Of a DNA stretch of 40,794 nucleotides, positions 1-40,794 are shown piece by piece. A program made the position numbers and the translations under genes. The notes below the pieces were generated by a model. It was not told the origin of the DNA and ran no database searches. It saw only the letters and a program-made list of their open reading frames with translations. Position 1 is the first letter of the stretch. Each line of letters begins with the position of its first letter. Origin of the DNA: a virus (Duplodnaviria; Caudoviricetes); IMG/VR virus record IMGVR_UViG_3300010048_000022, positions 1-40,794 of that record, one strand, 5' to 3'.

Positions 1-104
1 AAAAAACTATCTGGCCCAATCTGCGCCGCAATTTGGAGCACAGCCTTAGCAGGCTGTGCTCCAAAGGCCACAATCATTGCCGTACCAAGCAGAAGTCTCC
101 TCAT
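1..104 (-). CDS. Partial (3' end outside window) secreted protein with Sec signal peptide
   Basis: Read manually: ATG at 104, SD AAGGAGG 5 nt upstream; MRRLLLGTAMIVAFGAQPAKA|VLQIAAQIGPDSF is a basic/hydrophobic/AxA signal peptide. Confidence 0.7.
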   Translation of the reverse strand, partial: MRRLLLGTAMIVAFGAQPAKAVLQIAAQIGPDSF

Positions 105-128
105 TTCATCCTCCTTTTCACCGCAAGC

Positions 129-1028
129 TCAATTCCAGTAGGGAATGTAGGCCGGTATCCCATTGATCGAAACAATAAAGCAGCCCGTATTCGCGAAGTA
201 CGGATAGCCTCCACAGAAGCTCGGCCCACTCGTACTATTCCCATACCCAATAGATCCAGAAGGCCCATTGGGCGTTGGCTGCGTCAGTATGAGCGAGCCC
301 ATCGTGGCCGCCGTGGCCCCCGTAAAAGTCACTGCCCCATTCAGCGTCGGATTATTGAGAGTCGGATTATTGAGCGTGGCCCCATTCTCCGCAACCAGCG
401 GCCCGGTCCCATCCAGCGCCTGCTGAAGCGCCGCCGCAACTCCCGCTCCCAGACCCGTCAACGTACTCACAGACGCGGCGGGGGGCGGCCCCCAGGTCGG
501 AGGCCCGCTCGCATTCCCATACAGCACCTGACTACTATTCCCGAGTGCCAGGCCGCCCAAAATCCCATTATTATTGTACTGAAGCGCCCCTGGCGCGCCT
601 CCTGGCGTCGAGCCCCCGCCCGTACAGTTGTAGCCGCCGGTCAGCTGATCCCAGATCTGGTTCCCCGCCACATCGGTCACGACCTGCCTATAGATCCCGA
701 CCCCCCAGATCAGCGCCTCGCCGCTCGCATTCAGCGTAATCACTGCCGGATTGACAATGGTCTGATACGGGTCCTGCCAGGTATCCTTGGGCGTCGTCGT
801 CCCAGGCTGAAAGAACGCCACACTCCCACCAGCGAGCGGCTTCCCATTCGTATCCAAGAACTGCGTAAAGCCGTTCGGCAGAATGACAGCGGTCGGTACC
901 TGGGTCTGCGAGTAAGCGGGGGCCGAAGCCCCCGCTAGGAAGATCGCTACCACAGCAGCAAGGGGGTACAGGCCGCTATGCCACAACCTCCCCGGGCGCA
1001 GAACGGATTGCGCCACTCTACCTATCAT
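129..1028 (-). CDS. Virion-associated protein with tailspike head-binding-like N-domain, preceded by a signal-peptide-like segment
   Basis: QFLDTNGKPLAGGSVAFFQPGTTTPKDTWQD...NPAVITLNASGEA resembles phage head-binding domains; G/T/N-rich C-terminus; start chosen from GGAG SD (alternative 1034). Confidence 0.6.
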   Translation of the reverse strand: MIGRVAQSVLRPGRLWHSGLYPLAAVVAIFLAGASAPAYSQTQVPTAVILPNGFTQFLDTNGKPLAGGSVAFFQPGTTTPKDTWQDPYQTIVNPAVITLNASGEALIWGVGIYRQVVTDVAGNQIWDQLTGGYNCTGGGSTPGGAPGALQYNNNGILGGLALGNSSQVLYGNASGPPTWGPPPAASVSTLTGLGAGVAAALQQALDGTGPLVAENGATLNNPTLNNPTLNGAVTFTGATAATMGSLILTQPTPNGPSGSIGYGNSTSGPSFCGGYPYFANTGCFIVSINGIPAYIPYWN

Positions 1029-1575
1029 CACCATTCTCCAACTTGGGAGGCGCAGGCGTATACTCAATGACTGTCCCATGCACGTCCGTAGTCACGAACT
1101 GGATGGTGACAGGGGCCGGACTCATATCACGCACTGGATACTTGGAGGCGGCCTCAATCTGGTGCGGCCGATTCGTATTAGAGTCCACGACCTCCATCAG
1201 CTCCCGATTACTGAAGCTCTCAGGCTGGTGCGTGAGCCGATCAGTCAGCTCATCCACAGCCAGCTCCCCGAGGCGGGCCTGCTTCGCCCGCACCTCCAGT
1301 AGCTCAAGCTCGTGATTATTCAAGTAGTACGATACTAGCTCGCGGAAGGCCGGATTATGATTTTTCATCTGGCCGACGTACGCGGGCGAGTATCCAGCGA
1401 TCGCCGCGACCTTGGTATTATCCAGGCCTGCCGCGACTAGCTGCGCCAGCTTATGATGCTGGACCTTAATTTCGGCCAGACTCGCACTGGACTCGCGGCC
1501 GGTGCGGGGTAGTTGGGGCCGCCCGAACGCGGGCAGCGCATCCAAGAGATCTTCTGGAATTTGGTCGTCCGTCAT
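1018..1575 (-). CDS. HTH protein, probable terminase small subunit
   Basis: HHKLAQLVAAGLDNTKVAAIAGYSPAYVGQMKNHNPAFREL is HTH-like, followed by helical region; first gene of the leftward structural operon. Confidence 0.5.
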   Translation of the reverse strand: MTDDQIPEDLLDALPAFGRPQLPRTGRESSASLAEIKVQHHKLAQLVAAGLDNTKVAAIAGYSPAYVGQMKNHNPAFRELVSYYLNNHELELLEVRAKQARLGELAVDELTDRLTHQPESFSNRELMEVVDSNTNRPHQIEAASKYPVRDMSPAPVTIQFVTTDVHGTVIEYTPAPPKLENGDDR

Positions 1576-1608
1576 ATGCAGCTCGAGACGGAGTGCGCGC
1601 TAACGGGG

Positions 1609-1637
1609 ATTATGGCCCCTTTGTTCCAGTCTGTCAA
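1609..1637 (-). promoter_or_regulatory. sigma70-type promoter for leftward (late) operon
   Basis: Minus strand TTGACA (1637-1632), 17-nt spacer, CATAAT (1614-1609), about 35 nt before start at 1575. Confidence 0.75.
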
Positions 1638-1847
1638 GTGGTCGGCGCGTGGTTGGGCGATAGGGTGGGCCGAGTCGCTGACGTTGTTAACATGTGAGAA
1701 GATCTAAGGAGTGTTACTTAGGAGATTTGCTCAACTGGGAATGTTATGTGGGCTGGATGTTTTTTGAAAAAATACGTGGGAGTGATGCGCCCTCGGAGAT
1801 AGGATCTCCATCGGGCCACCCCCCCCCTTTCTCCTGGGGAGATCCCC

Positions 1848-1877
1848 AAACAAAAAGCCCCGGCGAACCGGGGCTTT
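1848..1877 (-). terminator. Intrinsic terminator after 1921-2508 gene
   Basis: Minus strand AAAGCCCCGG-TTCG-CCGGGGCTTT then TTGTTT. Confidence 0.8.
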
Positions 1878-1920
1878 GTCACAAGTAGGATGGGGCGGGA
1901 CATTGTCCCGTCCCATACTC

Positions 1921-2508
1921 TTAGAGGAGATCGGCCGCCGACTCCTCGACCTTGGCCTTGACGGGCACCGCAGCCGCCTTGGCCGCCTTGGCCTTTTCCA
2001 TGCGCTCTTCATGGACGACCTTGGCCTTTGCCATGAGCTGGTCGCGGTACTTGTCAAGAACCAAGTCCGCCAACATCTCCCGCGTATGCGGCTCGCCCGC
2101 GAAGATGACTGACGCATTCTCTGCCGTGATGCCGTTCTTCTTATCGGGCTTCGGCCATGCGCCCTTCGGCTCAAGCGTCTCTTGCGCCTGCTTCATTGCC
2201 AGTTCAAAGGCAATGTTCTCAATCGTGGAGCCGCGCGGCCCACCGACTCGCAAGCCCACCGTGCCATCGTAGAACTTGGCAACCATCGCCTCGCGCATCC
2301 GCATGACTTCGGCGTCTACCTCATCTTCTGGCATCGTTGCGCCGCCATTGTCAACTGCGTACTTATCCTTGACGCGGATAATGGCGCTCGCGACCTCGTT
2401 ACCGAGCTTGTGTGCGATAGTCCGCCGCACGAAGCCAATAACAACCGCCGGGGGAAAACGGTCGAGATCAACCTCAAGACCGCCGCACTCGTATGTTCCT
2501 AATGACAT
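1921..2508 (-). CDS. Hypothetical protein (195 aa, Lys/Ala-rich C-terminus ending SAADLL)
   Basis: Own promoter, SD-like GGAGTAGG, terminator downstream. Confidence 0.8.
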   Translation of the reverse strand: MSLGTYECGGLEVDLDRFPPAVVIGFVRRTIAHKLGNEVASAIIRVKDKYAVDNGGATMPEDEVDAEVMRMREAMVAKFYDGTVGLRVGGPRGSTIENIAFELAMKQAQETLEPKGAWPKPDKKNGITAENASVIFAGEPHTREMLADLVLDKYRDQLMAKAKVVHEERMEKAKAAKAAAVPVKAKVEESAADLL

Positions 2509-2557
2509 CTAACCTACTCCGTTCTACGGGACTGGATCATTCCGTCCCAACAATGCC

Positions 2558-2586
2558 AACATAATCGAACTCCGAACCGATTGCAA
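2558..2586 (-). promoter_or_regulatory. sigma70-type promoter
   Basis: Minus strand TTGCAA (2586-2581), 17 nt, TATGTT (2563-2558). Confidence 0.55.
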
Positions 2587-2601
2587 CAAAAAAATGCGCC
2601 C

Positions 2602-2649
2602 AGTCTCATATAAAAATTAGGCGCGACTGGCAAGTCTCATCTAAAAATT
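2602..2649 (+). repeat. 17-bp direct repeat, two copies (operator/iteron-like)
   Basis: AGTCTCATATAAAAATT (2602-2618) and AGTCTCATCTAAAAATT (2633-2649), 31-bp period. Confidence 0.75.
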
Positions 2650-2653
2650 GCGT

Positions 2654-2674
2654 GTTGGGACGCCCAACGGTGGG
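2654..2674 (+). repeat. Dispersed 21-bp motif copy 1
   Basis: GTTGGGACGCCCAACGGTGGG. Confidence 0.85.
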
Positions 2675-2708
2675 TCTGCTTCGGAAAATCCCAAAGACTG
2701 GCAACGCA

Positions 2709-2881
2709 TGCGTAGGGTATACACACCATCGCATGCGCCCACGTCCCAACGAGTATGTTTTTCTATTTTTTATTTTTTTTTTTTACATAATTATCCTGTC
2801 CTACGGGTACTCCGAAACTTTTCCCATGTAGGTGGGCGCATCCTAGGGGTTGTACACCCTACGCACGCACCCTACGCATGC
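2709..2881. repeat. 34-bp imperfect inverted repeats flanking poly-T/AT-rich core (origin-like)
   Basis: Arms 2709-2742 and 2832-2865; T-tract about 2758-2784; extra partial copy 2868-2881. Confidence 0.7.
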
Positions 2882-2968
2882 ACCCCAAATACCTTAATTC
2901 CGCCACAATCCCGCCCCACTTCCGCCCAGATCCTATGTTATGGTGTAATGTTCTGGAGATATGCCCAA

Positions 2969-3172
2969 ATGCCACACGGCACACTCACCATAGTATGCGA
3001 GCGATGCTCGCATCGCGCAACCGGCGAGCGCATTAATCCCGGCAATATAACCCTACCACACTGGTCTACTATCCTAGTATACAAACTCGGTACGCGCCGT
3101 CCATATCGCACTCTCTTGTGCCCATCATGTAGCGAGGGCCTCCTCGCATTCCTTCGGAGTCAGCCCCAATGA
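2969..3172 (+). CDS. Small zinc-finger protein (67 aa)
   Basis: CERC...CPSC; GGAG SD upstream; ATGA overlap with next gene. Confidence 0.6.
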   Translation: MPHGTLTIVCERCSHRATGERINPGNITLPHWSTILVYKLGTRRPYRTLLCPSCSEGLLAFLRSQPQ

Positions 3173-3642
3173 TAGGCGACCTCACCGCCCCATCCGACGC
3201 AGTGATTATCACGGATAGTCCTAACGGCCTATCCGTGATAATCAACAATACTCCAATCCCATTGCGCGCCTCGCACGCGGAGCGCACAATCCACGACATC
3301 CTCCTATTCAAGCGCGCCTCCATCCCACCACCTCGCATCGCCTCGCACCTCGAGGAGCACCAATCCACGCCCGACCCCAAATGTGGCTGTTGCATCCTAT
3401 CCGGCCGCGTAATGAGCGCCCAGGGCCGACGCCTCACAACCGACGCAGACCGTGCAATCGCAGCGCGCAAGCGCGAGTCGGGCACCGTCCAAGTCCGCCG
3501 TTTCCGCACCGGCCTCTCGGGCTCCCAACTTTCCGCCATGCTCAAGCGCGGCGCAACCCCCTCCGAGATCAATCGGGCCGCAACACGCGAGCAGCCAAAA
3601 CCGACCGCTTCATTCGTCTGCACTGCGGACAGTCTAATCTAA
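3169..3642 (+). CDS. Hypothetical protein with Cys/His cluster
   Basis: HxxxH...CGCC; coupled to upstream gene; ends TADSLI. Confidence 0.65.
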   Translation: MIGDLTAPSDAVIITDSPNGLSVIINNTPIPLRASHAERTIHDILLFKRASIPPPRIASHLEEHQSTPDPKCGCCILSGRVMSAQGRRLTTDADRAIAARKRESGTVQVRRFRTGLSGSQLSAMLKRGATPSEINRAATREQPKPTASFVCTADSLI

Positions 3643-3655
3643 GGAGCCAAACCAA

Positions 3656-3844
3656 ATGCGCAAAACCATCACAATAACCCTCGAGGGCGAACTCCGCGAC
3701 TTCATAGTTCATCTTGCCGGGCGCAACGGGCGCACCGAGGCCGAGACAATCCGCCTAATCATAGACCGCGCCTACCGCAACAACCTCGCGGCCCTCCACG
3801 CGACCGAGCAACTCAACAAAGAAAAAGCCAAAGCCGCCAGTTAA
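3656..3844 (+). CDS. Ribbon-helix-helix (CopG/Arc-like) DNA-binding protein
   Basis: MRKTITITLEGELRDFIVHLAGRNGRTEAETIRLII fits RHH pattern; AAGGAG SD. Confidence 0.65.
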   Translation: MRKTITITLEGELRDFIVHLAGRNGRTEAETIRLIIDRAYRNNLAALHATEQLNKEKAKAAS

Positions 3845-3923
3845 TTGAACCGAGGGCACTTAAAAAGCGCCCTCCATTGAATTAATCAGCACAGCCGTGC
3901 AAAACACTAGAAAGAGCCTTGTC

Positions 3924-5093
3924 ATGCCCGCAAAACTATGTATGCGCTGCGCCGGAAGCGGCAAGAAATTCGGAGGCACCTGCTTCCGTTGCAACGGCTC
4001 CGGCACCGAGCCATCCACCGCAACTAGCAAACGCACCGCAGCCGACATGCTAGGTCTAATCGACGCCGAGTCTGTCGACCTGCCCGAGTCAGGCGGCGCA
4101 TCCACCGACCAAATCGCGGACATGCTCGCCCAAATAACACACAACATCTCCAACAAGGTCAAATCCGAGATAGCCAATTCCGAGGCGAACCTCAAAGCCT
4201 TACACCGCCTCGACCACAAAGAGCTATCCGAGCGCATGAGCGCCCTAACCGCAACCCTTACTGCTCGCGTGGATGACGCCCTCACAGCCATCAACTCCAC
4301 GCGCCAAATCTCAATCAAACTCGTCCCACCATTGGGTATCCCAACCACCCTACCCATCGCACATCGCCACCCGAAGTTCGAGACGCTCCTGCGCATCGCA
4401 TGCAGTCGACAACCCGACGGCTTCCACCCAAACATCTGGATCGCCGGTCCCGCCGGATCAGGCAAAACCACGGGCGGCCGCCAGCTCGCGGAGGCCCTCA
4501 GCCTCCCCTTCTACTTCAACGGCGCGGTCAACATGGAGCACAAGCTCATCGGCTACGAGGACGCCAACGGCCGCTACCACACCACGCCCTTTCGCGAAGG
4601 CTTCACCTCGCCCGCAATCTACCAGTTCGACGACGTCGACTCCTCAGACAACGCTGCCCTCATTCCCCTAAATGCAGCCACCGCGAACGGCCTATGCGAC
4701 TTCCCCGACCTCCCAACACCCCTACCACGCCACCCCGACAGCATCATCATCGCCACAGCCAACACATGGGGCCTCGGCGCAACATCCGACTACGTAGGCC
4801 GCGTGAAACTCGACGCAGCCTTCCTATCCCGCTTCCCCGCAAAGCTCTTCTGGGATTACGACGAGCCCTTCGAAATCGCAATCTCCGGCAATCCCGCATG
4901 GGCCAAGCGAGTCCAACGCGCCCGTGCCAAAGCCCGCGCTCTCGGCCTAAAAGTAATCATGGACCCACGCCTCACATACGCGGGCGCTGGAATGCTCGCG
5001 AGTGGAAACTTCCCCAACGAGAACGAAGTGGCCGAGCTAACCTACCTCGCCAACCTCAACCCCGACCAGAGGAGGCAAGTGGAATTGGCCTAA
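3924..5093 (+). CDS. MoxR/CbbQ/CobS-like AAA+ ATPase with N-terminal CxxCxGxG zinc finger
   Basis: Walker A GPAGSGKT, Walker B-like QFDDVD, ATANTWG, YVGRVKLDAAFLSRF; N-terminal CMRCAGSG..CFRCNGSG. Confidence 0.85.
   Translation: MPAKLCMRCAGSGKKFGGTCFRCNGSGTEPSTATSKRTAADMLGLIDAESVDLPESGGASTDQIADMLAQITHNISNKVKSEIANSEANLKALHRLDHKELSERMSALTATLTARVDDALTAINSTRQISIKLVPPLGIPTTLPIAHRHPKFETLLRIACSRQPDGFHPNIWIAGPAGSGKTTGGRQLAEALSLPFYFNGAVNMEHKLIGYEDANGRYHTTPFREGFTSPAIYQFDDVDSSDNAALIPLNAATANGLCDFPDLPTPLPRHPDSIIIATANTWGLGATSDYVGRVKLDAAFLSRFPAKLFWDYDEPFEIAISGNPAWAKRVQRARAKARALGLKVIMDPRLTYAGAGMLASGNFPNENEVAELTYLANLNPDQRRQVELA
4325..4345 (-). repeat. Dispersed 21-bp motif copy 2 (in AAA gene linker)
   Basis: Reverse complement GTTGGGATACCCAATGGTGGG. 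Confidence 0.85.
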
Positions 5094-5127
5094 CGGCCAA
5101 TCCCCTTGCCTCCTGAAAGTACCTCCC

Positions 5128-6006
5128 ATGCGCCGCTTCACCGAGCCCGCGACCCCATTTCCAGGCCGCCTCAACCACTTCATAATAGCCGACTCCCTGG
5201 GCGAAATCGGAGATTTCGCCCGCACGTCAAATCTCAGACCAAACACATCCAGCCCTAATTGGGACTTCGGCCTCGGCCTCGAGAAGGCCATACAATTCTG
5301 CTTCACAGGTGACACCTCACAAGTCTCCAAATCGGACGAAATGCTTGAGCGCCTCGAGGCACACATCGAAATGCCCTCGACCCGAACACAGTGGATCGAC
5401 GATGTGGCCGGATACTTCCCAAACATTCCGGCCCACCTCGCAGGAGTGCCCGCCTCCATGCGGAGGCGGTCACGACAAGAAAGCATCTCAGCGCCCCTTG
5501 CCATCATCGTCGACCTCTCAATCTCCGCAGGCATCACCGCCGCGCAGGCCCAACGCCGAGGCATCACAATCCTCGCCCTCGCACGCGCACTCTCTGCCCG
5601 ACGCCCAATCGAACTCTGGGTGGGCGACATGGGCGCAGCCGACGAGAGAGCCGCCTTTGGCGGCTCTCGAAGCACGAACTGCGTCTCCATCTTCACGCGC
5701 ATCGAGACCACACCCCTCGACCTCGCTTCATCCTGCTATGCCCTCACCCACCCCGCCTTCCTCCGTCAAGTCCTCTTCCAACTCGAAGAGAAATACCACA
5801 ACTTCATGGGCGGCTGGCCTTTCCGACTCGGCCGCGCCCTCAAGCGCACCGAAATGGAGTCCCTTCTCGCGCCCGCCTTCCCTCAAGTAACCTCGACCCT
5901 TTGCATTCCCGGCCTCCATATCGCAGACGACACCGTCAACAACCCCGAGGCCTGGCTCATCCGCGAAATAAAACTCCACGATCCCCTAGCCCTACAGGAC
6001 GCCTAG
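5128..6006 (+). CDS. vWA/CobT-like partner of the AAA+ ATPase
   Basis: DDVAGYFPNIPAHLAGVPASM followed by MIDAS-like IIVDLSISAG; adjacent to MoxR-like ATPase. Confidence 0.65.
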   Translation: MRRFTEPATPFPGRLNHFIIADSLGEIGDFARTSNLRPNTSSPNWDFGLGLEKAIQFCFTGDTSQVSKSDEMLERLEAHIEMPSTRTQWIDDVAGYFPNIPAHLAGVPASMRRRSRQESISAPLAIIVDLSISAGITAAQAQRRGITILALARALSARRPIELWVGDMGAADERAAFGGSRSTNCVSIFTRIETTPLDLASSCYALTHPAFLRQVLFQLEEKYHNFMGGWPFRLGRALKRTEMESLLAPAFPQVTSTLCIPGLHIADDTVNNPEAWLIREIKLHDPLALQDA

Positions 6007-6007
6007 A

Positions 6008-6235
6008 ATGTTTACTTATAAAAACCTATCCCGCGTAGGAACAATCTGCATATGGAAAGCCCTATTGTTCTGGGTTCCTATAATAATAATGGCCGCAGCT
6101 AACGATATCGCAAATCATATAATACCAGGAGATAAAATATTCTCAGTGATGCTGATGTTCCCAGTGGGTGTACTGTCTTGGTGTATTTTGTTCCAAACAG
6201 TCCACCTCTACTACAAAGTAAACGAGGACGCTTAA
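6008..6235 (+). CDS. Small two-TM membrane protein, AT-rich
   Basis: Two hydrophobic stretches; visibly lower GC than neighbours. Confidence 0.55.
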   Translation: MFTYKNLSRVGTICIWKALLFWVPIIIMAAANDIANHIIPGDKIFSVMLMFPVGVLSWCILFQTVHLYYKVNEDA

Positions 6236-6237
6236 TC

Positions 6238-6459
6238 ATGACCCTCCAACACCCCACCCTCGCCGAACAGTGTCTCACGATGAAGCGCGAGTCAACAAAA
6301 ACAGTCTCCGTAGTGAAGATCGCCCGCAAGCTCGGCGCAGAGGTCACCCACAAATGGGACGCGAGAGGCCTTACAATCACATATATATTCGACGACGACT
6401 CCAGTCTCACAGTCCGCGGCCGCGGCAAGTACCACCACATGGAGGCCCACCTCCCATAG
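6238..6459 (+). CDS. Hypothetical protein
   Basis: ATG 6238 with GAGGA SD; fills the gap between genes. Confidence 0.6.
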   Translation: MTLQHPTLAEQCLTMKRESTKTVSVVKIARKLGAEVTHKWDARGLTITYIFDDDSSLTVRGRGKYHHMEAHLP

Positions 6460-6518
6460 GAGCCTTCGGCTCCTTCGGAGCCTCAGTCTCCAAAATAACA
6501 AGGAAAGGAAACTACCAC

Positions 6519-6725
6519 ATGTCAGCTCTCACCAAAACTCAGCAGCGCCGTATATGGAAGGCGCGAGACAAACTCCTCGAAGCGAAAGAGATCTTCACCA
6601 ACACTATCGAAGAGCTGCGCAACGAGTCCGACGACTCCTCACTCACCCTTGACCAGATCAGAGAGTTCACCAGTGCCATCAATCACATCGACGAGGCCTG
6701 GGATCTCGCCAACTTCTTCGCCTAG
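6519..6725 (+). CDS. Small helical hypothetical protein
   Basis: AAGGA SD; MSALTKTQQRRIWKARDKLLE. Confidence 0.7.
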   Translation: MSALTKTQQRRIWKARDKLLEAKEIFTNTIEELRNESDDSSLTLDQIREFTSAINHIDEAWDLANFFA

Positions 6726-6779
6726 GAGGCCCCTCAAATCCATCTGCATCCATACCAACATCGAGGGCGAGAGCAGACC

Positions 6780-7250
6780 ATGAAATCTCCAGTCGAGATC
6801 CACCACATCTACACATACGTAGACGAGCACACGGGCGAGAACACGCACATAGACTCCACCGCCCTCCGCGCCTACACCCTAAAGCGCATCGCAGAAGGCT
6901 CCCTCGAGATCTTATGGTTCCCAACCGACCGCGCCCTCGCACGCAAAATGCTTCAAGTGGACAAGGCCATCTCTCTCAAGCGCTGCCACGAAATCATCAC
7001 AGCAGGAAAGCGTTTCGATCCAATAATCTTCTGCACAGACGGCACCTTCTCTCCCTCCAACGGAGGTCCGAACGGCATGCTAGTAGACGGCCACCACCGC
7101 TTCTTTATAGCCACCACCATCATCGGAGCCGACGGCCTCGAGGGTGTCATGCTCCCGCCCCCCGAGTGGCAGCCCTTCATCATGCACAACCTCCCCGACC
7201 TAACTGCGCAGCAACTAATCGACACGCCCATCCTCCGGCGCGACTACTAA
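6780..7250 (+). CDS. ParB/sulfiredoxin-like N-terminal domain protein
   Basis: DPIIF...MLVDGHHRF motif. Confidence 0.6.
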   Translation: MKSPVEIHHIYTYVDEHTGENTHIDSTALRAYTLKRIAEGSLEILWFPTDRALARKMLQVDKAISLKRCHEIITAGKRFDPIIFCTDGTFSPSNGGPNGMLVDGHHRFFIATTIIGADGLEGVMLPPPEWQPFIMHNLPDLTAQQLIDTPILRRDY

Positions 7251-7253
7251 TCC

Positions 7254-7490
7254 ATGTCCCACTCCCAGTCAGGATCACCCAAAGTGGTACCCCTCTTCTT
7301 CATCCTCAACGGCGCAGTCCTCGCCCTCATGGCAATCTTCCTCACCTCCTCCATCATCTTCTCCACCGCAGACGCACTCACGCGCCAGCGTCCCAAGCGC
7401 CGCTACCCACCAGGCTTTCTCACAATGATCGGGATCATAGCCGCCCTATACATCCTCATCCACCTCTACGTCCTCTCAGGAGCCCTCTAA
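7254..7490 (+). CDS. Small two-TM membrane protein
   Basis: Two hydrophobic helices separated by a basic loop RQRPKRRY. Confidence 0.6.
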   Translation: MSHSQSGSPKVVPLFFILNGAVLALMAIFLTSSIIFSTADALTRQRPKRRYPPGFLTMIGIIAALYILIHLYVLSGAL

Positions 7491-7726
7491 TGGCAATCAC
7501 ATACACCTTCTCATCCCTCCACGAGATCGCTGACTACTTTGAAGGGCGCGCAACCGAACTCCGCACCATGTCCCAGCGCACCACTCGCAAGTCTGAAGCC
7601 CGTGAGTACATTATCCGTGCTCTCGAGTTGGAGCACATCGCGAACGTCCTCCGCGCCACAATCCTCCGCGGCTACAACGATGAGGCTGCGCCCAAGAGCG
7701 CAGCCTCAGAAAGTGATCTCACATGA
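7490..7726 (+). CDS. Hypothetical protein
   Basis: TAATG overlap, AGGAG SD. Confidence 0.65.
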   Translation: MAITYTFSSLHEIADYFEGRATELRTMSQRTTRKSEAREYIIRALELEHIANVLRATILRGYNDEAAPKSAASESDLT

Positions 7727-8037
7727 GAGCCCTCACCATCCTTCTCCTCAGTACGAGCCTTGCTCACGCTGAGGATTGCAAATCCCTCACAGCTTCCATC
7801 AACGACGATCTTACAATCGTCGCCCACGGCGCACCACCTCCAGCCCTCAAGGCCGCGAACGGCCGCCTCTTGAGCAACATGGACAAGGCCCTCAGCATCC
7901 ACTGCGACGGCCCCGAGTGGCAGGCCTTCTATGCCCGCCGCCCCCTCATCCAGCAGTTTCAAAACTTCCTTCTAGGAGACTCCATCAGGGGCCTAACGGC
8001 CCCTGAGACTTCCAAAACTGAAAAGGACAGTATATGA
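7723..8037 (+). CDS. Small secreted protein
   Basis: MRALTILLLSTSLAHA|ED signal peptide; two Cys. Confidence 0.6.
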   Translation: MRALTILLLSTSLAHAEDCKSLTASINDDLTIVAHGAPPPALKAANGRLLSNMDKALSIHCDGPEWQAFYARRPLIQQFQNFLLGDSIRGLTAPETSKTEKDSI

Positions 8038-8333
8038 CCATCCAAGATCAGCACGCCCAGCTCCTCTCCGAACTAGAGCGCCTCACCCATCAGAACGAGG
8101 CCCTCACCAAGAATTGCCGCACCCTCGTCGAGCACAACCTGCGACACATTAAGGCCAAGCGCGACCTTCTCGCAATCATAGTCCGCTTCAAGCAGGTCCT
8201 CGATGACGTGCAGCCCTATCTCGATGGCCAGCCCGGCGTCAAAGCCGCCGCCATCAATGTCATCAACTGGAGCAGCGCCATTCTCACGAGCCTCGGCCAA
8301 GAGGACGAGACTCAGAAGGGAGACCTCCAATGA
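8034..8333 (+). CDS. Coiled-coil hypothetical protein
   Basis: ATGA overlaps at both ends; heptad pattern. Confidence 0.65.
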   Translation: MTIQDQHAQLLSELERLTHQNEALTKNCRTLVEHNLRHIKAKRDLLAIIVRFKQVLDDVQPYLDGQPGVKAAAINVINWSSAILTSLGQEDETQKGDLQ

Positions 8334-8524
8334 GCAACCTAGAAATCTACTCCGATGAGCACTGGCGCGAACTCATCTCAGTAATCATAACGCGCATCGG
8401 CATGGAGCCCTTCCTAGCAATCGTCTGCGACATAGTTGCCGCCGACCCCCAGCACCGCACTGACATCGACGCAGCCACTCGTGTCCTCACCCTCTCCCAA
8501 AAGGAGTCGCCTCCGTGTCTATAA
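8330..8524 (+). CDS. Hypothetical protein
   Basis: ATGA overlap, GGAG SD. Confidence 0.6.
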   Translation: MSNLEIYSDEHWRELISVIITRIGMEPFLAIVCDIVAADPQHRTDIDAATRVLTLSQKESPPCL

Positions 8525-9006
8525 CGCAGGCCCGCATGAAGGCCGTCCTCGAAGCCGCCGACGATTTCAAGTCTGCAGCTCTCACCCTCTGCGACGAAAT
8601 ATCCTACTTCTGCTCCTCGACTGATGAGTCGCGTTCCCCCGAGGAGCGCCTCGCCCTGATTGCCGAGCGCGTCAACTCCGCAACCTACTACATCTACAAG
8701 TACCTCAACGACCCGCGCCACATCGAGACCCTCTCTCTCGAGCGCGAGCGCCTTCGCTTCTCAGTGGCACGCAACGACCGCGACCGTCAGAAGCGCGGCC
8801 GCAGCCCCTTCACTCCCAACTCCGATACGCAAGGCCTATTCGGGGAAGGTGCAGGGCATCGCGGCTGGCGAGACCCGCACGCACCCACCGCCCCGCGCTA
8901 CAACCCCCTAGAGGACGCCTCGGCAGCCCTAGAGTTAGACACAATTCAGGACTTCACGGAGACCATTTCCGGATCTCCGCCCGAAGGAGAAGGAGAGAAA
9001 CAGTGA
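8515..9006 (+). CDS. Hypothetical protein
   Basis: GTG start with AAGGAG SD. Confidence 0.65.
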   Translation: MSITQARMKAVLEAADDFKSAALTLCDEISYFCSSTDESRSPEERLALIAERVNSATYYIYKYLNDPRHIETLSLERERLRFSVARNDRDRQKRGRSPFTPNSDTQGLFGEGAGHRGWRDPHAPTAPRYNPLEDASAALELDTIQDFTETISGSPPEGEGEKQ

Positions 9007-9236
9007 ATATAACCCAGAAAGATGCCATGAGGAGTGTCATCTCATCCCTCGAAAATCTCAAAGGAGACGTAGAGCCGATTTCTGAAGAACTCCGCGAAGA
9101 GTTCGATGCCCTCACCGAGAAAGCCCAGGAGTCCGAGAAGGGCCAAGCCCTGGAGTCGCAGGCCTCGGACCTCGAAGAGTCGCTCGATGAGTTCGATGCC
9201 CTCATCGAGAAGCTACGCAGCGCTACCAACCAATAG
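9003..9236 (+). CDS. Very acidic coiled-coil protein
   Basis: EELREEFDALTEKAQESEKGQALE; GTGA overlap; AGGAG SD. Confidence 0.7.
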   Translation: MNITQKDAMRSVISSLENLKGDVEPISEELREEFDALTEKAQESEKGQALESQASDLEESLDEFDALIEKLRSATNQ

Positions 9237-9302
9237 AGGGTTTGGAATGCCAGTGGACCTATGGTCCACTGGCATGACCAAACCCTAGGAAGGAACCCAA
9301 GC

Positions 9303-9620
9303 ATGGAACTCAACATTCACGGCGTCCGCTCCTTTGCCGTCAACTACATAAAGAGCGACGTCATACCCTACACCAGCCTCGCCATCACAATCCGCTGTCA
9401 CGACTTCAACAATCGTCCTATCGAGCGCGAAACCCTAATTCGCTTCTTCAGCGACGATCCGCAGACCCAGGACCTCCTCCACGACATCTTCCTTGCCTGC
9501 GCCAATACCATCGAGGCGGCCGAATGGCAGCGCGACGAACTGGCCAAGGCCGAGGCCGAGCGCCACGAAGGCGACATCATCGACTTCGCCTACGACCAAT
9601 ACAAAGGAGACTCAGAATGA
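9303..9620 (+). CDS. Hypothetical protein
   Basis: AAGGA SD, ATG 9303. Confidence 0.65.
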   Translation: MELNIHGVRSFAVNYIKSDVIPYTSLAITIRCHDFNNRPIERETLIRFFSDDPQTQDLLHDIFLACANTIEAAEWQRDELAKAEAERHEGDIIDFAYDQYKGDSE

Positions 9621-10051
9621 AAATCGGCTTTACCGGCACCCGCCACGGCATCACGCCAACTCAGCACTCACGCCTCGCTGCATTCCTCCAGTCCAGCGCT
9701 CCCATCGAGGAGGCGCATCACGGCTCCTGCGTTGGCGCAGACGAGGACTTCCACAACATCATTGTCTCCAACCATCCAGGCACCCTCATCTACATTCACC
9801 CACCAAGCAACCGTGCATACAGGGCCGACCTGACAGGCGACTACATGCACCCACCCCTCGCCTACATAGCGCGCAACCACAACATCGTAGACGCAACCGA
9901 CCTCCTAGTCGTATGCCCCTCCGACGTCGAGTCTCTTCGCTCAGGCACATGGGCCACAGTCCGCTACGCCCGAGGCGTCAAGCGCCCCCACATCCTCATC
10001 TGGCCCGACGGCAACATCGTCTCCAAAGACTACAGAAAGGAGCCCGCCTAA
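9617..10051 (+). CDS. SLOG-superfamily (DprA/Smf/YspA-like Rossmann) protein
   Basis: IGFTGTR, HHGSCVGAD, ARNHNIVD, SGTWATVRYA motifs. Confidence 0.75.
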   Translation: MKIGFTGTRHGITPTQHSRLAAFLQSSAPIEEAHHGSCVGADEDFHNIIVSNHPGTLIYIHPPSNRAYRADLTGDYMHPPLAYIARNHNIVDATDLLVVCPSDVESLRSGTWATVRYARGVKRPHILIWPDGNIVSKDYRKEPA

Positions 10052-10052
10052 C

Positions 10053-10211
10053 ATGGAAAAGAAAGTCCTCAAGCTCCTCGAAGCAATCGACGAGATCGTC
10101 TCCGACTCCTCGATGCCATACCGCGAGAAGCTCGCCCTCATCCTCGACACCTGCACAGATCGGGACCAGACCAACCTCGAAGAGTTCGTCTCCTGGTTCC
10201 CCGCAGAATAG
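10053..10211 (+). CDS. Small acidic protein (52 aa, not in ORF track)
   Basis: Read manually: MEKKVLKLLEAIDEIVSDSSMPYREKLALILDTCTDRDQTNLEEFVSWFPAE; AAGGAG SD. Confidence 0.7.
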   Translation: MEKKVLKLLEAIDEIVSDSSMPYREKLALILDTCTDRDQTNLEEFVSWFPAE

Positions 10212-10222
10212 GAGTCCGCCTA

Positions 10223-10672
10223 ATGCGCTTCATCCTCATCGATCCCACTCCCCGCACCGTCGGCTTCGTAGAGGCCGACGACATCCGCGCCATCAAATCT
10301 CCCTGCATAGAAACAATCTTCCGCGGCCCCTACGGCGCAGATCACGGCGTCCTAACCCACTTCAAAGACGGCACGGCGATCTGCCTCTTCGTGCGCGGCG
10401 ACGGCCTCCTCCACGGCAGCGGTCCCTACTTCGCCCTCCATCAGCAGCTAATGGCCGGGCCCTGCGTCCTCTACAGAGCCGACCGTCACGGAGTCACAAT
10501 TCCCATCGAGTCCAACCTCGAGGTCTCGCCCCTTTGGCTGCCCGACCCCGAGTCCGCAGAGACCGCCATACGCGCCGGCTTCTGCTATCGCCCCTATTCC
10601 GCAATCAACGGCGTCAAGCTCAATGAGTGGCGCTCCGGCACATGGATTGGCTTGCCAGAGGCAAGCCAATGA
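10223..10672 (+). CDS. Hypothetical protein
   Basis: AGGAG SD; MRFILIDP N-terminus typical of phage early proteins. Confidence 0.65.
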   Translation: MRFILIDPTPRTVGFVEADDIRAIKSPCIETIFRGPYGADHGVLTHFKDGTAICLFVRGDGLLHGSGPYFALHQQLMAGPCVLYRADRHGVTIPIESNLEVSPLWLPDPESAETAIRAGFCYRPYSAINGVKLNEWRSGTWIGLPEASQ

Positions 10673-11013
10673 AGAACCTCTACAAGCTCGACCAGTACCG
10701 CGAGCGCGAGGCCGAGTTAGCCTACTACGGCTGCAACGGCGACAGCACCTGCGGCATGTTCACTATTCGCGGCCTCCGAATCATTGCAGCCACAGGCGGC
10801 GGCTGGGATCACGTCTCCGTCTCCCATCGCGAGCGCATTCCCAGGTGGCACGAAATGTCCTACATCCACAGCCTCTTCTTTGAAGAGAACGAACTCACCT
10901 GGCAGTACCATATGCCAGTCGCCGACCACATCAACTGCCACCCCCACACTCTCCACATCTGGCGCAAATGGAACTTCGACATGCCAGTACCACCTAAGGA
11001 GTTCGTAGCATGA
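10669..11013 (+). CDS. Conserved phage His-rich protein (DUF7694-like)
   Basis: GWDHVSVS..RIPRWHEM..FF..QYH..HINCHPHTLHIWR. Confidence 0.7.
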   Translation: MKNLYKLDQYREREAELAYYGCNGDSTCGMFTIRGLRIIAATGGGWDHVSVSHRERIPRWHEMSYIHSLFFEENELTWQYHMPVADHINCHPHTLHIWRKWNFDMPVPPKEFVA

Positions 11014-11246
11014 GATTTCTATGCGAGTACGGCAACTGCAACTCCCACGACACCCGCATCACAGTCAGCACCGAGGGCAACCGCGCCCGCTTCTGCTGTG
11101 AGGAGCACGCGGCCCTGTGGATAATGCAGCGCCGCGGCCAGCGTCTCTCCCTCTCAATCATCATCCGCCTCCTTACCAAAGCCGAGGATGCCGACTGCCG
11201 CTCATACACCGAAGAGGAGTCCCCTCATGAAGTACAGAGACCCTGA
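11010..11246 (+). CDS. Small Cys-rich (Zn-binding) protein
   Basis: CEYGNC...FCCEEH; AAGGAG SD. Confidence 0.55.
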   Translation: MRFLCEYGNCNSHDTRITVSTEGNRARFCCEEHAALWIMQRRGQRLSLSIIIRLLTKAEDADCRSYTEEESPHEVQRP

Positions 11247-11580
11247 TCGCCAACGTCTCCTAAACCAGCGCCCCTGCTGGCGCGACTCTATGATCGCCCT
11301 CCCGCGCCTCGAGGTCGAGCCCACGGGTGACGAGGCCGAGTCCAATCTCCTCTATCTCCGTGTCTGCCACGGAGGCCGGGGCGTCTGGCTTGAGACCAAA
11401 ATCCACAAGCTCGACTTCCTCGCCATCGTCCACGATTGGGAGCTAGATCCCGAGGAGACATTTAAGCGCCTCTTCAAGCTCCCCGACTGGCCCAAGGGCT
11501 TCACCGACCCCCGCCTCGTAGAGGGCGGCCCTCCTAAAACCAAACTAGAAATGACAGAGCGAGCAGAGGATCTAATCTAG
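11227..11580 (+). CDS. Hypothetical protein (ends RAEDLI)
   Basis: GAGGAG SD; ATG 11227. Confidence 0.65.
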   Translation: MKYRDPDRQRLLNQRPCWRDSMIALPRLEVEPTGDEAESNLLYLRVCHGGRGVWLETKIHKLDFLAIVHDWELDPEETFKRLFKLPDWPKGFTDPRLVEGGPPKTKLEMTERAEDLI

Positions 11581-11900
11581 TGAAACACACCCCAAACAAC
11601 GTAGTGGCACTCACCATGAAAGCACGCCGCAAAGCCGCAAGCCCCGCTCCCAAAGGCCCCCTCAACCTCCAGCAGTCCTACAACTTCGTGGACAAGATCG
11701 AGGCCATCGACCTCCTTCGCACTTGGAAAGAGGAGGCTCACATGTCCCTCGCCGAACTCTCCCGCCAGAGCGGTGGCGTCTGCACCATCACTCTAAAGCG
11801 CTGGTTCGATGGCAAAGTACGCCGTCCTCAGCTCCCGACCCTGAACGCTGTAGGCCGAGCATTTGGCAAAGAACTCAAGTGGGTGGACATCAAGAAATGA
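11580..11900 (+). CDS. XRE-family HTH regulator
   Basis: MSLAELSRQSGGVCTITLKRWFDGKVRRPQLPTLNAVGRAFG. Confidence 0.75.
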   Translation: MKHTPNNVVALTMKARRKAASPAPKGPLNLQQSYNFVDKIEAIDLLRTWKEEAHMSLAELSRQSGGVCTITLKRWFDGKVRRPQLPTLNAVGRAFGKELKWVDIKK

Positions 11901-12205
11901 GCGCAGCTAAAGGAGGCCGAGGCCGAGGCTGGAACAAGGGCCGCACCTGGACCCCGGAGCAGCGTGCCCGCATTTCCGAGGGCATCAAACGCTACTACGC
12001 CGAGCGGCGCGAGAGGGAACGGGCACAAGTGCCAGTCCCCTCTAAACGGCTATCTGCAGACGTTCCCGGAGTGGTACGGGACGAGGTCCTCTCGCACATT
12101 GCGCTCGCCGTCGAACATCTCCGATGCCCCGTGACCGTCGAGGTAGTAAATGCGATCGCAGCGCTCTGCGTCGCAGTCAATCACGCTAAGGGAGGCTCCC
12201 ACTGA
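11897..12205 (+). CDS. NUMOD3-like DNA-binding motif protein
   Basis: WNKGRTWTPEQRARISEG; no nuclease domain seen. Confidence 0.55.
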   Translation: MSAAKGGRGRGWNKGRTWTPEQRARISEGIKRYYAERRERERAQVPVPSKRLSADVPGVVRDEVLSHIALAVEHLRCPVTVEVVNAIAALCVAVNHAKGGSH

Positions 12206-12354
12206 TCGCAGTCATCCTCCCCAGCCTCCTCGTAGGCTTCCTCACAGCCTTCGCCGCCCTCCACTATGGCGAGTTCAATATATGGCAAGCCATCTTCCTC
12301 GGCTGGATGGCCGGGCTGATCTTCGACATCTTCGTCTACCGCTTCATCTTCTGA
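12202..12354 (+). CDS. 50-aa two-TM membrane protein, CTG start (not in ORF track)
   Basis: (M)IAVILPSLLVGFLTAFAALHYGEFNIWQAIFLGWMAGLIFDIFVYRFIF; AAGGGAGG SD; CTGA overlap with upstream stop. Confidence 0.55.
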   Translation: MIAVILPSLLVGFLTAFAALHYGEFNIWQAIFLGWMAGLIFDIFVYRFIF

Positions 12355-12365
12355 AGGGAGTACGG

Positions 12366-12386
12366 CCCACCATTGGGCATCCCAAC
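12366..12386 (-). repeat. Dispersed 21-bp motif copy 3 (upstream of replication-module promoter)
   Basis: Reverse complement GTTGGGATGCCCAATGGTGGG. Confidence 0.85.
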
Positions 12387-12433
12387 ATAACATCTGGGCA
12401 TGGGTGGGCCTAAATTTTATATGGCCCACCCTA

Positions 12434-12462
12434 TTGACAATGTGGCGAGAATGTGCTAAGAG
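12434..12462 (+). promoter_or_regulatory. sigma70-type promoter of replication module
   Basis: TTGACA (12434-12439), 17 nt, (TGC)TAAGAG; preceded by GGGTGGGCC..GGCCCACCC hairpin. Confidence 0.6.
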
Positions 12463-12465
12463 TAC

Positions 12466-12867
12466 ATGATGCTCCTTTCCATTCGACACTACGAGTTCAC
12501 AGTAACCGAGCCGTACCACGCAGGAGACGCCCTGAGCGCGAACGATGCTGCAATCCTTAACCGGCTTCGGCACCTCAACATTCGGGAGGCATTCCTGCGG
12601 CGCATCCCCAAGCGCGGCCTCCTCCCTATCGACGACCTCCGCATCCTCCGCGAGCGCGTGACCGCCTACGACGCCGCCCTCAAGCTCCCCGCCCCGCCGC
12701 CTCTCAAGCCCGTCTGGACGCTCGACGAGGAGCTGCGCCTCCTCCGAGCCGAGAACTTCAACGGCGGCGACATCGAGGCCACAGCACGCCGACGCTATGC
12801 GGCCCGCCTCTCTGGAGTGCCAGGCCCCGTCTCCGATTACATCTGGGAGCCAAGCTCTGATGCCTAG
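12466..12867 (+). CDS. Hypothetical protein
   Basis: First ORF after promoter; no SD, possibly leaderless. Confidence 0.7.
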   Translation: MMLLSIRHYEFTVTEPYHAGDALSANDAAILNRLRHLNIREAFLRRIPKRGLLPIDDLRILRERVTAYDAALKLPAPPPLKPVWTLDEELRLLRAENFNGGDIEATARRRYAARLSGVPGPVSDYIWEPSSDA

Positions 12868-13105
12868 ACGCAGCATCTACCCGCAGAGCCGTCGCCACCT
12901 ATGGCTCTACGATGACGATTGGCGCTTCATCGAGCGCTTCATCGCCCAACAGTCGCGCCTATCGCCAGGCTCGTGGTGCCGCGAGGTAATTCACAAAGTA
13001 GTTCAGCAGATCCGCGAGGATCAAACAGCCCGCGTGGAGCTAGCTACGCCCGAGCCTCTCCTCGACTCCGTTGACATGGAACTCCCCGAGATCCCAAATG
13101 ACTGA
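12860..13105 (+). CDS. Putative ribbon-helix-helix DNA-binding protein
   Basis: RRHLWLYDDDWRFIERF..SPGSWCREVIHKVV; GGAG SD. Confidence 0.5.
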   Translation: MPRRSIYPQSRRHLWLYDDDWRFIERFIAQQSRLSPGSWCREVIHKVVQQIREDQTARVELATPEPLLDSVDMELPEIPND

Positions 13106-13334
13106 CACCAGCGCTGCCCTAACTGAGCCCTCGCCCGAGAGCATCTCGGAGCTATTCAATCGCGATCCCCTCTCCCTATCTTTGGTGGATCGCCGCCGCC
13201 TCATCGAAGAGCTGCGGGCTCAGGCCGCTCGCAATGCCGCCGCTGCTGCCGCGGGGGAGAAGCCAGGCCGCCCTTTAAAGTCATCCGACGGGCAGGTAGT
13301 CCGCATTTCGCAAAAGGCCGCAGACCTCCTATGA
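13098..13334 (+). CDS. Hypothetical protein (ends KAADLL)
   Basis: SISELFNRDPLSL..LIEELRAQ; overlaps both neighbours. Confidence 0.7.
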   Translation: MTDTSAALTEPSPESISELFNRDPLSLSLVDRRRLIEELRAQAARNAAAAAAGEKPGRPLKSSDGQVVRISQKAADLL

Positions 13335-14317
13335 ACAGCAACCTCGAACCAGTCGACAACTGGACCTTCAATCAGTCCTTCTCCTTTCAGCGGCCGCGCC
13401 TCCAGACGGCCCTCGACTCCACCTCGCTAGGCGAGTTCAAGACCTGCCCCCGCAAATACTACTACTCAATCCTCTGCGGCTATACCCTCGCTGGAGTCCA
13501 GATCGACCTAGAGTTCGGCTCGGCGGGCCACCGCCTCCAAGAGATCTACCACCTGGCTCGCGGCGCAAATGCCACCCACGAAGAGGCACTCGACTCCGTG
13601 GTGAACCACGCCCTAGTATCCACATGGGATCGGAAGTCTGGAGCGCCGTCGTGGGATGATGCCCAGAAGAACCGCCTCTCGCTAGTCCGCATGGCCGTCG
13701 AGTACTTCGATCACTACGAGAAGGAGGGCACCGGCCCCCGCACCGTCATCCTGGAGTCCGGCAAGCCCGCCGTCGAGCTAACTTTCGCATTCGACTCCGG
13801 CTACAGGGCCTCGACCAACGAGCCCATAATACTTTGCGGCCATCTCGACCGCCTCGTTCAATTCAATGAGGATATTTATGTCTCCGATCTTAAGACCACC
13901 CGCATTGCCCTTGGCACCTCTTACGCAGCTCGTTATACTCCAGATAATCAGTTCACTATGTATACTATTGCTGGGCGTGTTGCTCTGTCGGTCCCAGCAC
14001 GGGGAGTCCTCCTCGACGCGGTGCAGATCGGCGCAACATTCGTTCGCTTCGCCCGCTTCCCAATCCCTCGCCCCCAGCCAGTCCTTGACGAGTGGCTAAC
14101 CTCTCTCCCCTACTGGCTCAAGCAGATGGATGACTGCGCAGCTGCGGCCGAGAACATTCCGGCCGAGGAGGCCTACCCCCAAAATGACAAAGCCTGCCAG
14201 CTCTATGGCGGCTGCCAATTCCGCGATGTCTGTGCCCGCTCCCCCAGCACCCGCCAGCCCATCCTAAAAGCCAACTATAACAAGCGGCGATGGGACCCCG
14301 TAGGACAGCCCCGATGA
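13331..14317 (+). CDS. PD-(D/E)XK exonuclease (RecB/Cas4-like, Fe-S type)
   Basis: CPRKYYY, GHLDRL..VSDLKT, QFTMY, CQLYGGCQFRDVC. Confidence 0.85.
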   Translation: MNSNLEPVDNWTFNQSFSFQRPRLQTALDSTSLGEFKTCPRKYYYSILCGYTLAGVQIDLEFGSAGHRLQEIYHLARGANATHEEALDSVVNHALVSTWDRKSGAPSWDDAQKNRLSLVRMAVEYFDHYEKEGTGPRTVILESGKPAVELTFAFDSGYRASTNEPIILCGHLDRLVQFNEDIYVSDLKTTRIALGTSYAARYTPDNQFTMYTIAGRVALSVPARGVLLDAVQIGATFVRFARFPIPRPQPVLDEWLTSLPYWLKQMDDCAAAAENIPAEEAYPQNDKACQLYGGCQFRDVCARSPSTRQPILKANYNKRRWDPVGQPR

Positions 14318-14535
14318 CCACCATTACTCAAGCCTACGACCACCTCTCCAATATAGCCTCGGTCTCTATGGAGGAGGCATCGGACCTTGCCGCCTCTTAC
14401 ATGCGAGCCTTCAACATAATGATTGCCTCGTCATCGGACTCCGATGCAGCTTACAAAGCCAATCTCCGCCGCCTCTTCCTATCCCTCGAGACTGAAGGCC
14501 TCCAAGCCCGCAAGCACCATAGAGATTCCAAATGA
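14314..14535 (+). CDS. Hypothetical protein
   Basis: ATGA overlaps at both ends. Confidence 0.55.
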   Translation: MTTITQAYDHLSNIASVSMEEASDLAASYMRAFNIMIASSSDSDAAYKANLRRLFLSLETEGLQARKHHRDSK

Positions 14536-14744
14536 AGTTTCCAGGCCCCACAGGCAAGTTCCCTCTCGATAAACTCGACCCCAACGATGAGGGCGAGCTA
14601 GCAGTCGCCCTATCCACTGTGGGAGGCAAGGTCCGTATAGAATTCGGTACAAAGATCGCGTGGTTCGCAATGACTGCCGACCAGGCCATCGAGCTGGCTC
14701 ACATGATAATCCAGCGCGCCCACGCCATCAAGCGCGGGAACTAA
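14532..14744 (+). CDS. Hypothetical protein
   Basis: GKFP..DEGEL..VRIEFG..W pattern; coupled overlap. Confidence 0.7.
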   Translation: MKFPGPTGKFPLDKLDPNDEGELAVALSTVGGKVRIEFGTKIAWFAMTADQAIELAHMIIQRAHAIKRGN

Positions 14745-14795
14745 GTAACTCAAATTATCTTTAGGCCAGCTGGCCAATCAAGAGGAGAACGACGA

Positions 14796-15614
14796 ATGAC
14801 CGAAGCAAAGCCCCCTGATGCGCCTCCAGTCAAAATCCTACTTGTAGGAGACTCGGGCTCCGGCAAGACTGGCGCACTCGCCAGCCTCGCCCGTGCCGGA
14901 TACAACCTCCGCATTATGGACTTTGACAACGGCACCGAGATCCTTAAAAACCTCCTCGGTGAGGAGTTCTTTAAGCAGAAGGTGAGCGTGATGATCCTCC
15001 AGGATCATAGGGTCGCCAAAAAAGTCCCTGTCACAGTCGGCCAGCAAGTGATAGGCTACAATGTAAGAGCCATCCCCGCCAAAGCCTCTGCATGGCAGAA
15101 GGCTGTGGACAGCTTCTTTGGCTGGAAGCCGCCCGACGGCCCCGATCTCGGGAGCATTTACGATTGGACCTCCCGAGATGTGTTCGTCCTCGACTCCATT
15201 ACTCATGCGTGGCGCACCGCCCTCAGCTTCGTGCTCGCAATCAACAACCGCCCCGGTCAGCAGCCAACACAGCCCGAGTGGGGCACCGTGCAGGGCATGA
15301 TAATAGATGTGCTCTCCACCCTCTTCGACTCCGGCATCAAGTGCAATGTAGTGGTCTGCGCGCACATCGCCTACAACCAAGACCAGAACGAGATCATACG
15401 AGGTCTGCCATCCGGCCCTGGCCAGGCAATCAACAAAGACATTGGCACCTACTTCAATCACACGCTGCGGTGCGTGACAGTCGGCAAGCAGCATCGCATC
15501 CTGACGGAGACGGACGGCGTGGTCGAGCTAAAGACTGCCGCACCCGGCAAAGTGAAGCGGGACTACCCCATCGAGACTGGCCTCGCCGACTACTTCAAGG
15601 ACATCCGCTCATGA
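14796..15614 (+). CDS. Sak4/AAA_24-like P-loop ATPase (recombinase)
   Basis: LLVGDSGSGKT, MDFDNG, VLDSIT, VVVCAH; located between exonuclease and SSB. Confidence 0.8.
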   Translation: MTEAKPPDAPPVKILLVGDSGSGKTGALASLARAGYNLRIMDFDNGTEILKNLLGEEFFKQKVSVMILQDHRVAKKVPVTVGQQVIGYNVRAIPAKASAWQKAVDSFFGWKPPDGPDLGSIYDWTSRDVFVLDSITHAWRTALSFVLAINNRPGQQPTQPEWGTVQGMIIDVLSTLFDSGIKCNVVVCAHIAYNQDQNEIIRGLPSGPGQAINKDIGTYFNHTLRCVTVGKQHRILTETDGVVELKTAAPGKVKRDYPIETGLADYFKDIRS

Positions 15615-15835
15615 CCGAACATCGCTGGTCTGGTTGGCCGGGAGCGTGGTGCCTCGATTGCGGCTGTGAAGATCCGCACGAGATCGCTCTTGCCGATGGC
15701 AACTACATCGAGGTCGCCGACGACTCCGAGATGGGCTTCCACTTCGAGTTTCCCAATGTGGTCTCCGTCCCGTGCCCAGAGCCGGGCTCGAACCGCTTCA
15801 ATCCATATACGCAGGAGCCACGAAGTGACATCTGA
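15611..15835 (+). CDS. Small Cys-containing protein
   Basis: HRWSGWPGAWCLDCG; ATGA overlap. Confidence 0.6.
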   Translation: MTEHRWSGWPGAWCLDCGCEDPHEIALADGNYIEVADDSEMGFHFEFPNVVSVPCPEPGSNRFNPYTQEPRSDI

Positions 15836-16079
15836 CCAAGCTGATCAAGCACTCGATGCCATAAGAGAGGCCGAAGCCTCCCTTCTGGAGGCGAAACAGC
15901 AGCTCATTCGCAGGGTCGCCGAGCGCCCCTACAATGTGGACGCGATCTCGTTCGGAATTGGCTTCGCCCGCGGAGCCCTCTCCCGAGCGTCCGCGGTGCT
16001 GGGGATCAAATCCAACATAGCAGACATTCTGGATGGCCGCGAGGCCTCCCAAGAGTTTAACCCGCGAAGTGCGAGTTAA
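15825..16079 (+). CDS. Hypothetical protein
   Basis: GTG start, AGGAG SD. Confidence 0.55.
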   Translation: MTSDQADQALDAIREAEASLLEAKQQLIRRVAERPYNVDAISFGIGFARGALSRASAVLGIKSNIADILDGREASQEFNPRSAS

Positions 16080-16109
16080 AATGGGGCAGCTTGCCCAAGG
16101 AGAAGTAGA

Positions 16110-16538
16110 ATGGCAAATTTAGCAGAACTGATGAAGGGTCGCGTAGAGGATCTCGTCAAGGGTCCGAAGCCACTCCCAGTGGGAGACTATCCGGCCGTCC
16201 TTACCAAGTTCGAGCTGACACAGGCTCGCAACGAGGAGAAGACGCCGATCCTCCGCTGGACGGCGCGCATCCTCGATTGGCCCTCGGACATCGCTGAGGA
16301 GGATAAGGCGGGGATCGAGAAGATCGAGACCCGCACTATCTCCTGCGACTACTGGCTGCCGCTCGACTACAAGTTCGGGCGTCTGTGCCAGCAGTGCGGG
16401 CTGAAGGGCGAGATCACCGAGCAGACCAACTACGAGCTGACCGGCAAGCAGGTGCTCGCGGCGGTTCGCCACACAGTCTCAAAGAAGACTGGCGAGATCT
16501 TCGCAGCCGCGCAGTCCTTCATCGGCTCCGAAGCTTAA
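16110..16538 (+). CDS. Single-stranded DNA-binding protein (DUF669-like)
   Basis: PKPLPVGDYPAVL..LTGKQVLAAVRH; AAGGAG SD; follows Sak4-like gene. Confidence 0.65.
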   Translation: MANLAELMKGRVEDLVKGPKPLPVGDYPAVLTKFELTQARNEEKTPILRWTARILDWPSDIAEEDKAGIEKIETRTISCDYWLPLDYKFGRLCQQCGLKGEITEQTNYELTGKQVLAAVRHTVSKKTGEIFAAAQSFIGSEA

Positions 16539-16675
16539 TTTGACCGGCCAGTTGGCCGGTCAAATTAAAGGGGTGGTCAAAGCGAGCCCCCAAGCCTCAG
16601 CCACCCCCTAGAGCCTCTATCCCCGAGGCTCGGTTAGCCCAGGCCCCACAGCCTGGGCTATCTCCCCGAGGAGAC
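16535..16675. repeat. Perfect 16-bp inverted repeat plus hairpin cluster
   Basis: TTAATTTGACCGGCCA-GT-TGGCCGGTCAAATTAA (16535-16568), then GGGGTGG..CCACCCC, GAGCCTC..GAGGCTC, TAGCCCAGGC..GCCTGGGCTA. Confidence 0.8.
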
Positions 16676-16679
16676 GCCT

Positions 16680-16766
16680 ATGCGCCGCATCAGCTGGAAC
16701 CTCCTCTACATCCTTCATCGAAGGCGCTACGGCCGCCGTGATCGCCCACGCTTTAGGAGTTTGTGA
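16680..16766 (+). CDS. 28-aa Arg-rich peptide (not in ORF track)
   Basis: MRRISWNLLYILHRRRYGRRDRPRFRSL; GAGGAG SD; TGATG overlap with ParB-MTase. Confidence 0.45.
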   Translation: MRRISWNLLYILHRRRYGRRDRPRFRSL

Positions 16767-18157
16767 TGCCGACTGACGAGATCCCAATCGACCTCATCTG
16801 GGTCAAGCGCGACGAGCGCCAGCGGCGCAAACTCGAGCCCGATCCCTATCTGCAGTCTTCGATTAAGCGGGTCGGCCTCATTAATCCTCTTATAGTTAAG
16901 AAGGATTTCCAGCTCGTGGCGGGGGAACGGCGCTACGAGGCCTGCAAAGCGATTGGCAAAGCCTCCGTCCCAGTCCGCTGGTTCGAAGATCTGTCCACAG
17001 ATGAGGCATCCCTTATCGAACTCGAAGAGAACATTAAGCGGAAGGAGCTGACCTGGCAGGATCTGACGCTCGCAATCGCCGAGTATCATCGAGTCCACAT
17101 CAAGCTCGATCCAGAGTGGAACCAGCGGCGCAGCGCCGAGGCCCTCTCCCTCGATCCGGGCCACGTCAGCACCACCCTGCTTGTTGCGGCGCACATGAAA
17201 GACCAGCGTGTCGCAAATGCCACGAACCAGACCGAAGCTCGCAATTTGATACGCCGACGCAACGAGCGCGCTAACGACGCCGAGCTAAACTCCCTTGCCG
17301 AGCATGCCCGCACTCTATTCGCCCAGGCAGCGCAGCCCCAAGTTGGGATGCCCAATGGTGGCCCCAGTCTCGTACCGCCACTTGAGGCGGCACCCCCACC
17401 GGCCGTCTGGAGTGCGGAGGCCGTTCGCAATACCATCCTAGAGGCCAACTTCCTAGAGTGGGTGCGAGAGTATAAGGGAAGGCCATTCAATTTTATCCAC
17501 TGCGATTTCCCGTATGGAGTGAACGTCTTCGACGGGAGTGGCTACTTCAAGACCGAGGACATGGAGTCTTACGCAGACGACCCCGATGTCTTCTGGACTT
17601 TAACAGAGGCGCTCGTTAAGCACGCGGACAAGCTCATGTCTGCCAGCGCCCATCTAATCTTCTGGCTAACACCCAAACCTCAAGTCATGATGCGCTCCCT
17701 CCAGATGCTGACCAGCATCTCCAATCTGCAGTTCTATCCATACCCTTTAGTTTGGCACAAGTCCGACCTCACTGGCATCGTAGGCGACTCGCAGAGGTGG
17801 CCTCGCCACACCTACGAGGCCGCCCTCTTTGCCTATCGAGGCAAGCGCCCCCTCATCCACACCGTCCCAGACTCCTATTCGGGGCCAGGGGACCGCAAGC
17901 TACATCCCGCTACGAAGCCGGAGCCCATGCTCCGGCATTTCTTCAGTTCACTGGTAGACGAGCATACGCGCCTCTTCGATCCGACCTGCGGCTCAGGCGC
18001 TGCCCTGCGTGCAGCCGAGTCCCTCGGAGCGAAGCCAGAGAACGTACTCGGTCTTGAAATGGAGCCGCGCTTCGTACAGAACGCTCGCGATGCGCTACAT
18101 CATGCGCGCCTCAACGCAACAGCCCACGTTCTAGCTAAAGCATCCGAGGTGATCTAA
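16766..18157 (+). CDS. ParB-domain / N4-N6 DNA methyltransferase fusion
   Basis: GLINPL..LVAGERR..EENIKR (ParB) plus HTH; DFPY (motif IV), HPATKP, FDPTCGSG (motif I), beta-class order. Confidence 0.85.
   Translation: MPTDEIPIDLIWVKRDERQRRKLEPDPYLQSSIKRVGLINPLIVKKDFQLVAGERRYEACKAIGKASVPVRWFEDLSTDEASLIELEENIKRKELTWQDLTLAIAEYHRVHIKLDPEWNQRRSAEALSLDPGHVSTTLLVAAHMKDQRVANATNQTEARNLIRRRNERANDAELNSLAEHARTLFAQAAQPQVGMPNGGPSLVPPLEAAPPPAVWSAEAVRNTILEANFLEWVREYKGRPFNFIHCDFPYGVNVFDGSGYFKTEDMESYADDPDVFWTLTEALVKHADKLMSASAHLIFWLTPKPQVMMRSLQMLTSISNLQFYPYPLVWHKSDLTGIVGDSQRWPRHTYEAALFAYRGKRPLIHTVPDSYSGPGDRKLHPATKPEPMLRHFFSSLVDEHTRLFDPTCGSGAALRAAESLGAKPENVLGLEMEPRFVQNARDALHHARLNATAHVLAKASEVI
17342..17362 (+). 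repeat. Dispersed 21-bp motif copy 4 (ParB-MTase linker)
   Basis: GTTGGGATGCCCAATGGTGGC. Confidence 0.85.
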
Positions 18158-18369
18158 TGGACCACTATCGGTATGCCCGAGATGCCCGCCACTGGCAAGC
18201 GAGGGCCGAAGAGCTTCGCACCCTCTCCGAGACCTTCAGCGACGAGACCCGTCATATAATGCTCCGCATCGCTGCGGACTACGAGCGGCTAGCCTCGCTG
18301 GTGGATGTGCCACGAGCCTACAACAAGCTGCTGGGTCGCCTCGCAATGGGGCCAAATGGAGACATATGA
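18157..18369 (+). CDS. Small hypothetical protein resembling rhizobial chromosomal proteins
   Basis: HWQARAEELRTL..MLRIAADYERLA. Confidence 0.65.
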   Translation: MDHYRYARDARHWQARAEELRTLSETFSDETRHIMLRIAADYERLASLVDVPRAYNKLLGRLAMGPNGDI

Positions 18370-18725
18370 TGCCCGACGAAGAAGAGTATTTTGATCTATC
18401 AGATCCTAATATCCCTGTATTCAACATGGAGCTGGGGGAGCTGCTGCGTGAGGAGGGAACGGAGGCTGTTAAAGCCTCTCACGCAGAGTGGTTCTCCCGT
18501 GCATGGGAGTATGTTCTCAATTTGCCGGTTGGCTGGGTTGGGCTGCCGGAGGATTGGCGGCCTCCCATCATATTCAGGCATGGGCCACCGCACGACTTCC
18601 ACGTATGGGGTTCCCTCACTCTGAGTGCGATCCGCGCCCACCTCATAGAGGAGACGGGCATCCGGCGCAAAACCCAGAGCGTAAGCTCCCACGCCGCAAA
18701 GGGCGTCGAGTACAGGAGAATATGA
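18366..18725 (+). CDS. Hypothetical protein
   Basis: ATGA overlaps; GGAG SD. Confidence 0.65.
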   Translation: MMPDEEEYFDLSDPNIPVFNMELGELLREEGTEAVKASHAEWFSRAWEYVLNLPVGWVGLPEDWRPPIIFRHGPPHDFHVWGSLTLSAIRAHLIEETGIRRKTQSVSSHAAKGVEYRRI

Positions 18726-18994
18726 TGGCCGAGCGCATGTGGCCCATCGAGCCTCAGTACGCTGAGAGTATGAAGGTGCTGGTTCGCGCCATCGACGAAT
18801 GCTTCAATGGGGAGGCTCGAGGAGCAGATCGCAAGACTGGCTTCGTCCTTCTGGTATTCCCGTTCGGTGACAGCTTCGACGGTCGCTGCAACTACATCTC
18901 GAATGGAGCGCATCGAGGCGACATCGTCCGTCTCTTCAAAGAGCAGATAAAGCGCTTCGAAGAGGACCCAAGTCGGGACCTGCAAGATGGCTGA
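18722..18994 (+). CDS. Conserved phage hypothetical protein
   Basis: GFVLLVFPFG..RCNYISN. Confidence 0.7.
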   Translation: MMAERMWPIEPQYAESMKVLVRAIDECFNGEARGADRKTGFVLLVFPFGDSFDGRCNYISNGAHRGDIVRLFKEQIKRFEEDPSRDLQDG

Positions 18995-19193
18995 GCTAAC
19001 CTCCCTAGAGATCGAAGTGCTAGAAGAGTGTGCAGGGCAGAGGCCACCTCGCGTCTGGGGAGCGGCCCTCGGCGCAGCCCTGGAATTTCTTCGAGGCTCG
19101 GGCTACATTAACAGAGAAGGGGAGCCCACGAAGAAGGGCCTCGACTACCTGGAGGCGCAGAAGAATGAGCCTCGTAACTCAGAGTCACGATGA
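18987..19193 (+). CDS. Small winged-helix-like protein
   Basis: ALEFLRGSGYI..PTKKGLDYL. Confidence 0.55.
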   Translation: MAELTSLEIEVLEECAGQRPPRVWGAALGAALEFLRGSGYINREGEPTKKGLDYLEAQKNEPRNSESR

Positions 19194-20337
19194 CAAGGGT
19201 TGGGCTGGCTCTACCAGCCCACGTCTTCTCATTGTTGGAGAGGCGTGGGGCCAGCACGAGGCCGAGCGCCAGACTCCATTCTGCGGGGCGGCGGGCGCTG
19301 AACTCACGCGAATGCTCTTTCAAGTGATCGAACCTGAGCCAGAAGTTAAGGAGGCCATGCGAGACTACTCAAACTGGTGGGTAGTTCGTGACAAGTGGCT
19401 TGCTACGCACCACATTGCGCTGACGAACGTCATCAATGAGCAGCCACATAACAACGACTTCGATCACTTCTGCTGCAGCAAGAAGGAGCTTCCAAGTGAC
19501 TATCCTCCGGTTCCCTCCCTCTCCAGGGGGAAAGTCGCCTACCTCCGACCCGAGTATCTGGGTCAGCTTAGTCGCCTTCGAGACGAGTGCGCCAGATCAG
19601 CCCCGAACTGTATTGTTCCCGTTGGGGCGGTTGCCACCTGGGCATTCCTTGGAAGAAGTGACATTAGCAATGTCCGTGGAACTACGACAGTGGGCTCGGC
19701 GAGCGGGGCTGCTCCGGGAGTGAAAGTGCTGCCCACCTACCACCCCAGTGCAATCATCCGCGGCCAGTGGAAGTGGCGAGTGATTGTGATTGCCGACCTC
19801 ATTAAGGCCCTTAAGGAGTCTACCAGTGCAGGCCTCGTCCGCCCCGCCCGAGTCGCGCTCGTCAATCCCACCATGCAGGAGATCGACGAGTGGGTCAAGA
19901 TCGCCCTCTCGGAGGCCCGAAGGACCTGCCCTCTGGCTGTTGACATTGAGACAGCGGGTTCACAGATTACTTGTGTCGGGTTTGCCGACAGTCCCAACCG
20001 AGGCATCACAATCCCCTTCCGAGACCGCAAAGGCTTCCGCTCCTACTGGCTCTCCATCAACGAGGAGCTGCTTGCGTGGGGCTACGTCGAAGACCTCCTG
20101 AAATGCGGGCGGCCCCTCGTCTTCCAGAACGGCATGTACGATATCCAGTTCCTGAGTCGGATGGGCTTCAACCTGAAGAACGCCCGCGAGGACACTATGC
20201 TCCTCCACCATTCCATCTACCCCGAGATGCAGAAGAGTCTCGGCTTCATGGGGAGCCTCTACACCAACGAGCAGAGTTGGAAGCTGATGGGGCACCACCG
20301 CGCTACCAAGACCAAGGGAGAGAAGCTTGACCAATAA
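19165..20337 (+). CDS. UDG-like domain fused to partial 3'-5' exonuclease (N-terminal part of split PolA)
   Basis: IVGEAWG, PFCGAAG, PTYHPSA (family-4 UDG-like); ExoI VDIET, ExoII FQNGMYD, DTMLLHH; no ExoIII; GGAGG SD. Confidence 0.85.
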   Translation: MSLVTQSHDDKGWAGSTSPRLLIVGEAWGQHEAERQTPFCGAAGAELTRMLFQVIEPEPEVKEAMRDYSNWWVVRDKWLATHHIALTNVINEQPHNNDFDHFCCSKKELPSDYPPVPSLSRGKVAYLRPEYLGQLSRLRDECARSAPNCIVPVGAVATWAFLGRSDISNVRGTTTVGSASGAAPGVKVLPTYHPSAIIRGQWKWRVIVIADLIKALKESTSAGLVRPARVALVNPTMQEIDEWVKIALSEARRTCPLAVDIETAGSQITCVGFADSPNRGITIPFRDRKGFRSYWLSINEELLAWGYVEDLLKCGRPLVFQNGMYDIQFLSRMGFNLKNAREDTMLLHHSIYPEMQKSLGFMGSLYTNEQSWKLMGHHRATKTKGEKLDQ

Positions 20338-20377
20338 GCTCGTTCACGATTTGTTCTCAGTAAGAGGAGAAAAAAAC

Positions 20378-20761
20378 TTGACCACTTCGAAAGAACTTAC
20401 GCAGGAGCGTCACGCAACGCATGGCGACTTCACCGACGATGCCACTACCAGCCAGGGCCTAAAGGCCGTTATTCAGAACAGCAAGAACTGGACGCGCTTC
20501 ACCCCAGTCCAGAAGGAATGTCTGGAGCAGATGATGACCAAGATCGGCCGCCTCTGCTCTGGAGATCCGAACTATCCCGATCACTGGAGAGATCTTTCGG
20601 GCTACCCCTACCTCGTGGTTGAGCGACTCCCCAAGGTCGCTCCCCCTGACATGAGTGGTATCAAGCATATGGCTCCAGCCGTCATGGACCCAGCGGGGCT
20701 TGCACCCCTCGAGTCAGACTTACGGAGTGCGATCAAGCATTTGAATGGGCAGAAGGAGTGA
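20378..20761 (+). CDS. DUF6378-like protein
   Basis: ERHATHGDF..KIGRL..GDP..DHWRDLSGY; TTG start with GAGGAG SD (alternative 20327). Confidence 0.7.
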   Translation: MTTSKELTQERHATHGDFTDDATTSQGLKAVIQNSKNWTRFTPVQKECLEQMMTKIGRLCSGDPNYPDHWRDLSGYPYLVVERLPKVAPPDMSGIKHMAPAVMDPAGLAPLESDLRSAIKHLNGQKE

Positions 20762-21042
20762 AAGCCACCCAAGCTCTCCTAGTTGCCTGTCTCCTCTGGC
20801 CCAGTCCCGTCTGGGCCAGAGGTTGCCATCGCTTCCGCGTCTGGAACTATCCATACCCACAACGCTGCTCTGTAGCCTTGGCCGAGCTAAAGCTGCGGCC
20901 AAGGCTACAGATCCCAGTTCCAATTGCATCGTTTCCCTTACCCTTCTTGGACGATATTGTCTGGGAGAGCAATGCGTACATCCCGGCTGAGGAGCTGGGA
21001 AGGCTGAGGGCCATAGCCCTCCTAAGAGGAGCGAACCAATGA
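20758..21042 (+). CDS. Hypothetical protein with signal-peptide-like N-terminus
   Basis: MKATQALLVACLLWPSPVWA|RGCHRF; overlaps at both ends. Confidence 0.5.
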   Translation: MKATQALLVACLLWPSPVWARGCHRFRVWNYPYPQRCSVALAELKLRPRLQIPVPIASFPLPFLDDIVWESNAYIPAEELGRLRAIALLRGANQ

Positions 21043-21446
21043 ACACACAGCCCATAATAAAATCATATACGGAGCCACCAATGCCCGGCTCTGGCTACTG
21101 GTATCTGGCAGGGCCTTACTCTGATGACCCAATGGGCCGCTACGACGAGCACATCCGAGCGCTAGCCCACCTAATAAAAGCTGGTATTCATGTCTACTCT
21201 CCTATTGCCCACTGCCATAGTGTGGCAGCGCGCTATGGTCTGCCAAAGGATGCAGCCTTCTGGGAAGATTATAATTTTGCGATGATTAGGCCCTCGAATG
21301 GGCTGATCGTCCTCCTTCTCCCTGCTTGGGAGAAGTCTAAAGGGACTGTAGGCGAAATACGCTATTGCAAAGAGTGTGGGATGCCTGTTTGGAGCCTTGA
21401 GCCACCGAGCGTTGATAATCCGTTTCGGTGGTCAAGGCTCGCATGA
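21039..21446 (+). CDS. DUF1937 / nucleoside 2-deoxyribosyltransferase-like protein
   Basis: YLAGPYS, VYSPIAHCH, LPAWEKSKGTVGEI. Confidence 0.75.
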   Translation: MNTQPIIKSYTEPPMPGSGYWYLAGPYSDDPMGRYDEHIRALAHLIKAGIHVYSPIAHCHSVAARYGLPKDAAFWEDYNFAMIRPSNGLIVLLLPAWEKSKGTVGEIRYCKECGMPVWSLEPPSVDNPFRWSRLA

Positions 21447-22963
21447 AGATCGAGACAGACAAACTCCAGCCAAGCGACCTTGATGCCGAGACTGAGCACC
21501 AGACGTATTGCGCCCTGGACTCTATGCTCACGCTCGAGATTTTAGCGGCTATCAAGGAGCGACATTCTCACGCCGAAGGCGTGATCTACTCTTTTGAGAG
21601 AGCGCTTCAAGCGCCGCTCCTCGAAATGTCTATGCGCGGCTTCTACATAGACGGCATCGAGCGCCATCGCCTCGAGAACGTCACAAAGGAGCGTGTCAAA
21701 GAGGCCCGTAGCCTCCTTAATGAGCTGGCGTGGGCTGTCTGGGGCAAGGAGCTTAATCCGCGTTCACACGCCCAGCTCGCCGAGTTCTTCTATAAGCGTC
21801 TGCAAATTCCGGAGGTGTGGCTCACCTTTAAGGGGGAGCGCCGCCTCTCCGCGAACCGGGAGGCTCTCGAAAAGATCGACGAGTATCTCTATGCGAGGCC
21901 GATCGTCTCTCTCATCCTGCAATGTCGCGACCTCTATAAGCAGCTGGACGTTTTGACAGAGGAGATTGATGGAGATGGACGACACCGAACTTCATACAAT
22001 ATCGGCGGCACAGAGACTGGCCGCCTCTCTTCCTCGACCAGTGTTCTTGGAACAGGTGGCAACGCTCAGAATATCGCTCCTGAACTACGGCGTGTCTTTG
22101 TATCCGATCCTGGCTTCCGCCTCTGCTCGATCGACCTGGAGCAAGTTGAAGCAAGAGATGTGGGTTTTCTATGTGGTACACTCTTCGGAGACTGGTCCTT
22201 CTTGGACAACTGTGAGAGTGGAGATCTCCATACCGCAAACGCAATGCTTTGCTGGCCAGAAAAAAAGTGGCCCAAGGGAAATATGGCAGGTTGCCGTGAG
22301 CTTGCCGAACATACAATCGGGTATAGAGATTGGTCACTCCGCGACCTTTCTAAGCGACTGGGACATCTTTCCAACTACAGCGGAACTGCATGGACAGCAG
22401 CCCGCGTCCTGAAAATCCCGCTGCATGTCGCCGTCGATTTCCAGAACCGCTACTGTAGAGGAGCGCGGTGTGCCTACCCTGCCCTCCAGCGCTATTGGGA
22501 GTGGGCGATCTCCCGCCTCCAGCTAGAGGGTTTCATCACGACTCCCTTCGGACGCACGCGGCATTTCTTTGGTGATCCGAAGGCAGGCGATACTCATCGG
22601 GAGGCTATTGCCTTCAGTTCGCAGTCTATGACTGCGGATCGCACGAACCTGTGGCTGTGGCGTACCTGGCACAAAGAGCGTCGGGTCCAGCTGCTTGCCC
22701 AGACACACGACTCCATAACTTTCCAGTTTGCGGAAGAGGAGGACGCCGATGCTATCATTTCTACTGTATTGGATCTGCTTCATATTCCTCTCTTCGATCC
22801 TAAGACTGGTCGCAAGTATGTTGCGCCAGGCGAGGCGAAGATCGGCTGGAATTGGGCTCCCTACCATGAGAAGAAGAACCCCGGAGGCCTGACGAAGTGG
22901 AAGCTGGGTAGGCCGGACCTCCGTGTCCGGCCCACCCCGTCCCAGAGACTTGGACTTGCCTAA
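21443..22963 (+). CDS. polA: Family A DNA polymerase, catalytic part starting with ExoIII helix
   Basis: YCALD (ExoIII), TETGRLSS, motif A DLEQVEAR, motif B RDLSKRLGHLSNYSG, motif C THDS. Confidence 0.92.
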   Translation: MKIETDKLQPSDLDAETEHQTYCALDSMLTLEILAAIKERHSHAEGVIYSFERALQAPLLEMSMRGFYIDGIERHRLENVTKERVKEARSLLNELAWAVWGKELNPRSHAQLAEFFYKRLQIPEVWLTFKGERRLSANREALEKIDEYLYARPIVSLILQCRDLYKQLDVLTEEIDGDGRHRTSYNIGGTETGRLSSSTSVLGTGGNAQNIAPELRRVFVSDPGFRLCSIDLEQVEARDVGFLCGTLFGDWSFLDNCESGDLHTANAMLCWPEKKWPKGNMAGCRELAEHTIGYRDWSLRDLSKRLGHLSNYSGTAWTAARVLKIPLHVAVDFQNRYCRGARCAYPALQRYWEWAISRLQLEGFITTPFGRTRHFFGDPKAGDTHREAIAFSSQSMTADRTNLWLWRTWHKERRVQLLAQTHDSITFQFAEEEDADAIISTVLDLLHIPLFDPKTGRKYVAPGEAKIGWNWAPYHEKKNPGGLTKWKLGRPDLRVRPTPSQRLGLA

Positions 22964-22983
22964 CCCCGCAGGGGAGTGGGGAA

Positions 22984-24201
22984 GTGCGTACAACAAAGAC
23001 GAACGCCGATATAGTCGGGCTGTTCAATCAATACACAGAAGGCCTCCCATCGTGCCCGATGTTTCGGGAGTGGTGCGGGATCACTCTCGTTGCTGGAGCT
23101 ATGGAGCGTAGAATATGGACTCAGGTCGGCCGGATGCAGTCGTTTGCCAACCTCTTCGTGATGCTGGTGGGTCCGGCGGGCACCGGCAAAGGAGTCATCA
23201 ACTCTGTGAGAGACTTGTGGAAGGGAACAATGAACGGAACTCAAGCAATATTTAATGTTGGTATAAAGAGTTACACGAAAGCATCACTAGTGGACGACCT
23301 CCACGATGCGAAAAAGACGTACGTAGCTGATGCAGGGGAGCCGCTCATCTATCACAGCCTGCTGTTGGCGTCGGAGGAGTTCCCAGTCCTGTTTCCGCGG
23401 TTCGACTTCGAGCTGCTCGCCTTCATGTCCGACATATGGAACTGCGATGCGGTCTATGATGAGAGACGCCGCACTTCTGCAATCAAGTCCGTCTCCATCT
23501 CCTATCCAATTATTAATGCAATCATGGGCTATCAGCCCGCTGTGATGGCGCAGACTATGCCCAGCACCGCCTGGGAGCAGGGATTTATGCGCCGGACCAT
23601 CATGATCTGGAACGGGACTGTGGAGGTGAAGTCCCTCTTTGAGTCGGACCCGCTCGACGAGGAGCTAGCCAAGGCCATCCACCGTCGCCTCTACCAGATT
23701 AGCACGCTCTACGGCGCAATGAAGTGGGAGTCCAAAGCTGCAGCCATGCTAGACATATGGCATACCGAGGGTGGGCAGCCCCGTCCCGATCATGTCCGCC
23801 TCCAATCTTACAACAACACCCGATCACACCTTGCAATCAAGCTGGCGATGATCGCCAGCATCTCCGAGTCCTCGGATATGGTGATCCGCGAGCACCACAT
23901 AGGACGTGCCCTCACTTGGCTCATCAAGGCCGAGTCCCTGATGCCAGAGATATTCAGATCTATGACGGGCGACTCTGACAGCGCCCTCATCACGGAGCTT
24001 CATGCCTCCATGCTCGTTATCTACAAGAGTAGCCACAAGGCTATTCACAACCGCTTTATCTGGGATTTCCTCAGTAAGCGGACTCCCTCCCACAAGGTCC
24101 AACACATAATTGGGGTGATGGAGCGTGCGGGCTACATAGTGCGGGACAGCAAGCTGCCAGAAATGTGGATACCCATGTCCAACCAGGGCACTCCCCATTA
24201 A
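22984..24201 (+). CDS. DUF3987-like P-loop helicase
   Basis: NLFVMLVGPAGTGKG, SEEF, GFMRR, IKLAMI; C-terminal winged-helix-like segment. Confidence 0.75.
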   Translation: MRTTKTNADIVGLFNQYTEGLPSCPMFREWCGITLVAGAMERRIWTQVGRMQSFANLFVMLVGPAGTGKGVINSVRDLWKGTMNGTQAIFNVGIKSYTKASLVDDLHDAKKTYVADAGEPLIYHSLLLASEEFPVLFPRFDFELLAFMSDIWNCDAVYDERRRTSAIKSVSISYPIINAIMGYQPAVMAQTMPSTAWEQGFMRRTIMIWNGTVEVKSLFESDPLDEELAKAIHRRLYQISTLYGAMKWESKAAAMLDIWHTEGGQPRPDHVRLQSYNNTRSHLAIKLAMIASISESSDMVIREHHIGRALTWLIKAESLMPEIFRSMTGDSDSALITELHASMLVIYKSSHKAIHNRFIWDFLSKRTPSHKVQHIIGVMERAGYIVRDSKLPEMWIPMSNQGTPH

Positions 24202-26495
24202 GGTGTGGAGCCGGGGATCTTGCCGAGGGCCGATGGTGTCTGCAAAAGAGCATTCCTGACGGAGCGCGGGTGCATAATAGCTTCCTGCGTCCCGGCTGTG
24301 AGGCCGAGGCCTGCCCACGGCAGCAGGTGGTTGGCTATAGTCCCAATCGAGCTGCCACCGCCCAGTTGCATAGCATGGGCCAGCCTCTCAGGATTGTTGC
24401 CCCAGGACCCCACTGCTCCAAGGCCGCCGCTGACCCAGTTCCACAGCGGAATGTTGCTGAAGAACCCCGACCCAGAGTAGCGATCCCTGTAGGTCTTTGC
24501 GTTCTCCGCGGTGGCGTCGGCCGCCTGTGTCAGCTCCTTGTTCTTCGCAACTGCCGCATTCTTTCTGGTTACGACGGCCCTTCCTTCCTGCATCCTGTTA
24601 GCGATAGTCGTATTCCTGTTGACGGACTCCATTGCGCCCTTGTAGTTTTCACCAGACGTCTTGGCAACTTCCGACTCCGTTTTGTAATTCTCGTCAGCTG
24701 CTGTCTTAGCCTTAATGAGAGCCTCATCCGCGTTCTTCTGTCGGTCGATGGCAGCCTGCACTTGAGTGGCCTTCCCCGGCCCTGCCAGTGCAGTCTGGGC
24801 GTCGGGATGCAGCGCCTTCCAACCCTCGGGGTCACTCCTGATCTTCGCAGAGGCGAACTCGTTCAGGCCCTTTGCCAGCTCCGGCTCCGTTCTTAGCTTT
24901 GCTAACTGGTCGCCCGCCTTGTCCGTCCCCTCTAGCAGATTTTTGATGACGTCCGCCGATCCCAGCGTCTCCTGACCCGCATTCTTCGTGGAGATTGCCT
25001 TGCTCGTCAGCCCCACCTTTGAGTAGAGGTCAGTCATCTGCCCATTATAGTCTTTGAAGGCTTTCAGTGCCTCCGGCCCGACCTTTGCTGCTCCTGCTTC
25101 AATGTCCGACGACAGCGACTTATAGAGTTCGGCGAGCTTCGCTCGATCGAGCCCATTCACCGTCCCAGGAGTCCCAAGCGCATCGCCGATCCCGCTCCGC
25201 AGGATCTTCACGTTCCTCAGGAGAGTGTCGGGGGCATCTCCGACGGAGCCGCCCTGTCCAGCCACCACCTTATCCAGTGCGCTCTCCATCTGGGCTGGGA
25301 GCTTGCCGCGCAGGGTCTTCATGAGCCCCTCCAGCTCACCAGCGTCCTGCCACCCATTCTTGAGAGTGCTCGTGAAGTTTGTGAGCTTCATGGGCGTGTC
25401 GTCGGGCAGCTTCTCGTACATGCCCTGCTCGATAGCCTTGGCCTTCTCGGGAAAGCTCCCTGGCACCGGCACTCCATTCTCGTCTACGCCGTTCACCCAA
25501 TTCCTGAAATGCTGCTGTACCTTGGGCGCGGCTGTCGCTTGGTCGTAAGAGGTGCCGCCCACCGCCTTAGCCGCTGCCTCCCGATCCGCCTCCGAGGCCC
25601 AGCCCTCCTTCATGTGAGCGTCCTCGGCCGCATCATAGAGGCCCTGCTTCTTGGTCGCCGCATCCTGCAGTAGCTGATCGGTGTGACGCTGCGCCTCAGA
25701 GGCTATGTCCGCCCTTAAGTTGGCCTGACTCGTTCTGTAGTCGGGGCCTTGATCCTTGAACTTCTCGGCCGCAGCCTTCGACGCATCCAGTTCACCAGTG
25801 CCTTGAAACTCCTTGAGTGCATTCGCGGCCTTCTCTGCTGCCGGACCCGCTTTCCTATACTCGTTCAGGTCGAGTCCTAGGCGAGCTAGTGCTGGTCCAC
25901 CGAACCCAGTTGCCATAGAGGTGATCCATGAAGGCAGCCCTGTCAGCTTCTCTACGGCCCCACCTGCGAGTTCGGGGCCAAACGTCCACCCACCCAGAGT
26001 ACCAATAGTACCGAGAGCTGTCTCCTCTGGGGCAGCAAGACCTGCACCTATAGCTAGGGGAACGGCTGCTGTCCCGTATCCGAGTGCTCGCCCCATGTAG
26101 TCGGACCAGGTCTTTGGCTGCCAGTCAGGATTGTACAGATTGTTCTTCGCTGCCGAGGCCTCCCAGTCGGCAGGAGTCGAAGTAGGCTCCCATGAGGCAG
26201 TAGGCTGCCCCGTTAATTTGGAGATCCCCTTATTGATGAGGCCTGGCAGCCCCAGTAGGCCTGACCCCCCTTCGACAACCCCCTGCTTGAAGGCAGTTCC
26301 GAAGGAGGAGTCTCCCTTATTCTGATTCTCCAGAGTCTTGCGAGTCTTGTCATCGAGCAGTGACCTCGCCCGTGCCGCTCCATCAGACTCCTGCTGTAGA
26401 GGCGTGGTCGGCGGCTCCGTCGGAGTCTCCGTGGTAGTTGTAGGAGCAGCGCCTCCACCCAGGAGGCTTCGGGCTCGCTCTTCGCCTGGCGTCAT
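24198..26495 (-). CDS. Large DNA ejection / internal virion protein
   Basis: 765 aa, Ala/Gly-rich helical with hydrophobic Gly stretches; last gene of ejection cluster. Confidence 0.65.
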   Translation of the reverse strand: MTPGEERARSLLGGGAAPTTTTETPTEPPTTPLQQESDGAARARSLLDDKTRKTLENQNKGDSSFGTAFKQGVVEGGSGLLGLPGLINKGISKLTGQPTASWEPTSTPADWEASAAKNNLYNPDWQPKTWSDYMGRALGYGTAAVPLAIGAGLAAPEETALGTIGTLGGWTFGPELAGGAVEKLTGLPSWITSMATGFGGPALARLGLDLNEYRKAGPAAEKAANALKEFQGTGELDASKAAAEKFKDQGPDYRTSQANLRADIASEAQRHTDQLLQDAATKKQGLYDAAEDAHMKEGWASEADREAAAKAVGGTSYDQATAAPKVQQHFRNWVNGVDENGVPVPGSFPEKAKAIEQGMYEKLPDDTPMKLTNFTSTLKNGWQDAGELEGLMKTLRGKLPAQMESALDKVVAGQGGSVGDAPDTLLRNVKILRSGIGDALGTPGTVNGLDRAKLAELYKSLSSDIEAGAAKVGPEALKAFKDYNGQMTDLYSKVGLTSKAISTKNAGQETLGSADVIKNLLEGTDKAGDQLAKLRTEPELAKGLNEFASAKIRSDPEGWKALHPDAQTALAGPGKATQVQAAIDRQKNADEALIKAKTAADENYKTESEVAKTSGENYKGAMESVNRNTTIANRMQEGRAVVTRKNAAVAKNKELTQAADATAENAKTYRDRYSGSGFFSNIPLWNWVSGGLGAVGSWGNNPERLAHAMQLGGGSSIGTIANHLLPWAGLGLTAGTQEAIMHPRSVRNALLQTPSALGKIPGSTP

Positions 26496-28117
26496 TTCTT
26501 AGGCTCCTTCGGCACGAGTCCGCGCTTCACCAGATCATCATACTGGTCGGAGTAGCGCTTGATGGCGACTTCGGCAGCCGGTCCCCGCTGGTCACCGAAC
26601 CATCCACTCTGAAAGGCTCGATCGAGGGCGGGCAGTGAGTTGAATTTAAGCTGACCATCTGGTGCCAGCTGCAATCCCTCTTTACGGAACTCCGCGTTAA
26701 TGAAACTCAGTGGTGGAGACTGCTTGTTGAAGGCTTCCTCCGCTCCCAGCAGGACACCGTGGCTCGCCTTATTCTGCAGCCATTCGTTCTTGAAATTGTG
26801 CTTCGCCTCCATGTACTTGGCAAAGCCTTGAATGCCTGCAGACAGTATTTTGATGCCGCCGGGGCTATTCTCGAGACCGGGCACCGAGGCCAGACTCTGC
26901 ACGAAGAGGCCATAAGCCTTTCGCCCCTCCCCCTGAAACATGTTCTCCTGCTGGAAGGCCATAGTCTGCGAGAGCTTCACCACATCTTCCATACTCTGAA
27001 TACCTTCTACCCGATCTATTTCCTCCTTACTAGGAGGCTGCCCCGTCATAGTATGGATTGCCTGCATAAACTTGGACAGCTCAAGACGAGCACTCGCCCC
27101 AGCGCCAGGCGTGTACCACGCACCCGCATCCTGCGCCTTCTGGCTCGCCGACAGCACCTGCGCGATCTGCGCCTGCGTATTGAGCGCTCCATTGTAGGCA
27201 GGTGTCTCTTTATGATCGTAGTCGTCTATAGCATCAGCATTACGCTTCTCGTCCGAGGGGTTCGACAGATGAACCCTCCCCAAATAGTCGGGAGCCGTGA
27301 AGCCAATCTTATTTATGTCGCTCATATCATACGGCTTCCCACTCACTGGATTGGGGTTCTGCTCACTGCCAGTCGTGGTAGCCCCTGGTGCAGGAGGTGC
27401 TGCGCCGCCTGTCGGGCCACCAGCCGGAGTCGATGGCATAGCCCCGCCTTCCATAACTCCAGGTACGTGGAGAGGATAGCCCTCCGGAGTCAGTTGCGTG
27501 GTGCCTATCCAAGGCGTGATATGACCCAAGTCGCCACCAGCTGCTAGGAACGGTCCAGTAAAGACAGCCTTCGCGGCGTCCTGCGCAGCCTTGTAGCCCG
27601 TCGGCGTATTCAGATCGTACTTCCCGATCTTGGCCGCGAATGCATCCTCCATAGCCTGCACCTGCGGAGCCACCCGATCTCGGACACTCGGATCAACCGT
27701 TAGGAGTGCATTCTTGAAGATCTCGTGTGTCCGCTCTGGACTGGCAATGGCCATGAGCCCCGCTTGCAGCACAGAGTTGTACCCTGATTGGGCCATCGCC
27801 TGCTGACCCGACGCAATCCTCTGTGCTACCTCTTTACGCTGCATATCCAAATTCTGCAGCGTGCGTGCGTTGGCCAGCGCCTCGCCTCCGAATGCATTAA
27901 TCATCGGGTTCTTCATTGCCGTATTAATCCCATCCTCCAAACTATCGGAGTGGGCAATGATCTCCCCAAGTGATTGGGCGGCCATGAACTTGGCTTGGAA
28001 CATCCGATTTTCGTTCATCTTGTTCTGGAAATCGGCGAGGGAGTTCATCATCCCAAACGGGTTGACTCCCTGCGAGCCAGGGACGAACGGTTCGGGAACG
28101 CCAGGACTGGGCATCAC
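26492..28117 (-). CDS. DNA ejection protein (P22 gp20-like position)
   Basis: Gln/Ala/Met-rich helical protein; synteny. Confidence 0.6.
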   Translation of the reverse strand: MMPSPGVPEPFVPGSQGVNPFGMMNSLADFQNKMNENRMFQAKFMAAQSLGEIIAHSDSLEDGINTAMKNPMINAFGGEALANARTLQNLDMQRKEVAQRIASGQQAMAQSGYNSVLQAGLMAIASPERTHEIFKNALLTVDPSVRDRVAPQVQAMEDAFAAKIGKYDLNTPTGYKAAQDAAKAVFTGPFLAAGGDLGHITPWIGTTQLTPEGYPLHVPGVMEGGAMPSTPAGGPTGGAAPPAPGATTTGSEQNPNPVSGKPYDMSDINKIGFTAPDYLGRVHLSNPSDEKRNADAIDDYDHKETPAYNGALNTQAQIAQVLSASQKAQDAGAWYTPGAGASARLELSKFMQAIHTMTGQPPSKEEIDRVEGIQSMEDVVKLSQTMAFQQENMFQGEGRKAYGLFVQSLASVPGLENSPGGIKILSAGIQGFAKYMEAKHNFKNEWLQNKASHGVLLGAEEAFNKQSPPLSFINAEFRKEGLQLAPDGQLKFNSLPALDRAFQSGWFGDQRGPAAEVAIKRYSDQYDDLVKRGLVPKEPKK

Positions 28118-28680
28118 TCTTCTCCATTATCAGGCTGACCTTGATCAGGAGCTGGACTTGGAGGCCCAGCTCCTCCAGGCATCATACTATTCCCCATTCC
28201 CGGGGAGCCACCACGGCCTCCACCCTGAGTGCGGATGTGATCAGCATGAAGGGAGGTCATGGCCGCGATGCCTCGATGCACAGCTGCCGCTTCCATATTT
28301 TGATGGAGTCGGGCTTCCATTTGGCGCGCTTGCTGATCCTGCTGCTGCACCCATGCGGCGAGCCCCTGGCCTCCGGTGGTGGGCATCTGTGCGAGCATCC
28401 CTGCCAGCACCTGCGGGCTGAAGCCAGCACCGACGAGCGCCCCTGCCCCCTTGATGACCTCCTCGACGGTGATGGTGTCGCCGAGCTTCATGAGCGCATC
28501 CATCTCCCGGCGTACGGCCTCCATACGCTTCGCGCTCTCTCCCAGCTGCTTGTATTGGGCGTCTGCATTATCCCAAGCTTGTTGGATGTTGCCGCTCAGG
28601 TTGTCGCCAGCCTGTGCCGGACCTCCGGCCGCTCGTTGCTTGCCGTTCGTGCCCCGCAGAGCATTCATCCGCATCGCCAT
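28114..28680 (-). CDS. Gln/Gly/Met-rich hypothetical virion-module protein
   Basis: AAGGA SD; located between ejection genes. Confidence 0.6.
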   Translation of the reverse strand: MAMRMNALRGTNGKQRAAGGPAQAGDNLSGNIQQAWDNADAQYKQLGESAKRMEAVRREMDALMKLGDTITVEEVIKGAGALVGAGFSPQVLAGMLAQMPTTGGQGLAAWVQQQDQQARQMEARLHQNMEAAAVHRGIAAMTSLHADHIRTQGGGRGGSPGMGNSMMPGGAGPPSPAPDQGQPDNGEE

Positions 28681-28684
28681 GTCC

Positions 28685-29485
28685 TTACCCCGTAATCATC
28701 TGGTCGGTGAGACCACTGAAGTCACTGTCTGTTAGGTTCGGTGTATCATTGAAAGTACTACCAATGTTTCCGCTAAACAGGCCTCCTCCGCCACCGAGCG
28801 CATTCATCAGGCTAAAGTTGGCAAGCGAGTTGCCCGCCGAGCTTATACCGCCGCCGAGTGCATTTGCCGCTCCTGTAATGCCTGCGGCCGTCGCCGCGCC
28901 CTGCCCACTTTGGAGCCCCGCAATGCTTGACCCAAATTGGGAGGCGGTGCCGCCCCACGCGGCCGCTGCCTGCGCACCCATTCCGGCCATCGAGTTCATC
29001 ATATTAAAGAGCTGTGCATTCTGCCCCAAATAATTCTGGAACTGCTGCTGGTAGGTAGTGGAGGCGAGGCCCTCTGCATAATTGATCGCGCCCTTCGCTC
29101 CTGGGCCGGAGGGCGTGGCAGCCGTCGCTCCCTGCGTGACGCCTGCACCCAGTCCTTGTCCCGAGTAGGCGTTCGCCGTAGCCTGCTCCCCTTGCTGGAG
29201 GGTGAACTGATAGCCAGGCGTGGCAGCGAGGTCGGCCATCGTCGGATTGAACGGCTTCGTCAACGTCCCAATGTTCTGCTGGAGGAGGTTGGCCCCCGTC
29301 GCACCCACTCCAAAGTACGGCGTCAGAAGGCCAGCTAAATTCTCCTGCTCAGCAATCTGCGTCTGGATGCCACTCTGCATCGCCTTGGCTTGCGCGTTGG
29401 AGCCCATGATGCCACCGAGGGCTGAGATCCCTCCTCCAGCAACACTTCCGAGCGCGCCGAGCGCAGGACCTGACATCGAGGGCAT
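28685..29485 (-). CDS. DNA transfer protein (P22 gp7-like)
   Basis: Gly/Ala hydrophobic N-terminus; LAATPGYQFTLQQG motif; GGAG SD. Confidence 0.75.
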   Translation of the reverse strand: MPSMSGPALGALGSVAGGGISALGGIMGSNAQAKAMQSGIQTQIAEQENLAGLLTPYFGVGATGANLLQQNIGTLTKPFNPTMADLAATPGYQFTLQQGEQATANAYSGQGLGAGVTQGATAATPSGPGAKGAINYAEGLASTTYQQQFQNYLGQNAQLFNMMNSMAGMGAQAAAAWGGTASQFGSSIAGLQSGQGAATAAGITGAANALGGGISSAGNSLANFSLMNALGGGGGLFSGNIGSTFNDTPNLTDSDFSGLTDQMITG

Positions 29486-29486
29486 G

Positions 29487-29978
29487 TTACTCTCCAATCC
29501 AGAGTTGGTAAGTCTCCTGGATTGGTATGGCTCCGAGAGACTTAAAGAAGCGACCTATCCGCTCTCCCCTACCCTGCAACCTATGATGCGGGAACACACA
29601 CTGGATGCCGATGGTCTTGAGCCCTGCCAGACTCTCCATGAAGAGTTTGGCTCCACTCCCCCACGGGCTGCCCGGCTCCACAAACCAAGCGCCCTGCGTT
29701 GCAATCGGCAGTCCCTCACTCTCGAGGTCCCAGCTCACATTCCACGTACAGTAGCCCTTGAGGACACCGTCCACCCTCAGCGAGTAGCATCGGATGAGGC
29801 CGAGCCGATCAGCTTTAATCATCCGCTCCACGTCAATCTTTATGCGCCGCGGCGTCCCAACCGGCTCCACCTCTTGCGCATGAGCCATCACCAGCGCCTC
29901 CACGGCGGGCCACAGTGCCTCGAATGGCTCCCTCGTGACTCGGACGAAGCGGGTCGGATCAGAGGGCTCCGCACTCAT
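29487..29978 (-). CDS. GNAT-fold acetyltransferase-like protein
   Basis: WFVEPG..GSGAKLF..GRFFKSLGAIPIQETY; sits at P22 gp14-like position. Confidence 0.6.
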   Translation of the reverse strand: MSAEPSDPTRFVRVTREPFEALWPAVEALVMAHAQEVEPVGTPRRIKIDVERMIKADRLGLIRCYSLRVDGVLKGYCTWNVSWDLESEGLPIATQGAWFVEPGSPWGSGAKLFMESLAGLKTIGIQCVFPHHRLQGRGERIGRFFKSLGAIPIQETYQLWIGE

Positions 29979-30597
29979 CCCGCACCTCCTGCTTCAAACG
30001 CTCGATATTTTCGCGGTTCATCTCTAGCTCTGCCATCCGTCGCCGGAGATCAATCTGAACGTTCGTGGATTGCCACTGGGCCCACCATTGGGTATCCCAA
30101 GGGATGCCTAAGCAATAATCCCAGATCCACCTCGCACAGCTCTCGAGGTCCAAATCTTGATAAGAGACTGTCCGCACTCCGGCGGCGCTGACGGCCCACA
30201 AATCCTGCACCCTCCGGCTCCAGTCCTCGGCCTCGGGCCTAATCCCCTTCACCATGAGCGACTTCAGACACTCGACTGGATCTCTCTGTACCACGAGGAG
30301 TCTCGCCCTAGGTATCCGTGCTGCGATCAGCTTGTAAGCGAAGGCCGCTCCCGTCTCCACAGTCCCGTCCAGCCGATTGTCTTCCCGATTAAAGAGTATC
30401 TCGCACTCATCCACGCTCGCACACTTCGAGAAGGCATCATGCCCCACACTCCGAATGCGTCTCCCATCATGCACATAAGATAACCAGTGTGAGAGCCAGG
30501 CCGTTCTACTCCTGGGGAGCGCAAAGATGACGAACGGGGAGTCAAGTCGACCTATCGGCCGACTTTCCTCAGAAGTATTCATGTTGAGCCCGCTCAT
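29959..30597 (-). CDS. Sulfotransferase-like P-loop protein
   Basis: FVIFALPRSRTAWL (5'-PSB-like); VVQRDPVECLKS (3'-PB-like). Confidence 0.6.
   Translation of the reverse strand: MSGLNMNTSEESRPIGRLDSPFVIFALPRSRTAWLSHWLSYVHDGRRIRSVGHDAFSKCASVDECEILFNREDNRLDGTVETGAAFAYKLIAARIPRARLLVVQRDPVECLKSLMVKGIRPEAEDWSRRVQDLWAVSAAGVRTVSYQDLDLESCARWIWDYCLGIPWDTQWWAQWQSTNVQIDLRRRMAELEMNRENIERLKQEVRDECGAL
30081..30101 (-). repeat. Dispersed 21-bp motif copy 5
   Basis: Reverse complement CTTGGGATACCCAATGGTGGG. Confidence 0.8.
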
Positions 30598-31058
30598 CAG
30601 ATACCCCCTGGCCACCACACCACTTGCGGCGTATCTCCATACCAGACCACTTTTAGGATGTCGCCCTTCACCACTACAAACTGCCCACCAATATTACTGA
30701 TCGTGTAGAAGGTGGTTCCATCCCTTGAATACTCGATCTGCCCACCATACGCAGTCAGTAGTCCGTTGGCCGGTGCGGTAAAGGTGAAGGGCGACCCACT
30801 CAGTGACTGCACCTCGGCCGCACCTTTAGGCTGGATAGTGCCAACTTGTCCTTGCGAGTTCCCGTTGTTGTCTATGATGACGGGAGGCCCACCTCCCGTC
30901 TCCTGAATGATTGTGTACGTGTTCGTGATAGTGGAGACGCCACCCCCTGTCTTGCTCCAGAGCGCGTACAGAAACATATACCAGAGGGGCGTAATGTTGC
31001 CTAGCCCATCTACGAACTGATTGTCCTTAGGAAATCCTGTCTGAAAGGGAGGGGCCAT
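30597..31058 (-). CDS. Tail needle/plug-position virion protein
   Basis: Follows gp10-like gene; FVDGLGNITPLWYMFL N-terminus, beta-rich C-terminus. Confidence 0.5.
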   Translation of the reverse strand: MAPPFQTGFPKDNQFVDGLGNITPLWYMFLYALWSKTGGGVSTITNTYTIIQETGGGPPVIIDNNGNSQGQVGTIQPKGAAEVQSLSGSPFTFTAPANGLLTAYGGQIEYSRDGTTFYTISNIGGQFVVVKGDILKVVWYGDTPQVVWWPGGI

Positions 31059-32620
31059 CAGGAGTCTAGAACCTCCGCATCAATCCATGCCCCATTCAGT
31101 GCTGAGAGTCCGGCTGCACTAAAACTCAGCTCAAAGATGCGGTCTCTCGAAATTCCGAGTCCGCGCCACGTCGGCCACCGACCGAACACACCCTCCGGCC
31201 CATACGGATAAAAAATCCCATTCTTCCATGAGTTGCCTCGATCATCACTCCAGCGAAGTGTGACCTGCGGATTGCCGTCTGCCCCCATCGGCACATGTCC
31301 AGCATCCATATCCGCATAGAAGTGGTTATACTTGATCCGCCGCCCATCCGTCTCCGCAGGCTGCGGCGTTCCCTGTACGCGTGCTTGTCCAATGTGGTGG
31401 AACGTCCTCAGCCACGTAATGGGGGCGGGATCTGTGCCAGGCGGATACCCCGGACTATTCAGATCCTCTAGCGCATCATCATAATAGTAGTTGGGATCAA
31501 GCACATACAGTGATCCGTTCTGCCAATCCCCCACTACAAACACTCCATTCTGTCCATTCCAGATTGCGTCCTGCATATACGCTCCGCAATACACCCTACT
31601 CCGATGCTGGGTACCCGAACTGTCAGCCCAAGTCCATTGGTGCCATGCATCATTGGGATCTGACACGGCCGCATCATAGACCCAAGTCTGATCGCCGGTC
31701 GGGAATGTCAGCACATAGAAGATATGGCCTGCCACCATACAGGTGAAGCCGACGGCATCCGCAATCGTTCCCTGCGCTGCCATCTGCATGATCTGGTATT
31801 CGAGCGCATGGTTAGAGATCCTCCTCGTCTCGTAGCCGCGCTGCATCATCACCATCCCCACCCCCTGTTCATTCACTGTCAACCAATACACCTCAATGTT
31901 CTGAAAGGCCGCCGAATAGGGAGCCCTAATCCCATGCTGAATATAAATGCCCTGCAGGAGGGCGAATGGGAATTGTGCTCCTCCCGCATTGTACCAGATC
32001 TCAGACCTCTTCGCCCCGAGCAGCAGGATCTCCCGCTTATTGACAATGAGCCTCTTGAGTGGGTCGGCGAAGGCAGCCTTCGCTGCAAAGTAGAGGGGGT
32101 CGAACGTCACACTTCCCGCCAGCGTGCTCCCGAAGAAGTTAGAGTTCAGCCAGCCCCAGAGCGTATAAGTATCCAGCGTATCCACGCTGGTGGCCCCAGC
32201 AAAAGTCCCCGTCGTATCATTAATCATGGAGAACGAGTTGCTCGCCATCTGAATAAAGTATCCATTCGGACTCCCATCTACGAGTGTGCAGGTCACCCCA
32301 TTATCAGTCATGCTGACTGGCCCCCATATGGAGCCAATATTCCCAATAGCCGCCAGCTGAAGCGCATTATTCAAGTGGTAGACTACCTCCCCGATGACCA
32401 CATAGGCCCCATGAGAGTCGCTCCTACTCCAAATGCCTCGCACCGTACTAATATTCGCAGGGTCATTCACCGCGAAATGGAGTCCTGGCCTCTGATAGTG
32501 GGTCATGGGGACGAGCGCCGTTCCCTTCGGATTGACCTCCGGATACAGGTTCAGCGCCCTCGTACAGCCCGCAATATTAGACCGAGAAGAATAAGCTCCT
32601 CCGATGAGCGGCAGTCTCAT
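31058..32620 (-). CDS. Packaged DNA stabilization / tail hub protein (P22 gp10-like)
   Basis: [54 protein letters not shown]. Confidence 0.85.
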
Positions 32621-33576
32621 GCGGTCCTCTGCCCCAGAATGGTGACACCCACATCCGAGAAGTGCGGGTCGAGCGGTGTAGTCGGTGACACCAACTGCAG
32701 AATGTCCCCCGGCACCAGCGCCCCTCCTGGCCCAGCAAACACTCCCACATTGGCCTGCACTTGGAACGTACATGTCCCTAGCGCTGTCACAACACCTGCC
32801 CTAATCCTATTCAGCGTGAATACTGACGCCTGTCCCGCAGCACTGGCCGTCATCACATAGCCTGCGCAGCCCGGCAGTCCCGGTGCCAGCGACATCTGGA
32901 TAACCACCGGATACAGCCAGAACTCATTGGCCGTGGGCTTCCCTGTCTGCGAGAACCGGAGCGCCTCAATCTGGAACGGCACATACAGCAGTCCGTCTGG
33001 CCCGAGCGAGGCCAAATTGCCAGCAGCCGTCGAGATGGCCGTTGGTCCCTGCGGGCCTGCTGGCCCTTGCGGCCCAGTATTTCCTATGGCTCCTTGTGGT
33101 CCCTGTATGCCCTCAACTCCTTGAGGGCCCTGTGGTCCAAGAGGCCCGATCGGTCCCTGCACTCCCTCCGGCCCAGTATTGCCAGTCGGACCAGCAGCTC
33201 CTTGCGGGCCAACTGGTCCTGCCGATCCCTGAGGACCAGCGGGGCCTGAAGGCCCCTGTGGACCTGCGGGTCCAGTCGGCCCCGCAGGTCCAGCAACTCC
33301 TGCCTGCCCCTGAGGACCGACTGCTCCCTGCGGCCCTGTCGGCCCAGCATCGCCAGCAGGTCCACTTGGACCTGCTGGCCCTGGAGGTCCTGGTGGTCCA
33401 GTGAATGATCCTGATTCGTCAGTGATGGGAACCCATTGTCCATTTTGCCTCCCATAGAATTGTCCGTCATCCGGAGCCTCAGGAGCCGTGTCCATCACGA
33501 ACTGCTGAAGGTCCTGCCCGTGGGGCATCAGAGGACCCTTACTTACATTAAAGCTCGGATAGTTTGCGTACGGCAC
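32617..33576 (-). CDS. Collagen-like fibre protein 1
   Basis: About 40 Gly-X-Y triplets; foldon-like [16 protein letters not shown]; C-terminal beta domain. Confidence 0.85.
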
Positions 33577-33585
33577 TCTTCCCTC

Positions 33586-34698
33586 CTACCGCCCCATACT
33601 TTCCTCAAGCGCCTGCACCCGCTCCCGCAGCGCCTTAATTTCGGCAATTAGGAGCGGCACAAACTTAGAATAGTCTGCACCCCAAGTATCATTATCCTCA
33701 TCATGGTGAATAGCATCAGGGAATATCTCGATTGCAGTCTGGGCAATCACCCCTTGCCCTCGGAATTGGCTACCTCTCCAACGGAAATCCCAGACTTCCA
33801 GAGCGTCGAGGATTGGCCCCGAGGAAATTTCTCGAAGATCCTCTTTGAGCCGTCCGTCCGAAGTGGTATTATAAGCAGTAGAGTTAGCATTAGCTACAGT
33901 GACAGAGCCGCAAGCCGTTCCACCCTGACCGAAGATAATCGCTGATCCATTGGCTCCAGTCTTGTTCGCCCAAATGCACTGCACTCCGCTTTCGACGACG
34001 AGTCCGGACGTGGAGAAATTGAAGCCCGATGTATTGTTAACTATACCAACCGAGCCTGCACCACAGATAAAACTTATAGCCTGCAATCGGAGTCCGCCGG
34101 TCAGCGTGCCACCCGTCAGCGGCAAGTAGCTGCCAAGACTAGCCGTCACCTGTGCTGCTGTCTGAAACCCGCTCGGATTGCTAGCCGCATATCTCGACGT
34201 GTCGACTGGATGAACGTGCGCTGCATCCGCATACTGCCCACTTGCCCCAATGGCAGCGGTCCCATTCATGAGCGGCGTAGTGGTAGGCGCTGGAGGCATC
34301 GGACCCTGCGGACCCTGCGGCCCCATCTGTCCAGTCTGACCTTGCGCCCCCGTCGCACCAGTCAAGCCCTGCGTACCCTGCGGACCCTGTGGACCAGTAG
34401 GTCCTGCAACACCGGCCGGACCAGCCACTCCCGTGTTCCCTTGTGGACCCTGCGGTCCAATCGGCCCAATCGGTCCAGCAGGCCCCGCCGGTCCCTCTGG
34501 ACCCTCTGGACCTTCCGGTCCCACTGGACCAGTGCCTTCGGCAGGAATTGGCACCCAGTCCAGCCCTTGCTTGGCGTACATCTGCCCATCGACTGGTGCA
34601 GTCGCATCAAGGACCATCTGCTGCAGGTCCTGGCCGGTTGGCAGCAGAGGACCCTGCGTCTGATTGAAGCTGGGATACTTGTCAGTCATGCGAGTCAT
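33586..34698 (-). CDS. Collagen-like fibre protein 2 with C-terminal intramolecular chaperone (peptidase S74-like)
   Basis: Gly-X-Y run; [31 protein letters not shown]. Confidence 0.85.
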
Positions 34699-34708
34699 AA
34701 CAACTCTC

Positions 34709-36235
34709 CTACAGTCCCATCAGCAGAGCAGCACCATTCGAGGCGGGTGGCACATACGGATTTACAGATACCCACTCCTCTACAGCGATCTGCGTCACAT
34801 TCATCTGGGGCGGCGTAATCCTCGCCCATTCCTCAGCAGCAACTTGAGTAACAACCTCGTTAAGGATGCTCGTCGTGCCTCCAGGAAAACCACTATTGAA
34901 GCCTGACGGAACCGTACCAGTAAAGGCGCTGGTACCAAAATTAGCAGTGATGTTGGTGCCAGTGTTATTTTGAGAAGCTAGAGCATAAACGGAGAACGCT
35001 GAGGACATGATTGGTGCGATCGAGTAGCCGCCCACCCCAGTCGCCGGATTAGCAGTAGCGCTACCATTCCAGTTTCCCGCCGCTCCATTGCGGAACCAGA
35101 CAAGCCTTGCATCAACATCAACCGCAATACAGACCACGCCCCCCGCACTGATCGTCCCAATGCCCGTCGACATGGCTACGCCATTAACATTGATCGCTCC
35201 AGTGACATTGTTGACACCTGCGTTGACGCCTGAACCTCCCACCGTGGCAAGAGCAGCTAAGCTGTTAGAAATTCCTACAGCAGAATTATTCGAAGCAGTA
35301 TTCCAAGTATATTCCCAATAATATTTGCCAGTGCGCACTCTGTCGACGCTGCGTACGCCACCAGCTGCCGTTCCAGCAGCGGTCAGATTGCCACCACTCA
35401 GAGTAGTATTAAGAAGATCGCTTGGGTTCCAAGTCGTGAAAGTAGCCACTGGCGGGCCGGTCAGTGAGGTGATCTCAACGACCTTTGAGTCGCGCCACCA
35501 CAGCGAAAACGGGTCCATCGCCCAGTTGACCATCTGGTTCAGGGTCAGGAAGCCAACGCCGATGAATGAAGGGCCGACGTCCGAAGGAGTCGCGGCGACA
35601 GCGGCTGTCCCCAAGCCACACACCGAATAGTTGGCGGTGGTCGATACCCACGTAGTATTATTAGCAGCAGACGTAACGAAAATCTGCCCGGTCACGAGAT
35701 CGCGGACCAAAAAAGTGCAAGTATTGTTGGCCGCCGGTCGGCCAACAACCATAAACACTGGATGACCTATGGGAATGGTGATCGAGCCGATACTTACTCC
35801 GCTGCCGGTCGCTGTCGCCGTTGGGCCTATGCCCATAGAGACCTCCGGCGTCGTATTGCCAGCACTAAAATAAATGCTGGTCAATCCGCCACCAACCGAG
35901 CCAGCGCACCGGCATATTTGGGCCAAGCACCAGCTCGTCGAGGTCTCACCAGGAATCAGCGACGGAAACCCAATATTTGTATTCTGAGTAGCAATGTTGG
36001 GAACGTGGGTCGCCAGACCCATTCCTGGAATATTGGTTGGCGTCGTTACAGTCGTTCCTCCACCCAGCGTCGTGACGCTGACCTTCCCAGTCAAGAGGTC
36101 AAGAAAACCGCCACCTGGATTTGGAACGCCGACAAACCGTCCAGCCTTTCCGCCTCCCATTGCCGGATGCGAGAAGTTGAGGGCTGGAGGCCCAGCCGGA
36201 ACTACCAGCTTATTACGAAAACCTTGAATACTCAT
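34709..36235 (-). CDS. Virion protein with lectin-like and SPRY/B30.2-like domains
   Basis: [46 protein letters not shown]. Confidence 0.7.
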
Positions 36236-36690
36236 GCTTGAGCATAAAGTTTGATTGACACAGCATTACCAGATGCGGCGAGCGCCGTGGCAGGCAAGAT
36301 CAGATTGGTCGCCACCAGCCTAAATCCAGTCGGCCGAATTGGAACGAGTCCGATGTCGCCGACAATCGCGGTCACGCCCGCTCTAGCCACAGTCGGAACA
36401 CCTCCGATAGGATCAAGCAGCGGCGACCAGGACGCCGTCTGGGCTCCGGCGGTCAGAGCGCCGTCGCCGTATGTCGTTCCGTCCGCCTGAAGGTAGGCAA
36501 TGAAGAAAGACAGCGACGAGCCTGCGGTTATGGTCGTCGAAGCAATCGTGCATTCCGCCGACAAATCCATAAACTGCTGCAGGCCAGTGTCGTTGGCAAA
36601 AGCAATAGAGGACATGACTGACGCGCCGCTCGCCAGGCTGTTGAGTTCTGTGCCGAAAGCGGCGGCATAGGCTGCGCTTGTCCATTTCAT
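36232..36690 (-). CDS. Virion structural protein (beta-rich)
   Basis: TELNSLASG..DGTTYGD; ATGA overlaps. Confidence 0.65.
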   Translation of the reverse strand: MKWTSAAYAAAFGTELNSLASGASVMSSIAFANDTGLQQFMDLSAECTIASTTITAGSSLSFFIAYLQADGTTYGDGALTAGAQTASWSPLLDPIGGVPTVARAGVTAIVGDIGLVPIRPTGFRLVATNLILPATALAASGNAVSIKLYAQA

Positions 36691-38189
36691 GAGAGCACCG
36701 TTGGTCCGATTTGAATATTGTTAACAGCAGTGGGTGTCCAGGCCGCCCCAGTTGCTGGATCAGTAAGATCCGTGCGCCATACCCAGGCGAAGGTGGTTGA
36801 AAGTGTACCCCCGTTGGTTGACTGCACAGTGGTCGAGCCGCTCTTGAGCTGCACCGCACCGCTACGACTCCCTGCATCGCTCCTCTGAGCGAAGCCACGC
36901 GTGGTGACGGCGACGACCGCCGCTGGCGTCACTCCGATCGAGGCGATTCCATAGAAATCAGCATCCCCAACATTACTGTCATAAACATAGCTCGTTACAC
37001 CATCTTCTTGCGAGTCAGCAACACAAGTGAAATTACTGTTTGGCGCAATAGACCAGGTCTGAGCTATTAGCGTCGCATTTGCCGCAGTAATTCCAGTGGG
37101 ACTATTAGCAGGGAACGCCGCATAGGTTGCATTTATTGTATAAGCAGAAACTCCGGCTGTTTTTACAGAAAGAACGGTCGACGCAGTAGTGTCGCCGCAA
37201 ATACCAATCCAGTATTGTGTTCCAGTTGTGACAGTCACAGGTGTGGGGAAAGTGAATGTAACTGTGCCTGCCGCAAGGCCTCCTATCGTGGTTGCCGATG
37301 CCAGCACGGTCTGTGGTCGCGTTCCATCACTGCTGAAAAGCGAACATTTGATATTGCCACTGTAAGCAGCTAAAAGCGAGATCGTCGCCGTTGTCAGCAA
37401 ACCATTATAGCCTGCGACAATTGGCGAATACCAGCCTTGACCATTCGTTATTGTGGCAGGACTAGGCCCTGTGCCATTGTTTGCTGTAATTGAGGATATA
37501 CGACTAAACTGTGCCTGGACGTCGCTTGCTGGTGCCCTAGGATAGCAGCGGATGTCGCCGACCCACGGCACGCTCGCCGGATCACTTCTCCACAGAATAT
37601 CATCAAAATTATGTCCGTTGCTGACAGCCCCGGCCGACCCCATAATGAGCTTGTTAGCATAATTGTTAGCACTATTTCTGGTGTTCAGCCCTGTAGCAAC
37701 GAAGCTATCCGAGGTCGCATTATTAGTCCGTACCCTAATCGAGCCAGTCGTATTATTAATTACCACCTCAATCTCGAAGGCAAACCACTGGTTTATGAGC
37801 GTGATCGCACTACTATAGGTCGCCAGCACTGTTCCAGTCGGGCCAGCAGACATGAGCAGGATGGAGCCATCCGTCCTAAATCCGACAGTGCACTGCGCTG
37901 TCGATACATCCAGAAGCTCGAAGTACAGGCCGACACTCCCCGACCCAGCTGCAGCCAGTGCTGTAGTCTGATTGACTGCGCAGACAATATGATGAACAGT
38001 ATCATTATTGCCTGACGACTTCGTAACGTTGGCATTGGCTGAGCAGCTCATTGATCGGCCGCCAGTGAATCGCCCCGGCTGGGTCGTAAAGTTACTTACC
38101 TCCGAGTCCCAATAGCCCGCAACCAGATCTGTAGGCGTCGCATTATTATAGGATGGATACAGATCGAAGGAGTCGCCGAAAGCATACAT
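36687..38189 (-). CDS. Virion structural / receptor-binding-like protein
   Basis: T/S/G/N-rich; FGDSFD N-terminus; DPATGAAWT..VNNIQIG C-terminus. Confidence 0.65.
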   Translation of the reverse strand: MYAFGDSFDLYPSYNNATPTDLVAGYWDSEVSNFTTQPGRFTGGRSMSCSANANVTKSSGNNDTVHHIVCAVNQTTALAAAGSGSVGLYFELLDVSTAQCTVGFRTDGSILLMSAGPTGTVLATYSSAITLINQWFAFEIEVVINNTTGSIRVRTNNATSDSFVATGLNTRNSANNYANKLIMGSAGAVSNGHNFDDILWRSDPASVPWVGDIRCYPRAPASDVQAQFSRISSITANNGTGPSPATITNGQGWYSPIVAGYNGLLTTATISLLAAYSGNIKCSLFSSDGTRPQTVLASATTIGGLAAGTVTFTFPTPVTVTTGTQYWIGICGDTTASTVLSVKTAGVSAYTINATYAAFPANSPTGITAANATLIAQTWSIAPNSNFTCVADSQEDGVTSYVYDSNVGDADFYGIASIGVTPAAVVAVTTRGFAQRSDAGSRSGAVQLKSGSTTVQSTNGGTLSTTFAWVWRTDLTDPATGAAWTPTAVNNIQIGPTVLS

Positions 38190-39127
38190 CAGTGATACCC
38201 CTGCCCAACCACATTACCAAGTACAGTCGTACCACCGTTCGCCGTCACCAGCATAATCAGATCACGACCAGAGGCCGTGATCGTAGGTACGGTCCCTCCA
38301 GCCCAGATCGTTCCAGCTGGCCACGACGTCACATTGAAGCTCCCCGCATTCGTAATGTCCAGCACCAACTTTGCAAAATTCCCAGTCGCTGGCCAATTAC
38401 TCACAGCGATGGTTGCATTCGCCGTCAGGCTAACCTGCTGATACTCCCCATTCTGCCAATTAACAGTCGTCGCTCCATTAGCTGTTACCACACTGGGAAC
38501 CGTAAGCGCTGACCTCTGATAGGTCAGCGTCCCCGTCGTAGTCGGATTATTAACTGTTACGAAATTCGCTGTAGCGGCCGTCCAGTCTGTCAGATCATTA
38601 TGAGTCAGATGGACCCAGGTCGCATTATTCCTCGCATACGTAGTACTATCGGAGGGCGCATCCGTAACCCCACCACCCCCACTCCCATTCGCAGCGGAAG
38701 TGACCCGGCCCTTCGCATCCACAGTAATGTTTGCATTCGTATAAGAGCCCGCCGCCACTCCCGAGGATGCCAGCGTGGCCGCAATGCTCGTAGCCCCACT
38801 CCCTGTCACATCTCCGCTCAGCGTAACCGTCTGGTTCCCTGTAATGAAGGAAGCAGTCGCCGCAACCCAGTCACTTATATCATTATGATTAAGAGTTACT
38901 ACGCCGGTCTTCCCGGCCACACTCGCAACGCCCACATTGATAGTCACCCATCCCCCACCCTGGCGACCATACGGACCACCAGTCAGCGGCGCTTCGGGGA
39001 CACCACCTCCTGCATAGCCCATAACATCGGCCGCCAGTAGCAGCAGGTCTTCGCCATCCGGCATCATCGGACCTGTAGTCCTATTGAAACTCGGATACCT
39101 ACTCTGAGGGATGGGTGAGTTTGCCAT
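38189..39127 (-). CDS. Fibre protein with two foldon-like repeats
   Basis: VASVAGKTGVVTL, TLSGDVTGSG, GSYTNANITVDAKGRVTSA fibre motifs; TGATG overlap. Confidence 0.8.
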   Translation of the reverse strand: MANSPIPQSRYPSFNRTTGPMMPDGEDLLLLAADVMGYAGGGVPEAPLTGGPYGRQGGGWVTINVGVASVAGKTGVVTLNHNDISDWVAATASFITGNQTVTLSGDVTGSGATSIAATLASSGVAAGSYTNANITVDAKGRVTSAANGSGGGGVTDAPSDSTTYARNNATWVHLTHNDLTDWTAATANFVTVNNPTTTGTLTYQRSALTVPSVVTANGATTVNWQNGEYQQVSLTANATIAVSNWPATGNFAKLVLDITNAGSFNVTSWPAGTIWAGGTVPTITASGRDLIMLVTANGGTTVLGNVVGQGYH

Positions 39128-39582
39128 CAGGCGAAGTCCCCGACTTGCTTCCACTTGCCGAGCGAGGACACCACAAACAGTGTCGAATGTCCCGCTGCCA
39201 GCGTAGTCGCCGCTGTGGGTGCATTAGCTGTCCCAGTTCCATGCGGGACTACCACGTCTGCCGCGCCCGTTACCGCATTAAGCTGCGTCGTGTAAATGCT
39301 ACACGAGTTGGTCGCAGCATTATTAATCACCCAGCATTGACTGCCGGAGATCGCCGCCGGGAGCTTGAGCGAGTCGGCCGCCGCACCCACCGTATTAACC
39401 TCGTTCACGCCCGTATTCAACTGCACTGCGTTCGCGATCCCGCCGCCCGACCCCGCTACAATTCCCACCTTATTGCCCAGCAGGATATTGTAGAGATTGG
39501 TGAGATCACCCCCATCCACGAGGGTCGGCCCTGGCCCTCTCGAAAATGAGGGCATATTAGAGATATGTGAAGCACCTGGCAT
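39127..39582 (-). CDS. Small virion/decoration protein, paralog A
   Basis: GAGGAGG SD; paralogous to 39634-40020. Confidence 0.7.
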   Translation of the reverse strand: MPGASHISNMPSFSRGPGPTLVDGGDLTNLYNILLGNKVGIVAGSGGGIANAVQLNTGVNEVNTVGAAADSLKLPAAISGSQCWVINNAATNSCSIYTTQLNAVTGAADVVVPHGTGTANAPTAATTLAAGHSTLFVVSSLGKWKQVGDFA

Positions 39583-39608
39583 CCTAGCCTCCTCAGCAGG
39601 AGTATTGG

Positions 39609-39629
39609 CCCACCATTGGGTGAGCCAAC
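39609..39629 (-). repeat. Dispersed 21-bp motif copy 6 (intergenic, degenerate)
   Basis: Reverse complement GTTGGCTCACCCAATGGTGGG. Confidence 0.7.
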
Positions 39630-39633
39630 CCCA

Positions 39634-40020
39634 TTACGAAAAGTCGCCGATCTGCTTCCAGACGCCTGGCTGCGTGCAGGTGAACCAAGAGCAGTGCCCT
39701 GCCGCGAGTGCGACACCCGTCGCCGCCGGAGTCAGCGCCGAGGACCCATGCAGCATGAACTGATCGGCCACGCCGCCATTCGCCGCATTCGCTGCCTGGC
39801 CCCAGATCTTGAGTCCAGTTGTGCCAGCCGCACCCGAGTTAATAACGACGAACGACCCGCCGATATTCGCCGGAGGCGCCTGGACGGCGTCGCCCGCCGT
39901 CACAACGGTAGTCACCTCATTGATCCCGAGCGTCAGCTGCGGCGAGTTAGCATACGCACCACCTGCCGCTGCCGTCACATAGTTCGTGATCGGGGTAGTT
40001 GGAAGAACCATAAAAGACAT
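39634..40020 (-). CDS. Small virion/decoration protein, paralog B
   Basis: AAGGAG SD; QLTLGINEVTTV..LAAGH..GVWKQIGDFS. Confidence 0.7.
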   Translation of the reverse strand: MSFMVLPTTPITNYVTAAAGGAYANSPQLTLGINEVTTVVTAGDAVQAPPANIGGSFVVINSGAAGTTGLKIWGQAANAANGGVADQFMLHGSSALTPAATGVALAAGHCSWFTCTQPGVWKQIGDFS

Positions 40021-40037
40021 AACGCGCTCCTCTTCTC

Positions 40038-40794
40038 TCAGTAGCTTCTATCCGAGAATATGTTGTAGATCCTCGGTCTACTAAGCTCCTGCGGCAGCTC
40101 TAGCACCGCGATCTGTGCCGCATTCGCTTTGATCGCAGCTCTTGCTCCCCGAGCTATCTCGGGTAGATGATCTCCGGGGGCCGTCCTGATCCCATAGTGC
40201 GGCCTCAGCCGTATTGCCAAATTAGTATAAAACGCATTAAAGAACAGAAACGGAATTTCAAAAATATCTGCCGTAGTCAAAAACTGGATGGGCATCTGCT
40301 GCCGCATCACAATGCCGAGCCCATAAATCCTATCCGTGGGCAGCGGCGCAATAAACAAATTCCCTAGTGGCCAGCTCGGCCTATAATAAAAAGCTCCCGG
40401 AAAACTCACCATCCCCTTCAGCGCGATCCTGCTAAAATCCTCCTCGGCCTCCATCCGCATCAGCGGATAGTCAATCGGCAGTCCCACTCCCTGACTCTGC
40501 CTCAAGAAAACCGCCTTCAGCCTCCTCGGGCTCACACTTATCGACTGCGTAGGGGTCTGCGTCGTATTGTCTGGCCCTGTCTCGAAGCCGCCCTGCGCTC
40601 CTGCTCCAGGCCCCACTGGAAAATAATACACCGGATAGCTGCTGGTTCCCATATTCGTATCAACAGGCAACAGACTAACATCAATATTCTGTATTGTAAT
40701 GGTCTGGGAAGCCCAGACCATGAACGGATCTTCGCCCCATTCCTGAAGCATCCACTGGAGCCGAGCCCACGCATCAGTCACCTCCTCTCCAGTC
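40038..40794 (-). CDS. Head-to-tail adaptor (P22 gp4-like), 5'-truncated
   Basis: DAWARLQWMLQEW..NLAIRLRPHYG; upstream of gp10-like gene; frame open to window edge. Confidence 0.7.
   Translation of the reverse strand, partial: TGEEVTDAWARLQWMLQEWGEDPFMVWASQTITIQNIDVSLLPVDTNMGTSSYPVYYFPVGPGAGAQGGFETGPDNTTQTPTQSISVSPRRLKAVFLRQSQGVGLPIDYPLMRMEAEEDFSRIALKGMVSFPGAFYYRPSWPLGNLFIAPLPTDRIYGLGIVMRQQMPIQFLTTADIFEIPFLFFNAFYTNLAIRLRPHYGIRTAPGDHLPEIARGARAAIKANAAQIAVLELPQELSRPRIYNIFSDRSY

Follow-up and report, generated by a model that had tools for sequence, protein, structure and literature searches.

A soil phage family A DNA polymerase is split over two genes, with the cut between ExoII and ExoIII, and probably forms a heterodimer with a two-chain proofreading site

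UDG-like domains are fused to PolA in SPO1-type phages, and DnaQ-like exonucleases need acidic residues from ExoI, ExoII and ExoIII. In the stretch of soil phage DNA analyzed here (40,794 nucleotides, IMG/VR record IMGVR_UViG_3300010048_000022; hereafter the window), a family A DNA polymerase is found as two separate intact ORFs, with the break between ExoII and ExoIII and three overlapping ORFs in the 1105 bp gap between the halves. This raises the question how a proofreading site that is distributed over two genes could be brought together. The features are listed below; counts refer to a non-redundant set of 79 split loci (<90% identity, median pairwise identity ∼45%).

19165..20337, + strand: N subunit gene, 390 aa; family-4 UDG-like domain and first part of the 3'-5' exonuclease (ExoI, ExoII)
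19207..19824, + strand: UDG-like domain, ∼residues 15-220; E26, E32, F39, N88 and H193 present, KCRP position without Fe-S cysteine
19942..19950, + strand: ExoI D260-x-E262 (D260-I-E262-T); both residues in 79/79; in the predicted interface
20122..20142, + strand: ExoII FQNGMYD (D326); Q321, N322 and D326 each in 79/79
20284..20337, + strand: new C-terminal tail of the N subunit, 17 aa; pLDDT <50 from residue 378
20327..20761, + strand: gap ORF 1, 144 aa from TTG; phrog_16943 (function not assigned); weak DUF6378 match below the curated cut-off
20758..21042, + strand: gap ORF 2, 94 aa; no match in family searches
21039..21446, + strand: gap ORF 3, 135 aa; DUF1937/DUF4406, nucleoside 2-deoxyribosyltransferase-like, phrog_355; ATGA-coupled to the polymerase gene
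21443..22963, + strand: C subunit gene, 506 aa; new N-terminal head, ExoIII helix, PolA thumb, palm and fingers
21443..21460, + strand: new N-terminal MxIIxT-type head; T5 in 72/79; in the predicted interface
21506..21520, + strand: ExoIII Y22-C-A-L-D26 (YxxxD, DEDDy type); Y22 and D26 each in 79/79
22133..22135, + strand: polymerase motif A aspartate D231; 79/79
22340..22378, + strand: polymerase motif B R300-K304-H308-Y312; R300, K304 and H308 each in 79/79, Y312 in 75/79
22706..22711, + strand: polymerase motif C H422-D423; D423 in 79/79
22984..24201, + strand: DUF3987 primase/helicase-like gene (context); fused relatives have a similar gene after the polymerase

An earlier note on this DNA had placed ExoI and ExoII on 19165-20337 and ExoIII on 21443-22963, with three ORFs within ∼1.1 kb between them; all coordinates were re-derived and found to be correct. 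The two halves could also be confirmed as independent intact genes, as had been claimed: GGAGG lies 9 nt upstream of the ATG of the N gene, and the C gene starts in an ATGA overlap with gap ORF 3. Overlaps of stop and start codons chain the genes throughout the cluster. The whole stretch is present on single contigs in two soil runs, which differ from it at 0 and 2 positions and show neither an indel nor a joint, and either run may be the source of this DNA. No RNA run is among the sequencing runs listed for the stretch, which has no bearing on expression. The N-terminus of gap ORF 2 is hydrophobic and, judged by eye, signal-peptide-like.

The UDG domain of the N protein matched PF03167 (E 1e-12), and this part of the model aligned with T. 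thermophilus UDG 1ui0 (Z 19.6, rmsd 3.4, 165 residues aligned). Both the fold and the motifs of family 4 (GE-x-x-G-x-x-E, PF-x-G, N and HP) are present. The residues E26, E32, F39, N88 and H193, which we take to be the functional ones, are kept together in only 61 of the 79 split loci. At the KCRP position, presumably the site of the [4Fe-4S] cysteine in family 4, this cysteine is absent, and column 92 of the 79 loci holds L in 42, F in 15, E in 4 and T in 4. The UDG domain probably still recognises uracil. Residues 226-382 of the N model align with residues 324-482 of Klenow (Z 13.7, rmsd 3.8, 148 aligned), and the matched region stops short of the Klenow ExoIII, which we take to be Y497/D501. 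The model also matched PDB 9qhs, a single-chain UDG-PolA, at E 1.6e-10. The last conserved motif is WK373, with the stop 17 residues downstream.

In 77/79 loci there is a start codon at the N stop from which a further gene runs, compared to 24% of control windows. In the window, the DNA of the tail includes the ribosome-binding site (20314-20320) and the TTG start of the next gene. A conserved K-[RK]-[DE]-[DE] tail was considered as a protein docking motif and rejected as the main cause of the conservation, because the DNA of this tail is the ribosome-binding site of the downstream gene (SD core in 64/79 vs 19% of controls) and the tail has low confidence in the model. N residues beyond 375 are not named in the predicted interface, which is evidence neither way on docking.

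For the C protein, the PolA domain matched PF00476 above the cut-off (E 1e-27) and the model aligned with Klenow 1kln (Z 30.9, rmsd 3.7, 414 aligned). Motifs A (D), B (R-K-Y) and C (HD), together with TGR and the Klenow-type fold, identify it as a family A DNA polymerase. The TGR arginine R194 is invariant in 79/79 loci, and H308 occupies the Pol I F762 position (B3), at which H is also found in most fused relatives. All DnaQ-like DEDDy motifs (ExoI DxE, ExoII D and ExoIII YxxxD) are present in 79/79 loci, and their four carboxylates and the ExoIII tyrosine are invariant despite being spread over two chains.

The earlier note had proposed a survey of relatives for the same break point with variable inserts, and this is what was found: 113 of 119 distinct loci are cut at the same seam, the second start being followed by YxxxD at a distance of 17-28 residues, and the gap contents vary. 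Scans confirmed at least 503 and at least 553 split-like stretches. Judged from these sequences, hundreds of phages share the arrangement as a fixed feature, and the cut is old and fixed across the clade. In Caulobacter phage Kuura, a plaque-forming isolate (PMC9959647), the same cut is present with two other genes between the halves. In 8/8 loci from bacterial genome bins the N ORF likewise ends after WK; host assignment via these bins was rejected, as the 8 matches sit in unrelated metagenome bins. None of the 151 IMG/VR loci with both halves, which were fetched by the split proteins, carried the fused form, so that the close relatives are not all fused.

A fused sister group could be collected, consisting of Microcystis phage Mel-JY34, Desulfofustis phage LS06-2018-MD01, vir526, ctMlz233, P0122 and P0123. 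These share the domains, a similar gene neighbourhood and, in most, H at B3, but have a continuous linker of 16-22 aa (YWKDEGK...W-x-YN) where the split clade has two new ends. In a profile comparison, the split halves tile fused P0122 end to end (residues 1-332 and 337-777). The N tails are 9-17 aa and the C heads 17-28 aa long, with a combined median of 36 aa vs 17 aa for the fused linker. As a single-protein query of viral contigs the C chain gave no match and alignment queries were needed; a broad fused-protein alignment held no conserved stretch for searching, and a four-row alignment was usable. In polymerase trees the split proteins form a single clade (39 rows, SH 99), which lies among fused relatives (16 rows, SH-aLRT 99), and the clade is weakly supported in the N-half tree (SH 62); the sampling is biased, as split rows were fetched by likeness to the window and fused rows by fused-linker patterns. 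In only 38/79 loci do the N and C halves have the same nearest neighbour, and the pairwise identities of the halves correlate at rho 0.66; the discordant neighbours could reflect recombination between halves or just noise.

Modelling the two products as a complex, as the earlier note had suggested, resulted in a score of 0.84, compared to 0.00 for the best of 3 controls. This mark is reached by 116/157 solved pairs and 2/215 mismatched pairs, and the pass may stem from likeness to solved single-chain PolA structures, the two chains being halves of a split gene. Between runs, contacts agreed by at least 89%, partner pLDDT was at least 86 and >200 contacts were confident. The predicted interface comprises N residues 258-260, 262 and 319-325 and C residues 1-6 and 19-38. 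A DEDDy exonuclease needs its residues in one two-metal site, and the predicted interface includes D260, E262 and partner residues 19-38. There is good support for a heterodimer in which the proofreading site is composite, because the seam is fixed, the catalytic residues of either chain do not vary and the model packs the ExoIII helix against ExoI/ExoII. It is concluded that the two genes, cut between ExoII and ExoIII, encode proteins that likely form a constitutive 1:1 heterodimer, with no splicing involved, in which the proofreading site would draw on both chains. As the cut runs through this site, proofreading likely works only when both proteins lock together.

One ancient gene fission in a surface linker before the ExoIII helix would account for this arrangement, and translational coupling along one operon would supply both chains. 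The first long helix of the C chain (residues 19-38) is predicted to pack into the exonuclease sheet of the N chain, with further contacts predicted for its new N-terminal residues 1-6. The freed position would have become an insertion slot, often taken by a deoxyribosyltransferase-like gene. Such a gene lies within the gap in 41/79 split loci, and two such families never occur together. A homing-endonuclease origin of the split could not be demonstrated, with an HNH cluster in just 3/79 gaps.

That the halves are rejoined by RNA splicing, protein trans-splicing, ribosomal bypass or read-through is very improbable. Introns are common in phage polA and one has been suggested for the MEP401 split (PMC10580990), and in one relative (L070) the N stop is followed immediately by an in-frame ATG. 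However, gap length lies anywhere between -4 and 2793 bp, all three phases occur (35, 38 and 41 of 114), and the gaps contain 0-8 genes, mostly ordinary ones (154 ORFs in 96 clusters), all of which argues against splicing or bypass. In the 5/79 loci in which the halves are directly adjacent, four geometries (+2, 0, -1 and -4) are seen, and the tails and heads are too short as intein halves and jointly longer than the fused linker. In the window nothing reached the Rfam gathering score, and a search of 19900-21900 gave a single match at chance level (E 0.37); this blank is weak because there is no positive control, and Rfam was equally blank for 12 other loci, the majority of which are interrupted at another place. 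An assembly error or a decayed gene, for which it speaks that the assembly is from uncultured material and that the two spanning contigs may be its source, has a probability close to nil: it is already refuted by the clade-wide pattern, in which the same cut recurs in 113 distinct loci and a cultured phage, with intact ORFs and invariant catalytic residues.

Association of chains in which the cut crippled proofreading, or an N chain acting mainly as a separate uracil glycosylase, would be consistent with the database label of the N protein (uracil-DNA glycosylase), its Pfam exonuclease match below the Pfam cut-off and the residues directly upstream of ExoIII, which depart from the fused consensus. 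This is nonetheless improbable, as invariant catalytic residues at a median pairwise identity of ∼45% are hard to explain without exonuclease activity, and the N tails hold no conserved substitute ExoIII motif (loose matches in 7/79, none with the tyrosine). Of the earlier note's reading, the heterodimeric PolA with a composite site is supported by the fixed seam, the invariant residues and the complex model, while tuning by subunit ratio is not. In such a regulated heterodimer the C chain alone would be a low-fidelity polymerase and the UDG-exonuclease chain an exchangeable editing module, the supply of which tunes fidelity or processivity. The genes are up to 2.8 kb apart in relatives, the C chain alone is modelled confidently (pLDDT 93), CCPol is described as functional with only three exo helices and a different partner, and the S-SBP1 halves have been proposed to be regulated differentially (both PMC10201439). 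Against it, the stop/start overlaps run through the whole cluster, the halves are adjacent in 5/79 loci, the predicted interface, with >200 confident contacts, has the ExoIII helix packed into the partner sheet, and PolAs are reported to depend on the exo domain for stability (PMC10201439). A crude scan at chance level turned up neither a promoter-like site on the + strand of 16500-24500 nor a terminator-like site within the gap. Regulation is thus unlikely, and a constitutive 1:1 enzyme is the likelier reading. A wider form of the regulated heterodimer, of similarly low probability, would be switchable proofreading, in which an exonuclease-minus C chain with an unusual His at the 762 position polymerizes alone, the UDG-exonuclease chain docks as editing module and completes the active site, and the deoxyribosyltransferase-like protein, as a third component, clears unwanted nucleotides from the pool. 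Fidelity would in this case depend on the supply of the subunits or on N chains exchanged between co-infecting phages.

The split arrangement would be a natural two-part polymerase, to which proofreading and uracil sensing could be added, or from which they could be withheld, in trans. With Kuura as a cultured member it is testable now, and the natural cut point could guide split-polymerase design. The split also explains a common mis-annotation, in which the first half is entered either as hypothetical or as a uracil-DNA glycosylase in its own right, and the second as an 'exonuclease-less polymerase'.

The split through the proofreading site is a new variant beside the already published PolA splits; neither this cut nor His at 762 was described in the literature covered, mostly outside subscription journals. 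In S-SBP1-like T7-like cyanophages, a family A polymerase is likewise fissioned into two proteins predicted to reassemble (PMC10201439). There, ExoI (DLE), ExoII (HNIIGYD) and ExoIII (YCIQD) share one chain and the active site is therefore undivided; the genes overlap, a UDG domain is lacking and B3 is tyrosine. The S-SBP1 cut thus follows a complete exonuclease domain of a T7-like polymerase, whereas ExoIII here lies on the polymerase gene. In MEP401-type OM43 phages, PolA is group-wide in two ORFs with a small gene of no assigned function between them, but the cut is inside the polymerase domain and the exonuclease on the first ORF (PMC10580990). In neither of these does the cut fall inside the proofreading active site. 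CCPol-MP of staphylococcal mobile elements is a PolA that keeps the last exonuclease helices and binds its partner through them (PMC10201439); the remaining exo domain is lost there and an unrelated protein taken instead, whereas here it is kept with its catalytic residues intact. The order family-4 UDG, 3'-5' exonuclease and PolA is shared with the single-chain UDG-PolAs of N4-like cluster 17, SPO1-like and SP15-like phages (phiLo/YerA41, PDB 9qhs) (PMC10201439; PMC13697223), which are one polypeptide, compared to ∼390 + 500 aa on two genes and H at B3 in the split clade. Cluster 17 is described with a degenerate UDG and F at B3 (PMC10201439), unlike the H308 (79/79) and mostly kept UDG residues found here. 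The SP15-like enzymes carry large inserts and are >1000 aa long, unlike the split clade, and UDG activity is reported as demonstrated for phiLo and YerA41, thus for SP15-like enzymes only (PMC13697223). Outside PolA, essential phage enzymes in two genes with foreign DNA between them are known from split gp43A/43B PolB and T4 gene 60 (PMC2988022) and from Aeh1 nrdA-a/nrdA-b, split by mobE (PMC3045599). These belong to other enzyme families. In the present phages the cut site is not marked by a homing endonuclease, and a very large clade has the cut as a fixed trait. Aeh1 NrdA-a/NrdA-b is a precedent for a working composite site, with catalytic residues on both chains and new tails that matter (PMC3045599).

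The window covers much of the genome of a tailed phage. Genes for head closure, DNA ejection and tail fibres share one strand, the replication genes occupy the opposite one, and near-identical DNA is present in soil metagenomes. The polymerase locus contains the following genes:

19165-20337, P0001 (N subunit), 390 aa: UDG match (E 1e-12) and a PolA exonuclease profile match below cut-off (positions 11-129 of 173)
21039-21446: deoxyribosyltransferase-like gene in the gap, just before the polymerase gene
21443-22963, P0002 (C subunit), 506 aa: PolA match, with YCALD as residues 22-26

The AlphaFold models of the N and C chains were confident (pLDDT 91 and 93, respectively). Residues 226-382 of the N model could be superposed on Klenow 324-482 (Z 13.7), and the alignment stopped before ExoIII (Y497/D501 in Klenow). 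In a profile comparison the two halves together covered one fused relative, in which UDG, exonuclease and PolA form a continuous gene, from end to end. The PolA recognized in the earlier note is indeed split inside its exonuclease. Two soil contigs cover the whole stretch without indels, but are possibly the source of the window itself.

For P0001, 744 homologues of 214-683 aa were found, and most among the 120 matches listed were ∼380-400 aa long; a search for longer proteins gave just 7 matches with 27-34% identity, which is weak evidence. Scans of viral contigs with half-by-half alignments confirmed at least 503 and at least 553 stretches, from which the 80 best per half went into the locus set. 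The 172 sequences compared (171 loci and the window) included 158 with both halves and 119 that were distinct, namely 115 split loci and four fused ones (GenBank records L011-L014). The break lay at the seam between ExoII and ExoIII in 113 of the 115 split loci, with differing gap content; of the other two, L144 had no start that the script could call and L015 is cut beyond ExoIII. The fused form was found in none of the 151 IMG/VR loci carrying both halves, and in genome-bin loci the N ORF stopped after the WK motif in 8/8 cases, one with frameshifts. The cultured podovirus Kuura (PMC9959647) is cut at the same place; two unrelated genes separate its halves, the first of which carries the annotation "hypothetical". 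Judged from sequence, the split polymerase is a real, old and widespread feature. One N-subunit homologue, P0052, has an additional N-terminal PF14216 domain, and a copy on a 4.7-Mb contig (L258:5917-9672) has frameshifts in both halves, reflecting a decayed prophage or sequencing error.

A pattern scan on the fused linker identified 80 further loci, none of which was cut at the seam and 14 of which were interrupted elsewhere. In a FastTree phylogeny of the polymerase part with 39 split and 39 fused rows, about half of those available, the split forms were one clade among the fused ones (SH 99). An IQ-TREE mixture model with 16 split and 18 fused rows also recovered the split clade (SH-aLRT 99), and the N-half tree gave the same grouping with a support of only 62. 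A single fission out of a fused ancestor would be the simplest reading of these trees, with the reservation that the split and the fused rows were each collected through similarity to a query of their own kind. The fused linker from WK to the ExoIII tyrosine measures 16-22 aa (60 proteins), whereas split forms have a tail of 9-17 aa on the N chain and a head of 17-28 aa on the C chain, so new sequence has been gained at both ends.

Gap length ranged from -4 to 2793 bp in 114 loci (median 555, all three phases); the 1105-bp gap of the window is occupied by three overlapping ORFs. In the non-redundant set (80 loci below 90% identity minus L015, leaving 79; median pairwise identity about 45%), gaps held 0-8 ORFs each, in total 154 in 96 clusters, and the halves were adjacent in five loci, using four geometries. 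Because lengths, phases, ORF content and adjacent geometries vary, an intron, a hop or read-through is disfavoured, and the gap pattern appears to fit none of them. No Rfam match was found, in a search that had no positive control. A start codon opened a gene at the N stop in 77/79 loci, compared with 24% of control windows. The N chain ends in a conserved K-R-D-E tail, which is largely a translated ribosome-binding site (64/79 loci versus 19% of controls). One gene of the DUF7768, DUF1937/DUF4406 or nucleoside 2-deoxyribosyltransferase families was present in 41/79 gaps, never two together, and in 36 of these 41 it ended at most 60 nt from the polymerase start; the same families occurred within the 4-kb flanks of only 2/61 fused loci. 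These counts, which are inflated by shared descent, indicate that the slot is filled non-randomly. The link between DUF7768 and DUF1937 is only moderate (hhalign probability 76, E 2e-5). Other cargo (L007, L008, L025, L088) includes a PNKP-type HAD phosphatase, a dCTP deaminase/dUTPase, a TSCPD domain and an HNH endonuclease.

The exonuclease residues, D260, E262 and D326 in the N subunit plus Y22 and D26 in the C subunit, were each conserved in 79/79 loci, as were polymerase residues D231, R300, K304 and D423, and no conserved ExoIII substitute was found in the N-subunit tails of these loci. The complex model of both chains scored 0.84, a value attained by 116/157 solved pairs and 2/215 mismatched pairs, and the best of three controls scored 0.00. 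Runs shared at least 89% of contacts, with partner pLDDT of at least 86. The surest predicted contacts connect C 20-34, the ExoIII helix, to N 258, 273-274, 277, 280-282, 319-320 and 344-347, among others; the predicted interface also includes D260, E262, residues 1-6 of the new C head and UDG residues 200-206. Since split-gene halves can pass through likeness to solved PolA structures, the model argues for compatible geometry and not for binding. Of the earlier proposal, the heterodimer with a shared proofreading site is upheld to that extent: residue invariance and the complex model make a constitutive heterodimer quite probable, in which two separately encoded chains would assemble and residues of both would build a composite two-metal proofreading site. 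Tuning of fidelity or processivity by subunit ratio, also proposed there, is unlikely, as the two genes are translationally chained, the ExoIII helix by prediction belongs to the domain of the partner chain, and the exo domain is reportedly required for PolA stability (PMC10201439).

All five UDG residues E26, E32, F39, N88 and H193 were kept in 61/79 loci, including the window, and the Fe-S cysteine was missing in a residue check of the split-locus alignment. The motif B 762 (B3) position (window 22364-22366) is a histidine in 79/79 split loci and in most fused relatives. This residue has perhaps been noted elsewhere; no mention was found in the literature searched, including papers on that position, and the available texts checked give F, Y and L only.

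The first split PolA was reported in S-SBP1-like phages (Czernecki et al., PMC10201439). However, the S-SBP1 exo gene carries all three exonuclease motifs, whereas ExoIII lies on the polymerase gene in the window clade. Active UDG was shown in single-chain SP15-like enzymes (Missoury et al., PMC13697223), and the word "split" is absent from that text. MEP401-type phages differ in being cut inside the polymerase domain (PMC10580990), a composite active site is already proven for Aeh1 NrdA (PMC3045599), and a split gp43 was noted in PMC2988022. No comparable polymerase was found in the available text of PMC11348598 and PMC7886860, and no description of the ExoII/ExoIII cut in the literature searched; the supplements of PMC10201439, PMC13697223 and PMC9959647 may list members. 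Phage enzymes encoded in pieces are already known, and the one described here is a PolA whose proofreading site is probably shared between two chains.

A second shared break, at about C-profile position 213 and directly past the NxQN motif, occurs in relatives that are continuous across the exonuclease seam (L175, L191, L214, L221, L222, L225, L226, L234, L235, L248 and L249), and no Rfam intron was matched in the nine tested. A third lies at the UDG/exonuclease boundary, with about 237 nt between ORFs (L229:4678-4915; also L231, L232 and L233). L015 (ctLwi270, MW202554.1) is an independent UDG-PolA split whose break follows ExoIII; its gap contains a small Cys-rich ORF (L015:2986-3138), and its UDG retains the KCRPP motif. 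In-frame insertions of ∼280-300 aa in polymerase genes (L168:6992-9328, L256:7365-9791, L259:7504-10014) are possibly inteins; Pfam identified none in L168, the one tested. Upstream of the polymerase, the window encodes a fusion of a ParB-like domain and a DNA methyltransferase (16763-18157), and a similarly annotated gene is located upstream of the polymerase of fused relatives. At 13331-16538 the replication module contains a PD-(D/E)XK exonuclease, a 142-aa gene without assignment and a Sak4-like annealing protein, and at 3897-6006 a CobS-like AAA ATPase (phrog_249) is followed by a DUF7192 gene.
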